Under the pieces are notes generated by a model. That model saw nothing but the letters and a program-made list of their open reading frames with translations, was not told where the DNA came from and did no database searches. The translations under genes and the position numbers were made by a program. This document shows, piece by piece, positions 1 through 64,000 of a stretch of DNA of 64,000 nucleotides (position 1 is its first letter; the number at the start of each line of letters is the position of its first letter). The stretch lies in assembly GCF_053078305.1 (NCBI RefSeq), contig NZ_CP166879.1; one strand, given 5' to 3'.

Positions 1-509
1 CTGCGCTCCGACACTGCGTGGGTCGGTTGCTGCCTTTGTCCCGACAGCAGCTGTACCCACCACAGCGGCAGCCACGCACCCCTGTAACAATAAGGCTGAA
101 GTAAGGACAACAGCAGAATATAATAAACGCATATCTCCCCCGGAATTGTTTTGATTTTTACTTCATATTCCCGGAATTTATCGTACAAAAAGTTTACCTT
201 CAGTGAAACAAAACAAGCTACAGACTGTTATTATCCTCCGGCACAGCCGGAAACAGCGGATGCGTTACGTGGCATATCTGTATCTGTCAGACGGAAAGAT
301 TTATATCGGATATGGATGTACTGGAATTTAATATTGATCATGTTTTTTGCACGAAAACTTTGATACCGTCGTAAAGATTCTTTTTTTAACTATCTGGTTC
401 GCTGAACAGGATCTCCTTTTCGTTATACACAGGCTGAAAGGCACCGTGGAGCCCCCGGTGCCTTTTTCATAAAACAGAGAAAACACGTCTTTGAATATAC
501 CGTTTATGA

Positions 510-737
510 TTACCGTTCGCCCTTTTCTGACTCATCTTCAAGGATTTTCTGGATTTCTCTTTTGATCTCAAGTTTTTCAAGCTTCAGCCTGACCACTTTC
601 GTCGAATACGCTGAACCAAATTCATCTTCAATTCTTTTTATTTCGTGATCAAGTTTATTATGCTTTTCAAATAAAGAATCAAAGCGTTTATGATTTCCTT
701 TCAATGCTGAAATCAGTTCTCTGTACTCCGGGAACAT
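510..737 (-). CDS. YdcH-like DUF465 family small protein
   Basis: 75 aa; N-terminal MFPEYRELISALK and coiled-coil rich sequence closely resemble the YdcH/DUF465 family as I recall it. Confidence 0.65.
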   Translation of the reverse strand: MFPEYRELISALKGNHKRFDSLFEKHNKLDHEIKRIEDEFGSAYSTKVVRLKLEKLEIKREIQKILEDESEKGER

Positions 738-2250
738 TGTTTTTATCTCCTTTCATCAACACTGTAACAATACATATAAACATTAATATTATTAAAGATT
801 CTCACCATCAATATTCGCAGTGAATAATGCAGCATCTCATATTCACATCCTGCAGAGAAAACCCCTCCGGAGAGGGGTGAGTGTAGCGTAATGGAGTGTT
901 ATGTAGCATGGTGCCGGGTGCCTCCCGGTGAGTTCAGTATCAGCACCTGAACCCGCACAGATAAGGGATGTGACCAAACACCTACGATACTGATATGCCC
1001 CGCCGCTCAGGGGGATTCACCATGCAGTATTTTTTTAACAAATATCCCGTAAGACCGACAATAATCCACTGACTGAACTGTGAGGTATTTAACATTTACA
1101 GATGACTGACTGTGGTGATCAGAGGTATTACAGTCATCCCCCTGTGGCTGCAGTCCGACCATACCATAACCAGCCATACGTCTTACCCGGAAAGCAAATG
1201 GAGCTTTTTGCCATAAACAACACTCTCCGGCTTCAACAAATGGAGCAGAGAATATCTTCAGAAAGTAACAATCAGTTAAAAACAGATCTTTTTTGTATTC
1301 CGTAAATTTTTCAGAAGAGAAAAAGAATTAATTGTCGCCAACGCCTTCAACAGATCGCATCATCAACGAATGATAACAACCTGAAGGATACCGCGATGGA
1401 GTTGACTGTAGACCTGCTAAAAAACCTTAACAACATCAGACAAAATGCTACTATATATGTTCACGCATACCACTATACTGATGATGAAAAATGCGTTATG
1501 GTGCCACGGATATCTTTACCATCACTGAAATTAACTCCGTTGCAATCAGAAATAATTATTCTGACATCTTCTTAATGGAGTCAATTATATAAGGCACGAC
1601 GGGTATGTTCAGGGATATGAAGAAAAAAATGTGGCAACTTTCACAATACAGGAGGAGGGACACCATCGTTTCAAAGCAGACTTATCACAAAATGGGGAAA
1701 GTGATATAGCCAGCAATGTACTAAATCACTGGCTACATCGTATACATAAAACAGATATCATTGTTCTGTCTGTTGTTCTTACAGAATAAATCCTGTTACC
1801 TCCTGAATGTTACAAGGTTTTATATTTATCCTATGAGCATACGTACGTGAAAACTAATAAAAAAGGCACAACATGGCACATTTTTTACCGTGAAAATTCA
1901 GGCGCGGAAGTTTTGCTTGAAATACCATCATTTCGGGAATGTCTTTCAGTATCTAAAGAATTAATGACCCCATCAAATTACATGATATGCATAGAAAAAA
2001 ATGGCGAAAGAATAAAACGCCGGGACAGGGAAATCATCGCTGGCTCTAACAAATGGATTAACTGCCCACCTGATAACTTCGAAATATCAGGTGAGCTAAT
2101 AACCATTAACAGAATTATTAAAAAGTAACTCCGGATTCAGACAATGCATTAAGCAAGGCACTATAACAAGCAACGGGTTCATTTTTTGCGGGAGAATGCC
2201 TGTAAGATATCTCTGTGCCAGCACTACCCCTCTATTTTTATAAAACACCT

Positions 2251-2718
2251 TTAACAAACCTCGTCATTCTGATAAACAGAAGCATTCTCCTCATGATGTA
2301 ATTCACCACAGACAGCCCCTTTCCTGTTTAATTTTGCCTGATAGTGTAAATCTGGATATAACTTCACAATATATCGAAGAAACACGGAGTAAGATATATG
2401 ACTGAATAACGCCTCATGCACATTTTTCAGCAAACAACCGGAATTAACCATGAGAGCCATCTCAGAATGTTGTTTCTGCATAAATACAGCAACAGTACTG
2501 CGATTAAAAAGAGCATTTTCATGTAACTCACTTGCATCACGTCTCAGTGAAAATACAAAACCATTCTGTGAAAACGTCAGTTCCGGGTGTTTTTCCTTCA
2601 GTAATCTGTAAATATCTGGCAGTCTCATTCCATCCTTAATCCAGAGTGCAATGGCGTCACGCTCCTGGTTGATTAAGTTTTTTATCTTATTTTTTTCTGG
2701 TATAATCTTACCTTTCAT
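2251..2718 (-). CDS. hypothetical protein, divergent from mod
   Basis: ORF 2251..2751; internal ATG at 2718 has a GAGGGAGA Shine-Dalgarno 4-5 nt upstream; no recognisable family. Confidence 0.4.
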   Translation of the reverse strand: MKGKIIPEKNKIKNLINQERDAIALWIKDGMRLPDIYRLLKEKHPELTFSQNGFVFSLRRDASELHENALFNRSTVAVFMQKQHSEMALMVNSGCLLKNVHEALFSHISYSVFLRYIVKLYPDLHYQAKLNRKGAVCGELHHEENASVYQNDEVC

Positions 2719-2900
2719 ATTATCTCCCTCAGGAACAACAAAGAAGTTCACATATACAGAACCAGCTTTGTCTACATACCCGGAATTCAGTAAAGAAACA
2801 TAATCTATAAGACTTACTCACTTTAACAAAACAACATTCCTGGATAAAATAATATCCGATGAAATAATCTCCGCATAAATACATGAGGCTGCCATGACAC

Positions 2901-3005
2901 GCAACGCAACGCAACGCAACGCAACGCAACGCAACGCAACGCAACGCAACGCAACGCAACGCAACGCAACGCAACGCAACGCAACGCAACGCAACGCAAC
3001 GCAAC
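2901..3005. repeat. perfect pentanucleotide tract (GCAAC)x21
   Basis: 21 uninterrupted GCAAC units read directly at 2901-3005 (a degenerate unit precedes at 2896-2900); lies 64 bp upstream of the mod ATG. Confidence 0.95.
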
Positions 3006-3068
3006 AATATGCTCGCCTGAACTCTCTCCGTCAAGTACCTCTACCTCCGTGCTTTCTGGAGGTACTGT

Positions 3069-5105
3069 ATGAATATACGCAACAATCATCTACCGGGAAC
3101 AGAAACTCTTTTTTCTGAAACTGAAACTGCGAACAGTAAACAACTTGCTGTTTTGAAAACTAACTTTCCACAGTGTTTCGATAAAAACGGAGCTTTCATT
3201 CAGGAAAAGCTGCTTGAGATCATCAGAGCATCAAATGTTGAAATCTCTAAAGAGTCATACTGCTTAAACTGGCTTGGCAAATCCTATGCTCGCCTGCTGG
3301 CTAACCTACCACCAACGACATTGCTGTCAGAAGATAAAGACCATAACCGACGTGAAGAGAACAAGAACAGTCAAAATCTGTTAATCAAAGGGGATAACCT
3401 TGAGGTATTAAAGCATATGGTTAATGCTTATTCTGAAAAGGTTAAAATGATTTATATCGATCCGCCATATAACACGGGTTCTGATGGGTTCGCCTATAAT
3501 GATGATCGCAAATTTACACCAGAACAGCTTTCTGATCTGGCGGGTATCGATCTTGATGAGGCTAAACGTATACTTGAATTTACCACGAATGGTTCAAGCA
3601 GCCATAGCGCATGGTTAACGTTCATTTATCCTCGTTTATATATTGCTCGTGAGCTTCTACGTGAAGATGGTGTGATATTTATTTCGATTGACGAAAATGA
3701 ATTAAATCAACTTAAAACTATTTGTGATGAAATTTTTGGCGAAGCAAATTTCATAGAAAATATTGTATGGAATAAACGTATCCCTAAAAATGATAAGGGT
3801 ATTGGTAATATCCATGAGTACATCCTTGCTTATGCGAAGAATAACGAAATAAGTAAAGAATTTTTAATGCGGAAAGATGGTATTGATGATGTATATCAGT
3901 TTATTGAAAAGTTAAAAAAGGAAAAGGTGCCATTAGATAAAGCAGAGCAGCAACTCAAAAAATTCTACAGCTCCAACGGATATGATCGTGGAATTACTCT
4001 TTACAACGGTTTGAACGAGGATTATAGGCCATGGGGTAAAATTAATATGAGTTGGCCTAATGCAGATTCATTTGGACCCACGTATGAAGTATTGCACCCT
4101 TTGACTAATAACCCTGTCAAAATCCCAGACAGAGGCTGGCGTTGGAAAGAAGGCACTTTTAATCATATTGCAAAAAGAATAGATGGAAAGTATGCAGATA
4201 TCAAAAAACTACATGATGGTAGCGTTATTTGTGGTGGAATTTGGTTTGCCCGTACAGAAAAAACCCAACCCAGTTCGGTTAAATTTTTAGATGAAGTTGA
4301 AGAGTTTTTACTAAGATCAATTATTTCAACTAAAAGTGATGGTGGTGTTGAGGTTGAAAATCTTTTTGGTGGGAAAGGATATTTCTCCTACCCGAAGCCA
4401 ACAAGTTTAATAAAAACACTATTTGGTTCAGTAAGAACCGAAGATAAAGACATTTATCTTGACTTTTTTGCTGGCTCTGGAACTACAGCTCATGGTATTC
4501 TGGAGTTAAATATTGAAGACGGCAGGAAAAGAAACTTCATCTGTGTTCAATTAGATGAAGAAACAGATAAAAAGAAACAAGCCTATAAAGAAGGGTATAA
4601 ATCCATCTTCAATATAACAAAAGACAGAATTATTAAGGCAGGAAAAAAGCTGAAAAAAGATAATCCTAATTATAATGGAGATTTGGGATTTAAAATATTT
4701 GAAACAGTTCATGATTTTCGAGCGAAAGATGAGTCTGAACTTACGCTTTCTAATCTTAGTTTCTTTGACGATGCTGTATTGACACCAGAGCAGTATGACA
4801 CTCTATTGACGACATGGTGCGTGTATGATGGCAGCTTGCTAACAACACCAATTGAAGATATTGACCTTAATGGCTACAAAGCACACTTGTGCGATGGTCG
4901 GCTATATCTAATTGCGCCTAATTTCACAAGTGAGGCTTTGAAAGCTTTACTTCAAAAGCTGGATGCAGACAAAGACTTTGCCCCTAACAAAGTTGTATTT
5001 TATGGCAGCAACTTCGAAAGTGCGAAACAGATGGAACTCAATGAAGCACTAAAAAGTTATGCTAATAAAAAATCTATTGATTTAGATTTGGTGGTAAGGA
5101 ACTAA
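3069..5105 (+). CDS. mod: type III restriction-modification DNA methyltransferase (Mod), N6-adenine
   Basis: 678 aa; IYIDPPYNTG (DPPY catalytic motif) and FFAGSGTTAHG (AdoMet-binding FxGxG); GGAGG RBS 6 nt upstream of ATG 3069; res follows directly. Confidence 0.9.
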   Translation: MNIRNNHLPGTETLFSETETANSKQLAVLKTNFPQCFDKNGAFIQEKLLEIIRASNVEISKESYCLNWLGKSYARLLANLPPTTLLSEDKDHNRREENKNSQNLLIKGDNLEVLKHMVNAYSEKVKMIYIDPPYNTGSDGFAYNDDRKFTPEQLSDLAGIDLDEAKRILEFTTNGSSSHSAWLTFIYPRLYIARELLREDGVIFISIDENELNQLKTICDEIFGEANFIENIVWNKRIPKNDKGIGNIHEYILAYAKNNEISKEFLMRKDGIDDVYQFIEKLKKEKVPLDKAEQQLKKFYSSNGYDRGITLYNGLNEDYRPWGKINMSWPNADSFGPTYEVLHPLTNNPVKIPDRGWRWKEGTFNHIAKRIDGKYADIKKLHDGSVICGGIWFARTEKTQPSSVKFLDEVEEFLLRSIISTKSDGGVEVENLFGGKGYFSYPKPTSLIKTLFGSVRTEDKDIYLDFFAGSGTTAHGILELNIEDGRKRNFICVQLDEETDKKKQAYKEGYKSIFNITKDRIIKAGKKLKKDNPNYNGDLGFKIFETVHDFRAKDESELTLSNLSFFDDAVLTPEQYDTLLTTWCVYDGSLLTTPIEDIDLNGYKAHLCDGRLYLIAPNFTSEALKALLQKLDADKDFAPNKVVFYGSNFESAKQMELNEALKSYANKKSIDLDLVVRN

Positions 5106-5107
5106 TC

Positions 5108-8020
5108 ATGTCTAAAGGGTTCACATTCGAAAAAAATTTACCTCATCAAAAGGCTGGCGTTGATTCGGTAATGAATGTCTTTGTATCCGCCATACCTCAT
5201 CAGACGGATCATGTTGCAATTCGCCTGTTAGCTAATCCAGAACTGAATCTATCTGAACAACAATACTACAACAACATAAAAAATGTTCAGGAGTTCAATG
5301 GTATTGAGCACTCAAAAGATAATTACGATGCTAAAAGCAACGTAATTGATGTTTCTATGGAGACAGGTACAGGTAAAACTTATACTTACACCAAAACAAT
5401 TTTTGACCTGAACAAATCATTTGGTATTAACAAATTTATCATCATTGTTCCTACCCTATCGATCAAAGCCGGAACCGTTAACTTTTTAAAAAGCGATGCT
5501 ATAAAAGAACACTTTCGAGATGATTACGAGCGTGAACTAAAGACTTACGTTGTTGAAAGTCAGAAAAGTTCGGGTAAAAATACAAAATCGTATATGCCTC
5601 AAGCTATCCATGATTTTGTTGAAGCAAGTAATTTCAATAAGAAATATATACACATTCTTGTGATCAACTCAGGGATGATTAACTCTAAGTCTTTAACTGA
5701 CACTTATGATGTTGGCTTGCTTGATAATCAGTTTGATACCCCATTTTCTGCACTTAGTGCGATAAAACCATTCATTATCATTGATGAGCCTCATAAATTT
5801 CCTACTGGTAAAAAGACATGGGAACATATTCAAAAATTTAATGCCCAATATATCATCCGCTATGGCGCAACCTTTAGTGAAGGCTATAAGAACTTAGTTT
5901 ATCGTCTTACAGCCGTAGATGCCTTCAATGAAGATCTTGTTAAAGGTATTGATGCATACATTGAGGATATAGTTGGTGATGGTAATGCCAACCTCAAGTT
6001 GGTCAAATCTGACGGAAAAGAAGCTACATTTGAACTGAACGAAAATAATAATAAAAAAATTTTTAAGTTAGCCAAAGGTGAATCACTATCTAAGACGCAT
6101 AGTGCGATCCATGATTTAACTCTTGATGCTTTAAATAAGAATACAGCAGTGTTGAGTAATGGTATTGAGCTAAAAATTGGTAGTTCGATAAACCCCTATT
6201 CTTACGATCAGACACTTGCTGATAACATGATGCGTAAAGCTGTCAAAGAACACTTTAAGTTAGAAAAAGAGTATCTGACACAAAGGCCACGCATAAAACC
6301 TCTTACTCTTTTCTTCATTGATGACATTGAAGGCTATCGTGATGGTAATGATATTGCAGGAAGCCTGAAAACTAAGTTCGAAGAATACGTTTTGGCAGAA
6401 GCAAATGAACTGTTAAAAACAGAGAAAGATGAGTTTTACAGAAACTACCTTGAAAAAACTGTTAAGGATATATCTTCTGTTCATGGTGGTTATTTTTCAA
6501 AAGATAATAGTGATAAAGATGATAAAATTGAGCAGGAAATCAACGAAATCCTTCATGATAAAGAGCTTCTATTGTCTTTAGAAAATCCTCGCCGTTTCAT
6601 TTTCTCTAAATGGACGTTGCGTGAGGGATGGGATAACCCAAATGTCTTTCAGATTTGTAAGCTCCGTTCGAGCGGTAGCACCACATCTAAACTTCAGGAG
6701 GTAGGGCGTGGTTTACGTCTTCCAGTGAATGAATACATGTGCCGTGTGAAAAACCGCGATTTTACTCTCAACTATTATGTTGATTTTACGGAAAAAGATT
6801 TTGTTGATTCTCTTGTAAAAGAGGTTAATGATAGTTCTTTCAAAGAAACTGTTCCAGGTAAGTTTACTCAAGAACTTAAGGATAAAATCTTATCTCAGTA
6901 TCCTGAGCTTTCATCCAGAACACTCATGAATGAGATCTTTGATGCTGAAATTATTGATGATAATGAAAACTTCAAAGATTCCGATGCCTATAGCCGTTTA
7001 AAAGCAAAATATCCGGCTGCATTCCCTACCGGGGTGAAACCAACAAAAATAAAAAAAGCCACGGATGGAAAAAAGCGTACTAAAATGCGTATTGGTAAGT
7101 TCAGTGAGTTGAAAGAACTATGGGATTTGATCAATCAAAAAGTAGTAATTGAGTATAAAATAAATAGTGAAAATGAATTCTTATCCATTTTCAAATCATT
7201 CATGATTGAAGAAACAGATAGATTTACTAAATCAGGTGTTCATACTCGCATTGATAGAATTTATATTCATAATGATACGGCGATGTCGAAAAGTATCGTC
7301 AGTGACGATGATAACTTTGCTAAACTAAACACAATGAGCTATCGGGAATTTCTTGATAACTTATCACAAACTATTTTTGCTAAACACGATACCTTACATA
7401 AGGTTTTTTGTGATATAAAAGACACTATCAATATCACCGACTACCTGAACATTCAGACAATCAGAAAGATTAAATCTGGGTTTAGCAAGTATTTGTTGAA
7501 CAATTCATTTAACAAATTCAGCCTTGGATATAATGTAATTTCAGGCTCAATTCATCCTACAAAATTCACTAATGCAGACGGTAATCACCTGCATGAGGTA
7601 TTATCAGGTGATCTTGGAGTATTACAGGATAATACAAAAGCCCCCCTAGACTCTTATCTTTTTGAAGAAGTTTTTTATGATTCAGAGCTTGAAAGACTCA
7701 ATATAACAGACGGAGAGATCCACTCTGTTGCTGTTTTTACAAAGATACCGAAAAACTCAATTAAAATTCCAGTGGCAGGTGGATACACATATTCTCCTGA
7801 CTTTGCTTATGTTGTAAAAACAACAAAGGGTGACTACCTTAACTTTATTATTGAAACAAAAAATGTCGAAGGTAAAGAAAGTTTACGTAAAGAAGAACTG
7901 GATAAAATAAAGCATGCACAAAAACTTTTCGAACAGGTAAGTAAATCTGTAAAAGTAACTTTTATAACTCAATTCTCAGGTGACAGAATCCATGATCTGA
8001 TAAAAAATGTGATTCAGTAA
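5108..8020 (+). CDS. res: type III restriction enzyme Res subunit (SF2 helicase-nuclease)
   Basis: 970 aa; helicase motif I METGTGKTYT and motif II IIIDEPHKF; ATG 3 nt after the mod stop. Confidence 0.9.
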   Translation: MSKGFTFEKNLPHQKAGVDSVMNVFVSAIPHQTDHVAIRLLANPELNLSEQQYYNNIKNVQEFNGIEHSKDNYDAKSNVIDVSMETGTGKTYTYTKTIFDLNKSFGINKFIIIVPTLSIKAGTVNFLKSDAIKEHFRDDYERELKTYVVESQKSSGKNTKSYMPQAIHDFVEASNFNKKYIHILVINSGMINSKSLTDTYDVGLLDNQFDTPFSALSAIKPFIIIDEPHKFPTGKKTWEHIQKFNAQYIIRYGATFSEGYKNLVYRLTAVDAFNEDLVKGIDAYIEDIVGDGNANLKLVKSDGKEATFELNENNNKKIFKLAKGESLSKTHSAIHDLTLDALNKNTAVLSNGIELKIGSSINPYSYDQTLADNMMRKAVKEHFKLEKEYLTQRPRIKPLTLFFIDDIEGYRDGNDIAGSLKTKFEEYVLAEANELLKTEKDEFYRNYLEKTVKDISSVHGGYFSKDNSDKDDKIEQEINEILHDKELLLSLENPRRFIFSKWTLREGWDNPNVFQICKLRSSGSTTSKLQEVGRGLRLPVNEYMCRVKNRDFTLNYYVDFTEKDFVDSLVKEVNDSSFKETVPGKFTQELKDKILSQYPELSSRTLMNEIFDAEIIDDNENFKDSDAYSRLKAKYPAAFPTGVKPTKIKKATDGKKRTKMRIGKFSELKELWDLINQKVVIEYKINSENEFLSIFKSFMIEETDRFTKSGVHTRIDRIYIHNDTAMSKSIVSDDDNFAKLNTMSYREFLDNLSQTIFAKHDTLHKVFCDIKDTINITDYLNIQTIRKIKSGFSKYLLNNSFNKFSLGYNVISGSIHPTKFTNADGNHLHEVLSGDLGVLQDNTKAPLDSYLFEEVFYDSELERLNITDGEIHSVAVFTKIPKNSIKIPVAGGYTYSPDFAYVVKTTKGDYLNFIIETKNVEGKESLRKEELDKIKHAQKLFEQVSKSVKVTFITQFSGDRIHDLIKNVIQ

Positions 8021-8103
8021 ACACATGCATGATAACAAAGTGGAGGTGGTTTCACCCCCACTTTATAATTATACACACATCACAAAATTCGCAGGTGAGT
8101 TCA

Positions 8104-8802
8104 ATGACAACATGTTCTGAACTGAAGGAAAGAGCCCGTTTTGATGGTATGCATGATGCTTCTCTTGAAGTGGCATGGCAATTACTTATGACGAAAAGTG
8201 TATCCACTATTACTACTGAGATAATATCCGGTGCAGACATGTCCAATTTTTCAGTGATTATCAGGGAACGATATAAACATGCAATAGCAAAATCTCTTCT
8301 CAATCATTTATCTCCCGATGTTGTTTCTGACATCATCGGTTTATCTCATGATGAGTTCAATCAACAATATAAAGGCAATTTAACCAGACAACAACACCTG
8401 AGAGATATTGCTGTAAGTTTAACAGATAAAGGATTCACAGAATCATCTGCATGTAATATTGTCAACCTGGACCTAATGTTACTTCCTGAAGAAAACTGGT
8501 TACTTTATAAAGAAAATTACAATACAGGATATCAGGATGCACTTTATAAATCCGTATGGAGAATGCACACATACGAATATCCAACAGCAACCATCAGTTG
8601 TTTGACAAAATTAAATAATGAAAATATATTAAATATTATTACAGGTATAGAAGTAATACTCCTCGCAGCAAAAAAACCTGCATGTAAAGACAGAACAGAT
8701 AAAATTGCTGAAATGCTGAAAATACCATTCTCTGTCGTCAAAGAATTTATTGATGAACAGGCTTTATTGAACAAATCAAACATTCAGGGAACTGGCAGTT
8801 GA
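8104..8802 (+). CDS. hypothetical protein downstream of res
   Basis: ORF 8029..8802; in-frame ATG at 8104; no recognisable motifs; AT-rich like the R-M genes. Confidence 0.35.
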   Translation: MTTCSELKERARFDGMHDASLEVAWQLLMTKSVSTITTEIISGADMSNFSVIIRERYKHAIAKSLLNHLSPDVVSDIIGLSHDEFNQQYKGNLTRQQHLRDIAVSLTDKGFTESSACNIVNLDLMLLPEENWLLYKENYNTGYQDALYKSVWRMHTYEYPTATISCLTKLNNENILNIITGIEVILLAAKKPACKDRTDKIAEMLKIPFSVVKEFIDEQALLNKSNIQGTGS

Positions 8803-8848
8803 ACAAAACGCCAGTCCGAAGACTGGCGCAGTGATAAAACATTCTGCA

Positions 8849-9535
8849 TCATGCCACATTCTGCTCCTGAAGATGACGCAGACGATGGTCCCAGTTTCCC
8901 AGGTAATGCCCGGGCGTCAGCAGTACGCGGCGTCGCTCATTACAGAGCGAGTTACCAATCACCACTTCTCCGGCCACACCACACAACGACAGTTGTATAT
9001 ACGCCATGCCGGCTGCCAGCGGGTCAATATCCGTTGCCGACACCCACATCCTGCGATATGCCGGATACCCCGAACGGTTCAGGGTGTCAGCCATTGCCAG
9101 AATCATACTGCCGGCACCACAGGCAGGTTCACTGAGCGTGATAAAGGGTTTGTTCTCAAACAACGCCTTCACATCTCCCATCTGCATCTGTGCCATCATG
9201 CTGGCAACACTCCAGGGCGTGAAAAACTGACTCCGGTATTTATCCCCCAGTTCCAGTTGCATGAACACACTCCCCAGAAAATCACAGACTCCCTGCTCCA
9301 GTCCCTCAATGACATGAGCAAGCAAATGCGCAATGTGGATAACATCCTGCTTTTCATAACCACTGACGATCCGCAGATACTTCTGTTCCCGGGCCTCACT
9401 GAACTGAAGCCGGTTTTCCAAGGCAATCACACTACAGCTGACAAAGTCTTCAAACACCTTATGACGTTTGTGATAACAGGCTGTCCGGTTAAACAACGAA
9501 ATGAACTCCTTCTGATGGTCAGTCATGGTGGCCAT
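8849..9535 (-). CDS. N6-adenine methyltransferase-like protein (possible orphan or antirestriction methylase)
   Basis: 228 aa; SQFFTPW and EPACGAGS resemble amino-MTase motifs X and I; no clear NPPY/F catalytic motif seen. Confidence 0.45.
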   Translation of the reverse strand: MATMTDHQKEFISLFNRTACYHKRHKVFEDFVSCSVIALENRLQFSEAREQKYLRIVSGYEKQDVIHIAHLLAHVIEGLEQGVCDFLGSVFMQLELGDKYRSQFFTPWSVASMMAQMQMGDVKALFENKPFITLSEPACGAGSMILAMADTLNRSGYPAYRRMWVSATDIDPLAAGMAYIQLSLCGVAGEVVIGNSLCNERRRVLLTPGHYLGNWDHRLRHLQEQNVA

Positions 9536-9572
9536 GTTTTCTCCGTAAAAACAGGGAACACATGGCCCGGAC

Positions 9573-9590
9573 AGGGGAACAGGTGTTCCC
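9573..9590. promoter_or_regulatory. GC-rich palindrome GGGGAACAGGTGTTCCCC upstream of 8849..9535
   Basis: perfect 18-bp palindrome about 40 bp upstream of the gene start on the minus strand. Confidence 0.4.
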
Positions 9591-9646
9591 CTTCGGGTTG
9601 AAATGTTGATAAAACGGGCATCACGGACATGATACCCGGAGGTTAA

Positions 9647-10594
9647 TTACTGGGCTGAGACCAGAGGAACCGGTAAAGGTGCGGCTTTCGTCTGTTCTTC
9701 AGCGCACTCCTCCACCAGGTACAGTCGGGGCTGTGGAAGTGTTTCCCTGCCCGGCCATTCGGCCTGCAGATCACTGTCCGTATGCTCTCCGCCATCGTAA
9801 CAGTTGTAACCCTGTATACCGTGTACCGGCTCGCTGTACCAGTGTCGGACCTCGCAGTCAAACACCTTCGAGATCTCACCAACCAGTTCGCCTGAAGGCG
9901 GATACCAGGGCGTGTCGATCAGCAGCACCAGACTGCTCATCTCATCACGCGCATGGCGAACATTATTTCCTGACGGCCACTCCACACCGTATATCCGGCT
10001 GTAAAGGCTGGTCGTTGTGGAAATACCCTGCAGCAGTCCACCTGAACCATTCAGCTCTGTAGCCAGACGGGAGGGTATGACCATCAGCATGTCACAGGGC
10101 TGCGCCTGTTCCGGGTAATCCGACAACCAGCTCCAGCAGGCTTCTGCATCAATGTGTTCACTCAGCCCGGCCAGACCAAACCAGTCAGAATACTGACGGC
10201 TCATCAGCGTGGTGATGATCTCCCTGGCATTATCCGGCAGATTACCCCAGCGAACAGCGCCGATACATGACTGGTGATAAAGACGCTCAATGGTCTTTAT
10301 CGTTTCACCATCCAGAACGGCATTTTTTACCAGCAACCCCAGCCACTGCTCAAACGCCTGGTTAGCCGGAGATGACAACCCCGTTCCGTGACGAACCAGC
10401 GCCGGATATGGCGGATACTGCGTCGTCCGTGTGGGTTTTACCAGCCCTGCACAACCGGCCAGAAACAGCTGTATACTCTGCTGTATGGCATGACGGTAGC
10501 GCGGGGTCTCACGCCCTTCAATCCACTGTGTAAGTACATCAAGACAGACTGATTTACCGGTAATTTCAAAACGGTTTTTGCACCATTCAGACAT
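9647..10594 (-). CDS. hypothetical protein
   Basis: 315-aa ORF; no family recognised. Confidence 0.5.
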   Translation of the reverse strand: MSEWCKNRFEITGKSVCLDVLTQWIEGRETPRYRHAIQQSIQLFLAGCAGLVKPTRTTQYPPYPALVRHGTGLSSPANQAFEQWLGLLVKNAVLDGETIKTIERLYHQSCIGAVRWGNLPDNAREIITTLMSRQYSDWFGLAGLSEHIDAEACWSWLSDYPEQAQPCDMLMVIPSRLATELNGSGGLLQGISTTTSLYSRIYGVEWPSGNNVRHARDEMSSLVLLIDTPWYPPSGELVGEISKVFDCEVRHWYSEPVHGIQGYNCYDGGEHTDSDLQAEWPGRETLPQPRLYLVEECAEEQTKAAPLPVPLVSAQ

Positions 10595-10630
10595 TGTTTA
10601 CGCTCCTCTTTTTTATACAGATGTAAAAAG

Positions 10631-10668
10631 AGGGCATTGTCCCGTGAGGTACAATGCCCTCACGGGAA
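10631..10668. promoter_or_regulatory. palindromic element, family A (CCCGTGAGG-ACAATGCCCTCACGGG)
   Basis: complex inverted repeat about 40-70 bp upstream of start 10594; near-identical copy at 11468-11500. Confidence 0.45.
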
Positions 10669-10677
10669 AACGGGGTA

Positions 10678-10992
10678 TCACGCCCCGTTGTTGCGGATAA
10701 AACCCTGCAGCCAGGCAGTTCGCTCAGGGCCATACCGCCTGTTGACATTCATCAGTTCGTCTGCAGACGGATTGATGAAAAGGTTGTAGTACCAGAGCTC
10801 TTCCTTTAAATCCGCCAGGTTCCCCCTGCCGGTCCTGAGCCACTCCTGTACAACATCCCTGATTTCAGATGTGACATCTCCACGGTAATTTGACGTGATC
10901 GTAACATCTGCCAGTAATTCACTGATATTTCCTGCTATCAGACACGGTTCAGAGATCCCGTTACAGAACCAGACAAGGCATTTACCAGCCAT
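10678..10992 (-). CDS. hypothetical protein
   Basis: 104-aa ORF in a co-directional array; no family recognised. Confidence 0.4.
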   Translation of the reverse strand: MAGKCLVWFCNGISEPCLIAGNISELLADVTITSNYRGDVTSEIRDVVQEWLRTGRGNLADLKEELWYYNLFINPSADELMNVNRRYGPERTAWLQGFIRNNGA

Positions 10993-10995
10993 ACC

Positions 10996-11433
10996 TTACC
11001 TCCTGTATTTGCTGGTATTTATCCCGATCTCGTTTATGGCTACGGATATGTTGCCCGGAAAACGCGCTGTTTCAATCTTCTCCAGCTCGTTTTTCCGGTA
11101 ACGCTCCACGGTCACACTCAACGGGACGTTCCCCTGTCCGTACTCTTTACGAAGGCGATCAATACACTCCTGTACCAGTTCATCGCTGAAATAACGGGAT
11201 TCAAGCACAGACAGCAGCCCGTCTTTATTCTCAAACCCCTCTGTGACAGAGCGTACTTCGGCCTCCGTTGGACCATCCAGCCAGCTCACCCACACATTGT
11301 TGAAAACTTTCGGGAAAGATGGATCGCATTTCCGCACAGAAAATTTCTGTCCCGGAAATGTATACGCCAGCACATCCCTGATACGGGCCACAACAGCATC
11401 GTCAACATCAACCAGTGCGTTATCGTTCATCAC
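10996..11433 (-). CDS. hypothetical protein
   Basis: 145-aa ORF; starts 4 nt after the stop of the downstream gene; preceded by a family-A palindrome. Confidence 0.45.
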   Translation of the reverse strand: MMNDNALVDVDDAVVARIRDVLAYTFPGQKFSVRKCDPSFPKVFNNVWVSWLDGPTEAEVRSVTEGFENKDGLLSVLESRYFSDELVQECIDRLRKEYGQGNVPLSVTVERYRKNELEKIETARFPGNISVAINEIGINTSKYRR

Positions 11434-11467
11434 TCAGTTCCTCTGTAATCCTGAAATAACAGAGAGC

Positions 11468-11500
11468 ACTGCCCCGTGAGGGACAATGCCCTCACGGGAT
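11468..11500. promoter_or_regulatory. palindromic element, family A
   Basis: CCCCGTGAGGG-ACAATG-CCCTCACGGG: 10-bp perfect stem with 6-nt loop, about 40-65 bp upstream of start 11433. Confidence 0.45.
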
Positions 11501-11539
11501 AAATGGCGGTCAGGTTATAACCGCCACCGGTAGTAAAAA

Positions 11540-12517
11540 TTATGCTGCGCACTCCTGCGAAGTTCGCCGCGTCAGTAAATACTCTGATGCTTCACGTGCC
11601 TGCCGGCAGGCGCGAAACAGCGCTTTTTTGTCAGACTTCAGAACCTTAAGCCATCCGTCAATATAACTTTCGTGCTGTACGTCACCGGCAATCCCGAGAT
11701 GTGCACACAGAAAAGCACTGCCCATCTCGGCAATCAGCTCTTCAAACGCATATTCCGGGCTTTTGCGACCGGTAAAGGTACTTATCCCCACCCGCCGCAG
11801 GCGCTTTTCATGACCGGTACTGTGTACCAGCTCATGCAGCAGGGTGGCCTGGTAATCAGCCACCTGGTCAAACTGCGACGACAGTGGCATCACGATACGG
11901 TCAAGATCAGGCCGGTAGAATGCCCTGTCCTGTGGAAGTGACGAGACGCTGACGCCGCTGCCATTCAGTACCTGCAGCACCCGCTCACTGAAGGTATCTG
12001 CCGGCAGTGCATCCGCGCTGCCTTCCGCCTTCACCATCAGATGTTCAGGTAAACCGTCACACTGCCCCACATTAAACAGAGGATTCGATTTCAGTACCGG
12101 TACGATTTCCATGAGAGGCTCCCCCTCACTGTCCGTCAGCCGGTTACCGTGTTCATCCACAGCCTGTTTTTTCCAGTCTTTGTAAATCACCGCCAGCGTG
12201 GCCACCTCCCCTTTACGGACGTGGCCACCCAGTTGTTGCGCCTGACGGTACGTCAGCCAGTCATTGCTGACATACCCGGCTTCATCCGCGGCCAGCCACA
12301 GCAACAGGACGTTCACCCCTGTATAAGGCTTCCCGGTCAGGGCATTTGCCGGCATCATCTCCGGAAGCCCCACGCCATTACGCGCAGAGCGCCAGGGACG
12401 TTTCCAGGGTGGCACACCATTTTCAATGGCCGTAACAACCCTGTCGGTCACAAGCTGATACAGGTCACGTTCCGGAGTTTTAATCGCGGTACGTGAAGTA
12501 TGTTTTTTCGTTTTCAT
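11540..12517 (-). CDS. ardC: ArdC-like antirestriction protein (ssDNA-binding N-domain plus zincin-like metallopeptidase domain)
   Basis: C-terminal HExxH motif LLHELVHSTGHE; overall resemblance to ArdC/DUF1738; ORF 11540..12616 but ATG at 12517 (MKTKKHTSRT) with AGGGGG RBS is the likelier start. Confidence 0.7.
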   Translation of the reverse strand: MKTKKHTSRTAIKTPERDLYQLVTDRVVTAIENGVPPWKRPWRSARNGVGLPEMMPANALTGKPYTGVNVLLLWLAADEAGYVSNDWLTYRQAQQLGGHVRKGEVATLAVIYKDWKKQAVDEHGNRLTDSEGEPLMEIVPVLKSNPLFNVGQCDGLPEHLMVKAEGSADALPADTFSERVLQVLNGSGVSVSSLPQDRAFYRPDLDRIVMPLSSQFDQVADYQATLLHELVHSTGHEKRLRRVGISTFTGRKSPEYAFEELIAEMGSAFLCAHLGIAGDVQHESYIDGWLKVLKSDKKALFRACRQAREASEYLLTRRTSQECAA

Positions 12518-12550
12518 AAGAGCATGCCCCCTGAAAAAGATGCACGCTCC

Positions 12551-12576
12551 CTGTACGGTGAGAGTGCACCGTACAG
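12551..12576. promoter_or_regulatory. perfect inverted repeat CTGTACGGTG-AGAGTG-CACCGTACAG upstream of ardC-like gene
   Basis: 10-bp perfect stem about 35-60 bp upstream of the ATG at 12517. Confidence 0.4.
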
Positions 12577-12609
12577 TTAAATTAATAACGAAAATCAGAC
12601 TGGCCAGAA

Positions 12610-12993
12610 TTACCACAACGCCAGCATCACCAGTGAACGACGCTCAAAATCAAACGTCTTCAGCGTATTGCTGACCCACGCTTTTACGTCATCCACGTCA
12701 TACCAGTAATCACCGGCATAATCTTCCCCCCGTAAACACGAGCCTGTGACATAAGGAAACAGCCTGTGGCAGTTCCCCGGTGTCAGCATACTGAGGTCGC
12801 GCAATAATGCAGCCAGTGAACTGCGGGTTACAGGGAAAGCATGCTGCTCATCTGAAGCACCGGTATGTTCACGAAACCATGTCAGAAGAGGTTTCACCTT
12901 ACGGAAAGCCCCCACCTCCTGATGTTCCTGTGTTCCCACAACGGCACCACTGTGATGGTTATCACGAGCCAGAAAGTAAATATCGAGTCCCAT
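12610..12993 (-). CDS. hypothetical protein
   Basis: ORF 12610..13029; ATG at 12993 (MGLDIYF) has an AGGAGA RBS; palindrome CAGGGATATGTCCCTG at 13029-13044 lies upstream. Confidence 0.4.
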   Translation of the reverse strand: MGLDIYFLARDNHHSGAVVGTQEHQEVGAFRKVKPLLTWFREHTGASDEQHAFPVTRSSLAALLRDLSMLTPGNCHRLFPYVTGSCLRGEDYAGDYWYDVDDVKAWVSNTLKTFDFERRSLVMLALW

Positions 12994-13108
12994 AACAATT
13001 CTCCTGAATAAAGCCGGGACTCTCCCCACAGGGATATGTCCCTGCCGGGTGATATAATGACGGAATACGTGATGACGTTATTCCGGATAAAGAAACTACG
13101 GCGTTCTG

Positions 13109-13738
13109 TTACCGCCCACCGGCAAGAGCCCGCAGCCAGTAAAGCTGATATTCGGCCTCTTCCAGTGCTGCCCAGTCATCCGGGGATAACTGTCGCCCCT
13201 GACCGGACAAAAACTGCAGCAGTAAGCTGTCAAACACATCTCCCCTTACCAGGGTGGTTAATACAGACTCCGGAGCAGAAAAATTCTCATGCCCCAGGTA
13301 CCGTTTTATCCATTTCAGCGGCAGCGACCAGCTGGCACCACCGACAGTGGAATGAATACGAAAACAGTCCGGACACAGATTGTGCAACAGCACAAAGACT
13401 GTACGGGCAAAGAAATCTCCCGGCTGACGTCCGAAATTCAGCTCATTAAGAGCCAGAATATTCCGGCTGTGCTCCCGCTCAATAGTGACATTCACCGACC
13501 ACAGCCCGTCGGCAGACCGGCAGTAAAACGCCAGCGTGTCCGTTACCGGAAACAACTCTGACGCCCGGGTCAGGGAGCCGAAATACGCATTCTGCGGCCG
13601 TAACGCCTCCGGCAACTGCCAGAAGGTTTCAGTGGCAGCCAGAACAAAAGCATGCCACTGCTTTTCCGGTATTGTGGAAACCTGCTCAAGGGTATATACC
13701 ACCGGCTCACGGGCCGGACGTGAAGATAACTCAGACAT
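13109..13738 (-). CDS. hypothetical protein
   Basis: ORF 13109..13768; ATG at 13738 (MSELSSRPA) has a GAGGAA RBS. Confidence 0.45.
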   Translation of the reverse strand: MSELSSRPAREPVVYTLEQVSTIPEKQWHAFVLAATETFWQLPEALRPQNAYFGSLTRASELFPVTDTLAFYCRSADGLWSVNVTIEREHSRNILALNELNFGRQPGDFFARTVFVLLHNLCPDCFRIHSTVGGASWSLPLKWIKRYLGHENFSAPESVLTTLVRGDVFDSLLLQFLSGQGRQLSPDDWAALEEAEYQLYWLRALAGGR

Positions 13739-13790
13739 GGAACATTCCTCATGGTTAAAACGAAACAACGGGGAATGTCTCCCGGACGGA

Positions 13791-13817
13791 GAACTCCCCC
13801 GTCAGGGTCAGGTCATG
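13791..13817. promoter_or_regulatory. palindromic element, family B variant (CCCGGACGG-AGAACT-CCCCCGTCAGGG)
   Basis: imperfect inverted repeat about 50-80 bp upstream of start 13738. Confidence 0.35.
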
Positions 13818-13819
13818 AA

Positions 13820-14197
13820 TTACATCATGTCGTGCCGGGCAAAATATTCATCCGCTCCGGCCACCATCTTTCCGGTACTGATACTGTCAGCCCAGATTTC
13901 ATGATTAATTTCACGCCCCAGAGCCATCAGACTGTCGAGTGCCTGACGGGCCTGAATTCCCGGTGCGGAAATCTCCTCCTGCTCCAGGTCATACAACAGC
14001 CAGCCCAGCGCCTCGCCGGTATCCCACAGATACACGTATACCAGTGAAGGCTCCGTCTCATCATCCGGCTCCGGGGTAATACCCAGCCGTTGCCAGGCTC
14101 GTAACCGCATCAGCTCGCCTTCCATCTGACTGATATGAGCCAGCAGAGCAGACTGCGTCTGAAGCGCTGAATAATGAGCAATTAAAGGTGAATACAT
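13820..14197 (-). CDS. hypothetical protein
   Basis: 125 aa; ATG at 14197 with a GGAGG RBS. Confidence 0.45.
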   Translation of the reverse strand: MYSPLIAHYSALQTQSALLAHISQMEGELMRLRAWQRLGITPEPDDETEPSLVYVYLWDTGEALGWLLYDLEQEEISAPGIQARQALDSLMALGREINHEIWADSISTGKMVAGADEYFARHDMM

Positions 14198-14227
14198 GAT
14201 GACCTCCGTCTCTTAAAGGAAGTCCTG

Positions 14228-14257
14228 TCCCTGACGGAACAAAACTCCCGTCAGGGA
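14228..14257. promoter_or_regulatory. palindromic element, family B (CCCTGACGG-AACAAAACT-CCCGTCAGGG)
   Basis: 9-10 bp stem with an A-rich loop about 30-60 bp upstream of start 14197; near-identical copy at 15379-15406. Confidence 0.45.
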
Positions 14258-14509
14258 AAACACCGGCGCAAAAACACGGTGCAGTAAGTAAAAGAAAAAC
14301 CGTTACGGGAGCAAAACAGCCATCATTGCAAAATGGCAGTTGCATCGCTCACGATTTGACATCCTTCCTGTGACTGACTGGCATCCTGCCCGTCAGTCTG
14401 CGTCGGAAAATTCAATACAGGCCTGCTTCAGGAGCCCGGCTATACGTTGATTCAGACATTCCGTCCAGCCATCGTTCCATCCACGCTCCCATGGATTGCA
14501 GACATCCTC

Positions 14510-14872
14510 CTATGGATTGCAGACATCGTTACAGCCATTCTTCCATGTCTTCCATGCCTCCATCTCCATGACAGCCCCCAGCCTGTGGCCTTTCACACGT
14601 ATATGCCACAGAAACGGCCGGAAAAGTCCTGATTTCAGTTGGTCACCACCGCTTTTGTAGCCCAGATGACATGCAACACTTTCAGTATATTCAAATGCAT
14701 CATTCTGCATTCCAGCCGCCTTAGCCAGCGAGCTGTACGCATCACGAAGTATCGTCATACCTTCCAGTTGATACTCACACCACGCACGGACAGCCGACAC
14801 TGGTGCGATTACCCGAAGAATGGTGCAGGGACGCCATACAACAATGTAAAGGAGTATTAACAGACTATGCAT
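14510..14872 (-). CDS. hypothetical protein (weak call)
   Basis: 120-aa ORF preceded by palindrome GGGAACACAC...GTGTTCCC (14900-14933); no family recognised. Confidence 0.25.
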   Translation of the reverse strand: MHSLLILLYIVVWRPCTILRVIAPVSAVRAWCEYQLEGMTILRDAYSSLAKAAGMQNDAFEYTESVACHLGYKSGGDQLKSGLFRPFLWHIRVKGHRLGAVMEMEAWKTWKNGCNDVCNP

Positions 14873-14954
14873 GTGTTCACCTCAGATACAAAAAATAACG
14901 GGAACACACCTGCCTTGCGGGAAGCGTGTTCCCGACAGGGTAATAAATGATAAA

Positions 14955-15293
14955 TCAGCAGGGCTGTGCGACGATTCCATCACCCTGCAGACCAAACCGG
15001 TAACGCAGGGTGGTCAGTTGCTCCGCCATACGGCAGGCAGCATGCCATGTCCTGCGACGGGATATCCGTCCGGTAAACCGGTTCAGATAAATGACCTCAC
15101 GCGGTAACGGCTGATACCATCCTGTGTACTCGTTGCGATACATTCCCTGCCGGTAATACAGGCAGGGTGTCCAGACACCGCCACGACGGAACATACAGAC
15201 CCGCACGCTCAGATTGCCGGCCGGATTAGTGTACCAGCGACTGTAATATGACAGGTTATTGCGGGAAAAAAACACCCGCAACTGAGCCGTCAT
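14955..15293 (-). CDS. hypothetical protein (weak call)
   Basis: ORF 14955..15515 runs through a palindrome; internal ATG at 15293 is the more plausible start. Confidence 0.2.
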   Translation of the reverse strand: MTAQLRVFFSRNNLSYYSRWYTNPAGNLSVRVCMFRRGGVWTPCLYYRQGMYRNEYTGWYQPLPREVIYLNRFTGRISRRRTWHAACRMAEQLTTLRYRFGLQGDGIVAQPC

Positions 15294-15378
15294 TCGCCGG
15301 AAAAAAGAAGAGATGCCCGGTTCAGGGCACAAAATAAACGTTGACATAAAGACTCCTGTAAAAAAACGGGAGCCTTCG

Positions 15379-15406
15379 CCCCGACGGACAAAAACTCCCG
15401 TCAGGG
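15379..15406. promoter_or_regulatory. palindromic element, family B (CCCCGACGG-ACAAAAACT-CCCGTCAGGG)
   Basis: read directly; same architecture as 14228-14257. Confidence 0.45.
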
Positions 15407-15450
15407 TTAAAACACCACCAGTACAGCATGGTGTTGCTGTCAGAAAAAGC

Positions 15451-15706
15451 CCGTTAATAAAGGGCGCAGTTATAAAGAAACCTTCATCGTCATGACTGAC
15501 GATATCTGCTCTCAAAGGTGGGCAGATTTACCACCACCAGAAACATCCTGGCTGCACATCCCCTTTCAGGTTACGGGGGTGTTGATCACCCGAAGGCGTT
15601 CCTCTCAGATCAACGGAACATTGGTGCCCACCGAAGCGGGATGTGGTCACCCGAAGGCGCTCCTCTCAGACCACTTATGGAGCATTGGTGGTCGCCGAAG
15701 CGACAT
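15451..15706. repeat. direct repeat copy 1 (~255 bp) flanking the recombinase cassette
   Basis: near-identical to 17784..18037 by eye; contains tandem ~63-bp hairpin units. Confidence 0.85.
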
Positions 15707-15770
15707 GTAGCCACCCGAAGGCGCTCCTCTCAGGCCACTTGTGGAGCATTGGTGGTCGCCGGAGCGACAT
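15581..15770. repeat. tandem array of three ~63-bp structured units
   Basis: units begin at about 15581, 15643 and 15707; each opens with a 6-7 bp stem (TTGATC/GATCAA; TGGTC/GACCA) around the conserved loop ACCCGAAGGCG(C/T)TCCTCTCA. Confidence 0.8.
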
Positions 15771-15812
15771 ATAAGCCTGTATATTTTTAAATCACAAAAG
15801 ATGAATGTCAAG

Positions 15813-16136
15813 TTATTCAACATCAATCCAAAGAGGAATATTATGTATTCCCTTAACGGGTTCTCCCAGAGGAAAAACACAGGTCCCTTTAATCAGTATT
15901 TTTCTTCCCGACCATCTGACATCACAGTTAAAATCTCCCACCACATCAAAATAATCCGCAATGGATTCATAGATGTCCCATTCATCATAGATATCCCATT
16001 TATCTGCTGTTCCTTCACATTCAAACTCGGCCTGATATCCGGAATCAACATATCGCGCCAGATAGTGTGACCACAAAGGCGAATTTTTTGTAATCTCTTT
16101 TACAGAGATTATTTTCAGCAAAATAGTACAATCCAT
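15813..16136 (-). CDS. hypothetical protein downstream of recombinase
   Basis: 107-aa ORF, AT-rich, acidic; no family recognised. Confidence 0.35.
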   Translation of the reverse strand: MDCTILLKIISVKEITKNSPLWSHYLARYVDSGYQAEFECEGTADKWDIYDEWDIYESIADYFDVVGDFNCDVRWSGRKILIKGTCVFPLGEPVKGIHNIPLWIDVE

Positions 16137-16168
16137 AATATTTACCCGTACGAAATCGCCATGAGTTA

Positions 16169-17071
16169 TTACTCATAGCCTAACAACTGACAATAAACCT
16201 GTTCAATATATCGTCCTCTGCCATCACCATGACCAAGATCAATTGATGTCAGTGCAAGTGCCTCCTTATAACTGTAACCGTTCATAATATGATATTTCAT
16301 GGCACTTGCAGCGTAACTGTACCGAAAACTGTGTGCAGTCTCATCTCTGCCTTTCAGTTCTCCATAACGACGTAATGTATTAAGATAATAATCCATTGCC
16401 GACTTAAGATTATCTCTGTCTATAAGACGTCCATTATGTTCACTGGCATATTTGAGTGCATAATTAACAGCATCAAGAACGTTATCCCGGTCAACAACCG
16501 TTGTCATTCTTTCCCGTCCCCCTTTCGTACCAAAAATCACTCTTATTTTTTCATCTCCCCGTTGTAACGCTTTTTTCCAGGTTCGTAATGATTTGGCCGA
16601 CTGGATAGCTTCTTCATTTCTCAGACCGAGGTAACGTGACAGTTTAACAACAGCAGCCACCCCTTTATCTTTTGCTTCCACACGCTGAAGAATCTCCCGA
16701 AAACGCTCATCCGTGATTAATTTTTTTGTTCCCTTACGACTGGAGCCGGAAATGCCTAACGCTTTATTGCTGAGACGAGGATGTTCGGGATCAGCCATCT
16801 TATATTTACCTGCCTGACGTAACATAACCCGTATTGCAGACATTTCATTTTCCCTTGTTCGCCCAGAAACATTATTCCGGCTTCTCATATATAGCTCAAT
16901 ATGCCGGACTTTTACCTGCGCGGCAGAACTGATCTGTACATTCATTTTTGCCAGACTTTCAGCAAAGCGGTGCATGATCCTGGTGTAATCACTCAGCTTC
17001 TTGAAGCTGCCTTTGTCTTTTCGAATGTGAGCAACCAGATCCTGTTTCAGTAATTTTTCACGTCTGGACAT
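16169..17071 (-). CDS. tyrosine site-specific recombinase (phage-integrase family, ~300 aa)
   Basis: C-terminal catalytic signature HSFRYSYA ... LGHGDGRGRY (HxxR ... Y) and box-I-like RYLGLRNEE; ORF starts with GTG at 17086, ATG at 17071 has an AGGAG RBS. Confidence 0.85.
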   Translation of the reverse strand: MSRREKLLKQDLVAHIRKDKGSFKKLSDYTRIMHRFAESLAKMNVQISSAAQVKVRHIELYMRSRNNVSGRTRENEMSAIRVMLRQAGKYKMADPEHPRLSNKALGISGSSRKGTKKLITDERFREILQRVEAKDKGVAAVVKLSRYLGLRNEEAIQSAKSLRTWKKALQRGDEKIRVIFGTKGGRERMTTVVDRDNVLDAVNYALKYASEHNGRLIDRDNLKSAMDYYLNTLRRYGELKGRDETAHSFRYSYAASAMKYHIMNGYSYKEALALTSIDLGHGDGRGRYIEQVYCQLLGYE

Positions 17072-17120
17072 CAACTTCTCCTGCACATAATAATTTTTAC
17101 CTTAAACAGCTGTACGTTCG

Positions 17121-17171
17121 GCAGATGAGTTTTTCTGTTGTGCCGTGAACACAACAGAAAAACTCATCTGC
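17121..17171. promoter_or_regulatory. 22-bp perfect inverted repeat upstream of recombinase gene
   Basis: GCAGATGAGTTTTTCTGTTGTG - CCGTGAA - CACAACAGAAAAACTCATCTGC, 50-100 bp upstream of start 17071. Confidence 0.5.
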
Positions 17172-17783
17172 ATTTCTCCCTGACGACACGGTTAAACGTT
17201 GCGATCCTTCGGGTAGTGACTGCCTGTGCGCCAGGGTAGCGCAGATTGTTTAGGTATTGAGGGGTAACAAATCGGTGTTGCACACCGACTGCAGCATTTG
17301 CTGTACCTGTCTCCAGGTCGCCCCCGACACCACCTCTAATAAGTGGTATCGCCGATTCGGCATCTCACTACATAAAACTCCTTAAAAAAACAATTGATTC
17401 TGCAAAAAACCATTTATGGACGTTATTCACAAAATCGTCCGTAAATTTGCAGAAGAGGTTGAAAAAACACTCTCACGCCGGGTCACTTCTTCAAATGTTA
17501 AAAAACATCACGTGAAACGGCAGTTCGTGCGGGTTCGTTAAGCAGACGCGCGTGCGTCACTTTGTCATCGTGACACGCTGACGAAAGTGACGCCGCGCAG
17601 CTTCAGACGCCAGATACACGCGTAAGCGACCAAATTTCAAATGGTCTTATACAGCGCGCACAGTCGCAGGAAGTGCTGGCAAACAAATGAAAAGAATAAA
17701 AGAAGTCAATACCGCCATTACGCAGTAAGAACATTCCGGCATCACCGGATGGATAAGGATCACACAACCACTGCTGTGTATTG

Positions 17784-18037
17784 CCCGTAATAAAGGGCGC
17801 GGTTAAAAGAAACCTTCATCGTCATGACTGACGATATCTGCTCTCAAAGGTGGGCAGATTTACCACCACCAGAAACATCCTGGCTGCACATCCCCTTTCA
17901 GGTTACGGGGGTGTTGATCACCCGAAGGCGTTCCTCTCAGATCAACGGAACATTGGTGCCCACCGAAGCGGGATGTGGTCACCCGAAGGCGCTCCTCTCA
18001 GACCACTTATGGAGCATTGGTGGTCGCCGAAACGACA
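17784..18037. repeat. direct repeat copy 2 (~255 bp) with two tandem ~63-bp units (17913-18037)
   Basis: near-identical to 15451..15706. Confidence 0.85.
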
Positions 18038-18385
18038 GATAATGTATTCTGAGCATATCAGAGCGCATAAAAGGCGTCAATTATCCATGCTCCCTCACGA
18101 AACAGAAGCTGAACTCTTAACACCTGCTATCGGAACTCACTGAATAAACAACTAAAAAGGACATTGTGAAAATTAACATCAACAGTATGTAAAGTGATTT
18201 GTTTTGTCTTAAATGGGTGAATGTAAAAAAATATTCTATACAATCCACACATCCTTGTATCATATATCAAGTAAACATCCACAGAGATAACAGCTTATTT
18301 CAAATAAGCAGATTCTGTTTGATACTTCAGAAAAATAGTATATGCTCCTGATTTACTGATGTTATAAGTTATACAGGATAGTTAA

Positions 18386-19342
18386 ATGTGTGATTTTATA
18401 AAATCATGTTATGCAGCACCAAGAATTAACAAAATGGCTGATTTTTTCTCATCAACAGCATCTGGAGTAAAACATAAACCTTTGAAGCATGTAAAAATTG
18501 ATAACAGGCTTTTCCCATCTCCTGAGTATATAATTTTTTCTGACTATCTTACGAAAAACAGTGGTCCATTTGTTAACCACTACTTTTGCAGTATTCCATA
18601 CAGCAAAGAAGAAGAATGCAGGCTGGGTGTGACTATTATGAAATATGCAAGCCATCGAAATAAGCCATTGAGCTTATGGTGTCTTGGAATGGCAGAAGGA
18701 GCCATGGCCAGAACAATTTCTCAACTATCAAAAGGACAGGTTTTATCATTAACAACCAGCCCAACAAAAGAAAATGAACCTGTATTCTTTAGTCATGGTT
18801 CTCATATTCACTCTTACTTTATTTGCTCCCCATTCTTTCTTGTTCATGAAGAAATAAAAAATAACAACCCTGAACTATTTCCTCATGGTTTTGATATTAT
18901 AATAGAAGATACAACGTTTCAGATGTATTCTCCCGACAGAGAACAACAAATAAAACATGTAAAAAAAACATTAAAATACGATGGTATTTTCATTTTCACA
19001 GAGAAATTTTCCACCTCCACAAAAGAATATCAGATTAGAGAATATCAAAAAGATTTTTCATTTAAACAAAGATATTTTTCACAAGATGAAATAGACGCAA
19101 AAAAAGAAAACGTTCTTAATATCATGAATTTAAATGAAGTAACTCTCGAAAGAATGATTACAGCCATTAAGTCACATTTTAAATATTATTCTGTCTACTG
19201 GAATAGTGGTAATTTCTATTCAATAGCTGCCAGCAATTCGCAAAAAAACATTTCTGACTTTATAATGTTGCTTCCTGAGGCAGCCATACCTATGGAGTAT
19301 GTTTATTTTAAGGTTCCAACCAGAATAACAGGAGTTATATAA
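18386..19342 (+). CDS. hypothetical protein, possibly SAM-dependent methyltransferase-like
   Basis: 318 aa, very AT-rich; weak motif-I-like SLWCLGMAEGAM and motif-II-like FDIIIEDTTF. Confidence 0.4.
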   Translation: MCDFIKSCYAAPRINKMADFFSSTASGVKHKPLKHVKIDNRLFPSPEYIIFSDYLTKNSGPFVNHYFCSIPYSKEEECRLGVTIMKYASHRNKPLSLWCLGMAEGAMARTISQLSKGQVLSLTTSPTKENEPVFFSHGSHIHSYFICSPFFLVHEEIKNNNPELFPHGFDIIIEDTTFQMYSPDREQQIKHVKKTLKYDGIFIFTEKFSTSTKEYQIREYQKDFSFKQRYFSQDEIDAKKENVLNIMNLNEVTLERMITAIKSHFKYYSVYWNSGNFYSIAASNSQKNISDFIMLLPEAAIPMEYVYFKVPTRITGVI

Positions 19343-19346
19343 TCCC

Positions 19347-19922
19347 ATGGACTTCTCAACATTAATAACATTCTCTATTATAACCTTATCACAAACAGTA
19401 TCGATTGGTCCGGGGGTGGCATTAATCATATCTGAAAGTCTGACATATGGTGCAAAAAAAGCAATAACGACAAGTATATATATAAGATTTGGCGAAATTG
19501 TTGTCATGCTAGTCACACTATTTTCTATAGCACTGGCAATCAATTTAGAAAAACATCTTGACACAATAAAAACTTGTGGTGGTGGATATCTGATTTTTCT
19601 TGGTATTACTCGTCTCATCAAGAGAAAAGGATCTAAAGGAAACAAAGCAAATATCCCTTTTTTAATACCGATGCTCAATCCAAAGGCCTTTTTGTTCTTT
19701 GCTGCATTTATGCCATCATTCATAAAAAACAACAGTAACTTTAATACTGACTTTTTGTTACTTTGTATCATTTTTATAATTGTGTCATTACTCACTGACT
19801 TAATATATATATGTATATGTTTAACTATAAGAGGGCGTATAAATTCATCATTTTCAAAATATGTTAATTTTATCAGCTCTTTATTTATACTTTTAACTGG
19901 CGCATATCTGGTTTTTTTATGA
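19347..19922 (+). CDS. LysE/RhtB-family amino-acid or metabolite exporter
   Basis: 191 aa, multi-pass hydrophobic; N-terminal SIGPGVALI resembles the LysE signature; starts 4 nt after the upstream gene. Confidence 0.65.
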   Translation: MDFSTLITFSIITLSQTVSIGPGVALIISESLTYGAKKAITTSIYIRFGEIVVMLVTLFSIALAINLEKHLDTIKTCGGGYLIFLGITRLIKRKGSKGNKANIPFLIPMLNPKAFLFFAAFMPSFIKNNSNFNTDFLLLCIIFIIVSLLTDLIYICICLTIRGRINSSFSKYVNFISSLFILLTGAYLVFL

Positions 19923-20070
19923 TATGCCGTCAGGGTGTGCTTCCTTACATATCACGCCCTCTTCCAGACGTCGCTGGTCGTCGCCCTCTGCGTCCCTTAC
20001 TTTCAGCCCCTCTGAGCATAATCGCCCCTCCAGAGGAGCCCATCACAACGACAATGCCAGCGGGTTAATT

Positions 20071-20643
20071 TTATCTGACCCGGCCTTCAGCCACATCCTT
20101 CACACGTTTAACTAATGGCTCAATAAATTTATCTTTCAGATGCCCCGGTGCCGGAGATGCATACGTTATATATATCCGACTTCCTTTGCCATTTTTTTCA
20201 AGTTCAAGCGTCAGATGATCATCAAACTCGCCACCATCCCAGTCACTGCCCATTTTATAATAACTACCGGGCATGGCATCCCACATATGCCCGTTCTGAC
20301 TTATTGCTGCTGCGGCCCACTTCCCGTTCGCATGTCCGTTATTACGAATCGCATCGACTTCTTCATTTGAATAAAACTTATAGTACCGTTTCAGTCTTCC
20401 CGCAGCTGTATCCACATCAACAGGGACTTCTATGACATGATCACGTTTCTCTCTTTTTGCCCGGGGTGCCTGAGACAGATATTTGAGATCATCATCTGCC
20501 TGGTTTACACCTACGTTCAGTACTTTTGTCACAGCAAATGCACCGTCACTTATCTGCCTGTTCAGCTCTGCAATTTCCTGTGCAGAACAGGCACTCAGCG
20601 CAACACACGAAGCACAAACGAGTAACATTTTTTTAGTCAGCAT
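20071..20643 (-). CDS. putative lipoprotein
   Basis: 190 aa; signal peptide with lipobox VALSAC. Confidence 0.5.
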   Translation of the reverse strand: MLTKKMLLVCASCVALSACSAQEIAELNRQISDGAFAVTKVLNVGVNQADDDLKYLSQAPRAKREKRDHVIEVPVDVDTAAGRLKRYYKFYSNEEVDAIRNNGHANGKWAAAAISQNGHMWDAMPGSYYKMGSDWDGGEFDDHLTLELEKNGKGSRIYITYASPAPGHLKDKFIEPLVKRVKDVAEGRVR

Positions 20644-21601
20644 GTCTTCATCCTCATCAGCAGCTCTTCAGTGGATAACATCCACAGTTACACCTGCATT
20701 TACGCGCAACAAAAACACCAGATGAAGATTTTATTCATTCAGCTCCGCTAAAAATTAATCTTGCTGTGGAATATCGGGAAAACAGGAAGTTACGTTAAAA
20801 GCCGAAGGAAAAACTCACAATCCCTTCTTCAATCAGCCTCTGAAAATCGGCTTTTCAGCATGTCTTCCCCCATTGTTCGTATACCCTGTTCGATGGATTA
20901 TTATTGATCCATATGATCGCTTCACGTAAACACGATTCTGGCTCCACACCATTCTGGACGCGATTGTTACCAAAAAAGACAACCATCACAAGACGTCACA
21001 GACGGTGCGTGCGCTTACTCCTGTATATCTGGCGCAACAGAATCTACCAGTGTAAACTCTCTATGCTTTTGCGCAGAAGCAGTGGGCCTGGGTTCGCTTA
21101 TGTCCTGCATCTACAAGCGAATGACTGACCAGAGACTCCCATATCTGGTCAGTCGCCCATTTTTATTTTCCCTATACACTCAGACTACAATAGCCGTAAC
21201 AAACAGCATACCCCCAGTCATAGTGGCCCCTTTATCTTCTTATGGCTTGTCTGTGGTACTGGAGATAGAGCAACTGTGGGAGTACTGTTATGGCCCCCGG
21301 TAAGAAAAACTCTTGCTTAATGTACAGCAGAACTGTTCCCAGAAAGAAGCCTGTGCATATTTTCATAGAAGGAGATCACCCATAACGGCGTTTTTCACGG
21401 TAATACACGCCAGGTAAAGAATGCTGGATTATCAATCAAAGCTCCGCACAGGAAGCGCTTATGCCGTAGAGCGCCCTCTGGAGAAAAGTGCTACTTCTTG
21501 TCGATTCAGACTAGTTCAGGAAATTATACGAAAATATTACCTGAATGAGCTAAATGTTATTTACCTTCCTTTCTGTTCATTGTAAATTTTTTCTTGCTAA
21601 C

Positions 21602-21620
21602 GCAAATCATTATCATTACG
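21602..21620. promoter_or_regulatory. Fur-box-like sequence upstream of TonB-dependent receptor
   Basis: GCAAATCATTATCATTACG contains AATCATTATC, matching half of the Fur consensus GATAATGATAATCATTATC; about 20 bp upstream of the ATG. Confidence 0.55.
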
Positions 21621-21640
21621 ATTTTAGAAAAGGGAAATTT

Positions 21641-23689
21641 ATGAAGAACAAATATATCATTGCTCCGGGCATTGCCGTGATATGTTCTGCAGTCATATCA
21701 TCAGGTTATGCCAGTTCTGATAAAAAAGAAGATACGCTTGTTGTTACTGCCTCCGGCTTCACTCAGCAACTCAGAAATGCACCGGCCAGTGTTTCAGTCA
21801 TTACTTCAGAGCAACTGCAAAAAAAACCGGTTTCAGACCTGGTCGATGCGGTAAAAGATGTTGAAGGGATTAGTATCACCGGTGGGAATGAAAAACCGGA
21901 TATCAGTATACGTGGGTTAAGTGGCGATTATACATTGATTCTGGTCGATGGACGACGTCAGAGTGGTCGGGAATCCAGACCAAACGGCAGCGGCGGTTTT
22001 GAAGCCGGATTTATCCCTCCTGTGGAAGCAATTGAGCGTATTGAAGTTATACGTGGCCCTATGTCTTCCCTGTATGGTTCCGATGCTATCGGAGGAGTTA
22101 TTAATATCATAACCAAACCTGTTAATAACCAGACATGGGATGGCGTACTTGGGCTTGGGGGAATTATTCAGGAACATGGGAAATTTGGTAACTCAACCAC
22201 GAATGACTTCTACCTGTCAGGCCCATTGGTTAAGGATAAACTTGGTCTTCAGTTATATGGAGGAATGAACTATCGCAAGGAAGATAGTATCTCTCAGGGA
22301 ACACCAGCAAAAGATAATAAGAATATAACGGCAACACTCCAGTTTACTCCGACTGAAAGCCAGAAGTTTGTTTTTGAATACGGAAAAAATAACCAGGAAC
22401 ATACATTAACACCTGGTGATTCTCTTGATGCCTGGACTATGCGGGGAAATCTTAAACAACCAAACAGTAAAAGAGAAACACATAACTCACGTAGTCACTG
22501 GGTAGCAGCATGGAATGCCCAGGGCGAAATACTGCATCCTGAAATTGCTGTTTATCAGGAGAAAGTTATTCGTGAGGTTAAATCTGGTAAAAAAGATAAA
22601 TATAATCATTGGGATCTTAATTACGAGTCAAGAAAACCGGAAATAACCAACACGATCATAGATGCAAAAGTGACGGCATTTCTGCCGGAAAATGTGCTGA
22701 CCATCGGAGGTCAATTTCAGCATGCAGAACTCCGTGATGACTCAGCCACAGGTAAAAAAACGACAGAAACACAGTCTGTTTCAGTTAAACAGAAAGCTGT
22801 TTTTATAGAAAATGAATATGCTGCAACGGATTCTCTCGCCCTGACTGGAGGGCTGCGCCTCGATAACCATGAAATCTATGGCAGTTACTGGAATCCAAGA
22901 TTGTATGCTGTTTATAACCTGACCGATAATCTCACTCTCAAAGGAGGGATCGCAAAAGCATTTCGGGCCCCTTCGATTCGTGAGGTCAGTCCTGGATTTG
23001 GAACACTGACGCAGGGTGGTGCCTCTATTATGTATGGAAACAGGGACCTGAAACCGGAGACCAGTGTAACCGAAGAGATCGGTATTATTTATAATAATGA
23101 CAGTGGTTTTTCAGCAAGCGCGACTCTGTTTAATACAGATTTTAAAAATAAGCTGACCAGTTACGATATAGGCACAAAAGATCCAGTCACTGGGCTAAAC
23201 ACTTTTATTTATGATAATGTGGGTGAGGCAAATATCAGAGGTGTGGAGCTTGCAACTCAGATTCCTGTGTATGATAAATGGCGTGTATCTGCAAACTATA
23301 CATTCACTGACTCCCGTCGAGAAAGCGATGACGAAAGTCTCAATGGCAAGTCGCTGAAAGGGGAACCTCTGGAAAGAACTCCCAGACATGCAGCCAATGC
23401 AAAACTGGAATGGGATTACACTCAGGATATTACATTTTATTCATCTCTGAATTATACAGGAAAACAAATCTGGGCAGCACAAAGAAATGGTGCCAAGGTT
23501 CCCCGTGTTCGTAATGGATTCACTTCTATGGATATTGGTATGAATTACCAGTTCCTGCCAGGCACGCTGATTAATTTTGCCGTACTTAACGTCACAGACA
23601 GAAAGAGCGAAGATATCGATACCATTGATGGTAACTGGCAGGTCGATGAAGGACGTCGTTACTGGGCTAATGTAAGAATATCCTTCTGA
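21641..23689 (+). CDS. ireA: TonB-dependent outer-membrane siderophore receptor (IreA-like)
   Basis: 682 aa from ATG 21641; signal peptide, TonB-box-like DTLVVTA, plug motif IEVIRGPMSSLYGSDAIGGVINIITK, terminal aromatic ...RISF; size and sequence match my recollection of IreA (Iha not excluded). Confidence 0.75.
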   Translation: MKNKYIIAPGIAVICSAVISSGYASSDKKEDTLVVTASGFTQQLRNAPASVSVITSEQLQKKPVSDLVDAVKDVEGISITGGNEKPDISIRGLSGDYTLILVDGRRQSGRESRPNGSGGFEAGFIPPVEAIERIEVIRGPMSSLYGSDAIGGVINIITKPVNNQTWDGVLGLGGIIQEHGKFGNSTTNDFYLSGPLVKDKLGLQLYGGMNYRKEDSISQGTPAKDNKNITATLQFTPTESQKFVFEYGKNNQEHTLTPGDSLDAWTMRGNLKQPNSKRETHNSRSHWVAAWNAQGEILHPEIAVYQEKVIREVKSGKKDKYNHWDLNYESRKPEITNTIIDAKVTAFLPENVLTIGGQFQHAELRDDSATGKKTTETQSVSVKQKAVFIENEYAATDSLALTGGLRLDNHEIYGSYWNPRLYAVYNLTDNLTLKGGIAKAFRAPSIREVSPGFGTLTQGGASIMYGNRDLKPETSVTEEIGIIYNNDSGFSASATLFNTDFKNKLTSYDIGTKDPVTGLNTFIYDNVGEANIRGVELATQIPVYDKWRVSANYTFTDSRRESDDESLNGKSLKGEPLERTPRHAANAKLEWDYTQDITFYSSLNYTGKQIWAAQRNGAKVPRVRNGFTSMDIGMNYQFLPGTLINFAVLNVTDRKSEDIDTIDGNWQVDEGRRYWANVRISF

Positions 23690-24362
23690 GAGAATATAGA
23701 TAACCTGAGGCCGTGCGCCTCAGGTACCAGTATAGTAATCAGTAACGTCAGCTTCCAGGTTGTAATGCTTTTAATTTTGATAAAAATAAACTTAATAAAT
23801 TACATTTGTTAAATATTGATAATTTTAATTTGGTTTTATTACTCCAGTTATACTCACACTCTATCTTTACACAATTCATCACCATTACACCTCCATAGCC
23901 TGTTGATTTAAAAGATTTAATTTCCTGTGAAACAATCAGGCCTGTATGAACCTGATTATACCACAGAATCTTTTAAGTTATTTAAATTTAACTCTCGGGC
24001 TTTTCTGTCAGTAAAATCAGAAAAATTGCAGGATTTCGTTTTTTTTGCTGCGAAGTGAAATGTATCTCATTTTTACTGCCTTCGCCAGTGCGTCAGGCAA
24101 TGGCAGGTAGTGTACCTGCATTCTGCTGTAACGCGTAATGTCGGGTAGTTTACTTAAACTTAATATGTTTTATGTTTGCATTATTATAAATCACTTTATT
24201 GCCTTTTGTCTGCTTTTTAATGGTTCCCGTTTTGTTCACTTCTGGCTTTATAAAAAATGGATGCTGAAGAAATGAAGGTAGTCCACCTTACATAATATTC
24301 ATGCATGATTTTTATGCTATTCCGACTGAGTGGAAGAAAATAAAGGAGAAAAGAGGGTATAT

Positions 24363-27300
24363 ATGAACCTCAGAAAAAAACATATCTGTATAGCCATATC
24401 ACTTGTTCTTAATCCGGCATCCATATCACAGGTCAGTGCTCAGGCAGATACAAATAAGTTAACTGTTGAAGTTGATGAAACCAGCCTTGGCCATGATGTC
24501 TATGGCGATGACTGGAAGAGCATTGAAATAGGTACAACGAAATTTACAGCAAAAGATGAATCAAAGGGAATTAATTTCGACCATAAATCACCGGTGGCTG
24601 AAGGACGTAACTCTATCGCGATTGGTACCAGTGCAGAGGCTGGAGGTGACATTAGCACGAAGGAAGGTTTGTACACAGGCGAGTCTATTGCGATAGGAGC
24701 GAAAACGAAAGCAACTAAAGAACAGTCAATTGCAATAGGTGGCGATACCAAAGCTACCGGATGGGGGGCTATTGTTATTGGTGGGGATGATTTAACTCCT
24801 TTGCATGGTAAGACTTATGGTCGGGAAAAAATAGAGAATGGCTATCTTGCATCGGAAGCGCAGGGGGATGGCAGTATTGCGCTGGGCAGCAGAACTTTTG
24901 CTAAAGGCGAATTGTCAGTATCGCTTGGTTCGGTGAGTTCTGCTGAGGGGATGGCCTCGAATGCAATTGGAGCCACGGCGGAAGCTAAAGGGGATATGGC
25001 GACTGCGGTTGGTTTTAATGCGCTGGCTAATGCCGGTAATGCTCTGGCCGTTGGTAGTCAGTCCTCTGCAAATAAAAACGATGCTCTTGCTGTTGGTTCA
25101 GAGGCAAATGCCGCTCAGAATGAAACGGTTGCCCTGGGGCATGGAGCAACCGTTACTGTCGCAAAGGGGAACGTGTCCATCGGCGCTGACTCCAGGGATA
25201 AGCAGGCACAAAAAGTAACAGAGGCTAAGGTCAGAACTAAAAGAGGCGCGGAAGTCACATATAGTGGCTTTGCCGGAAATAACGCAGCATCAGTAGTATC
25301 TGTTGGTGATGCGGGTAAAGAGCGTCAGATTGTTAACGTGGGGGCGGGTGCGATTTCTGACACAAGTACAGATGCCATTAACGGTAGTCAGTTATATGCG
25401 ATAGCGAAGACACTGAAAGATGACCTTGATGCCATTAATCCGACGTGGACGCTAAAGGATGATAAGGGAGGTTCTGCGACTATTAATGGTGGGAAGGATA
25501 ATAAGAATGGTAACACTTTAACTGTTAAAGGTGATGGAGATATTGCAGTTACTGTTAATGATAAAGGAATGACGATTGACGGAACAACGCTGAAAAATGA
25601 AATAAAAAATGATGCCATCAAAATTAAAGGTGGAGATGGTAAGACGCTGACGAAGAGTCTTGGTGACAATGTCGAAATCACTGGCAAAGGCCCAATAAAA
25701 ACCCAGGTGGCTGGAGATAAACTGGAGATTTCAGCAGAGACAGCTTCGTTGCCTGTAAATGGTGGTAACGGGAAGATTACAGTAAACAATGGTGATGGCG
25801 ATAAACTTGTTACTGCGAAAAACATTGCTGATGCCATAAACCAGTCTGGCTGGAAAATTAAAGCGGATAAAGATACCGGTGGTGTTATCGAGGGAAATGG
25901 TCAGGGAACAGAAACACTGATAAAACCCGGTGATATGGTTACGCTGAAAGCCGGTAAAAATCTCAGCGTGAAACAAAGTGGTGGTGATTTTACATTCTCT
26001 GTTATTGATACTCCGTCATTCAGCAGTGTTCAGCTGAATGGAAAAGGAAATAACGGAAGTGTAACGCTCTCATCCGAAGGTAATAAGCTGACATTGTCAG
26101 GCGGTAATGGTGCCGGACAAAATGGTGTTGTTATCAGTGGTGTGGCAAGTGGACTGGAAGGTAAGGAACTTTCGACGTTAACGAATACTGATAAAGAGAT
26201 GAAAAATGCCGCCAGTGTTGCAGACCTGAAAACGGCAATTGATGGTGTGTCCTCCAGTATGCAGGGTGCAGGTTTCGCACTGAAAGACTCTGATGATAAG
26301 GAAGTGAAACAGTCTCTTGGGCAGGCGATTAAAGTATCCGGGGACAGCAATATCACCACCACAGCCATCACCAATGGGGATAAGGGGTTAAAAATATCCC
26401 TGAATAATGACCTGAGCGTTGGGAGCAATAATACTCCCGGCAGCATCAAAGTTAACGGGGCTGATGGTAAGGAGGCTGTGAGTCTGAATGGTCAGGATGG
26501 CACGATTAAACTGACATCCTCGCCTGCTGCGGGTGGAAAGTCTGCGTCAGCAACCATTGCTGTTAATGCAGGCAAAGGTGGATTAACAGATGCTGCCGGT
26601 ACCACGAAGACACGTCTGACTTATACCCCGGATGGAAAATCACCGGCAGAAGAGCTGGCGACCATGAATGACGGTCTTTCTTTTGAGGGTGATGACGGAA
26701 AGGTTATTCATAAAAAACTGAATGAAAAACTGACCATCAAAGGTGGTGCAGAGAAGAATGCTGAAGTGACTGACGGCAATATCCGGGTTGATAATGATAA
26801 TGGCGGGCTTCTGGTGAGGATGACCAGAAACCTCCGTGATTTGGCCAGCGCGGTTTTTGGTACAGGTGGGCAGATAACAACAGTTAATGATAAAGGCATC
26901 ACAATCACAACACCTGCTGCGGGCGGTGGTCAGGGGAATACGGTTTCCCTTACCGGCTCCGGCCTGAATAACGGTGGAAATCAGATAACCAGTGTGGCCA
27001 GTGGTCTGAACGGCACTGCGCTTGCTGACGCCGGTGGAGATGTTCTGAATAATGCGGCCAATATCGGTGACCTGAAAAATGCTCTCCGTGACAGCAGTGC
27101 GGCACTGGTGAATACCGGCTTTGGTCTGCAGGCGGATGACGGAAGCAAGGTGAACACGTCTCTCGGGAAGCATATCACGGTTGGTGGTGACGGGCAGAAT
27201 ATCAGCACGACTGTTCAGAACGGGAGCCTGACGGTCAGACTCGCTGATAACATTCGCCTGGGAGATGACGGCAGTGTTTCTGTCGGCGGAACCCGGATGG

Positions 27301-28694
27301 ATAAAAACGGACTGACCATCAAGGATGGCCCGTCAGTGACTGTGAACGGTATTGATGCGGCTGGCCGGGTTATTTCCGGCGTGAAAGACGGGGTGAATGA
27401 CCAGGACGCCGTTAACGTTTCACAACTGAACCGTGAAATCAGTCAGGCAACGGCAGCAACGACCTGGGCACTGAAGACTGAATCCGGTGATGAGGCTGTT
27501 GCTGTTTCCTCCCAGACGGTTGAAGTCCGTCACGGACAGAATACCCGGGTTTCAGCCATCAGTAAGGATGATAAGGGAAATTACAGCTATGAGATTGATG
27601 TGACGGGGATTCCGGTGGAGTACACCGACAGCCAGGGGAACCCGCTTGTCAATATTGGTGGTCGTTTTTACACACAGACCGAAGATGCTGCGACCGGGAA
27701 ACTGACAATGACGCCGGCTGAGCCGGCCCGTGTCAGAATAAGCAGTGAGCAGCCTCTTGTTCTGACAAATGTGGCGGCCGGAAATGTGTCACCGGTATCC
27801 ACGGATGCGGTTAACGGGAGCCAGCTGGCATCTGCAGCCAGAATTGCTGGCGGTGATAATGTTGTCTGGAAAGACGGAAAAGCAGCGCTGGCTCCTGACA
27901 CCTTCAGTGAGCTGACAACTGCAGGTGGCGGTAAGACAACGGTGAATGGTGGTGTACATAAAACACCGGATAATGTGGCTGATGCAGTGAATATGCTGAA
28001 CCGTGAAGGCACGAAGTATTTTAAAGCTGCCTCTTCCGGTCAGGCAGCAAAAGCGGAAGGGCGTGACAGTATTGCTGTCGGACAGGGGGCCGTTTCCCGG
28101 GGACAAAACAGCATTGCCATGGGTAATGGTGCTGAAGTCACGCGTCAGGCTGCTGCCGGCTCTGTTGCAGTTGGCAGCCATGCCCGTGCTGGCCGCGCGA
28201 ATACCGGGACTTATGCCCTGAACGGTCAGGCTGTTGCGGGACGTACCGGAAGTGATACTGCGGTGGTTTCTTTTGGTCAGCCGGGACAGGAGCGTCAGCT
28301 GCAGTCAGTGGCACCGGGTGTGTTGTCTGCGAATTCAACGGATGCCGTCAATGGCAGTCAGTTGCATGCAACTAACCGTCAGGTTGCCGGAAATACACAG
28401 GCGATAAACACCCTCGGGAATAAATTCAGTCAGCTGAGCTACCGGGTGGAAGAGCTTAACCGGGATATCCGTGGTGTTGGTGCATCGGCTGCGGCCATGA
28501 GCGGGATACCTCAGGCCTATCTGCCGGGTAAAAGTCTGATGGGGCTGGGTGTCGGTGGATATGGTGGTGAAAGCGCCATTGCAATAGGGGTGTCCCGAAT
28601 CTCCGATAACGGTAAGATGATAATGAAACTGAATGCAGGTCAGAACACCCGGGGTAATTTCTCCGTCGGTGCCGGTGTGGGCTGGCAGTGGTAA
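24363..28694 (+). CDS. trimeric autotransporter adhesin (YadA-like anchor)
   Basis: 1443 aa from ATG 24363 (ORF opens at 24330); signal peptide; recurrent neck motifs DAVNGSQL / AINGSQLYA; YadA-type C-terminal anchor ending GVGWQW. Confidence 0.85.
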   Translation: MNLRKKHICIAISLVLNPASISQVSAQADTNKLTVEVDETSLGHDVYGDDWKSIEIGTTKFTAKDESKGINFDHKSPVAEGRNSIAIGTSAEAGGDISTKEGLYTGESIAIGAKTKATKEQSIAIGGDTKATGWGAIVIGGDDLTPLHGKTYGREKIENGYLASEAQGDGSIALGSRTFAKGELSVSLGSVSSAEGMASNAIGATAEAKGDMATAVGFNALANAGNALAVGSQSSANKNDALAVGSEANAAQNETVALGHGATVTVAKGNVSIGADSRDKQAQKVTEAKVRTKRGAEVTYSGFAGNNAASVVSVGDAGKERQIVNVGAGAISDTSTDAINGSQLYAIAKTLKDDLDAINPTWTLKDDKGGSATINGGKDNKNGNTLTVKGDGDIAVTVNDKGMTIDGTTLKNEIKNDAIKIKGGDGKTLTKSLGDNVEITGKGPIKTQVAGDKLEISAETASLPVNGGNGKITVNNGDGDKLVTAKNIADAINQSGWKIKADKDTGGVIEGNGQGTETLIKPGDMVTLKAGKNLSVKQSGGDFTFSVIDTPSFSSVQLNGKGNNGSVTLSSEGNKLTLSGGNGAGQNGVVISGVASGLEGKELSTLTNTDKEMKNAASVADLKTAIDGVSSSMQGAGFALKDSDDKEVKQSLGQAIKVSGDSNITTTAITNGDKGLKISLNNDLSVGSNNTPGSIKVNGADGKEAVSLNGQDGTIKLTSSPAAGGKSASATIAVNAGKGGLTDAAGTTKTRLTYTPDGKSPAEELATMNDGLSFEGDDGKVIHKKLNEKLTIKGGAEKNAEVTDGNIRVDNDNGGLLVRMTRNLRDLASAVFGTGGQITTVNDKGITITTPAAGGGQGNTVSLTGSGLNNGGNQITSVASGLNGTALADAGGDVLNNAANIGDLKNALRDSSAALVNTGFGLQADDGSKVNTSLGKHITVGGDGQNISTTVQNGSLTVRLADNIRLGDDGSVSVGGTRMDKNGLTIKDGPSVTVNGIDAAGRVISGVKDGVNDQDAVNVSQLNREISQATAATTWALKTESGDEAVAVSSQTVEVRHGQNTRVSAISKDDKGNYSYEIDVTGIPVEYTDSQGNPLVNIGGRFYTQTEDAATGKLTMTPAEPARVRISSEQPLVLTNVAAGNVSPVSTDAVNGSQLASAARIAGGDNVVWKDGKAALAPDTFSELTTAGGGKTTVNGGVHKTPDNVADAVNMLNREGTKYFKAASSGQAAKAEGRDSIAVGQGAVSRGQNSIAMGNGAEVTRQAAAGSVAVGSHARAGRANTGTYALNGQAVAGRTGSDTAVVSFGQPGQERQLQSVAPGVLSANSTDAVNGSQLHATNRQVAGNTQAINTLGNKFSQLSYRVEELNRDIRGVGASAAAMSGIPQAYLPGKSLMGLGVGGYGGESAIAIGVSRISDNGKMIMKLNAGQNTRGNFSVGAGVGWQW

Positions 28695-28718
28695 CAGGGA
28701 AAAGCAAGGAGAAATGTA

Positions 28719-29498
28719 ATGTTATTTAGTCGAATGATGATGACGGGTGTGCTGTCCCTGATGCTTGCAGGATGTGGAAATCTGAGTCATGTCACGGATG
28801 AAGGAACGACGGAAGAAGTGGTATGGCCTTCTCCGGAGAAGGTGATGTTTAATCATGACGGAACACAGAAAGGTTCGTGGCCACTGCCAGAAAAGTTACG
28901 TCAGATAAAGGCGGGTATGAATAAGGACCAGATTTATCAGCTGGCGGGGAGACCACACTTTGCTGAAGGGATGTCTGGTGTAAGGGAATGGGATTACCTG
29001 TTCAACTTTACCGGACCGGAGGGGGATTATACCTGCCAGTACAAGATACTGTTTGACCGGAACATGGATGCCCGCTCTTTCTACTGGAAGCCGGAAAACT
29101 GTCTGCCGGAGGCAGAGACAGCAGAATACAGGGAGTCAGTCCCCGGTGATATATTATTTGATTTTGATTCATGGACTCTGACAGAGAGGGGGCGTGATGC
29201 GCTTTCCCGTGTGGCAGAGAAGTTTCAGGCGGGTCATGTTGTCGGGGTGAAGATAGAAGGATTTACGGACCATCTTGGCGGGCAGGCGTATAACCGGCTC
29301 CTGTCAGAGAAACGGGCGGAATCAGTCAGGGGGTGGTTTATTGCCCGGGGATTCAGGGCTGAAAGGATACATGCAACGGGCCGTGGATATGATGCACCAG
29401 TGGTGTTCTGCCCGGATGTGGAGGGCGAAGCACTGAAGGAATGTCTGCGCCCCAACCGCAGGGTTGAAATAACCGGGGAAACATCAGTGACTGATTAA
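28719..29498 (+). CDS. OmpA-domain lipoprotein, TpgA-like partner of the adhesin
   Basis: 259 aa; lipobox LAGCG; C-terminal OmpA-like peptidoglycan-binding region (GFTDHLG ... NRRVEI); AGGAG RBS, 24 nt after the adhesin stop. Confidence 0.7.
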   Translation: MLFSRMMMTGVLSLMLAGCGNLSHVTDEGTTEEVVWPSPEKVMFNHDGTQKGSWPLPEKLRQIKAGMNKDQIYQLAGRPHFAEGMSGVREWDYLFNFTGPEGDYTCQYKILFDRNMDARSFYWKPENCLPEAETAEYRESVPGDILFDFDSWTLTERGRDALSRVAEKFQAGHVVGVKIEGFTDHLGGQAYNRLLSEKRAESVRGWFIARGFRAERIHATGRGYDAPVVFCPDVEGEALKECLRPNRRVEITGETSVTD

Positions 29499-29612
29499 CA
29501 ATAAAGTGCCCCGGGAACTAATGCCAGTCAGTTCAGCAACTGACTGGCTCTTTTTCGGGGCTGTGGGGTATTTCCAGGGAGCCTGTTTAGGAATCTGTGT
29601 AAATGCCTTTTC

Positions 29613-30134
29613 TCAGAAGTGACCGTCCAGGCGGTCACCGAACTCGATAATAAAGCGGCTCATTGCCATTCGCCGGTTTTGCCATTCTACAACCTGCTCC
29701 ATCACGGCATCGGTGACCTTTGATATCAGTGCCGGTGAAACATCTGCGTCATACAGCTCTTTGAACGCAGCAGCGATCTCACGGGTGGTCATCCCTTTGG
29801 CATACAACGAGAAGATCTGGTTATCCATCCCAGTAATACGGGTCTGATTTTTCTTTACCAGTTGTGGTTCGAAGGTACCGTCACGATCGCGCGGAGTACG
29901 CAGTTCCAGTGGACCGTCGCCTGTGATAACGGTCTTTGTGGAATAACCGTTGCGGGAGTTAGTTCCCGGTTTGGACTGATTTTTCTCATACCCAAGATGG
30001 TGTGTCATCTCTGCATTGAGAGCGGCTTCAACGCTGATCTTTTTCAGTAGACGGTCAAACTGGCTGAGGTCTTCAGGGGTTTTGAGGTTTTTGGCCAGTT
30101 CGTTAGCCAGAGCCTGTAACTGTTTTTCGTCCAT
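29613..30134 (-). pseudogene. IS256-family transposase, 5' fragment
   Basis: 173 aa (MDEKQLQALANELAKNLKT...EWQNR) matches the N-terminal third of IS256-family transposases, then diverges and stops. Confidence 0.7.
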
Positions 30135-31560
30135 AAATTAACCTTCATTTGATGCTTGATTGAACATATCAAAATCAGGCAATTACACAAATCTATGTAC
30201 AGGCTCTTTCCAAGGCCTCTCCTTTACCACTCTCGGGAAGCCCCTTTCCCTTCTTGTCGGTAATTTCACAAGTTGTCCCATACTTGCAAGATCGCGCATC
30301 AGCCCCGGTATACGTCCCGGTGAAGCGCCCTGCAATGTCATCACCATTCCGCATGATTCTGAGAAACTCAGTTGATTCGGCCAGTAACCTTTCAGATGTT
30401 CCGCCATTTTAATCATCTGACATCTTACCAGATTATAAGCCAGTAAGACACCCCACAGCTCTTGCTCCACAAGCTCCGGCTTTTTACAGCGTCAGCCTGC
30501 TCAGTTGCATCGTCTGTTTTATCTCCCTGTATCCCAGTTCAATTTCCCGGCGATGACTGTACAGATCCGCCATTTCTCCCCCGGGGAAGCGCATGGCGTC
30601 CGTCATCGACGTCAGCAGATGGCAGACTTCTCCTTTGCGCGTCACGGTCAGCAGGCGGGCTGTCACCTCATTTCCCAGTCCCGGCCACTTTTTTCGTGCC
30701 TGCGGGCTGGTTTTCAGCTTCACCAGATGATCGCCTTTACCCAGTTTTCTGATCTCTTCATATTGCGCTCCCTTTCTGAGAGGGATCATCCAGTGGCGGT
30801 GTTCTCCCACCAGGCTCCAGGCATTTAACAGTCCCAGTGAGTAATAACCTTTATCCATTAACGTCAGGGTGTTATCGCCGGTTTGTTCTATAAGTTGCTC
30901 AGCAAGCTCATTTTCGCTGTTCTTCATCGTGCCGAAGGCTCAGCCGTAAGCAGATGGCTGGTCAGTTCCATCTGGCAGACTATTTTGACCTGCGGGTAGA
31001 GCGCCGGGTTGCCGGCATGTATCTGGCGGGGGAAGGCTGCATCGTTCTCTGGTGTATCCGGTGTGCGCCAGAACATACCATCGATGGCCAGCAGGGTCAG
31101 GCCGCATCAGTGCGGATGCGGCGTGGCGTTATGCCAGAGCTGCGCTGTTTTCGTGAACACGCGGCGGACAGCCTCACTTCCCAGGTGCTGGCGGGCCTGA
31201 ATAACGGCACTGGGGGCAACGAAGGGGCGATTGCCGGCAGCATGATGTCCAGGCGATTCACAATCTGGTGAAGGGGCTCTTTACGCTCAAGCGCCATGCC
31301 AACAATACACCAGACCATCATTTCGAGGGGAAGACGGCGCTTGCGTAGCGTTACCGTACCTGATTCGGCAAGGCAACGAGAGATGAGTTCGGGGTCGAGG
31401 TAATCCCCCAGAGAAGCCAGTGGGTTACGCAGAGAATCGTAACGGGATACCAGATCAAGGGCCTGTCCAGTGTGCATAAAAAATCCGGAAACGAGTGAGC
31501 GTTTCCGGATTCTTACACAACCACTGGATCGGTCAACTGATCCTTAACCGATCGGCATTA
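30135..31560 (-). mobile_element. IS4 remnant (disrupted transposase; one terminal inverted repeat present)
   Basis: ORFs 31097..31477, 30484..30927 and 30183..30470 together match IS4 InsG in three frames; IS4-type terminal repeat ...CCGATCGGCATTA ends at 31560; the other end is not recognisable. Confidence 0.7.
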
Positions 31561-31590
31561 CGGCATTGCCGGGGTCAGACTAAGCATCTT

Positions 31591-32166
31591 TTAGACGTTG
31601 ACGCCGTGCTGGGAAGCAAGCGCTGACAGGCCACCGGAAAAACCCTGACCGACAGCTTTAAACTTCCACTCAGCGCCATGGCGATACAGTTCACCGAAGA
31701 CCATTGCGGTTTCAGTTGAGGCGTCTTCAGACAGATCGAAACGGGCAATTTCCGCGCCGTTATCGTTGTTGTAAACGCGCATGAAGCTGTTGCTCACCAT
31801 GCCGAAATTTTGTTTACGCGCTTCTGCATCATAGATGGTAACGGCAAATACCAGTTTTTTGACGTCAACTGAGACTTTTGCCAGATCGATTTTAATTTGC
31901 TCATCGTCACCATCGCCTTCACCGGTACGGTTGTCACCCTGGTGCTCTACTGCGCCATCAGGGCTGGTTTTATTATTGAAGAAAATGAAATGGGCATCTG
32001 ACAGCACTTTACCGTCTTCACCTACTGCGAATACGGAAGCGTCCAGATCAAAAGCCTGACCGTCAGTTACACGGGCATCCCAGCCAAGACCAACCATAGC
32101 AACATTCATGGTCGGTGCTTCTTTGGTCAGAGATATGTTGCCGCCTTTTACGAGAGAAACTGCCAT
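31591..32166 (-). CDS. terE: tellurium resistance protein TerE
   Basis: 191 aa from [13 protein letters not shown]; TerD-family fold signature [13 protein letters not shown]. Confidence 0.9.
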
Positions 32167-32233
32167 TTTTAACTCCTGCAAACAGTTGAATGAGGGCTGA
32201 ATCAACAGCCCGGAATGAAAAGTTAGTTTTCGA

Positions 32234-32812
32234 TCAAGACGCGTTAATGCCGTACTGAGCACATACAGATGCCAGCCCCCCCGCATAACCCTGACCTACA
32301 GCACGGAATTTCCACTCACCATTGTGACGATACAGTTCACCGAACAGCATGGCGGTTTCAGTGGACGCATCTTCAGTCAGATCGTAGCGAGCAACTTCAG
32401 TCTGGTTATCGTCATTAACCAGGCGAATAAACGCCCCGGAAACCTGACCAAAGTTCTGACGGCGAGCCTGAGCATCATGGATCGTCACAACGAAGATGAT
32501 CCTGTCGATGTCAGACGGGACAGTATCAAGTTTAATTTTCAGCGATTCATCATCACCATCCCCCTCACCAGTACGGTTATCGCCGGTGTGCGTTACAGAA
32601 CCGTCGGATGACGTCAGGTTGTTATAGAAGATGAAATCTGAATCGCCACGCACTTTGCCGTTTGCGGTCAGCAGGAATGCTGAAGCATCCAAGTCAAAGT
32701 CCTGACCGTCAGTTGAACGTGCATCCCAGCCAAGACCCACCAGGACGTTTTTCATTGACGGAGCTGCTTTACTCAGGGAGACGTTCCCGCCTTTGGAAAG
32801 AGAAACACTCAT
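32234..32812 (-). CDS. terD: tellurium resistance protein TerD
   Basis: 192 aa from [13 protein letters not shown]; TerD-family. Confidence 0.9.
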
Positions 32813-32860
32813 AAAATAACCTCTTCGATTAGTAATTGCTCCGGTTAACACTTAAGGGGA

Positions 32861-33901
32861 TCAGTTCCCCTTTTCCTCAGATTCAGGTTTGCCGGGGAAA
32901 ATAACGCTTGCGAGAATGCCCAGCACCAGAACCCCCAGTACAACATACAGGCTGGTTGTCGCAGCGATGCTGTAACCATGATGCCAGATGTGATCGGTCG
33001 CGTTCAGGCCCAGTTTTACCGCAATGAAGAACAACAACACGATAACAGCCTTTTCCAGATGAATCAGGTACTGTTTCAGTGCTTCAAGGACAAAGTACAG
33101 AGTACGCAGCCCCAGGATAGCAAACATCATGGCACTATAGACGATAAGCGGTTCACGACTGACAGCAATGATTGCCGGTACCGAGTCAAACGCAAACATA
33201 ACATCCGAGAGTTCAACCACGGCCACACACAGGAACAGAGGGGTCGCATACAGCGCCGCCTTTTTACCACGGTCAATGGTTACATCACTGTTTTCTGGTT
33301 TCGCCAGTTCAGCATCCACTTCCTTCTGGTTAAGCAGGAAGGCATGCCCACGTAGCTTCGGCCAGACAGGGAAGAAACGTTTAACCATGCGGTAAGCCAG
33401 ATGCTGGGAGTAATCTTCAATTTCATCATCATCATCACCGCTTTTAAGCATCATGACCGCTGTCCAGGCAACGATGATAGCGAAGACGACTTCAACGTAC
33501 GGCCCCAGACTCAGCAGGCTCGTACCGATGGCGACAAAGATTCCCCTGAAGACGATCGCTCCAATGATCCCCCAGTAAAGCACACGGTGCCGATAACGAT
33601 CCGGAACAGCGAACCAGGAAAAGATGGCCATCATGACAAACAGGTTGTCGACCGACAGTACTTTCTCCAGCGCATACCCCGTGACAAACAAACTGGCAAC
33701 TTCAGCACCGTGGTGGATATAGAGGAAACCGGCAAATGCCATCGCAACAACAACCCAGAATACGGACCAGAGCGCCGCACTCTTCAGGGAGATTGGCTTG
33801 TCATCACGGTGCATAAACAGGTCAATAAAGATGGCTCCGACTGAAAGAGCAATAAAAACAATGACCGTTTCAGTCGGGAAGCCGATGTGTGTGGAAACCA
33901 T
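32861..33901 (-). CDS. terC: integral membrane protein TerC
   Basis: 346 aa, multi-pass membrane protein in conserved ter gene order. Confidence 0.9.
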   Translation of the reverse strand: MVSTHIGFPTETVIVFIALSVGAIFIDLFMHRDDKPISLKSAALWSVFWVVVAMAFAGFLYIHHGAEVASLFVTGYALEKVLSVDNLFVMMAIFSWFAVPDRYRHRVLYWGIIGAIVFRGIFVAIGTSLLSLGPYVEVVFAIIVAWTAVMMLKSGDDDDEIEDYSQHLAYRMVKRFFPVWPKLRGHAFLLNQKEVDAELAKPENSDVTIDRGKKAALYATPLFLCVAVVELSDVMFAFDSVPAIIAVSREPLIVYSAMMFAILGLRTLYFVLEALKQYLIHLEKAVIVLLFFIAVKLGLNATDHIWHHGYSIAATTSLYVVLGVLVLGILASVIFPGKPESEEKGN

Positions 33902-33919
33902 ATTTTACCCTTAGGGATG

Positions 33920-34375
33920 TCAGAGGCCAAATTCAGCCGGCTCGAAGCCCAACGCGATAGCGATCTCGCGGGAGGCCAGTTTCTCGTCCTGATCGAAGTT
34001 ACCGTCGCTTTTCGCAACAGCAATACCAACACGTAAGGCCAGTTGAGCGGCCTCAGGCTGATCTTTCAGCGCCAGGATGTATTTCATGGTCTCGCCCTTG
34101 CCGATTTCAACATCGAAATCGAAGCTTGAAACCAGTTTATTGAAGAACTCGATCACCTCATTGGTATCGAAGACCTTCAGCTCTTCTGAAGAGCGCAGAA
34201 AGCCCATCATTTTCTGCTTTTCTTCCGAACTCACGCCGTCACTCGATACGGCAATACGGGCACATACAGCAACGGTGCCCTGCATGAATTTTTTGTTTTT
34301 GAAACGACCAACCTGGCGGGTCAGTTCGTCACGACCAGAGTTAATGGCACCTTTAACTTTGTCGAAAAAGCTCAT
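33920..34375 (-). CDS. terB: tellurium resistance protein TerB
   Basis: 151 aa from MSFFDKVKGAINSG; conserved order. Confidence 0.85.
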   Translation of the reverse strand: MSFFDKVKGAINSGRDELTRQVGRFKNKKFMQGTVAVCARIAVSSDGVSSEEKQKMMGFLRSSEELKVFDTNEVIEFFNKLVSSFDFDVEIGKGETMKYILALKDQPEAAQLALRVGIAVAKSDGNFDQDEKLASREIAIALGFEPAEFGL

Positions 34376-34397
34376 ACCAGTTTCCTTTATTGCTGTG

Positions 34398-35555
34398 TTA
34401 TTTAGAACCGGCGCTCCAGCGAAATCCCCAGCCAAATGCCCGGTCCATTTCGTCCTGGCCTTTGAAGTACTGGTTGATACGCTCAACTTTAATCGCACCG
34501 TTTTCGTTTACGAGTCTGGCAATGGCGCACAATGTGCGACGGTTTTCACCTTCAGTCAGGCGGGTCTCAATGGGCGGTTGATCCGGCACATAAATGGTGA
34601 CCACTCCATCAGTCTTGTCCCAACTGGGAACACCTTCATAAATAAAGGCGTAAATCAGCACTTCGCGGATATGCTTCCATTCACGTCCATTGATATGCAG
34701 CCACTCGCCGTCTGATACATCACCCGTCCGGTCATCGCCCTTGAGCTGAACATAAGGTTCATCGCGATAATCACCGAATGCATTACCGAGCGCCTGAATG
34801 ACCGACTTATACCCGTCCTGAAGCTCAACAAAGGCTCCCAGATCCAGGTCGATGCCTTTGGAGCCGAACATGCCTGCAAAGCCGGATTTGCCGCTGCCCC
34901 GGTGCCAGTTCAGGTTGATCCTGATTTCACCGAAGTTATCCCGTTTGGTCAGACTGATTGCAGGCATCTCTTTTGTCAGAGATACTTTACTCAGGCTGAT
35001 TTTTGTCTCAGCTGGCAGAGGGGGTACAACCGGAGGAGTCGGGGCTGCGGGAGCCGGTTCGTCGGCAATATTTACGCCGAAATGCTCTGCCAGCGGTTTA
35101 AGTCCACCGTTGAACCCCTGCGCAACGAAGCGGAATTTCCAGCCATTATTACGACGGTAAAATTCACCCAGAATTAAGGCTGCTTCCTGACGGCCGCTCA
35201 GTTCGACACAGCCGCTCACCAGGCCGGTAGCCCCTTGCTCCACGTCGATGGAAAGATTACGAAGACCGGACACCGTCTGCCCACCGTCACAGGTCACGGT
35301 GAACGCAATTTTCTGGACATCAGGTTTCAGCCGGTTGAGCGCGACAGTAAAGGTTGAGTACTGACCTTCACTGACCAGGCTGACAGTACCATCATCGTTA
35401 CGTGGCTGACCATAAAACACCATGTCCGCATCCCCCTGCACCTTCCCGGCGGCATACAGGCGAAACGCTGAAGCATCCACCTGGACGCCCGAGGTTATCC
35501 GGACCCGCAACTCCTGGGCTGGAACGGGGGCATTGCCCCCCGGCATCAGGTTCAT
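34398..35555 (-). CDS. terA: tellurium resistance protein TerA
   Basis: 385 aa with TerD-like domains. Confidence 0.85.
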   Translation of the reverse strand: MNLMPGGNAPVPAQELRVRITSGVQVDASAFRLYAAGKVQGDADMVFYGQPRNDDGTVSLVSEGQYSTFTVALNRLKPDVQKIAFTVTCDGGQTVSGLRNLSIDVEQGATGLVSGCVELSGRQEAALILGEFYRRNNGWKFRFVAQGFNGGLKPLAEHFGVNIADEPAPAAPTPPVVPPLPAETKISLSKVSLTKEMPAISLTKRDNFGEIRINLNWHRGSGKSGFAGMFGSKGIDLDLGAFVELQDGYKSVIQALGNAFGDYRDEPYVQLKGDDRTGDVSDGEWLHINGREWKHIREVLIYAFIYEGVPSWDKTDGVVTIYVPDQPPIETRLTEGENRRTLCAIARLVNENGAIKVERINQYFKGQDEMDRAFGWGFRWSAGSK

Positions 35556-36136
35556 TAGCGAATAACCGCAGAAACGATATCGGAGTGCATATCGTCAATT
35601 GTGCGACCGCGACAGGCATGACCAAGGGCGGTAAAGTCCCAGTTGCCGTTATTACGGCGCAGCGAAGAAATAACGATCCCGGTATGTGAGCCCTGCTCAG
35701 TCAGCTTGTAGCAAGCCAGCTCTTTGCCGGTTTGATCGACCACACGACAGAACGCATTTTCGACGTCATTGAACGACTGCCCACGGAAGCTGTTAACCGT
35801 AAACGCCAGGTATTCAACGTTTGCAGGCAGACGGGAGAGGTTGACCTTAATCACTTCATCGTCGCCGTCACCCTCACCAGTCAGGTTATCACCGCTATGC
35901 ACAACAGCTTTGCAGGTGGATTCCAGTTTGCGGAACCAGATGGTGTCAATTGTTTTACCGGTGCTGTCCATTAATACACAGCCAGCATCGAGATCGATTG
36001 AGTCGTTACCTCCAAACAATCCTCCAAGAAAACCTTTTTTCTTAACCGGATCCCAACCGAGACCGAAATGAAGCTGGCTTAATGCAGGTGATTCTTTGCT
36101 GAGTGATACCGTCTGATTCTTAACTAATGAAACCAT
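35555..36136 (-). CDS. terZ: tellurium resistance protein TerZ
   Basis: 193 aa TerD-family (MVSLVKNQTVSLSK); stop overlaps terA start (TAATG). Confidence 0.85.
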   Translation of the reverse strand: MVSLVKNQTVSLSKESPALSQLHFGLGWDPVKKKGFLGGLFGGNDSIDLDAGCVLMDSTGKTIDTIWFRKLESTCKAVVHSGDNLTGEGDGDDEVIKVNLSRLPANVEYLAFTVNSFRGQSFNDVENAFCRVVDQTGKELACYKLTEQGSHTGIVISSLRRNNGNWDFTALGHACRGRTIDDMHSDIVSAVIR

Positions 36137-36455
36137 GTTTTATTCCTTAAAATGCTGATAACTGAGACAATCAAAAGTATATTTAGTAACTGGCGAAGAA
36201 AATCATATCATGATGAAGTTCTCTGACAAGGGAAATTTGGTAGCTTTCTGTAAAAACACAAAGAGAAATCCTTTTCATGATGTCCTTTCATCTAAATACC
36301 AATTAAATATCAACACATTAACAGGTAACACAAAAACACTGATACACTCCATAACCTCAGGTGTTATTAATCATATTATGATTGACATGTAGCATATACA
36401 CCCATAAACTCACTTCTCGACAATAAATTTTCTTGCCGTTCCGGATAATAAAAAA

Positions 36456-37514
36456 ATGAACAAAAAAATTTGGTTTATGGAAGGTTTGTCCTCTCAGAGA
36501 GATATTATTCAGGGGGTTAAATTATTTGCACAAAAAAATAATTTTGCCATTACCGTTTTTGCCTCCCACCGTAACGAAAGAAATGAAATCCTTTCCGTTG
36601 CCGATTATTCTTTGACTGAACCTGAAGATCCTCAAAAACGTCTTCAGTTTATTCAGGAAACCATTCAGACCTACGGCATCCACCATATTCATACTGGTCG
36701 TAACAACCAGTGGTTTGAAGAACACCGAACCGCCATTGAATCGACCGGTGCCACCCTTACTACCGGTGCAACGGGCATCGACTGGTTAACTCTGGCTGAC
36801 GAAAAAGTTACTTTTGCTCAGTTTATGGAGCAAAAGGGGCTCCCGGTCGTACCATCCTGGCGGGTGAATACGCTGGCAGAATTAAAGACACGCCTCGCGG
36901 CTCCGCCGTTCACTGACAGTCCGGTATGCGTGAAGCCGGTGACGGGTATCTACGGCATGGGATTCTGGCGCTTTGATGACAGTGCTTTGCCTATGGCCGT
37001 CTTTAATCACCCCGAACATCGTCTGGTCAGCCCGCAACTGTATATTGCTGCAGCGTCGGCTTCTGAGTCGTTTAAACCCCTTGTTTTGATGCCGTACCTG
37101 CCTGGCCCGGAATTTTCCGTCGATATCCTCGCGGATAAGGGCGAAATACTCGCAGCCGTGGGACGCCGTAAGGAAGGGGCTATCCAGTATCTGGTAAACC
37201 AAGGAAGCGCCTGGGAACTGGCGTGTGACTGCGCCCGGGTTATGAAGGCCGACGGGCTGGTGAATGTTCAGACGCGAAACGATGTGAATGGCAACCCGGT
37301 GCTGCTTGAAACCAACATGCGTCCGTCAGGCGGGGTGGGTTATACCCTTCACAGCGGGGTTAACCTTCCCGGGTTGTTTGCTGCTTTTAAGCTCGGTCTG
37401 ATGTCTGAAGATGCGGTGATCCAGAGCGCCAGAAATACCTTTTCTCCGGTTGCAGTGAGATCCATCACAGATGTCATCGTTTACCCGGAATCACTCTCTA
37501 ACCTTCTGAATTAA
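36456..37514 (+). CDS. ATP-grasp enzyme of the ter-associated biosynthetic module
   Basis: 352 aa; ATP-grasp-like architecture; first gene of an overlapping operon divergent from terZ. Confidence 0.7.
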   Translation: MNKKIWFMEGLSSQRDIIQGVKLFAQKNNFAITVFASHRNERNEILSVADYSLTEPEDPQKRLQFIQETIQTYGIHHIHTGRNNQWFEEHRTAIESTGATLTTGATGIDWLTLADEKVTFAQFMEQKGLPVVPSWRVNTLAELKTRLAAPPFTDSPVCVKPVTGIYGMGFWRFDDSALPMAVFNHPEHRLVSPQLYIAAASASESFKPLVLMPYLPGPEFSVDILADKGEILAAVGRRKEGAIQYLVNQGSAWELACDCARVMKADGLVNVQTRNDVNGNPVLLETNMRPSGGVGYTLHSGVNLPGLFAAFKLGLMSEDAVIQSARNTFSPVAVRSITDVIVYPESLSNLLN

Positions 37515-37523
37515 GGCGTGTTT

Positions 37524-38666
37524 ATGTCTGATACCCTCGAAGATATGATTTATCGCCGTACCCTCTCATGCGGTACGATTCAGGTAACCCGCGACCAGGG
37601 TGAAGTTTCGCTCGATGACCTGTTTGATATCGCTGAAAGACGTAACCCGAAACGCGCCTTTCTGTTTGTCAGCAAAGTACTCGGCAGGCACATTCCCGTG
37701 CCACCCTCAGTCATGCGGCAGGCCTACAGACAGCTTGCCAGCCAGTTCCCCTCAACGCTGACAGGGCCCATACTGTTTATCGGTATGGCAGAAACCGCCG
37801 TTGGGCTTGGGGCTGGTGTGTTTGATGAAGTGCGCCACCAGCATCGTGAATCTGTCTATCTGACCTCTACCCGTCACCCGGTTGATGGCACATTGCTTTG
37901 CGAGTTCAAGGAAGAACACAGCCACGCCACCGATCATCTGATCTATCTGCCAGACGATGAAGAGAAAAGACGTCGTGTTACAAACGCGCGAACTCTGGTT
38001 TTGATTGATGACGAAGCAACCACCGGTAATACCTTTATTAACCTGCTTTCTGCCCTGCGTAATACCGGCAAGCTTCAACATATTGAACAGGTTATCGCTG
38101 TTACGCTTACGGACTGGAGCGAAAATGCCCTGTCCAGGCGCAGCACTTTACCCGTCACTTCGGTTTCTCTTGTAAGTGGTCAGTGGGGATGGACTCCATT
38201 ACCAGATGCACCTGTCCCGGACATGCCGAAGGTCAACGTAACTTCACGTGGAAAATGGGACATCCAGGGAAAACAGTCCTGGGGTCGACTGGGGATGCTC
38301 GCACCTGCGGCCGATCTCGGTCATGAGGTATCCTTCCGCAAGGGGGAGCGTGTTCTGGTTCTCGGGACAGGGGAATTCGTCTGGGAGCCGTTCCTGCTTG
38401 CTGAACGGCTCGAAGCTGCCGGAGCACAGGCATTTTATGGTGCGACCACCCGCTCCCCTATCGCCGTTGGTTATGCCATTAAGTCCGCAATTTCCTTTAC
38501 GGATAACTACGGCCTGGGCATCCCCAATTTTGTCTATAACGTCGCCCATCAGCAATTTGACCGCATTCTTGTGTGTACTGAGACACCTGCAGAAAGTATT
38601 GACACGCGGCTTCTTAAAGCGCTGGCTGAGGTTGCACCCGTCGTGGAGATTGTTACCTATGAATAA
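37524..38666 (+). CDS. phosphoribosyltransferase-domain protein
   Basis: PRPP-binding-type motif VLIDDEATTGNT; ORF starts with GTG at 37518, ATG at 37524 has an RBS. Confidence 0.7.
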   Translation: MSDTLEDMIYRRTLSCGTIQVTRDQGEVSLDDLFDIAERRNPKRAFLFVSKVLGRHIPVPPSVMRQAYRQLASQFPSTLTGPILFIGMAETAVGLGAGVFDEVRHQHRESVYLTSTRHPVDGTLLCEFKEEHSHATDHLIYLPDDEEKRRRVTNARTLVLIDDEATTGNTFINLLSALRNTGKLQHIEQVIAVTLTDWSENALSRRSTLPVTSVSLVSGQWGWTPLPDAPVPDMPKVNVTSRGKWDIQGKQSWGRLGMLAPAADLGHEVSFRKGERVLVLGTGEFVWEPFLLAERLEAAGAQAFYGATTRSPIAVGYAIKSAISFTDNYGLGIPNFVYNVAHQQFDRILVCTETPAESIDTRLLKALAEVAPVVEIVTYE

Positions 38667-39432
38667 ACCCGTTGTTCTGAGCGACCTTGACGACACGCTC
38701 TTTCAGACCCGTCGTAAAATGGTAGACGAGCTGGCCCTGGAGCCATTCCGTACCGGTGCCGTTGATCGTACTCTGAATCCACGAAGCTTTATGACAGAAG
38801 AACAGTCCATGTTAGTGGACTGGCTCCTAGAGCAGGCTGAACTCATTCCCGTTACCGCACGGGGAACTGAAGAAATCAGCCGCGTAAGGATCCCTTTCCA
38901 CTCCTGGGCAATCACCACGCACGGGGCCGTCATTCTCACGCCTGAAGGCAAACCCGACGAGGAGTGGAAGGCCCATATGCTCGGCCAGCTAACTCCCTAC
39001 CAGGAAAAGCTGGCATCGATGCAGCGTCTGATCACTGAAATGATGGACGCAAAAGGGATCAATGCCTGGGCAAGACTGAACTTCGAATACGGTGAAACGG
39101 CGGTTTATATGGTGATGAAACACCGCGACAGCACTCGCCTTGACGAACTCAATGCCATTGCAGATGAGATAGAAACGGTATTTTCGACCGAGGGCTTCTA
39201 CATCCACCGCAACAGTAACAACGTAGCCTGGCTTCCCACCCCGGTTGAGAAAGGGCTGGCCGTCAGCTGGCTGCTTGAAAAACTTCGGGCTGAACGCGGA
39301 GTTTTCCCCGTAATTGGTCTGGGCGACAGCCTGAGCGATCATCGTTTTATGAAACTGTGCAGCTGGTTTGGCATCCCGCGTCAGAGTCAGTTTGCAGATG
39401 CCATTTCACAGCGAATTTTTGGAGAAAATTAA
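38659..39432 (+). CDS. HAD-superfamily hydrolase
   Basis: N-terminal DLDDTLF (DxDxT) motif; ATG 38659 overlaps the upstream stop. Confidence 0.7.
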   Translation: MNKPVVLSDLDDTLFQTRRKMVDELALEPFRTGAVDRTLNPRSFMTEEQSMLVDWLLEQAELIPVTARGTEEISRVRIPFHSWAITTHGAVILTPEGKPDEEWKAHMLGQLTPYQEKLASMQRLITEMMDAKGINAWARLNFEYGETAVYMVMKHRDSTRLDELNAIADEIETVFSTEGFYIHRNSNNVAWLPTPVEKGLAVSWLLEKLRAERGVFPVIGLGDSLSDHRFMKLCSWFGIPRQSQFADAISQRIFGEN

Positions 39433-39433
39433 A

Positions 39434-40513
39434 ATGCAGCCACATGAAACATTTACCGGCTCATACCAGCCCGGTGACGTGGAATTTCTGCTAAAGCCGG
39501 TTGTCATTGAAATGACGCCAGTTGATCAAAAAGAAGAGCTGATTCAGTCCGGGAAGAAACATTATTCGGACATGCTCAGCCAGGAGCCAGCGCCGACACA
39601 ATGGCATCTTGATTTGTTTCACCGGGCGCTGGATCGGGGCGCAGAGAGACTTGCAAAAGAAGTCACACAGCTCGCTATTGCTCTGGCCGAACGCTTCGGT
39701 GATGAGCCCATAGTACTGGCCAGTCTTGTCAGGGCTGGCGTACCGCTCGGCGTTATGCTACACCAGGCTCTGCGTGACATGGGAAAAACCTCATGGCATT
39801 ACGGCATCAGCATCATCCGGGATCGTGGAATTGACGGTACAGCACTTGATATCATTGAAGAGCGGCATGGTACCAGCGGCATTGTCTTTGTTGACGGATG
39901 GACAGGTAAAGGCGCAATTACCGGAGAGCTTGTACGCGCACTGAGAGATCGCCCGGGCTATCCTGAGCAGCCGCGACTGGTTGTCCTGGCCGATCCCTGT
40001 GGCTGTTCCTGGCTTGCAGCAAGTGATGATGACTGGCTCATTCCTTTTGGCATCATGGGGGCTCCGGTGTCAGGCCTGCTCTCCCGGTCAGTATGGTCCT
40101 CTGAAGGATTACATGGGTGCATGGTTTGCGAGCATCTCAGTGAATTCGAATGCAGCCGGATGCTTGTCGATACCGTCGCTCATTTCCGTAAGAAGTTAAC
40201 ACCGTCATCCCTCGCTCCTCTGAGCTGGAATACGGAGTCAACCCGGGTCTTATGGCAGACAAGTCGCGACGTTATCGCGTTCCTGGCCGATGAATTTAAA
40301 GTGGACAGCGTCAACCGTATTAAACCCGGTATTGCTGAAGCAACCCGGGCTGTATTACGTCGGGTACCGGACCATGTATTTGTGCGTTCGATTGACGACC
40401 CGGACGTTGCCTTACTTGTGGGGCTTGCTCGTGAAAAGGGAATAATTGTTACAGAAATGGGGGGAACCCTCGGCCAGTATCGGGCTGTAACCATTATCAA
40501 AAAGGTATTCTAA
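39434..40513 (+). CDS. ter-associated protein, PRTase-like (possibly StiP family)
   Basis: 359 aa from ATG 39434 (GGAG RBS); FVDGWTGKGAITG nucleotide-binding-like segment; family assignment uncertain. Confidence 0.45.
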   Translation: MQPHETFTGSYQPGDVEFLLKPVVIEMTPVDQKEELIQSGKKHYSDMLSQEPAPTQWHLDLFHRALDRGAERLAKEVTQLAIALAERFGDEPIVLASLVRAGVPLGVMLHQALRDMGKTSWHYGISIIRDRGIDGTALDIIEERHGTSGIVFVDGWTGKGAITGELVRALRDRPGYPEQPRLVVLADPCGCSWLAASDDDWLIPFGIMGAPVSGLLSRSVWSSEGLHGCMVCEHLSEFECSRMLVDTVAHFRKKLTPSSLAPLSWNTESTRVLWQTSRDVIAFLADEFKVDSVNRIKPGIAEATRAVLRRVPDHVFVRSIDDPDVALLVGLAREKGIIVTEMGGTLGQYRAVTIIKKVF

Positions 40514-41469
40514 TGAAAAATCGTCTTTCTCCCTGGAATCTTGGTGCCACTCTATACATGCCTGCAACACGGGAAGATATTGCTGATGCCGTTCTGCACG
40601 AGAAAATCCCGGGTTTGCGCTCTCTGGTGATTTGCCTGGAGGATGCTGTCAGTGAAGCAGACATCCCCGTCGCCCTCAAAAATCTAGAGCACCTGCTGCA
40701 CGAACTCAGTAACAGCATGCGTAGCCTGGGTAAAAATAACTGGCCCCTGTTGTTCATTCGCCCCCGGCATGCCGAAATGGGCAAATGGTTAAAAGAACAT
40801 TATGATCTTTCCGCTGTCGACGGGTTTGTGTTACCGAAATTTACCCTAAGTTCGTTAGCTGAATGGTGGGATATCATGGGCGGAACTCACCTGAGCATGA
40901 TGCCAACGCTGGAAACAGAAAACGTCTTTGATGTGATTCAGATGCGCGAGCTGGCCACCCGGCTGTTGGAACATCCCTGCCACAAGCGCATTATTGCGCT
41001 TCGAATCGGCGGCAACGATCTTATGAACGTCGTGTCGCTTCGCCGTCCCCGAGCCCTGACGCTGTATGACAGTCCGATGGGCTACGTCATCAAAATGCTC
41101 GTTTCAGTCTTCAGCCCGCGTGATTTTGCCCTGACCGCGCCCGTATGTGAGCATATTGACGATCATGCCGTTATGGCCAGAGAGCTGGCTCTTGATATGG
41201 CACATGGACTTGTTGGAAAAACGGCCATTCATCCAGATCAGATAGAGGTCATTCAAAACGCGCTGATGGTCACTCAGGGTGAGTACTCTGACGCTCTGCG
41301 GATCCTGAACTCTACCCAGGCCGTGTTTAAGTCGCAGGGGGCGATGTGTGAACCTGCCACACATCGCCGCTGGGCGGCTGGCATTCTGGACAGAGCCCGG
41401 TTTTACGGGTTACATAACGAGCAAAGCGCTGATGGAATCAGATTACTTACTATAACCCAGCATCATTAA
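40513..41469 (+). CDS. HpcH/HpaI aldolase / citrate-lyase beta (CitE)-like TIM-barrel enzyme
   Basis: ICLEDAVSEAD motif as in CitE/HpcH family; start overlaps the upstream stop (TAATG). Confidence 0.7.
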   Translation: MKNRLSPWNLGATLYMPATREDIADAVLHEKIPGLRSLVICLEDAVSEADIPVALKNLEHLLHELSNSMRSLGKNNWPLLFIRPRHAEMGKWLKEHYDLSAVDGFVLPKFTLSSLAEWWDIMGGTHLSMMPTLETENVFDVIQMRELATRLLEHPCHKRIIALRIGGNDLMNVVSLRRPRALTLYDSPMGYVIKMLVSVFSPRDFALTAPVCEHIDDHAVMARELALDMAHGLVGKTAIHPDQIEVIQNALMVTQGEYSDALRILNSTQAVFKSQGAMCEPATHRRWAAGILDRARFYGLHNEQSADGIRLLTITQHH

Positions 41470-41479
41470 GGAAATCATA

Positions 41480-42487
41480 ATGGGGTTCAGGTTCAGAGGT
41501 ACTTCCGTTTCTTTCTGTAGCCGGGGGGCCTATGCCAATCTGGGGTTACCCGGTACCGAGCTGAGTTACCGTACCCGGTTTGAGCTGGCCGCGCCTTCCG
41601 GAGGTGGAAACAGGACAGCAACCGTCCCGGATCTCAGACAGTCGCTTGAGCAGGAAGCAGTTGAACTCATGTCAGCGGTGACCGCAATTCGTAACATTCA
41701 CGAGTTGACGCTGGATCCAAAAACAGGCATCAATTGGGCAGAGCTGGAAGCAGTATACCTGCATAGCAGAACATCGCTTTTTCAGGTTCCGGCACCAGTG
41801 CGTCCTGAAAAACCAGAATACCATGCATTGTCGGAAAATCCTGCAGGGAACAAAGGCATTGTTTTTCTGGGTAAATGGTTTGAATCGGAATCAGCTAAAG
41901 CTGAGCGTCAAGCAGGGAATCTTCGCCGATGGCGGCAAGAACTGATTGATGTGAAGCGTGAGAATCCCCTTCGACAGCACCGGTACCAGCAACGGCAGAC
42001 GACCAGGGCCGAACAGTATTCAAACTGGAAGTGTGATGCTGAAGAACATGAAAAAAGGCTCGCCACGACTCAGGCAGATGCCCGGCAGTTGTTCCGGGCA
42101 GACGCAGCGTTTTTCGAATCATACCTTGCGGGTGTGCTTTCAGAAACTGAATGGCCGCGTGAAACGCTTGTTGCATTTGAAGTAAAGCCGGAGATATCAA
42201 CAGTCCTGCCGGATGTTGGTTTAGCTGAGATTGAAGATTTCCCTGATAAGATTTACGGCGTCAATGCCCGGGGCATGGAGCTGACGCAAAAAGCCATACG
42301 CGAAAACTATGCCCGCCACAGCCATGGCTGCTTGTTCCGACTGGTCGGTATCGTGTTACATACGCTACCTTTCGACAAGGTGATCGCATCAGGATTTACA
42401 CAACGAGTAAGCGGAACGACTATCTGGAGGATGTTTATATCCTGTCCTGCAAATGCACTCGCAGCCAGAAGGCATAGAACATATTGA
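41480..42487 (+). CDS. hypothetical protein (DUF4236-like N-terminus)
   Basis: N-terminal MGFRFRGTSVSF resembles the DUF4236 signature; AAGGA RBS. Confidence 0.45.
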   Translation: MGFRFRGTSVSFCSRGAYANLGLPGTELSYRTRFELAAPSGGGNRTATVPDLRQSLEQEAVELMSAVTAIRNIHELTLDPKTGINWAELEAVYLHSRTSLFQVPAPVRPEKPEYHALSENPAGNKGIVFLGKWFESESAKAERQAGNLRRWRQELIDVKRENPLRQHRYQQRQTTRAEQYSNWKCDAEEHEKRLATTQADARQLFRADAAFFESYLAGVLSETEWPRETLVAFEVKPEISTVLPDVGLAEIEDFPDKIYGVNARGMELTQKAIRENYARHSHGCLFRLVGIVLHTLPFDKVIASGFTQRVSGTTIWRMFISCPANALAARRHRTY

Positions 42488-42592
42488 TCCGGTTGAAGCG
42501 TTAGGCTATCACCCTGTTATTCGAAAGATGAGAAACACATTCATTTTTCAGCCTATTGAACCACTAACCCTTTAAGCAAACTAAATATTACG

Positions 42593-43060
42593 ATGCAATT
42601 AAATACCAGACAGGCCAGAATTTTTAAGCTTGCCAACTTACTGGGCTCCGGCAAGCCTGTTTCCGCTACCGACATTATAACCTATCTGGACTGCTCAGAG
42701 CCGACATTAACACGGGCCCTCAAAGAGCTACGAAAGTCATATTCTGCAGAAATCAAATACAGTAAGGCAGGTCATTCCTATCATCTCGTTAATCCGGGTC
42801 AACTGGATAAAAAGACACTTCGCCGGATGAATGAGGCGCTTGCACAGAATGCTGATCTGAAAACCGGTGAGTCTACAGGAAAGGTCGTACTCGATAAGGA
42901 TAAAAAAACAGCCGTATCATTATCGCTACGCATGCGAATTTTAAGAAAAATTGACCGTCTGGCTGCACTGAGTGGATCGACCCGAAGTGAAGCTGTTGAA
43001 AAACTGGCACTGCATTCCGTTGACGAACTGATAAAAGAATACAGCGCTAAAAAATCCTGA
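42593..43060 (+). CDS. terW: ter operon regulator TerW-like protein
   Basis: 155 aa, size and genomic context fit TerW as I recall it. Confidence 0.55.
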   Translation: MQLNTRQARIFKLANLLGSGKPVSATDIITYLDCSEPTLTRALKELRKSYSAEIKYSKAGHSYHLVNPGQLDKKTLRRMNEALAQNADLKTGESTGKVVLDKDKKTAVSLSLRMRILRKIDRLAALSGSTRSEAVEKLALHSVDELIKEYSAKKS

Positions 43061-43326
43061 TGACAAATCTCAGCTCGGGGTGAATACCCCGGTTTTTTCA
43101 TATTTCAACTCTGTCTTGGCGTGACGTATTTTTGATCTATTCTCCTCCCGCAATGCCAGCAGCTCCTTACAGCCTACAAAACCTAGCGTCTTGACATCCT
43201 CTTGTGCTACGCATCAATCTTTGGGCGATTTACACTCCACTCATGCAAATCTGTGATGTATGATGATTTTCAGTAAGTGTAAACTGACTGCCGTATGTAG
43301 CCATTAAGCCAGTATTGGTAACGTAG

Positions 43327-44082
43327 ATGCCCACCTTTTCACTTATTTGGTGGACACCACTTTGTCTAACTCGTCAGATTCTGACCAAACGTTTCAGGCT
43401 GTACGCTTACTCTGAAGGGGGGAGAATAGTAGCCCGTGATAGCATTGAGCTAACTGACAGCCAGATCGCAGCACTAAAGCGTAAAGCCAGTGATGACGAG
43501 GCCTGTGGCGAAAGCGAAACGGCTCATCCGGGATATCTGGGTTCGCAGGACACGTTCTATGTAGGCAACCTGAAAGGTGTCGGGCGTATTTATCAGCAGA
43601 CGTTCGTTGATACGTACTCGAAAGTGGCTCACTGTAAGCTTTACGTCACCAAAACACCGATTACCGCGGCTGACTTACTGAATGATCGTGTACTGCCGTT
43701 TTATACGTCTCAGGGCCTGCCGATGCTGAGAATACTGACCGACAGAGGCACGGAGTACTGTGGCAAAGTAGAGCAGCATGATTATCAGCTTTATCTGGCA
43801 ATAAACGATATAGAACACACGAAAACAAAGGCGATGTCCCCGCAGACCAACGGCATCTGCGAGCGGTTCCATAAAACAATCCTGAACGAATTTTATCAGG
43901 TAACGTTCCGTAAAAAACTGTACGGCGATCCTGATACATTACAGTCGGATCTTGATGAATGGCTGGCTCACTATAATAATGAGCGAAGCCATCAGAGAAA
44001 AATGTGCAATGGGCGGACGCCAATGGAAACGTTACTTGATGGAAAGCGCATCTGGGCCGAGAAAAATTTAAGCCAGATGTAA
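43327..44082 (+). pseudogene. DDE transposase fragment (rve integrase-core domain), N-terminally truncated
   Basis: integrase-core-like region (HPGYLGSQDTFYVG ... LTDRGTEY ... NGICERFH); no upstream HTH domain. Confidence 0.55.
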
Positions 44083-44142
44083 TCTGACAGATACCTGTAT
44101 AAATAACCGGTAACTGTCAGATCAGGTCTGAGCTAATACAAA

Positions 44143-45348
44143 TTAAGGTTTTAAATTCATTAAGTAATCAATATCAACTGGATGATTATAATCCACTGAC
44201 TCAAATCCAAAACCATTTAATTGTAAAAATTCTTTTTTGTATCCGATATAATCACCTACAGAAGTAAAGTTTTCATCATTCATTTTTGACATCAAATCAA
44301 TTACTTTTTGTTGCACATCCTCTCTTAATTCAAGATCGTCTATGCGAATTAGTCTTGATGAATCAACAACAACATTATCGACATTGTATAAATATTCAGT
44401 AAAAAGACGATGCATTTGTCCAATACATGTTTCATGCAATCCCATAGACTTCATTACCTTATATAAGCAGAGTATATAAGGAGAGAAACAGGGAATATAC
44501 ACACTAGCCTTCGTAACTAAAGCTTTACAAACTACTACATAAGCGCCACTATGTTTATCTGTGGAAATTAATTTATTTAGACGATCAGATGTTTCGTGTA
44601 AATGTTGTTTGGCTTTTCCTAATGTCCCTGTATGATAAATCGGATAAGTCATTTCTGGACCGATATATGAAAAAGCAATTGTTTTGGTCTTCTTAGTAAG
44701 AACATTATTTTCCTTTAACCAAAGTATCCATGACTCCCAGTCATCCCCCCCCATAACTTTTATAGTATCTGCAATTTCAGCCTCTGAAGCAACATCAATA
44801 ATTGTTGATTCAAGTTTATTATCTTCGATATTAACCGTTTTCCCTGTAAAAGCACTGCCAGTCGTTTTTAAACAGGAACGCCAAATGTTACCTGTTGCTG
44901 GATCTGACCTTTGCCCTGTGGCCAGACTATATATAATAAGATCGACCTCGCCATCAAAATCCTTATTTATTAAGTTAAGAACTTTATTTTTTACATCATC
45001 AGAGAAAGCATCGCCAATAACATTATGAGCAATTCTGCCTTCAGCTTCAGCAAATTCCTTAAAGAATATATTATTATACCATCCTGCAGTTCCTATAGAT
45101 TTCTCAGAGGGACCTTTTTCAAACGAAACTCCGATAGAATCGCACTTTGCGCCGCCAAAAGTGAGAGAAATTCTTGCAGCAAGACCAAATCCTGAAGATG
45201 CACCGAGAATCAGAACTCGTTTCGGGCCATTATTAATTTGCTGAAGATGGGACTGGCAATACTTAATCTGTTCCATTATCGCATGACGACATCCCTCTGG
45301 ATGAGCACTTTTCGAGACAACACCTTTAATTACAGGTTTTATAATCAT
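44143..45348 (-). CDS. fabV: trans-2-enoyl-CoA (or -ACP) reductase, FabV/TER family
   Basis: 401 aa; MIIKPVIKGVV, KRVLILGASSGFGLAARI and SYIGPEMTYPIY match FabV/TER throughout. Confidence 0.85.
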   Translation of the reverse strand: MIIKPVIKGVVSKSAHPEGCRHAIMEQIKYCQSHLQQINNGPKRVLILGASSGFGLAARISLTFGGAKCDSIGVSFEKGPSEKSIGTAGWYNNIFFKEFAEAEGRIAHNVIGDAFSDDVKNKVLNLINKDFDGEVDLIIYSLATGQRSDPATGNIWRSCLKTTGSAFTGKTVNIEDNKLESTIIDVASEAEIADTIKVMGGDDWESWILWLKENNVLTKKTKTIAFSYIGPEMTYPIYHTGTLGKAKQHLHETSDRLNKLISTDKHSGAYVVVCKALVTKASVYIPCFSPYILCLYKVMKSMGLHETCIGQMHRLFTEYLYNVDNVVVDSSRLIRIDDLELREDVQQKVIDLMSKMNDENFTSVGDYIGYKKEFLQLNGFGFESVDYNHPVDIDYLMNLKP

Positions 45349-45373
45349 ATAAGGTCCTTGATAGTTAAATAAA

Positions 45374-45790
45374 TTAAGATTTTGGAGCCATGACTACTGC
45401 AATGCCTTCGATTACAACCTCATCATTTTGATTTGTTGTGATTGTTGAAAGCTTTACAATATTTTTTTCTTTATTAATATCAACTACCTCGCAAGTTGCT
45501 TTAACAGTGTCACCAATAAAAACAGGTTTGCGAAAATTGTTTTCCTGACGAAGATATATTGTGCCTTCACCTGGGAGTTTCATACCTAATACTGCTGATG
45601 TTAGAGATGATACAAGAACACCATGAGCTACTCGTTTCTTGAAAATACTCTTCTTTGCAGCTTCCTCATTAATATGAACAGAATTAATATCGCCAGAAAT
45701 ACCAGAAAAAATTAAAACATCTGCCTCTGTTATTGTTTTTTCAAAGCTCGCCTTCTGACCTAAGTGTAGTTTATCAATAGTGTATACCAT
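45374..45790 (-). CDS. MaoC-like (R)-specific enoyl-CoA hydratase / dehydratase
   Basis: 138-aa hot-dog-fold-like protein (DINSVHINEEAAKKSIFKKRVAHGVL). Confidence 0.75.
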   Translation of the reverse strand: MVYTIDKLHLGQKASFEKTITEADVLIFSGISGDINSVHINEEAAKKSIFKKRVAHGVLVSSLTSAVLGMKLPGEGTIYLRQENNFRKPVFIGDTVKATCEVVDINKEKNIVKLSTITTNQNDEVVIEGIAVVMAPKS

Positions 45791-45792
45791 GA

Positions 45793-47358
45793 TTAATCCT
45801 TTAGTTCTAATCCCATCGGTTGTTCCAAAAAAATACGCTCATCCATAATTTTCAAAGACGGAGAAATTTCTGGAACAAACTCCATGCATTCAATAATATT
45901 TTTTTGCAAATCGACTCCGGGCGCTATTTCAATCAACTCAATGGATTTTTGAGAAAGTCTAAAAACAGCACGCTCTGTAATATAAAACACTTCTTTATTA
46001 TTTTTCCTTGCAGTATCTGACGAGAAAGTGATTTGTTGAACCTTCTTAATGAATTTTTTTACACTCCCATCCTCTTTTATATGCAATTTCCCATTGCTGA
46101 CATAAATCTTATTTTTTCCAGCAGTGAAAGAACCGCAGAAATATACTTTTTTAGCATTTTGAGTTATGTTAATAAATCCTCCGCACCCTGCAATTTTTGT
46201 TCCAAATTTAGAAACATTTAAATCTCCTTTTTCATCTGTTTCAGCTAATCCAAGAAACGCTTGATCAAGCCCACCACCGTCATAGAAATCAAACATCTGA
46301 TCCTGAGTAATTATCGCCTGAGGGAACGAAGAAGCTCCAAATGACAGACCTCCAGCAGGCGTTCCTCCAATTGCACCTGGTTCAACAGTTGCGATAAGTT
46401 CGGAGGTAATCCCCTCTTCATCTGTTACTTCAGCTATAACTTCAGGTGCCCCTATGCCATAATTTACAACTGCATTTTTTTTCAGTTCCATTGCGGCTCG
46501 TCGAGCTATAATTTTTTTTATATCAAGAGGGCGTGTTTCTTTGTCTTTTACCTCTTTTACACCTTTCCCGACATAGCTGAAGTTCATATACTCCGCAAAA
46601 GTTTGCATATGATATTCATCTTCAGAAACAACAACAGCATCAACATAAATACCTGGAATTCTGACTTGTAAAGGATCTAATGTACCGTCACGTACTATTT
46701 GTTTTACCTGAACAATAACTTTCCCTCCATTATTATGGACTAACTGGGCTGCAGCTAGGTTTTCAAGAATCAAACATTCATCCTCCATTGTTATATTCCC
46801 ACTCTGATCAGATGTAGTACCTCTGAGGATTGCTATGTTAGCATCAATCTTCTTATAAAATAGGTTTTCCACACCATTAATTTCTGTGACGGACACAATA
46901 TCCTCTTGTGTTTTATCATTAATTTTCCCGCCCTCTACGCGGGGATCAACAAATGTACCTAAACCAACATGAGTTAATGTCCCTAACTTCCCAGCAGCAC
47001 AATCTCGGAATAAATGGCAAATAACCCCTTGAGGAAGATTATAACCCGTAATTTTTCCCTCATTAGCTAACTTCTGCAATTTAGGTATTAGTCCCCAATG
47101 CCCGCCAATGGCACTAGTGACAAGCCCCTCATGAGATAAATGATTGACAGCTTTTGTTCCTGCATCCCCTTGACCAGCAGCAAAAATAATCTTGAGATTT
47201 CTTGGTTTTCCCGTTTTCAAAAAACGATCTTCTATGCCTTTTTCTATACACTCAGGAACAACTGCACCAATAAATCCGCCAAGAATAACACAATCATTAT
47301 CATGAATCATATTTACGGCATCTTCTAGTGTACATTGTTTTCTTGAATAAATAGACAT
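45793..47358 (-). CDS. acyl-CoA:acetate/3-ketoacid CoA-transferase (YdiF / propionate-CoA-transferase-like)
   Basis: 521-aa fused family-I CoA-transferase. Confidence 0.75.
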   Translation of the reverse strand: MSIYSRKQCTLEDAVNMIHDNDCVILGGFIGAVVPECIEKGIEDRFLKTGKPRNLKIIFAAGQGDAGTKAVNHLSHEGLVTSAIGGHWGLIPKLQKLANEGKITGYNLPQGVICHLFRDCAAGKLGTLTHVGLGTFVDPRVEGGKINDKTQEDIVSVTEINGVENLFYKKIDANIAILRGTTSDQSGNITMEDECLILENLAAAQLVHNNGGKVIVQVKQIVRDGTLDPLQVRIPGIYVDAVVVSEDEYHMQTFAEYMNFSYVGKGVKEVKDKETRPLDIKKIIARRAAMELKKNAVVNYGIGAPEVIAEVTDEEGITSELIATVEPGAIGGTPAGGLSFGASSFPQAIITQDQMFDFYDGGGLDQAFLGLAETDEKGDLNVSKFGTKIAGCGGFINITQNAKKVYFCGSFTAGKNKIYVSNGKLHIKEDGSVKKFIKKVQQITFSSDTARKNNKEVFYITERAVFRLSQKSIELIEIAPGVDLQKNIIECMEFVPEISPSLKIMDERIFLEQPMGLELKD

Positions 47359-47370
47359 ATTAAACCTCTT

Positions 47371-48708
47371 TTAAATTAAAAATAAGAATGCATATACCAA
47401 CATGGAGAGAACCGCAAATGCGGGAAACACACAAGTAACAATAAAAAGCTCTTTATAACTTTGCTTATGAGATAAGCCACAAACTCCTAGCAATGTGATA
47501 ATAAAGCCAGAATGAGGAAGCGTATCCAGCGTTGATGCACTAAAAACAATAATACGATGCATTAAACCTGGCGAAATATTCTGAGCTTGAGATAGTTCTA
47601 ATAAGTCTTGACCAAACGTTACCATAACTAATCCCACCCCTCCTGATGTTGAGCCCACTATTCCCGAAAGAATTGCTGTACCTATAATTGCAGGAAATAA
47701 TGCTACTCCAGGAATAGAAAAAATTGTTGTTTGAATAAGGGTAAACACAGGAAGGACTTTAATTACCCCACCATAACCAACTTGGGTAGATGTATTAAAT
47801 ATTGGTAAAAGAGACTCTGTAGCACCTAATGTAAGTGTTTTCTTTATATCACTTTTAAAAGTATTCCAGTAAATACAAATAGTGACGACAATAGCAATTG
47901 CTATGGAAATTAAAATTGCCCATGTTCCCTGAACACCTCCAAAATCTCTGTAATAATCAACCACTTCGTCAATCTGGAAAAAATATGTTAAAAATGCATT
48001 TCCTATAATAACTATCAGTATAGGTATAAATGCCAAAGTAACTTTTCCAGTCTCAAGATTACAGTCATTACTTACTTCTGTACCATATCCTTCTCCTTTT
48101 ATCTTAGCATTTTTAATTTTTGCAGACATATACCATACAGCGAACAATAACCATACAGCAGTGCCAACGATACCAATTACTAAACCTGAATATATGGTTG
48201 TATTGAACACAGGAATTGGTATTGCATTTATAAACTGGGCAGAACCAGGAGCCACATATGCTGGTAAGCAACCAGCACAGATAGCACTGGGTAATAATCT
48301 TTGAGGGTAATTACTTTTTATAAATATAGTTCTCGCAATAGGTAAAACTGCAAAAACCACAACAAAAACTGATATTCCTCCATAAGTTAATAAAAATGAT
48401 GCAATAATAACTGCAATAATAGCCCTCTTCTCACCCATTTTATCTGATATAAAATGGGCAATAGTTAATGCTGCACCACTTGCATTCATTAATGTTCCAA
48501 AAACAGCACCAACAAGAAATATAGGGAAGTATGCGGATATAAAACTCACAACCGAGTCCATAAATGGACCGGTCCATGAATAAAAAACAGGAATATCACT
48601 TCCCATAAAGACAGCCAGCATTGCCATCAAAGGGGATACTATCAGAACTGGAAAACCACGATATATGAGATATATTAGTAAAATAAGTGAAATTATCAAG
48701 CCTATCAT
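47371..48708 (-). CDS. GntP-family permease (putative short-chain carboxylate transporter)
   Basis: multi-pass membrane protein; ORF starts with TTG at 48759, ATG at 48708 (MIGLIISL) is likelier. Confidence 0.65.
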   Translation of the reverse strand: MIGLIISLILLIYLIYRGFPVLIVSPLMAMLAVFMGSDIPVFYSWTGPFMDSVVSFISAYFPIFLVGAVFGTLMNASGAALTIAHFISDKMGEKRAIIAVIIASFLLTYGGISVFVVVFAVLPIARTIFIKSNYPQRLLPSAICAGCLPAYVAPGSAQFINAIPIPVFNTTIYSGLVIGIVGTAVWLLFAVWYMSAKIKNAKIKGEGYGTEVSNDCNLETGKVTLAFIPILIVIIGNAFLTYFFQIDEVVDYYRDFGGVQGTWAILISIAIAIVVTICIYWNTFKSDIKKTLTLGATESLLPIFNTSTQVGYGGVIKVLPVFTLIQTTIFSIPGVALFPAIIGTAILSGIVGSTSGGVGLVMVTFGQDLLELSQAQNISPGLMHRIIVFSASTLDTLPHSGFIITLLGVCGLSHKQSYKELFIVTCVFPAFAVLSMLVYAFLFLI

Positions 48709-48777
48709 ATTATAACTCTCAATATTAATATTATTATTTAAGTATCTCCTGACAAGCAAGAGATACTTATTTCAAAG

Positions 48778-49986
48778 TTAACTGCACAATTCGATAATAA
48801 CAGCTGTCCCCATTCCTCCACCAATACAAAGGGAGGCGAGACCTCTTTTTTTATTATTTTTTATCATTTGATATAATAAAGAAACAACAATTCTTGAGCC
48901 AGATGCTCCCAAAGGATGGCCTAGAGCTATCGCCCCTCCATTAACATTTGTTCTTTGATTTAGCCAATCAATACTAACTGAGTGATTTTCAGAAATACTT
49001 TTTAAGACCCCTATTGCCTGAGCCGCAAACGCCTCGTTAATTTCAAAAAGATCAATATCTTTAATATCCAGTTTTGCTTTTTTTAATGCATTATCTATTG
49101 CTGGAACAGGCCCCAGCCCCATCACTGATGCATCAACGCCTCCTTGTCCAAATGAGCGAATTTCAGCCAAAGGTTGTAATTCCAATGTCTGAATTGCTTT
49201 CTCTGAAGTAAGAATAAGAGCTGCTGCACCATCGTTTATTCCAGATGAATTTCCTGCAGTCACGGTACCATTTTTTTCAAATGCTGGACGTAACACAGAA
49301 AGTTTCTCTAATGAGGAGTCTCTACGAGGATACTCATCTGTAGTAACTTCAATATTTCCTTTTCGGGTATGTACTTGTACCGGAGTAATTTCATCCTCAA
49401 ATTCTCCATTGTCAATGGCCTTTAAGGCTCTCTTCTGACTTTCAAGCGCAAATGTATCCTGTTCATATCTTGTAATATTGAACTGTCGGGCTATATTTTC
49501 TGCTGTAATCCCCATATGATAGTGATTAAAAGCATCAGTAAGACCATCTGTAATAAGAGAGTCACTCATTACCTGATTACCCATTCGTACACCACTTCTT
49601 GCATGATGATCAATCAAGTAAGGTGCCTGACTCATATTCTCTATGCCTGCCGTAACAACAACATCCATATCTCCACTACGAATTTTCATTGCAGCATCGA
49701 TAATAGTTTTCATACCACTACCACAAATCATATTCAAAGTCAGAGCCGGAGTTTTCCATGGTATACCGGCTTTAACAGCAGCTTGTCTACCTGGCCCCAT
49801 TCCTTGTCCAGCAGACAAAACATTCCCGACAATAACTTCATCAATACATTCAACGTTTATTCTGCTCTGTTTAATTGCTGCAGATATCGCAATTGCTCCA
49901 AGATCTGAAGCTGACACTGTTGATAACGAACCGCCAAAACATCCTATAGGCGTTCTTTTTGCCCCTGTAATATATACTTTTTCCAT
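48778..49986 (-). CDS. acetyl-CoA C-acetyltransferase (thiolase II)
   Basis: 402 aa; thiolase signatures (NMICGSGMK, GAIALGHPLGASG, CIGGGMG); AGGAGG RBS. Confidence 0.9.
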   Translation of the reverse strand: MEKVYITGAKRTPIGCFGGSLSTVSASDLGAIAISAAIKQSRINVECIDEVIVGNVLSAGQGMGPGRQAAVKAGIPWKTPALTLNMICGSGMKTIIDAAMKIRSGDMDVVVTAGIENMSQAPYLIDHHARSGVRMGNQVMSDSLITDGLTDAFNHYHMGITAENIARQFNITRYEQDTFALESQKRALKAIDNGEFEDEITPVQVHTRKGNIEVTTDEYPRRDSSLEKLSVLRPAFEKNGTVTAGNSSGINDGAAALILTSEKAIQTLELQPLAEIRSFGQGGVDASVMGLGPVPAIDNALKKAKLDIKDIDLFEINEAFAAQAIGVLKSISENHSVSIDWLNQRTNVNGGAIALGHPLGASGSRIVVSLLYQMIKNNKKRGLASLCIGGGMGTAVIIELCS

Positions 49987-49995
49987 TCCTCCTCC

Positions 49996-50715
49996 TTAAA
50001 TAACTAATCCACCATCAATTTTTAATGTTTGACCAGTAATAAAAGATGATTTCTCACTAGCTAAAAAAAGAACACCATTCGAAATATCCTCAGGTGTTGC
50101 CATTCGCCCTAAAGGGGTTTTAGCTATCATATGGTTAATGACTTTCTCTGGCAGATTTTCTGTCATCGGGGTAATAACGAATCCTGGAGCTACACAATTC
50201 ACGCGTACTTTAGCACCTTTTCGGGAAAATTCTTTAGCCCAACCTTTAGACATTGCAATAACACCACCTTTAGTTGCGGCATAATTACTCTGACCTATAT
50301 TACCATCAGTTCCTACAACAGAAGACATTGTTATGATTGCCCCATGATTTTGTTCCATCATAATAGGTGCAACTGCCTGAGTTATATTAAAAACACCTTT
50401 AAGGTTTATATCAATTACAATATCCCAGTCTTGCTCTGTCATATTATTGATCAGATTATCTCTTGTAACTCCTGCGTTATTAACTAAAACATCTATTCTA
50501 CCTTCATCAGAATATATCTTACTAATTACTGTATTAATCGAATCCCGATCGCAAACATCAAGAATTACCGGAGTGACATTCTCTGGATAGGATTTATCAG
50601 TATGTTTTATATCACATGCATATACTCTTTTTACCTCTGATTTAGAAAAATCCTCCACAATTTTTCTTCCTATACCTTGTGCTGCTCCAGTAACTATACA
50701 TACTTTATTACGCAT
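49996..50715 (-). CDS. SDR-family 3-oxoacyl reductase (FabG / acetoacetyl-CoA reductase-like)
   Basis: 239 aa from ATG 50715; TGAAQGIGR Rossmann motif and Y-x3-K (YAATK) active site. Confidence 0.85.
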   Translation of the reverse strand: MRNKVCIVTGAAQGIGRKIVEDFSKSEVKRVYACDIKHTDKSYPENVTPVILDVCDRDSINTVISKIYSDEGRIDVLVNNAGVTRDNLINNMTEQDWDIVIDINLKGVFNITQAVAPIMMEQNHGAIITMSSVVGTDGNIGQSNYAATKGGVIAMSKGWAKEFSRKGAKVRVNCVAPGFVITPMTENLPEKVINHMIAKTPLGRMATPEDISNGVLFLASEKSSFITGQTLKIDGGLVI

Positions 50716-51088
50716 TTTTATTCCCTCATTTTTGAATATAGAACAGGATGCCTTTCGTTTTGCAACAAAACATCTTTTAACCATTCTCGTTCATAAAGTA
50801 AAACCTTAAAAATACAGAATCACAAAAAAAAAACACTTATAACACTCACGCAACAATCAAAAAATACATTATTTCCCAATGAGTTATCTGTTAATGAAAA
50901 AACAACCACTATATAAAGTGCAATAATCATCACAAACACCTCTTCAAAAATGAAAAACTGTACTTTATAAATAAAACACAAACCACATTACTTCACATTT
51001 ATCAGAAAAATTAAAAACAAAACTTGTTTGATAAATTTAATATGATATTTTCATATTGCATTGAAGTTTTGTTTGCTTGGGTTGATTC

Positions 51089-52003
51089 ATGATACTTGAT
51101 AAACTTTTATTCTTTACTGAAATCATAAATTCCGGTTCTATATCCGGCGCATCTAATTGCTTTAACATAAGCACTGCAACAGGTAGTCGTTGGGTAAAAG
51201 ATCTTGAAGATAAACTAAATGTTAAATTACTAAGAATCTCCAACAGAGGTATTGAACCTACAGAAGCAGGTATGGTTTTATTCAAAGAGTTTTCTTCTAT
51301 TAATGAAGACATAAATCAATTATATAAAAAGATAAATACCATAAACAATTCCAACAGTGGGGTTATTTCGATATCATCGACCCCATTATTTACAATGAAT
51401 TTTCTATCTACTATTATTGGTGAATATCTTTATAAATATCCTGACATACGTTTTCGCGTAGAGGAGTCACCAATTATTAATGAAAACAATAAAAATATTG
51501 ATTTTTATATAAAAGCATCGTCCACATATAAAGGACATATAGAAAATAATAGCGACTTAGTAAAAAAAGTGTTGTTCAGCTATCCATTGATACTATGCTG
51601 TTCTCCTGACTATATAAATAAATATGGAATACCCTCCAATCCATTCAGTTTAAAGCATCATAACTGTTTATACGCATCTTCTCTTGTTGGAGGGAATTGT
51701 TGGCATTTCTATATTCGTGATGAAATAACAACATTGGAAATAGCTAAAACAGTAAACATTGAAAATAGTGAGTTTTTAAAAGCAGTTGCACTAATGGGTG
51801 GGGGGATAGCATACTTACCATATCCTCTTGTTCAATCAGAAATACTGTCAGGAAAACTAGTATCAATAATGAATGATTATATTAAAACTCGTTTTGAAGT
51901 AAGTCTGTGGTTTAGGAAGCCCCTATCCTTGCGTTGTGTTACATTTAGGAATTTCCTAGTAGAAAGAGCCTCACAACTCAAGGATACTGTACAATTCAGA
52001 TAA
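51089..52003 (+). CDS. LysR-family transcriptional regulator, divergent from the acyl-CoA operon
   Basis: 304 aa; N-terminal HTH and LysR substrate-binding-domain-like remainder; AT-rich like the operon. Confidence 0.8.
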   Translation: MILDKLLFFTEIINSGSISGASNCFNISTATGSRWVKDLEDKLNVKLLRISNRGIEPTEAGMVLFKEFSSINEDINQLYKKINTINNSNSGVISISSTPLFTMNFLSTIIGEYLYKYPDIRFRVEESPIINENNKNIDFYIKASSTYKGHIENNSDLVKKVLFSYPLILCCSPDYINKYGIPSNPFSLKHHNCLYASSLVGGNCWHFYIRDEITTLEIAKTVNIENSEFLKAVALMGGGIAYLPYPLVQSEILSGKLVSIMNDYIKTRFEVSLWFRKPLSLRCVTFRNFLVERASQLKDTVQFR

Positions 52004-52176
52004 ATCACTTAACTTGATGCATCAATCACCCAGCGACCAGTTATGCTCATCATAATCATTATTCAGGTGTGAGCATAATGAGCATAACCCAGCGATCCAG
52101 ACAGGTTCCCTGAATCTCCAGACAACCAATATCAATTAAATAAGTGATAGTCTAAAAACTAGTCATTAGAGAACAG

Positions 52177-52460
52177 ATGATTGATGTCTTAGGGCCGGAG
52201 AAACGCGGACGGCGTACCACACAGGAAAAGATCGCTATTGTTCAGCAGAACTTTGAACCGGGAATAACTGTCTCCCTCGTTGCACGGCAACACGGTGTGA
52301 CAGCCAGTTATTTCTCTGGCGTAAGCAATACCAGGAAGGAAATCTCACTGCTGTGGCTGCTGGAGAACAGGTTGTTCTGGCCTCTGAGCTTGCTGCCGCC
52401 ATGAAGCACATTAAAGAACTCCAGCGCCTGCCCGGCAAGAAATCTATGGTCCCCACCATT
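52177..52460 (+). pseudogene. IS2 orfA (InsC-like), interrupted
   Basis: [29 protein letters not shown] matches IS3-family/IS2 OrfA; reading frame breaks, then the IS110 element begins. Confidence 0.65.
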
Positions 52461-53812
52461 TTTGCAACACTGATTTTGATTGATGTTGGCTTGCCTAAAT
52501 CTATCCGGCGTCATTATGGGCATGGATGCCCGCGCCTCGATGAGTTCCGCACCTGATGAGCCCAAAAAACCATCCGGCTTCAGTGAGCCATTTTCTTGCT
52601 GAGGCTTTTCATCAGGCCGATATGCCGTTCATGTCATCAATAATCAGTCTTCGCAAAACCAGATTGGGAACTACTTTAATTCATGATTAACCTGCCAGCC
52701 AGATTGGCGCCATCGTTACCTTTCGAACACAGTCTGCTGTGTTGTGATTGCCCACGCTATCCGGGCTAATTTGTTGGCCAGTGCGCAACATACTACGCTG
52801 GAGTGTTTTCTTGCCAACAACGCCCTGACCCAATCCGCCAACCTTCCTGACTGATTCTCGATTCTCTGAATAAAGGATCTTGCGCACTGAACGAGTAACC
52901 GTCGCAGATTTTTATCTCCACGTTTACTTATCCCTAAAAGTGTATTTTTACCACCTGTGCTGTACTGCCGGGGTACCAGACCGGTTGAAGCAGCAAAGTC
53001 CCGACTGCAGCTATATTGTTTACCGTCTCCCAGCTGCGATGACAGTACGCTGGCGGTTATCGGACCAATACCGGGTATTGTCTGAAGACGTTGTCCTACC
53101 TCATCACGACTCAGTTCCTGCTCCAGTGCGATTTCAAGCTCGGTGATCTGTCCGACAAGATAAATATAATGGGCATGTAAGCGCATCAGTAACTGCGCCA
53201 GATAGGGAGGAAGTTCGTTCTCTGCAAGTACTGTTGAAAGTCGTTTTACCACTGCGACTCCTGTCGGCATACTGATGCCAAATTCCAGCAAAAAAGCATG
53301 CATCTGATTGGTCGTTTTGACTTTATCACTGACCAATGATTCCCTGGCCCGGTGAAGCGCCCGCATGGCCTGCTGAGCTTCTGTTCGTGGTTGCACAAAT
53401 CGCATGGAGGGACGAGATGCCGCTTCGCATATGGCTTCTGCATCGACAAAATCGTTCTTGTTGCTCTTAACAAAAGGGCGAACGAACTGCGGAGAAATCA
53501 ATTTTGCTTCATGACCTAAATCAGCAATCCGGCGAGCCATAAAATGAGCTCCGGCGCAGGCTTCCATCACAACGGTAGACGAGGCACAGCCTGCCAGAAA
53601 CTCAATAAGTTTGGTACGGGTAAACTTTTTACGCAGCAATACCTTGCCTGACTTATCTTGGCAGTGAATGTGAAAGGAATGCTTGCCAAGATCTATACCA
53701 ATAAGCGTAATGTTTTGCATGATGGTCTTCTCCATGAAAGAAAAACACTCTACTAGGGTACAGCTCACAGGGTGGTGGGGACCATCTCATTAACGATGGA
53801 AAATTAACTCAT
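52455..53812 (-). mobile_element. IS110-family insertion sequence nested in IS2
   Basis: boundaries inferred from where the IS2 orfA sequence is split (GKKSM | TMEN); carries an intact transposase. Confidence 0.55.
52716..53720 (-). CDS. IS110-family transposase / recombinase
   Basis: 334 aa from ATG 53720 (GGAGAAG RBS); N-terminal LIGIDLGKHSF (RuvC-like DEDD motif) typical of IS110 family. Confidence 0.8.
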   Translation of the reverse strand: MQNITLIGIDLGKHSFHIHCQDKSGKVLLRKKFTRTKLIEFLAGCASSTVVMEACAGAHFMARRIADLGHEAKLISPQFVRPFVKSNKNDFVDAEAICEAASRPSMRFVQPRTEAQQAMRALHRARESLVSDKVKTTNQMHAFLLEFGISMPTGVAVVKRLSTVLAENELPPYLAQLLMRLHAHYIYLVGQITELEIALEQELSRDEVGQRLQTIPGIGPITASVLSSQLGDGKQYSCSRDFAASTGLVPRQYSTGGKNTLLGISKRGDKNLRRLLVQCARSFIQRIENQSGRLADWVRALLARKHSSVVCCALANKLARIAWAITTQQTVFER

Positions 53813-53814
53813 TA

Positions 53815-54428
53815 GAGAAGCCGTTGAATATTGGCGTGCAAAAAAGTGGATAGCGCACGCCCAATATTGCCCGGGAATGGGGAGTAAGTTTCGTCAGCCG
53901 TTATCTCCGTGTGTTGCGTGCGCAGTTGCACGTCATTCTCAGACGAACCGATGACTGGAAGGATGGCCGCCGCATGATACGGATGTTTATCTCCGTAATA
54001 ACATGGTGTACACCATGTTATCGGAGAGCTGCCCACGTATGGTTATCGTCGGCTGTGAAACAGTACAGGACGTCATGCTGGGAGCGGTAGAACACCGCTT
54101 CGGCAGCGACCTTCCTGCGTCTCCAGTGGAGTGCCTGACGGATAATAGTTCATGCTATCAGGCTAATGAAACACGCCAGTTCGCCCGGATGTTGGAACTT
54201 GAACCGAAGAACACGGCGGTGCGGTATCCGGAGAGTAACGGCATAGCAGAGAGCTTCGTGAAAACGATAAAGCGTGACTACATCAGTATCATGCCCAAAC
54301 CAGACGGGTTAACGGCAGCAAAGAACCTTGCAGAGGCGTTCGAGCATTATAACGAATGGCATCCACATAGTGCGCTGGGTTATCGCTCTCCACGGGAATA
54401 TCTGCGGCGGCGGGCAGTAATGGGTTAA
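53815..54428 (+). pseudogene. IS2 orfA C-terminus and orfB (InsD-like) with internal deletion and stop
   Basis: ENELLKEAVEY... then [15 protein letters not shown] and C-terminal [53 protein letters not shown] match IS2 orfB; the middle is missing. Confidence 0.65.
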
Positions 54429-54499
54429 GTGATACCAGATGTCTGGAAATATAGGAGCAAATCCACCACGCATGGAGCCTGTTAAGACTCTCACTCTCA

Positions 54500-54763
54500 T
54501 CATTCTCCCTTCTGAGTCCCAACGAAACGACCAAAACGCTGAGTAAAGCGGGCAACATTGCCTTCTGATGCCACCGTTCTGAGTTTACCGGTATAGAACG
54601 GATGCGATTTGGAGGAAACGTCAATCGTCACATACGGATACGTCACACCATCCAGTTCAATCTCGCGATCTGTTTTGATGGTAGAACCTATTTTAAAGTA
54701 CTCATCCACACTCGTGTCATGGAACACTACTGTGCGGTATTCAGGATGGATATTTGGTTTCAT
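54500..54763 (-). CDS. ykgM: 50S ribosomal protein L31 type B (zinc-independent paralog)
   Basis: 87 aa, [30 protein letters not shown]..., matches E. coli YkgM as I recall it. Confidence 0.9.
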
Positions 54764-54776
54764 CTCTCTTCACTCA

Positions 54777-54797
54777 TGTTATAACATAACAATAAGA
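54777..54797. promoter_or_regulatory. Zur-box-like palindrome upstream of ykgM
   Basis: ATGTTATAACATAACAATAAG resembles the Zur consensus (TGTTATA..TATAACA); 14-34 bp upstream of the start. Confidence 0.5.
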
Positions 54798-54952
54798 TAC
54801 ATTCTCAGCTAGATCATTTCAACAGAATCCCCGAGCCCAAGGGTAATGTGGCATCGCAGCCTCTCATCAAATGGAAGACATGTGATTGCACATTTATCAT
54901 ACAAGACGTATGATAACACTGTGTTATTTATCCTGCTGCCGAGGGTATAGAT

Positions 54953-55195
54953 ATGAATAACGAATCTGAAAAAGCAATGTGGCGTTGTAAGCCTGTGGAT
55001 AATCCATGGACGTTGGATTCATTACTAAAAAAGACTATTTCTGCTGTTTTACCTGCATCAGACAAAGTTTCACACCAAAATAAAAACAAATTACGTAATA
55101 ATGAATTCATTAAAATTGAGCATCCATGCTCAAAGTCTGAATCCAGAATCGATGGTGACTACATCATTAGTGGAGGAACAGAATACCGTTTGTAA
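54953..55195 (+). CDS. hypothetical small protein
   Basis: 80-aa ORF with a GAGGG RBS; no family recognised. Confidence 0.3.
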   Translation: MNNESEKAMWRCKPVDNPWTLDSLLKKTISAVLPASDKVSHQNKNKLRNNEFIKIEHPCSKSESRIDGDYIISGGTEYRL

Positions 55196-55242
55196 TTAAG
55201 CAGGAGAATTTTCTGTAAATTCTCCTGTAACTTTTTTACTTC

Positions 55243-56748
55243 CTATTTTATACCTCGATTAGCAATACTTCCTGCACTCGAAGCTGCACCTTTCGCTTCC
55301 GAAATACCATTCGGTAATCCTCGACTGATTCCATCGCCAATATGAACACCAGCCCAGGACAACGCTCCCAGCCACACTGCCGGCAAGACGAGAAACATCG
55401 TCCCCATCACCAGATTCATTATCAGATCATCCGATGTGTTCTGGAATCCCATCATATTGAACCGGGTATGTGTATCCGAACTGTACAGCGCCGTCAGCAT
55501 CCAGCTGTCAAGCCACCGTGCAAGCTCCCACCAGAACGTCAGAAAGTGTACCGCAAACACCACAAACGTCAGTGTGATTAACGTCGACAGTTCATATGCC
55601 GCAAACGCCAGAATCAGCGGTATCATGATGTAAATCGCCATCAGTATTATCGACTGTACCATCGGCAGTGCCTGCCGCATTGCATCCAGTGCCGGAAACG
55701 CACCCAGTGCTGCTACCGCACTGCCCGCCGTTCCCGCAATCCGGGCCACCGCATTCATGGTCGTCATATCTGCATTGCCACCATAGCCACGATACACCTC
55801 TCCCCCCTGAGAGAGCGTCAGGTTTGCCGGACTCACCAGACGCTTGATCACCTCCTCCTTATAATCCACCTGACTACTGCCAATCATCTTCATTGCAGCT
55901 GACAGACGTAACCAGTAATGGTCACTGACCTCCTCCATGACCCGTTTTTTCAGCCCCACACTACTGTCACTCCACCACTCCCGGCATGTCGGATAGCCTC
56001 CCCGCCCCGTATCCGGTCGTCCGCTGTCACGTGCTGTATTCCACGGGAACGCAGCCCGCGGCATCTTTGACTGCAGCGTCCCGTAATCCCCCTGCATGAA
56101 TGTGGCGCTCCCTATCCAGGAGATATCATCAAGCACTTTTTTATCTTTACTCTGCCCCTGATCACGCTGTTTCCACATATACAGTGCCAGTGAATAACAG
56201 TCGTTCATAAAGTCCTGCAGCTCATCAGCAAGTGCCCTGTTTTCTATAAACGTTCGCTGGATCTCAAAACGCAACTGGCGCAAATCAGGCCGGCACGGAA
56301 TCGAAGCCACTGCCGCCTGGGTGACACCTTTCGACAATTTATGAACCACCACCCACCATACCGGGGCTGCAGCAGTCTGATCCCCTATACTGCTGATCAC
56401 CCCACTGTACCCCGTCTCTCCGGGCTCTTCAGGTGTCCATACCCCACAGGTCTGTGCCCTGGATTTATCGAATGACAGCGTATCCAGCGTCACCTGTACC
56501 AGAGGAACACAGCAGGATATCATCACAAAAAAAGCACCATAGAGAACATGCTCAATACGCGGCAGGGAAAGCATCCCTTTGTTTCCCTCATCCGCACCTT
56601 CTTCCCTGACTTTCAGCCAGATCCCGATGATCCTGAATGCCAGTGGCAGGGCAAACAGTCCTGTGCTGATCAACACATTCCACAGACCGTTATTCACCAC
56701 CCAGCCCAGCAGAGTCAGAAAATATTCCAGATAGTTATTTGTGGTCAT
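55243..56748 (-). CDS. conjugative-transfer membrane protein, TraG N-terminal-domain-like (ICE-type T4SS)
   Basis: 501 aa with transmembrane segments at both ends and a large central domain; last gene of a co-directional T4SS array. Confidence 0.55.
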   Translation of the reverse strand: MTTNNYLEYFLTLLGWVVNNGLWNVLISTGLFALPLAFRIIGIWLKVREEGADEGNKGMLSLPRIEHVLYGAFFVMISCCVPLVQVTLDTLSFDKSRAQTCGVWTPEEPGETGYSGVISSIGDQTAAAPVWWVVVHKLSKGVTQAAVASIPCRPDLRQLRFEIQRTFIENRALADELQDFMNDCYSLALYMWKQRDQGQSKDKKVLDDISWIGSATFMQGDYGTLQSKMPRAAFPWNTARDSGRPDTGRGGYPTCREWWSDSSVGLKKRVMEEVSDHYWLRLSAAMKMIGSSQVDYKEEVIKRLVSPANLTLSQGGEVYRGYGGNADMTTMNAVARIAGTAGSAVAALGAFPALDAMRQALPMVQSIILMAIYIMIPLILAFAAYELSTLITLTFVVFAVHFLTFWWELARWLDSWMLTALYSSDTHTRFNMMGFQNTSDDLIMNLVMGTMFLVLPAVWLGALSWAGVHIGDGISRGLPNGISEAKGAASSAGSIANRGIK

Positions 56749-56754
56749 GATTGC

Positions 56755-57096
56755 TCAACGCCCCGGCTCAGCAAAAATGGCGTATTCACACAGCAGGATA
56801 AACAGAACACTGACTGTGGCCATACGCAGAAAAGAAGCCCGGTATTCTGCCCTGAACCCCGGCGCATGCCAGATCCTCCACCCCAGCCATCCGATCGCAC
56901 TGTAAAGACACAGACGCCATCCCAGCCAGCCATAACGTGTCTCATACATCCACTCCCGCAGGGCCGCAAATCCTTCTGCGTGACGTATACCGGTATCGGC
57001 CAGCCAGAGGGAAAACACGGTAATCCCTGTCAGCAACAGCGTATACAGGGCGAATACCTTCATCCTCTTTTTCACCCGGCCATAAATTCTGCTCAT
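56755..57096 (-). CDS. ICE membrane protein
   Basis: ORF 56755..57147; ATG at 57096 has an AAGGAG RBS just after the upstream stop; hydrophobic. Confidence 0.45.
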   Translation of the reverse strand: MSRIYGRVKKRMKVFALYTLLLTGITVFSLWLADTGIRHAEGFAALREWMYETRYGWLGWRLCLYSAIGWLGWRIWHAPGFRAEYRASFLRMATVSVLFILLCEYAIFAEPGR

Positions 57097-57100
57097 CCTC

Positions 57101-58525
57101 TCACTCCTTATCCGGGGCATCGAGAGAATGGATACGGCTGTCAGCATTGTCAGCCTGCTGGATCATCGGGTTATTCCCCACACGCTCGTTATCCCGTTCA
57201 ATGATGGTCAGAACACTGTTACGCGCCAGATCCCGCTTCAGCTCCATCTCGTTTTTCAGCGCCATAATTTCCCGATCCAGCGCCTCAATACGGCGTTCCC
57301 CCTCTTCCAGTGCAGCAGGCTGAGCTGCAGCATACGGCTCGGCCATCCCCGTGAGCAGCATCCTGCGCATCAGCAGCGCCGTTTCAACGGTATCCGCCAT
57401 GGCCAGTTCTCCCGCCAGACGCGACGTCAGGGCACCATTGTCCGGATCACGCTGCAGGGCACGGATCACTCCCGCTGTCACAGACAGACTCCCGGCTTTC
57501 AGTTTTGCCAGATTCCCGGCTGTCGGCTTGTCACGACCATTGACCATACCTGCCAGCAGTTCCGTGTTAACCCGCGTCGCTTCTTCAAGCATCGGCGCAA
57601 ACCCCGTGCCGGCAATACTGGTCCCCGGCTGCTGATCAGCATCCCCGCTGGTACATGCCTTTGCATCACCACAGGTCCGCATGGATTTATCCCCCAGAAC
57701 CTTCACCACCGCCCGGGCAGCTTCCTCTGCATTACGGTATTTCATGCAGGCACTCCCGTTACAGTTCCCGGGACTGACACTGGATGTACTGGTCGAAGGC
57801 AGACTGTTCATCATATTGAAACCGGCAGCTGTCAGATCATGTGTCGGCCGGATAGCAGACTGTCCCGCTCCACCACGCTGCTGCCCTCCGATCCAGCGTT
57901 GCCCCTCCTCCCCGGTAACCTGACGACCTGCTTCATCCCCTTTGATCGCATCACCGTCCCCCGTATTCACAATTTTTTTGTACTCCTCGAGCATGGCCGC
58001 CTGCGTCCACTTATTGCTGTCCGTGAACTCCATCATGCGTTTCGCCATGTTCTGACAATTGAGCTGCGCTTTGTCGAATGCCACATTCGCCTGCAGTACA
58101 CCGTTGGTCAGCATGTCATACAGCCCCGGATTAGCCCGCTGTATCACCATTGCCGGCAGACTCGCCACGGCTCCGCTCGCCCCCTGAATCACATCCCCCA
58201 TCAGGTTTTTGAAACCATCAGTGATCCCGTTCAGCTGGTTACCCACTGTTGTTTTCAGGTCAAAATTGCCACACATCAGATCACTGCTCCACCCGAGATC
58301 CACCCCAAGTTTCTGCATATTGCTGCGCGTTGCCGGCTGCGATATCACCGAGCCCCCTCCCAGGGTATAAAACAGTTTGTCTGATACTGCGCCGTCCACG
58401 GATTTACCGTAGCCAAACGCACTGTCATTCACTTTCGGCAGGGACAAAAAGTTTCCGTCAGCCTGTACCGTACCCGCACAAAGCACCACAGCCAGAACAG
58501 GTATCGTCATTTTCTGTTTCATCAC
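57101..58525 (-). CDS. ICE conjugal-transfer periplasmic protein (TraH-like)
   Basis: 474 aa; signal peptide; Gly/Asn-rich; C-terminal coiled coil; position relative to TraU- and TraG-like genes. Confidence 0.5.
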   Translation of the reverse strand: MMKQKMTIPVLAVVLCAGTVQADGNFLSLPKVNDSAFGYGKSVDGAVSDKLFYTLGGGSVISQPATRSNMQKLGVDLGWSSDLMCGNFDLKTTVGNQLNGITDGFKNLMGDVIQGASGAVASLPAMVIQRANPGLYDMLTNGVLQANVAFDKAQLNCQNMAKRMMEFTDSNKWTQAAMLEEYKKIVNTGDGDAIKGDEAGRQVTGEEGQRWIGGQQRGGAGQSAIRPTHDLTAAGFNMMNSLPSTSTSSVSPGNCNGSACMKYRNAEEAARAVVKVLGDKSMRTCGDAKACTSGDADQQPGTSIAGTGFAPMLEEATRVNTELLAGMVNGRDKPTAGNLAKLKAGSLSVTAGVIRALQRDPDNGALTSRLAGELAMADTVETALLMRRMLLTGMAEPYAAAQPAALEEGERRIEALDREIMALKNEMELKRDLARNSVLTIIERDNERVGNNPMIQQADNADSRIHSLDAPDKE

Positions 58526-58535
58526 TTCCCCTTAC

Positions 58536-59510
58536 TTAAAAATTCGTACTGCCCAGGAATGTCTGTCCCCGTTTCTTGCAGCAACTGTAGGGCTGCCACA
58601 GGGCAAAGGCAGCATTACCTGTTTCAGCCGCTTCATGCTCTCCGTCAGGGAAGACTGCGCAGGACGTGGAGACTGAAGGCGTCAGTCTCTGCCATTTATG
58701 GTTCCGGGTACCCGTATTTTCCTCCACCGGATCCGGTGGCCAGTAACCGTCCTTCTTCCCTGCTTTCACCGCCTGATAGACATGTGGCTCACCGGTGCGG
58801 GTGATAATGTCAGCCACCCGCTGGGCCACCACCGCAGCAGCTTTATCATCATCTGTCTGGGTCACGAACCCGGAGCGGGGATACACATTGCCCCACATAT
58901 TCTCTTCTTCCTGGCTGCCTATTTCGCGTTTACCGGGGATCAGGGCCTCCGGGTACAGTGACTCCGGTAGTCCTGTACGCCAGGCAATACTGTCAAGCGT
59001 ACTGAGAAAATAAGGAACAAAAGGTGTCACCGGTGACTCACAGGAATATCCCGGCACCATCCCTCCGATAAGCGTGGTGGCCGGGTGCCCTGTTGCATCG
59101 GCATATTTAAAACGGATTGACGAACGACGTTCCCCCTGTACCTTCATGTCTGCGGGGTTCCCTCCTCCTGCTGACAGACCGGCAATACCTTTGCTTATGG
59201 CATTCTCCGGACCACCGGCTGTACTGCTGACCGCCGACATTTCACGCCAGGGATTTCCGCCAGGTGCGGTATAGGTGGAAACAACCACTTCCGGGATATA
59301 ATGGGAAACTTTCACTGATGTTCTGACCTTGCAACTGAATTTGGTGCAGAACAGCCAGTAGCAAATCCCGCTGACCCGCCAGCTGATACAGCTCTGTGAG
59401 GCTGCACTGGCCACTATCTGCGCGGTGTTCAGCGATGCCTCTGCCACCGGCAATACCGCCATACTTAACAGCAGAACACCGGCGCGATGACGTGATGTGC
59501 AGGAAATCAT
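58536..59510 (-). CDS. TraU-like conjugal-transfer protein
   Basis: 324 aa; signal peptide and Cys/Trp-rich segment (SGICYWLFC) reminiscent of TraU family; start overlaps upstream stop. Confidence 0.55.
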   Translation of the reverse strand: MISCTSRHRAGVLLLSMAVLPVAEASLNTAQIVASAASQSCISWRVSGICYWLFCTKFSCKVRTSVKVSHYIPEVVVSTYTAPGGNPWREMSAVSSTAGGPENAISKGIAGLSAGGGNPADMKVQGERRSSIRFKYADATGHPATTLIGGMVPGYSCESPVTPFVPYFLSTLDSIAWRTGLPESLYPEALIPGKREIGSQEEENMWGNVYPRSGFVTQTDDDKAAAVVAQRVADIITRTGEPHVYQAVKAGKKDGYWPPDPVEENTGTRNHKWQRLTPSVSTSCAVFPDGEHEAAETGNAAFALWQPYSCCKKRGQTFLGSTNF

Positions 59511-59902
59511 GGCTGCCCTCCCCCTGTACGCAGTTGTTCTGCCAGCACCACGTCTGTGGTTCCGTAGACCACTTCACTGTCATCAAAAACCACAGCCGGA
59601 TATTTTTTCAGTCCAAGGGACCAGGCATGTGCTAATGCACGGTAGTGTTCAGCAAGCCCTGCCTGAAACGACTGCCATTCAGGCGACTGCATCCGTTCCA
59701 TGACACGGGCAGATGCTTCTGCAGGCTCTGCGGGAAGTACCCCGAAAAATGTATCCTGCGTCTGCTCAGGAGCATCAAGCAGGACAACACGAACACCTGC
59801 TGGCGGGTTCATGGGGCGCTGGTGCGAATCGGTATAAATTGTTGTACCGGCAGATGCAGCCACCGGTAGTATCAGGAAGGAATACAGTAACAGTCGGTAC
59901 AT
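59507..59902 (-). CDS. ICE periplasmic protein (small secreted)
   Basis: 131 aa with signal peptide MYRLLLYSFLILPVAASA; within the T4SS array. Confidence 0.45.
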   Translation of the reverse strand: MYRLLLYSFLILPVAASAGTTIYTDSHQRPMNPPAGVRVVLLDAPEQTQDTFFGVLPAEPAEASARVMERMQSPEWQSFQAGLAEHYRALAHAWSLGLKKYPAVVFDDSEVVYGTTDVVLAEQLRTGGGQP

Positions 59903-60037
59903 GATGCGACTCCGTCAGACAACTGGTATCTGACAGCGTGCGCAAAGGCAAAGGGACAATCAGCAATAAATTCAAAACCGGATGATAAAAATTAAGCCTC
60001 TTCCTCTGAATAACGCACACTCTGCATCTGAATCAAA

Positions 60038-60757
60038 TTAATCCGGTTGCATCACAGGAAGCCACTGATTCGGGGTAATACCATAATAACGCCTGAACAC
60101 AGAAATAAAATAAGAAGCACTGGCATAGCCACACAACTCTGCCACCCGGGAAATACGGTTTTCTCCCGCAGACAAAAGCTGAACGGCATACTGCATTCTC
60201 TCTTTCAGAAGAAGCTCACTGAAGGTCGTCAGCTCTTCCTGAAGCTTTTTCTTCAGTAAACTCTCACTTATATATAACAGACTGGCCACTTCACCCAGCA
60301 TCCATGGACGGGACAAATCAGCACTGATAATATTCTTCACCCGGACAGTGCAGCTCCGGATACACCCCGTGAGCAGGGCATGGAAATCCGGATGTTCCTC
60401 AAACAGCGCCAGACTGGAAAAAGCCACCGCATCCCTGAAGTACACCGGCGATGGTTCATCTGTAATAAGTTGTCTGATCAGACATTCCGCCAGCACGGAC
60501 ATCTGTGGCCGGATCTGTAAAAGCAAAGACGACGGGCTGACTGCCATACCGGATAATGGCGTGCAGAACCGCAGATACCGCCTCACCACCTCCTCACTGA
60601 GGTCAGCGATAAGGAAACGTCCGGTATGAGCCTGAAAAGCAGGGCGCAGATGCCCGGCAATCAGAAGCATTGTGCCGGCAGGTATGACAGAGTTCCTGTG
60701 CTCCAGACAAAGCATTGTCTGTTTGAGAGCCATAATGACAGCGCAGGTACAGGGCAT
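60038..60757 (-). CDS. AraC-family transcriptional regulator
   Basis: C-terminal AraC-type HTH (GENRISRVAELCGYASASYFISVFRRYYGITPNQW). Confidence 0.8.
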   Translation of the reverse strand: MPCTCAVIMALKQTMLCLEHRNSVIPAGTMLLIAGHLRPAFQAHTGRFLIADLSEEVVRRYLRFCTPLSGMAVSPSSLLLQIRPQMSVLAECLIRQLITDEPSPVYFRDAVAFSSLALFEEHPDFHALLTGCIRSCTVRVKNIISADLSRPWMLGEVASLLYISESLLKKKLQEELTTFSELLLKERMQYAVQLLSAGENRISRVAELCGYASASYFISVFRRYYGITPNQWLPVMQPD

Positions 60758-60861
60758 CGGATATCCGGTAAATATGCTGATTTATTAAAGAGACAGACAT
60801 GCCCCGTATATAAAATTCCGTGTCACCGGGTGCTGAAAAAAACTGCACCGGCGGCGCTCTT

Positions 60862-61323
60862 TTACTCCTCCGTTACGGATATTTCAGCTCCCTTTTCAGG
60901 AGCGGTATCCTTCACATCACTGAGACCGGACTGAGTCGCTTCAGAGACCTCTGCCACCTTTCCGGCTGCCTGTGTTTTTACTTCCTCCACGGCATCCTTC
61001 ACCTCGCTGAGCCCGGACTGAGCCGCTTCAGAGACCTCTGCCATCTTTCCGGCTGCCTGTGTTTTCACTTCCTCCACGGCATCCTTCACCTCGCTGAGCC
61101 CGGACTGAGCCGCTTCAGAAACCTCTGCCACTTTTCCGGCAGCCTGCATTTTCACGTCCTCCGCGGCATCCTTCACATCACTGAGTTGAGTCTGCGCAGC
61201 TTCCTTTATATCTGCCGCCTTCTTACTTACATTCTCCTTTGTCGCATCATCACAGCCCGCAACCAGAAATGGTGCGGAAATACATAACGCCAGAATTGTT
61301 TTTTTCAGCATACAATCTCTCAT
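60862..61323 (-). CDS. lipoprotein with 29-residue tandem repeats
   Basis: signal peptide with lipobox LVAGC; about 3.4 copies of AAGK(V/M)AEVSEAAQSGLSEVKDAVEEVKTQ. Confidence 0.6.
   Translation of the reverse strand: MRDCMLKKTILALCISAPFLVAGCDDATKENVSKKAADIKEAAQTQLSDVKDAAEDVKMQAAGKVAEVSEAAQSGLSEVKDAVEEVKTQAAGKMAEVSEAAQSGLSEVKDAVEEVKTQAAGKVAEVSEATQSGLSDVKDTAPEKGAEISVTEE
60909..61200. repeat. 87-bp tandem repeat (~3.4 copies) inside the lipoprotein gene
   Basis: repeat starts read at 60909, 60996, 61083 and 61170 with few substitutions. Confidence 0.85.
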
Positions 61324-61694
61324 TATTAAGTGTTAACGCAGAACAGCTTATATTTCGTCCCCGGAAAATGGTCAAAAGACAACCAGAACATCACAGTGTC
61401 AGGGCACACTCCCGGTATATGCTTTTATAACCATAACATGCTGTTCCTGATATTACCGGAAATGTGCCCACTACATTTAACCTGTTTTCAGCACCGGGTC
61501 ATCGGCTGTGCTGTATTTTTTATTCCCGTCACAGAAACACACTATTACCGTTGATTTCATGACGAATAAAATGAATAAATTCTCCCGTGGTCTTTACCAC
61601 CATTATTATACCAATAACACCATTTACACAGATACACTCCGGGACTATCTGTTTTTGCCCCCTCCGACTCCACCGGAGGTTTTTATTTTCATAC

Positions 61695-61940
61695 TCAGGC
61701 CTTCACCACTTCACACCGGAAGTCCTCCACCCTGACGCCAATATACCGTCCCGGCTCTTTTGCGGGCGCAAACAGTTTTTCACATTCATCCTGAGTCATT
61801 TTTTCATCCTGGTAACGCAGCCACTGAACCGGCATATTGCCTGGTTTGATTATTGTCGCAGTTATTTTATATCGCTTTCCCATACTGGCTCTCATCTCAA
61901 CACCAAAATCACCGGCTGAGCCATCACTCCGGTAATGCAT
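61695..61940 (-). CDS. hypothetical protein
   Basis: 81-aa ORF with ATG start; no family recognised. Confidence 0.3.
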   Translation of the reverse strand: MHYRSDGSAGDFGVEMRASMGKRYKITATIIKPGNMPVQWLRYQDEKMTQDECEKLFAPAKEPGRYIGVRVEDFRCEVVKA

Positions 61941-62064
61941 GCGAAAAAAAGTGAGCGTCTCAGCAATGGCTCATGCGGTGATTCTGTACGGTACCCGCAC
62001 AAAATACGGACACCAACAGCGTCGCAGAATACAACGAAGGCATCAGGGCAGCACCTCTCTCCCG

Positions 62065-62259
62065 CTATTTTTCAGAGTTCTTTACCCTCCTCCTGACACG
62101 GGAGTACAACCCTGACAGCATCCGGGCCAGTACATTCGCAAGCACCCATGAAAACACAGCCACACCCACAGCTCCCGCCAGAAACAGCACAGGTTCACTG
62201 GCAATTTGATCTGACAGCGATGGATACAGTGGTCCCGGAAAATCGATATCGCTCCTCAT
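62065..62259 (-). CDS. small membrane protein of the T4SS operon
   Basis: ORF 62065..62307; ATG at 62259 with a GAGGGG RBS, 1 nt after the upstream stop; one hydrophobic helix. Confidence 0.4.
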   Translation of the reverse strand: MRSDIDFPGPLYPSLSDQIASEPVLFLAGAVGVAVFSWVLANVLARMLSGLYSRVRRRVKNSEK

Positions 62260-62260
62260 A

Positions 62261-62638
62261 TCACCCCTCTCCCAGCCACAACAGCAGATAGAACAAATCC
62301 GCCGCATCAGTCACTGATATATACCAGCGGGGATGAATATACTCCTCCTCCGACGGCCAGCTCTCATGCCCACTCACAGTAAGCAGAATATGCACATACT
62401 GACCCTGCTGACCTTCCAGCATCACCGCCACACTGCTGTTCAGACCCACCCTCTGTGGCTGGCAACGGATACACTCCACCCGCCCCAGTTGCGCCGCCAG
62501 ATGCCCGCGAAGACGTTCAAGATTATCCCGTGTGGTGCAACTTATCCCCGGCGCACCCTGTGGCGGCAGAACAAACACACTTCCGGCGGGGTGAACAGCA
62601 GACACCACTTCCGGTTCCGGATACTTCAGACACAGCAT
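62261..62638 (-). CDS. hypothetical T4SS-operon protein
   Basis: ORF 62261..62692; ATG at 62638 with a GGGAG RBS, 5 nt after the ATPase stop. Confidence 0.4.
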   Translation of the reverse strand: MLCLKYPEPEVVSAVHPAGSVFVLPPQGAPGISCTTRDNLERLRGHLAAQLGRVECIRCQPQRVGLNSSVAVMLEGQQGQYVHILLTVSGHESWPSEEEYIHPRWYISVTDAADLFYLLLWLGEG

Positions 62639-62642
62639 AGTC

Positions 62643-64000
62643 TCACTCCCTGCCAGCCAGACCACGTAGCCCGTCCAGCTTTCGTGCCACATGAAACGCT
62701 GCTTCCAGTTCGCTGCACTGGTGCACCTTCATCAGGGCGCGGCGTTCAGCCTTCTCTTCTTTCTCCGTCATCCCCAGAGCCAGATACAGACTCGGTGGCA
62801 CAACCCGGAACAACGCTTCTGTGCGCTTCGCCAGTACCACCCCCTCCGTATAACAGCCGGACAGTTTACTGGCTGACAGCAGTACCGCCTTCTGCTCCTC
62901 CGTCAGGGATTTAAAACGGGCAATATTGTTCACTTCCTCCGGCGGCATGGTCAGGCACACCCACCACTCTGCCATATTCAGCATCTTCTCCGAGACATCC
63001 GGATAATCCTTCAGGTTCTGCGTGGCCAGCCACAGCCAGGCCCCCAGCTTGCGCCACATTTTCACCACTTTGGTCATATACGGGGACAAAAGCGGGTTTA
63101 CCGTCACGATATGCGCCTCATCCACCACAAACAGAATATCCCGTCCCAGATACTGATCGCGCTCGGCAATGTTGTTAATCATATTGGTCATTGACACCAT
63201 GGTCAGTGCCATCTGGGCTTCATAACCTTCACGGGCAAGATGCCCCAGATCAATCAGGGTCACATCCGCTTCCGGCCACAGTTTTCCTTCCCGGTTAAAC
63301 AGCTCCGCTTCAAAACTGCCCGGCTGGGTGAACATCCCCAGCGACTCTGCCATCTCTGCGGCTTTAGCACGGCGAACATCATTACGCTGAGTGTCCCGCG
63401 AAATTTCCCACAACGCACTCTGCAGATCCACCGGCAGCATCTGACGCCCCTCCCGGTACGTGGTGTGCGTGGCCATCAGCAGTGCCTCACGGATCATCGC
63501 CCTGTCCGCACGTTTGAGCGCTGCTTCTTCTTTCGGATCCCCTCCGGTGATCATCATGCGGGCAGAGATTTCCATCTCCCCCAGAATGTCGCGTTTCTCT
63601 TCCTCTTCATCCCCCTCATCTTCATCAAGATCGGGCAGTGAATGCTCATCCACACTCTGCAGCGTCTCTCCCTGCTCCACCAGTTGATGAGCATCCGCAA
63701 ATGGAGGAAGACACACCCCCGTTCCCGGTTTGACACTGATTTTATTAACCGAAAGCCCGAGACTCTCAAAATAATCCGCCAGCAGACCAAACGAGTTCCC
63801 GGCCTCAGCGATAAACAGACGGGGACGATGAACTGCCATTATCTGCGACAACGAACCACACAGCGTGGCCGATTTACCGGCTCCGGTAGGCCCGAAAAGC
63901 AGCAGATGTGCATTCTGGGTCCGGTCCAGCTTGTTCAGCGGATCAAAGGTCAGCACATCCCCGCCACGGTTAAAGAAACTGAATCCGGGATGCCCCGTAC
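62643..64000 (-). CDS. conjugative-transfer ATPase, TraC/VirB4-like (partial; N-terminus beyond window end)
   Basis: Walker A LLFGPTGAGKSAT and Walker-B-like ILFVVDEAH; the reading frame stays open to the window edge. Confidence 0.8.
   Translation of the reverse strand, partial: TGHPGFSFFNRGGDVLTFDPLNKLDRTQNAHLLLFGPTGAGKSATLCGSLSQIMAVHRPRLFIAEAGNSFGLLADYFESLGLSVNKISVKPGTGVCLPPFADAHQLVEQGETLQSVDEHSLPDLDEDEGDEEEEKRDILGEMEISARMMITGGDPKEEAALKRADRAMIREALLMATHTTYREGRQMLPVDLQSALWEISRDTQRNDVRRAKAAEMAESLGMFTQPGSFEAELFNREGKLWPEADVTLIDLGHLAREGYEAQMALTMVSMTNMINNIAERDQYLGRDILFVVDEAHIVTVNPLLSPYMTKVVKMWRKLGAWLWLATQNLKDYPDVSEKMLNMAEWWVCLTMPPEEVNNIARFKSLTEEQKAVLLSASKLSGCYTEGVVLAKRTEALFRVVPPSLYLALGMTEKEEKAERRALMKVHQCSELEAAFHVARKLDGLRGLAGRE

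Follow-up and report, generated by a model that had tools for sequence, protein, structure and literature searches.

An AraC-family regulator and a tandem-repeat lipoprotein as accessory genes in a cargo hotspot of a probably decayed ICE of Escherichia coli

Why should a transcriptional regulator and a lipoprotein be encoded in the middle of a conjugation gene array? The question is raised by positions 55243-64000 of a stretch of 64,000 nucleotides from contig NZ_CP166879.1 (NCBI RefSeq assembly GCF_053078305.1), here called the window. All genes of this part lie on the minus strand. Read from traC onwards, there come a small backbone gene, an ORF for a membrane protein of 64 aa and a DUF1187 gene; after some 380 bp of gene-free DNA follow the genes of a lipoprotein (149 aa) and of an AraC regulator (239 aa), and then a distal block of TIGR03757, TIGR03756 (TraU), TIGR03755 and TraG_N genes. 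Profile matches and ORF positions confirm the array, the regulator and the lipoprotein as placed by the initial annotation, which had regarded the latter two as unusual cargo inside a mating-pair-formation operon. The whole is probably best explained as a module of a decayed ICE with two transcription units and, between them, a cargo hotspot which holds the AraC and lipoprotein genes as accessory genes.

The 3' part of traC (62643..64000, minus strand, continuing past the window end) encodes a VirB4-type conjugative ATPase of the PFL_4706 class (TIGR03744, 724.7 bits versus a cut-off of 520.6); the score rests on the C-terminal 437 aa of TraC, the portion inside the window, and PGAP names the product 'conjugative transfer ATPase' in identical genomes. 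The distal block, also on the minus strand, comprises the TIGR03757-family (59507..59902; 113.7 bits, cut-off 73.2), the TraU-like TIGR03756-family (58536..59510; 429.2 bits, cut-off 188.35) and the TIGR03755-family ICE genes (57101..58525; 536.2 bits, cut-off 270.45). They are followed by a small hypothetical backbone gene (56755..57147), annotated here in all relatives examined and without a family match in profile searches, and by the gene of a TraG N-terminal-domain protein (55243..56748; PF07916, E = 5e-78), with which the transfer genes end, the element being cut off beyond it. The labels TraU-like and TraG-like could therefore be kept, the former through TIGR03756, on relatives of which Pfam TraU (PF06834) is also found, but 'TraH-like' has to be given up, as the TIGR03755-family protein has no Pfam match at E <= 0.001, TraH included. 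Both marks of a PFL_4706-class module are present, namely a TraC of the TIGR03744 equivalog and TIGR03757, TIGR03756 and TIGR03755 in order before TraG_N, an order shared by NC101 and 80 other loci. Since the same segment of 8.7 kb recurs (>=99% identity) in 17 complete E. coli genome records, the gene pattern is not due to chance.

The array would be the module for mating-pair formation from an ICE of the PFL_4706 or ICEclc-PAPI-1-pKLC102 kind that would since have decayed and become a fixed part of a mosaic island in Shiga-toxigenic E. coli. Its backbone genes and their order are shared, at about 81% DNA identity, with E. coli ICEs of the pKLC102/PAGI-2 family such as the NC101 element and, as far as the papers citing it describe, with ICEEc2; in contrast to NC101-type elements, it is truncated after traG. 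Homology with most other carriers stops 95-104 bp into the query, just beyond the traG stop codon, and past traG the window holds a type B L31 gene as well as remnants of IS elements. The integrase, relaxase, coupling protein and attachment sites of a complete element were not found together, with neither integrase nor relaxase seen adjoining. In strain CFIAFB20190157 an IS66 replaces the coupling-protein region, and JNEC-KY171 has kept traD and carries two IS66 insertions. On these grounds the element is taken as a remnant and not as a working ICE.

Whether the cargo interrupts an operon depends on what borders it. On the one side traC is the last large gene of the first T4SS transcription unit; it is followed by a small backbone gene (62261..62638, minus strand; 125 aa), where homologous DNA begins in NC101, A19, JE86 and MS1494. 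This gene is present after TraC in 22 Enterobacterales loci and has no family match in profile searches. On the other side the cargo segment ends exactly at the 5' edge of a conserved promoter-like motif, TTAATTTTTATCATCCGGTTTTGAATTTATTGCTGAT, named box A (59959..59995, minus strand). Box A is conserved in five E. coli relatives and 41 other Enterobacterales loci, lying upstream of TIGR03757 in the 46 aligned loci, and was recovered in 8 of 11 further ones; all extra matches are on the strand of the transfer genes. A second copy upstream of the RAQPRD gene, left out of matrix building, scores 36-37 bits, and no shuffle of that locus reached 12 bits. Between box A and the TIGR03757 gene lies a leader (59906..59945, minus strand) with a GCGCAC element and an inverted repeat, CTGTCAGA..TGTCTGAC, which runs into the ribosome-binding site GGAG. 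Its predicted fold has -20.7 kcal/mol (z = -4.3), and the hairpin arms differ in sequence yet stay complementary in at least ten lineages; pairing of the ribosome-binding site itself was not above the shuffled control. Box A and leader also stand upstream of TIGR03757 in E. coli ICEs such as the NC101 element.

Since the insert ends at box A and box A recurs before the first T4SS operon, the array can be read as two transcription units. Unit 1 would begin with the RAQPRD gene and close with traC and its small neighbour, while unit 2 would comprise the genes TIGR03757 through traG; a promoter-like box and a hairpin leader would precede each, and the hotspot would be the space between them. The earlier placement of the cargo inside an operon is not supported: AraC and lipoprotein genes would lie between two separately promoted conjugation operons and interrupt neither. 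A comparable arrangement is described for ICEclc, of which the transfer and transfer-competence promoters share a 27-bp motif (PMC9286271). The likeness, drawn from the description and not from sequence, consists in a common motif before several transfer operons in the same broad ICE family; however, the ICEclc sites are promoters, whereas box A is a putative one.

The junction itself is commonly occupied. In 40 related Enterobacterales elements the gap from TraC to TIGR03757 ranges from 75 bp to 8.9 kb with a median of 2.6 kb, compared to 2.7 kb in the window, and in 18 further loci TraC is absent within more than 8.8 kb. The contents of the gaps in the Enterobacterales loci fall into 163 gene clusters, 131 of them singletons, and are unrelated between elements; they include type VI secretion VgrG, TssF, immunity genes and a methyltransferase. 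The supposition that cargo at this position is unusual is thus not supported, the junction being occupied more often than empty among relatives. In the window the cargo (59996-62266) likewise lies between the TraC gene and the TraU-like block, and its contents differ from those of collinear relatives; the E. coli relatives differ from each other, too. A synteny check on 80 Enterobacterales relatives detected no AraC or DUF1187 homologue at the junction, and E. coli relatives with an approximately 81% identical backbone lack both the AraC and the lipoprotein gene. As originally proposed, the two genes are accessory and not core transfer functions, and the objection that all homologous ICEs carry both as core genes therefore does not apply.

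Accessory genes at fixed intergenic positions of the transfer region, which leave transfer undisturbed, are also known from the hotspots HS1-HS5 of the SXT/R391 ICEs; the principle is shared with the element of the window, although ICE family and T4SS type differ. The TraC/TraU junction has been published as GI-Hotspot 3 in the Pseudomonas aeruginosa islands PAPI-1 and PAGI-5, where its definition rests on defence systems, chiefly type II restriction-modification and PD-lambda-5 (PMC12629846). Judged by this description, ICE family type, the junction of TraC ATPase and TraU-like gene and the variation of contents from element to element correspond; the differences are the host, here E. coli, and the cargo, consisting of a regulator, a lipoprotein and DUF1187 instead of defence systems. 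A search for anti-phage defence genes with PADLOC gave matches only at E > 0.001, to a repeat-rich protein and the backbone gene. AraC and lipoprotein are ordinary accessory genes in a known cargo hotspot.

The variable segment (59996..62266) measures 2.27 kb; backbone homology ends at 59995 and resumes at 62267-62273. At its position JE86 has just 195 bp, and NC101, A19 and MS1494 have different DNA; unlike the element of the window, NC101-type ICEs carry neither AraC nor lipoprotein gene in this gap. Sub-units of the segment match different loci; by this sequence comparison at least four units, each with a history of its own, make up the mosaic. The hotspot would in this lineage be made up of independent pieces, namely the membrane ORF, the DUF1187 gene, a spacer, an orphan lipoprotein gene and the AraC gene. 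The 64-aa ORF (62065..62259, minus strand), found by reading the sequence and left unannotated by PGAP, has one predicted membrane helix and no family match in profile searches; its ATG lies 1 nt past the backbone gene's stop codon and is closely preceded by GGAGAGGGG. The DUF1187 gene (61695..61883, minus strand; 62 aa from the PGAP start, extending to 61940 in the longest ORF; PRK09750, E = 2.6e-20; phrog_5753, E = 9e-17) forms a separate unit together with about 215 bp upstream. A copy with 92% identical protein exists elsewhere in the island of CFIAFB20190157, the DNA match spanning 61695-62099.

A non-coding stretch of roughly the 360 bp stated by the initial annotation does exist, but three genes of the interval, DUF1187, the 64-aa ORF and the backbone gene, had been overlooked. 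The gene-free DNA (61312..61694) amounts to 371 bp (61324-61694), or to 383 bp if counted from the likelier lipoprotein start. One part, 61521-61694, accompanies the DUF1187 unit in a single further strain (L007, 78% identity over 61521-62091), and the other, 61312-61520, is the upstream region of the lipoprotein gene. The stretch has no Rfam match; on the plus strand it contains a terminator-like hairpin with a T-run at 61661-61689, and its plus-strand fold reaches z = -2.55.

The lipoprotein gene (60862..61311, minus strand; 149 aa) was identified from the sequence with the start codon that PGAP uses in JNEC-KY171; an alternative upstream ATG at 61323 would add four residues. From the likely start the protein begins with MLKKTILALCISAPFLVAGC, followed by DD; it has a signal peptide which ends in the lipobox LVAGC with the invariant Cys, and Asp at +2 and +3. 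In the E. coli Lol pathway Asp at +2 leads to retention in the inner membrane, and the lipoprotein is predicted to be anchored there. The pI is 4.39, and the acidic mature part is built of 29-aa repeats. The tandem repeat noted initially could be substantiated at 60903..61185 with a period of 87 bp and 3.3 copies (TRF score 454, 91% matches); across strains, proteins of 149 or 142 aa contain 3.3 copies, those of 113 aa 2.3 and those of 91-92 aa 1.3. AlphaFold, run on the single sequence, places residues 22-136 in a helix (mean pLDDT 80.7). According to this model an acidic amphipathic helix of some 115 residues would extend from the lipid anchor into the periplasm, and the count of 29-residue repeats would fix how long it is.

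As in Braun's lipoprotein Lpp, the mature part of a small lipoprotein would be one long helix, and its hydrophobic spacing of 3-4-4-3-4-3-4-4, that is 29 residues in eight turns, resembles apolipoprotein or LEA-type amphipathic repeat helices; weak Pfam similarity to Apolipoprotein and YtxH was observed. However, there is no significant sequence relationship to these proteins, and the lipoprotein of the window is predicted to reside in the inner and not in the outer membrane and varies in repeat number. Homologues outside E. coli were not found, only near-identical E. coli relatives, and the Ag473 family model (NF047840) gave 34.4 bits against a cut-off of 100. A promoter-like site, TTGACC-17 nt-TATAAG (61347..61375, minus strand), ends 35 nt upstream of the start codon; it was read from the sequence and had been missed by the consensus scan because this insists on T as the final base of the second hexamer. 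The same scan placed a terminator-like hairpin with a T-run (60845..60857, minus strand) directly 3' of the stop codon. With a fair sigma-70-like promoter predicted for the lipoprotein gene, an activator may be unneeded.

[quoted passage not shown] Matches to phrog_1450 (E = 1e-53, residues 3-232) and to the YdeO model (128.9 bits, cut-off 348, residues 4-230) extend over nearly the full length, and the GadX model gave 110.2 bits (cut-off 500); as the latter two scores are below the NCBIfam equivalog cut-offs, it is a relative and not an orthologue of YdeO or GadX. In full-length alignments the identity is 37.5% to ECs_0287, 33% to YdeO, 32% to GadW and 27% to AppY. ECs_0287 we take to be PatE, equating O-island 8 (CP-933H) with the Sakai prophage Sp1 at thrW. 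The protein is collinear with YdeO, GadW, AppY and ECs_0287 from residue 1 and shares the N-terminal MxxxCSVI motif, which places it by sequence in the YdeO/GadW/AppY/PatE-like subgroup.

Prophages and plasmids of E. coli commonly carry members of this subgroup, and relatives of the regulator sit in lambdoid phages and on plasmids. PatE and PsrA/PsrB of EHEC prophages, AppY of prophage DLP12 and the chromosomal YdeO, GadW and GadX align with it over the full length, and the prophage-encoded ones share with it the location on a mobile element in E. coli; they differ in sequence (27-38% identity) and in the carrier, which is here an ICE remnant and not a prophage. PatE, PsrB and AppY are described as activators of AT-rich silenced host promoters, chiefly of the GadE/HdeAB acid-resistance regulon (PMC10877973, PMC10057817). 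By analogy with PatE, PsrA/PsrB and AppY the regulator would act on such promoters, above all those of the GadE/HdeAB regulon, and it may act on the adjoining lipoprotein gene, too. Its target set is not readable from homology, since the identity to studied regulators is 27-38% and every NCBIfam equivalog cut-off is missed. Neither AraC nor lipoprotein would be needed for transfer.

The two genes might also be passengers without function, decaying in an element that is itself dead. This element is truncated and full of insertion sequences, the pair is carried by only 18 of 5,426 complete E. coli genomes, AraC is disrupted in one of the 11 copies examined (strain O22:H8 154), and frameshifted or truncated variants of the lipoprotein occur (P0007, P0129 and the 142-aa form), so that selection may be weak. 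On the other hand, the complete frame of 239 AraC codons is open in the other ten copies, the repeat changes of the lipoprotein occur in frame in steps of 29 residues, the AraC cluster at 90% identity has 607 member sequences and both genes possess plausible predicted expression signals. A mere passenger role is consequently rather unlikely.

It had also been suggested that the regulator controls the transfer genes, as an element-encoded switch which activates the unit from TIGR03757 to traG or whose own transcript reads into it. AraC is indeed oriented like the TIGR03757 gene, 135 bp upstream of it, and neither inspection of the sequence nor the consensus scan revealed a terminator-like site in between. 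But this position is without an AraC homologue in the E. coli relatives as well as in all 80 Enterobacterales ones, though each of them retains box A and leader; an IS66 separates AraC from TIGR03757 in JNEC-KY171, the broken copy of strain O22:H8 154 argues against the switch as does the truncation after traG, and a 73% identical AraC is found on a contig without an adjoining TIGR03757. AraC control of the transfer genes is unlikely, and the chance of such a switch is quite small. TrbK of RP4 and Eex of pKM101 are small lipoproteins for exclusion. That the lipoprotein of the window is an entry- or surface-exclusion factor of this kind, with AraC as a mere neighbour, could be argued from its small size, its predicted inner-membrane location, the position of its gene among T4SS genes and its variation between strains. 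The idea is highly improbable, because every self-transmissible member of the ICE family should then have such a function, whereas homologues outside E. coli were not found and a lipobox ORF was present in one of 33 occupied gaps, with 43 aa and on the opposite strand.

The reading as accessory genes of a cargo hotspot in a decayed ICE is thus retained. Two wider, rather unlikely readings would give the locus further meaning. In the first, by analogy with PatE and PsrB in O157, an ICE-borne AraC would rewire regulons of the host for stress or adhesion in those Shiga-toxigenic E. coli that are LEE-negative. AraC and lipoprotein would act as a pair that protects the envelope, and, following the structural model, the number of 29-residue repeats would determine the length of a periplasmic helical rod. 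In the second, box A and the covarying hairpin leader before both T4SS operons would be an undescribed control element, which may govern the expression of transfer genes throughout the Enterobacterales ICEs of the PFL_4706-class family.

The gene array at 55243-64000, encoded entirely on the minus strand, is part of a conjugative type IV secretion system (T4SS). TraC (TIGR03744, 62643 to beyond 64000) and the products of the TIGR03757 (59507-59902), TIGR03756 (58536-59510) and TIGR03755 (57101-58525) genes score above the curated NCBIfam cut-offs, and the last gene of the array (55243-56748) encodes a TraG N-terminal domain (PF07916, E = 5e-78). In the order of transcription, the interval between traC and the TIGR03757 gene comprises a small backbone gene of 125 amino acids (62261-62638), an unannotated open reading frame (ORF) for a single-pass membrane protein of 64 amino acids (62065-62259), a DUF1187 gene (61695-61883), about 380 bp of gene-free DNA, the lipoprotein gene (60862-61311) with 3.3 copies of an 87-bp repeat, and the AraC gene (60038-60757), again all on the minus strand. 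The initial annotation had placed an AraC regulator, a lipoprotein and the gene-free stretch between traC and the TraU/TraG block, and all of them are present; the 125-aa gene, the 64-aa ORF and the DUF1187 gene come in addition. Its label "TraU/TraH/TraG-like" holds for TraU, as relatives of the TIGR03756 protein possess the Pfam TraU domain, and for TraG, while TraH is unconfirmed since a Pfam search with the TIGR03755 protein gave no TraH match. The 64-aa ORF starts with an ATG 1 nt past the backbone-gene stop codon, with GGAGAGGGG before this ATG; family searches gave no match for the ORF, nor was there a DNA match in the element of E. coli NC101.

Accessory genes at this position are common in related elements. 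Among 80 loci of other Enterobacterales, collected with the help of aligned TIGR03756 proteins, the TraC stop and the TIGR03757 start are between 75 bp (Photorhabdus) and 8.9 kb apart, with a median of 2.6 kb (n = 40, TraC lying within the collected DNA), and 18 further loci have more than 8.8 kb of upstream DNA from which TraC is absent. The corresponding distance in the window is 2.7 kb, so that the earlier statement that such cargo is unusual is refuted. The content of this hotspot is almost wholly lineage-specific (163 gene clusters, 131 of them singletons) and includes type VI secretion VgrG and TssF, immunity genes and a methyltransferase; only the small backbone gene behind traC recurs, in 22 loci. 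In Xenorhabdus (loci L020-L044) the hotspot carries type VI secretion cargo comprising VgrG, TssF, a TaeI-family immunity protein and a 1,469-aa protein (for example L023 5222-7399, L026 7418-9232 and L037 2230-6639). A PADLOC search of the window cargo for defence systems gave no convincing match. The case is an ordinary one, namely accessory genes in the known TraC/TraU hotspot of a remnant of a PFL_4706-type integrative and conjugative element (ICE).

In four E. coli relatives of the backbone the homology stops at 59995 and is back at 62267-62273. The DNA at this site is 195 bp in JE86, a hypothetical gene and DUF1187 in MS1494, DUF1187 and 1.3 kb with a small membrane ORF in NC101, and DUF1187 together with a gene on the opposite strand in A19. 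The accessory status assigned earlier to AraC and the lipoprotein stands, as these relatives hold different DNA there. The 2.27-kb segment of the window is, judged from its sequence matches, a mosaic. A second copy of the DUF1187 unit (61695-62099), with a 92 % identical protein, occurs elsewhere in the island of strain CFIAFB20190157 (L001 38076-42794), where its neighbours include another AraC (36 % identical), a gene for an outer-membrane protein and a phosphoethanolamine transferase gene with a frameshift; the region is flanked by IS66 remnants and looks like the hotspot cargo of another copy of the element. Furthermore, 61521-62091 matches an IS-rich locus of another strain, and the AraC gene alone (59963-60841) has a copy with 73 % identity on a contig lacking both the lipoprotein and TIGR03757. 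Within the gene-free stretch, an Rfam search at E ≤ 1 revealed nothing relevant to a known RNA. Beside DUF1187, the sequence 61521-61692 contains a canonical plus-strand terminator (hairpin 61661-61679 followed by a T-run) convergent with that gene and folds with z = −2.55 on the plus strand versus −0.75 on the minus strand; the terminator could mark the end of an unannotated plus-strand transcript.

The cargo ends exactly at a conserved motif of 37 nt with promoter-like appearance, box A, at 59959-59995 on the minus strand (TTAATTTTCA...GA(A/G)TTTATTGCTGA, its ends also given as TTAATTTTCA..GAATTTATTGCTGA). The roughly 95 nt before the TIGR03757 start codon are conserved far above the level of coding DNA, and 46 aligned loci have a common plan of box A, a GCAC element and an inverted repeat reaching into the ribosome-binding site. 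Box A is conserved in Enterobacterales ICEs belonging to this family, and was located in the compared loci at L002 26886-26922, L096 (strain JNEC-KY171) 38241-38277 and L001 35137-35173. With a weight matrix built solely from the sequences upstream of TIGR03757, a second box A was found shortly before RAQPRD, the gene that opens the block ending in traC, in all three E. coli loci that reach that far; these copies lie outside the matrix set and score 36-37 bits, and shuffles of the same locus never exceeded 12 bits. Box A also precedes RAQPRD in 8 of 11 other loci, and additional matches in 1.3 Mb are all on the strand of the transfer genes. Some Xenorhabdus loci have an additional box A directly after traC (for example L034 4240-4276). 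Because the box is conserved before both blocks, we infer that the array consists of two separately promoted units, RAQPRD to traC and TIGR03757 to traG, the hotspot being the gap that separates them; the earlier placement of the cargo inside the mating-pair-formation operon is not supported by this arrangement. In ICEclc, a 27-bp motif is common to eight of nine transfer-competence promoters (PMC9286271). ICEclc and the present element are alike in having a common motif before more than one transfer unit.

The inverted repeat of the leader (59906-59945, minus strand) lies between the GCAC element and the ribosome-binding site, and about 70 related loci have one at the same position. About half of 71 leaders fold with energies well below those of shuffles (mean z = −1.83, lowest −5.7), among them at least ten lineages whose hairpin arms differ in sequence yet stay complementary. 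In Photorhabdus, where traC abuts TIGR03757, the hairpin is absent. RNAalifold on a MAFFT alignment of the leaders gave no consensus pairs, since from lineage to lineage the arms do not stay in register. That the hairpin might sequester the ribosome-binding site was considered and dropped, the paired probability being 0.71 versus 0.66 with shuffled upstream sequence.

The array is present at ≥99 % identity over 8.7 kb in 17 complete E. coli genome records from human, bovine and food sources, several of the strains being named as STEC, and the same backbone occurs at 80-90 % identity in about 130 further records. The AraC-lipoprotein segment was found in 18 of 5,426 complete E. coli genomes, always at the TraC/TIGR03757 junction. 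Strain OkiPb01714 (NZ_AP042687.1, hits H5 and H27) has it at two distant chromosomal sites, so the element or its remnant was duplicated there. In strain CFIAFB20190157 the coupling-protein region is replaced by IS66, and the array of JNEC-KY171 contains two IS66 copies (L096 25112-27727 and 19510-21899), one separating AraC from the box in front of TIGR03757 and the other lying between the small gene ahead of traG and traG itself. Downstream of traG follow a type B ribosomal protein L31 gene and then IS fragments. The L31 gene (54500-54763, minus strand), named by PGAP in JNEC-KY171, is situated where the truncated ICE ends, with the IS remnants on its other side. Outside the array, the window is a mosaic island that carries tellurite-resistance genes, metabolic genes of low GC content and insertion sequences. 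An assignment to the LAA island was also considered and rejected; the LAA paper has an AraC (ORF28) but mentions no conjugation genes. A further, weaker match to box A (21 bits), at 1303-1339 on the plus strand, lies in low-GC DNA of the opposite window end and precedes a 59-aa ORF (1396-1575) by about 55 nt; it may be a trace of another element. A short tandem repeat at 2729-3118, whose ORFs read RCVAL or NATQR many times on the two strands, lies just upstream of a 678-aa ORF that by sequence appearance looks like a putative DNA methyltransferase.

Both accessory genes, AraC and the lipoprotein, are uncharacterised, and one of them is an orphan. From its likely start the lipoprotein begins with MLKKTILALCISAPFLVAGC followed by Asp-Asp. 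In E. coli, an Asp after the lipoprotein Cys is a signal for retention in the inner membrane, where the protein is accordingly predicted to be held. The mature protein is acidic (pI 4.4) and built of 29-residue units with a hydrophobic spacing of 3-4-4-3-4-3-4-4, compatible with eight helical turns; a single-sequence model predicts one helix over residues 22-136 with a pLDDT of mostly 80-93. A word-indexed protein search returned only near-identical E. coli variants, long, repeat-rich proteins were all that a HMMER scan of 1.84 billion representatives contributed beyond these, and neither of these large searches gave relatives outside E. coli; there was no Pfam match at E ≤ 0.001. A promoter-like site of fair quality (TTGACC-17-TATAAG) has its end 35 nt before the start codon and a terminator-like hairpin follows the stop codon, for which reason the gene looks like an independent unit for which AraC may be dispensable. 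Its alleles contain 1.3, 2.3 or 3.3 repeats, and some forms are truncated. That the two genes are simply decaying is not favoured, as the frames are open and every change in repeat number is in frame.

The AraC protein possesses the double helix-turn-helix of its family. From residue 1 it aligns in full with ECs_0287 of the Sakai prophage Sp1 (37.5 %), YdeO (33 %), GadW (32 %) and AppY (27 %), all of which have the N-terminal motif MxxxCSVI in common with it; GadX lacks the motif and is 44 % identical over the DNA-binding half only. Since O-island 8 is presumably Sp1 at thrW, ECs_0287 is taken here to be PatE. The alignment from residue 1 and the common motif favour a frame of 239 codons, open in 10 of 11 copies examined, over the 210 codons of PGAP, whose start is probably 29 codons too short (60671-60757). 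The protein matches the phage family phrog_1450 (E = 1e-53), and relatives with 35-38 % identity are encoded by lambdoid phages and E. coli plasmids. It stays below the cut-off of every NCBIfam equivalog which makes it a relative of YdeO and GadX but no orthologue of either. The mobile-element-borne regulators PatE, PsrA/B and AppY activate gadE and hdeAB and depress the LEE in O157 (PMC10877973, PMC10057817). By analogy, an activity of this kind would be the most likely role of the AraC protein; acid-resistance genes specifically are possible, if somewhat doubtful, targets. Control of the transfer genes by AraC, an option raised in the initial annotation, is unlikely: no relative has a regulator at the junction (zero AraC homologues by tblastn or phmmer), IS66 separates AraC from TIGR03757 in JNEC-KY171, and the AraC gene is broken in another strain. 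Equally, the lipoprotein is unlikely to be an entry-exclusion factor, as an ORF with a lipobox occurs in merely 1 of 33 occupied slots elsewhere.

For annotation, accessory should be the default for genes between traC and TIGR03757/traU, and the T4SS array should be described as two operons separated by a cargo slot. The AraC protein is an uncharacterised addition to the YdeO/PatE-like regulators borne by mobile elements; in EHEC, the studied members of this group alter acid resistance and the expression of virulence genes. The carriers of this AraC gene are a few human and bovine isolates, several named as STEC, which makes it a reasonable, non-urgent candidate for a regulon study. The box and the hairpin leader that both transfer operons have in front of them lie outside the finding proper and are the more novel lead; they are possibly also the more useful one, as a sequence handle on how the transfer genes are switched on in these widespread elements.

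Follow-up and report, generated by a model that had tools for sequence, protein, structure and literature searches.

An uncharacterised, apparently orphan and size-polymorphic predicted lipoprotein of an Escherichia coli integrative conjugative element

Mycoplasma Vlp and Vsp lipoproteins change their length by the in-frame gain and loss of repeat units; they are surface antigens that undergo high-frequency switching and phase variation. Braun's lipoprotein (Lpp) forms a heptad-based trimer, is sorted to the outer membrane with Ser at position +2, and is bound to peptidoglycan through its C-terminal Lys. TrbK of plasmid RP4 is an inner-membrane lipoprotein that mediates entry exclusion. Ag473 (NMB1468) of Neisseria meningitidis is an Ala-rich lipoprotein with tandem repeats and no aromatic residues (PMC3402496). 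The gene described here lies in a 64,000-nucleotide stretch of contig NZ_CP166879.1 (hereafter the window, meaning the whole stretch of DNA that was analysed), in an integrative conjugative element (ICE) of E. coli. Its product looks like an uncharacterised orphan, size-polymorphic and predicted periplasmic lipoprotein, whose variation has the appearance of ordinary size polymorphism rather than of a fast antigenic switch.

The lipoprotein gene occupies positions 60862..61311 on the minus strand and encodes 149 amino acids plus a stop codon in 450 bp. An identical 450-bp CDS of 149 aa is annotated by RefSeq in locus L001, and the protein is WP_044192205.1 in identical copies. The sequence-only reading of the window had assigned an open reading frame to 60862-61323 on the same strand; the gene is real, while the start at 61323 is the less likely one, this in-frame upstream ATG having no ribosome-binding site. 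Translation most probably begins at the ATG at 61311, because a Shine-Dalgarno-like GAGAG motif, read from the sequence, lies 5 nt upstream of it (61317..61321, minus strand) and because RefSeq annotates 450 bp; both starts give an identical mature protein. On a codon-usage score trained on the window's Pfam-supported genes, the lipoprotein frame reaches +0.36 bits per codon and the five other frames are all negative. The antisense open reading frame at 60820-61287 on the plus strand was considered and rejected, having a negative codon score and no protein features. A terminator-like GC hairpin followed by a T-run, located by consensus scan, begins 5 nt past the stop codon (60835..60857, minus strand), and this putative terminator suggests that the gene is monocistronic. 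The upstream promoter scan yielded no convincing sigma-70 site, its sole match overlapping the start codon.

The features sought in a lipoprotein precursor were a positive n-region, a hydrophobic h-region, and a lipobox of the form [LVI][ASTVI][GAS]C about 15-25 residues from the start. By translation and pattern match, the signal peptide MLKKTILALCISAPFLVAG (61255..61311, minus strand) has a Lys-Lys n-region, a hydrophobic core, and the lipobox LVAG directly ahead of Cys20, so that the lipobox proposed ahead of the repeats is indeed present, with its Cys at residue 20. These sequence features of a signal-peptidase-II lipoprotein are kept in all alleles. The mature N terminus reads C-D-D-A-T. 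Retention by Asp at position +2 is a strong rule in the Enterobacteriaceae. The codons for Cys+1, Asp+2, and Asp+3 (61246..61254, minus strand) specify a putative acylation site and a Lol-avoidance signal according to the Asp+2 inner-membrane retention rule for E. coli lipoproteins (PMC6469965). The Lol-avoidance pattern calls for Asp at +2 without a basic neighbour, and Asp, Glu, or Gln usually comes next; this N terminus shows it. The predicted location of the lipoprotein is therefore the inner membrane, on its periplasmic side, and not the cell surface, and the surface-antigen or immunoreactivity reading to which the checks first suggested had pointed is weakened because Cys-Asp-Asp predicts inner-membrane retention.

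Tandem Repeats Finder reports a single array at 60903-61185 with a period of 87, 3.3 copies, 91% matches, no indels, and a score of 454. Together with unit comparison and the allele series, it delimits an array of 87-bp (29-aa) units at 60904..61200 on the minus strand. In the coding register, and on that strand, unit 1 spans 61114-61200, unit 2 spans 61027-61113, unit 3 spans 60940-61026, and the partial unit 4 spans 60904-60939. The 29-residue units are, in order, AAQTQLSDVKDAAEDVKMQAAGKVAEVSE, AAQSGLSEVKDAVEEVKTQAAGKMAEVSE, and AAQSGLSEVKDAVEEVKTQAAGKVAEVSE; the partial unit reads ATQSGLSDVKD and is followed by the C-terminal tail TAPEKGAEISVTEE. An earlier count of about 3.4 copies agrees with the 3.3-3.4 copies obtained from Tandem Repeats Finder and unit comparison. 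The units had also been called near-identical, a description that suits units 2 and 3 (85 of 87 positions identical, 2 of 87 nt different) and not unit 1, which differs from units 2 and 3 at 17 of 87 nt (about 80% identity). The 85 matches in 87 between units 2 and 3 are too many to be due to chance. The changes that separate unit 1 from units 2 and 3 comprise 6-7 synonymous and 6-7 non-synonymous codon changes, near-equal numbers that may be taken to mean some purifying selection. These are tandem DNA repeats on a mobile element, and the antisense frame is also open, as would suit repeats that act as DNA (iterons or protein-binding sites) beneath an incidental open reading frame. Such a role is extremely improbable: a signal peptide and lipobox stand directly upstream of the repeats, the amphipathic phase is exact, no frame but that of the lipoprotein has a positive codon score, iterons are typically much shorter than 87 bp, and 0.3-unit alleles occur in otherwise intact ICEs.

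When 5426 complete E. coli genomes were searched by megablast with positions 60700-61500 as query, 18 proved to carry the locus, always on the chromosome. Megablast against plasmids gave no match. Thirteen matches are full-length, one is shorter by 86 bp, and four are shorter by 175 bp. The complete genomes thus fall into three classes: 3.3 units (450 bp; n=13, five of them counted from the full-length match alone and not from read DNA), 2.3 units (n=1, O22:H8 strain 154), and 1.3 units (n=4). The 1.3-unit allele was read in STEC2018-553 and JNEC-KY202, and JNEC-KY174 and JNEC-KY176, whose matches are identical in length and identity, were assigned to the same class from the match, their DNA being unread. 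Two more 1.3-unit forms, and one with 0.3 units, come from draft genomes. In protein databases the 91-aa class includes three sequence variants (P0026, P0027, and P0028), and there are also a 120-aa form (P0030) and the 63-aa, 0.3-unit form (P0044); over the range from 0.3 to 3.3 units, the protein lengths form a series of about 62, 91, 120, and 149 aa. The contigs that carry P0026 and P0044 share one set of neighbouring genes (conjugative ATPase, 125-aa hypothetical, DUF1187, lipoprotein, AraC, DUF1525, and TraU), and all length alleles occupy one slot of one ICE type. Short-read assemblies often break within the array, and many "partial" proteins end there at contig ends.

Junctions were located by mapping each shorter allele onto the window allele, a procedure that gives no direction of loss versus gain. 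Allele L002 differs by -87 bp, with the junction GTGAAGGATGCCG at gene nt 135-148. Alleles L003 and L011 differ by -174 bp with the junction GTGAAGGAT (gene nt 222-231); L019, L020, and L021 also differ by -174 bp, with the junction CAGGC (gene nt 165-170); and L022 differs by -261 bp with the junction CTCAGTGATGTGAAGGAT (gene nt 126-144). The homology windows of these four DNA-level junctions are 13 nt, 9 nt, 5 nt, and 18 nt. The protein sequences of P0027 and P0028 imply one more junction, the fifth, at which units 1 and 3 form a hybrid. All length changes are in register and amount to whole multiples of 87 bp, with breakpoints at different positions of the unit. Because the junctions are in register and yet fall at different points of the unit, at least four independent copy-number events have occurred. 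The proposal that recombination between 87-bp units would alter protein length in frame is borne out by the 3.3-, 2.3-, 1.3-, and 0.3-unit forms, and the comparison of copy number among strains carrying the element, which had been suggested as its check, returns these four classes. Assembly collapse as the source of the short alleles was rejected, as three classes occur in complete genomes; the P0026 allele is not a k-mer collapse because its junction shares only 5 nt.

In-register misalignment between 87-bp units has repeatedly removed or added whole modules, the likely route being RecA-independent template switching or slippage, or else homologous exchange between ICE copies. RecA-independent template switching and slippage are described in E. 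coli for direct repeats shorter than 200 bp (PMC7145654), and the copy-number polymorphism is consistent with either of these processes.

Flanking DNA is 98.5-99.9% identical among the 18 genomes. Across flank divergences of 0.1-1.5%, the number is unchanged in 16 of 16 gene copies read with 3.3 units, including that with the most divergent flank (L018, 98.5%). Three genomes contribute both of their ICE copies to these 16, one copy being interrupted by IS600; where both ICE copies of one genome were read, their unit numbers are equal. The variation in unit number thus appears to be a polymorphism at the level of the population rather than the mark of rapid switching. In a contingency locus, repeat number differs between very closely related isolates or within a strain, and on the evidence available the repeat does not look like one.

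Searches for relatives were wide. A word-indexed search of 5.8 billion proteins returned only E. coli alleles of the lipoprotein, and an exhaustive phmmer search of 1.84 billion representatives gave no homologues beyond the E. coli alleles, its other 21 hits being long repetitive or LEA-like proteins matched by composition. Nothing for the lipoprotein rose above threshold in Pfam, NCBIfam, PADLOC, or PHROGs. The best NCBIfam match is Ag473 family lipoprotein NF047840 (30.7 bits against a cut-off of 100, E = 4.3e-7); YtxH-like protein PF12732 scores 21.3 bits against a gathering threshold of 37.5, and Apolipoprotein A1/A4/E PF01442 scores 20.6 bits against 90, and all such sub-threshold matches may reflect composition only. 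Among PDB sequences the best match is SHERP, which is not significant (E = 0.064), and a Foldseek search of the model against the PDB gave no match, as expected for a single helix. The lipoprotein's RefSeq protein accessions were not found in a literature search. Judged by these searches, the lipoprotein belongs to no described family.

The match to Ag473, a protein likewise Ala-rich, aromatic-free, and tandem-repeated (PMC3402496), and the variation in copy number are the points in favour of a surface-exposed, size-variable antigen of the Neisseria Ag473 or Mycoplasma Vlp type, which would serve antibody evasion or the modulation of adhesion. This account is quite improbable: its profile score is far below the cut-off, the Cys-Asp-Asp terminus predicts retention at the inner membrane in E. 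coli, and 3.3 units are stable across all the copies read with that number. E. coli is not known to have a general surface-export route for such lipoproteins, which also counts against it.

For the single sequence, AlphaFold2 gives an unbroken predicted helix that spans mature residues 3-117 (115 residues, mean pLDDT 87); it also returns long helices for coiled coils and for LEA-type proteins that are conditionally disordered. Fourier analysis of hydrophobicity places the period peak at 3.625 residues, which is exactly 29/8, with a power of 158.6; the highest value among 1000 shuffles was 84.5. Each module therefore corresponds to eight whole turns (about 43 Å), and the phase of the apolar stripe is kept when a module is gained or lost. 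On a helical wheel, a stripe about 90 degrees wide is made up of V16, V27, V9, A20, A2, V13, V24, and L6. K23 edges it on one side, K17 and K10 do so on the other, and Glu and Asp occupy the opposite face; the 29-residue module thus displays a class-A amphipathic pattern. The mature protein has a net charge of -14 and lacks aromatic residues, Arg, and His. The repeat had been described as amphipathic and rich in Ala, Glu, Lys, and Val, and both its composition and its strong amphipathicity agree. From the sequence and the model we infer that the mature chain is probably one long amphipathic helix that lengthens in eight-turn steps.

A membrane-coating helix and a self-associating helix are indistinguishable here, because single-sequence AlphaFold2 returns a long helix for either. 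The second of these would be a coiled-coil stalk, anchored in the inner membrane and reaching up to about 170 Å into the periplasm, that acts as a spacer or scaffold with eight-turn length steps. The single 115-residue predicted helix, the continuous, near-straight narrow stripe of Val, Ala, and Leu at period 3.625, and modules made of whole numbers of turns would all suit a stalk. It is nonetheless improbable, given that there is no heptad (3.5) signal and no C-terminal Lys or other feature for attachment to peptidoglycan or the outer membrane, and that a ruler would hardly be expected to tolerate anything from 0.3 to 3.3 modules. None of the Lpp-type features (a heptad period of 3.5, a C-terminal Lys, or predicted outer-membrane sorting) is found in the ICE lipoprotein.

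The gene lies inside the type IV secretion system (T4SS) module of a TIGR037xx-type ICE. Its neighbours in this module include a TraU-like TIGR03756 gene (58536-59510), a DUF1525/TIGR03757 gene (59507-59902), and a conjugative ATPase gene (starting at 62643). Between the TIGR03757 gene on one side and a 125-aa hypothetical gene and the conjugative ATPase gene on the other sits a cargo insert of about 2.3 kb, which holds the lipoprotein gene, an AraC-family, YdeO/GadX-like regulator gene of the prophage family phrog_1450 (60038..60670, minus strand), and, as its third member, a DUF1187 gene (61695..61883, minus strand). The regulator scores 128.9 bits to the YdeO model, below the cut-off of that model, and matches phrog_1450 at 2.2e-52; its gene always co-occurs with the lipoprotein gene. 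Elsewhere the window contains type III restriction-modification genes, genes for a TonB-dependent receptor and a trimeric autotransporter adhesin, ter-associated genes, and a thiolase/CoA-transferase cluster. A "ter-type 4 integrating element" has been described (PMC8193136), and the gene content of the window fits it.

The 18 genomes with the lipoprotein and AraC genes are also those in which the TraU-like segment reaches 98.9% identity or more, and many of these carriers come from cattle or are named as STEC. Fifteen further genomes carry relatives of the ICE at 75-77% identity. Among these relatives the slot is empty in L012 and L014 and holds an iha pseudogene in L013; because it is empty or differently filled, the AraC-lipoprotein-DUF1187 segment is hotspot cargo and not part of the T4SS core. 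This ICE type is present twice in at least three complete genomes, both copies having the lipoprotein gene, and the match pattern of a fourth genome is the same. The position of the gene inside the T4SS module, and its product's membership in a class (small predicted inner-membrane lipoproteins) that includes some exclusion factors, could point to an accessory function in conjugation, such as an ICE entry-exclusion lipoprotein functionally like TrbK. This is very unlikely: two ICE copies coexist in the genomes just mentioned, related ICEs with a full T4SS module lack the gene, and the profile libraries show no similarity to any T4SS or exclusion family. By this genome-based, non-functional test, the gene is neither conserved in related ICEs nor a bar to a second copy.

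Other variation in the locus affects short tracts and neighbouring genes. The A7 tract in codons 3-5 (61299..61305, minus strand) is A6 in one lineage, with loss of the ATG frame. A6 occurs at the DNA level in L003, L011, and L022, and the A6-frame N terminus is present in the 21-member P0001 protein cluster; for A6 copies the annotation pipeline calls an upstream TTG start. Near the 3' end, a G-tract (60888..60892, minus strand) reads GGGAG in the window, is G5 in most genomes, and is G6 in four copies and G4 in one; slippage here alters only the last nine or so residues, which form an unstructured tail. Some homopolymer-tract variants may be sequencing errors. A6 and G6 are each present in several assemblies made independently of one another. 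IS600 interrupts one copy of the lipoprotein gene, and the annotations show the neighbouring AraC gene truncated in 5 of 22 copies. This frequent disruption of the lipoprotein and AraC genes fits weak or absent selection.

Taken further, such damage would mean a decaying orphan gene without current function, in which repeats born by duplication change through neutral erosion. The A6 frameshift lineage, the G4 and G6 tails, the IS600 insertion, and the truncated AraC genes are joined on that side by the lack of homologues outside E. coli and by related ICEs that do without the gene. On the other side, the signal peptide, lipobox, Asp-Asp, and exact 29/8 amphipathic phase are kept in all alleles, the balance of synonymous and non-synonymous changes between unit 1 and units 2 and 3 suggests some purifying selection, and the G-tract variants touch only the unstructured tail. 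Decay is unlikely on this balance.

That the gene is real and an orphan, that its product is built of 29-aa modules which have been lost or gained repeatedly, and that it is ICE cargo are shown by the data; the best explanation overall, to which we give about an even chance, adds that the prolipoprotein acts as a tethered helix. The protein would be lipidated at Cys20 and then retained by Asp+2 and Asp+3 on the periplasmic face of the inner membrane. Module number would set the length of the helix and leave the phase of its hydrophobic stripe unchanged, and the tethered helix may lie on or shield the inner-membrane surface under envelope stress; the adjacent YdeO/GadX-like regulator possibly controls the lipoprotein gene. 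A membrane-shielding role would tolerate variable length, so that copy-number change would be a mutational by-product rather than a programmed switch. The functional part of this explanation, an LEA- or apolipoprotein-like, inner-membrane-tethered helix in envelope stress, is a tentative proposal drawn from the sequence and is less likely than not; it draws on the class-A wheel, on sub-threshold matches of LEA, YtxH, apolipoprotein, and phasin type, and on the LEA-like proteins among the distant hits. Its more specific form, in which an ICE-borne LEA-like protectant, of a periplasmic class not recognised before, is induced by the regulator and raises survival of desiccation, acid, or envelope stress, with module number tuning membrane coverage, is rather unlikely.

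Repeat-length polymorphism in a small hypothetical lipoprotein will not surprise the specialist, and the finding is a modest one. The locus is a clean natural case from E. coli of an envelope protein whose modules come and go in frame, documented by several independent junctions, and its repeat length could be used as a typing marker for this ICE lineage. If the protein is envelope-protective, it would bring stress tolerance to the cargo of an element whose ter genes, adhesin, and receptor are already present in cattle-associated and Shiga-toxin-producing strains; should it be functionless, the locus would show ICE cargo hotspots accumulating and eroding orphan genes.

Compared with the described systems, the ICE lipoprotein resembles each in part. 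As in Mycoplasma Vlp and Vsp, lipoprotein length varies by in-frame repeat units; in contrast to them, its copy number is stable within lineages, it is predicted to be periplasmic, and it has no sequence relation to them. Like Lpp, whose length is physically important, it is predicted to be a small, all-helical periplasmic lipoprotein of E. coli, but with a 3.625 period, Asp at +2, and an acidic tail (...SVTEE), and the two are not homologous. Ag473 and the ICE lipoprotein are both small, rich in Ala, Glu, Lys, and Val, without aromatics, built of in-frame tandem repeats, and without an assigned function; the repeats of Ag473 are of 7 aa, whereas those of the ICE lipoprotein are of 29 aa. Ag473 is reported as a surface lipoprotein of Neisseria (PMC3402496), while the ICE lipoprotein has an E. 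coli inner-membrane retention signal and is found only on the E. coli ICE. The likeness to LEA group 3, YtxH-like, and apolipoprotein helices lies in repeated hydrophilic helices with a narrow apolar stripe, boundary Lys residues, and an acidic back face, in a periodicity of about 3.6-3.67, and in weak profile matches; with the apolipoproteins, only the class-A charge distribution is common. Unlike these helices, the ICE lipoprotein has a unit of 29 residues (eight turns) rather than 11 or 22, has no Pro punctuations, and is predicted to be lipid-anchored in the periplasm.

Within the type IV secretion (T4SS) module of the E. coli integrative conjugative element (ICE), the repeat-bearing lipoprotein gene occupies a cargo hotspot (59903-62260), which runs from a TIGR03757 gene to a 125-aa hypothetical gene and the conjugative ATPase gene. 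In the window the hotspot holds the series AraC-lipoprotein-DUF1187. In related E. coli ICEs the same hotspot is empty (L012 and L014) or carries an iha pseudogene (L013). The AraC-family regulator gene (60038-60670, minus strand) is YdeO/GadX-like, with scores under the curated cut-offs, and its product has a full-length match (2.2e-52) to the prophage family phrog_1450. The lipoprotein gene never occurs without this regulator gene beside it, and the regulator gene is truncated in 5 of the 22 copies examined.

Two short homopolymeric tracts of the lipoprotein gene vary in length between copies. The 5' tract, A7 in codons 3-5 (61299-61305, minus strand), is shortened to A6 in copies L003, L011 and L022, all of a single ICE lineage, which also carries the 1.3- and 0.3-unit alleles. 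In this lineage the ATG is out of frame, and the annotated start moves to an upstream TTG. The A6 form may represent a null allele, or the tract may act as an on/off site; its state looks fixed by lineage rather than switching. The 3' tract lies ahead of the stop codon (60888-60892, minus strand) and is G5 in most genomes; the window has an interrupted GGGAG. Variants occur in copies L002, L008, L009, L010 and L017: four are G6, giving the tail EKGG*, and one is G4, giving EKGLKYP*. These changes alter only the unstructured C-terminal tail of the lipoprotein, and homopolymer sequencing error may lie behind part of them.

An antisense ORF of 155 aa (60820-61287, plus strand) crosses the repeat and is open solely because the repeated unit has no stops in that frame. 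It was rejected as a gene, having a negative codon score and no protein features.

At least three complete genomes (NZ_AP042554.1, NZ_AP042687.1 and NZ_CM143728.1; copy pairs L006/L016, L007/L015 and L009/L017) carry two copies of the same ICE type at distant chromosomal sites, the lipoprotein gene being present in every copy. A fourth, NZ_AP042574.1, has a matching pattern judged from hit counts only. In strain OkiPb01692 (NZ_AP042554.1), IS600 lies within the lipoprotein gene in one of the two ICE copies, the second (L015, locus positions 4590-5746). Many database entries in the protein clusters represented by P0001 and P0002 are partial, with the contig end falling inside the repeat; short-read assemblies break there, and draft genomes therefore under-represent multi-unit alleles.

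Elsewhere, the element carries a type III restriction-modification system (Mod and Res, 3069-8020), a TonB-dependent receptor (21554-23689), a trimeric autotransporter adhesin of 1454 aa (24330-28694), a ter-associated ATP-grasp gene (36456-37514), a thiolase/GntP-type permease/CoA-transferase cluster (45793-49986) and an IS110-family transposase (52716-53768). With this further cargo, the element is similar to the "ter-type 4 integrating element" (PMC8193136).
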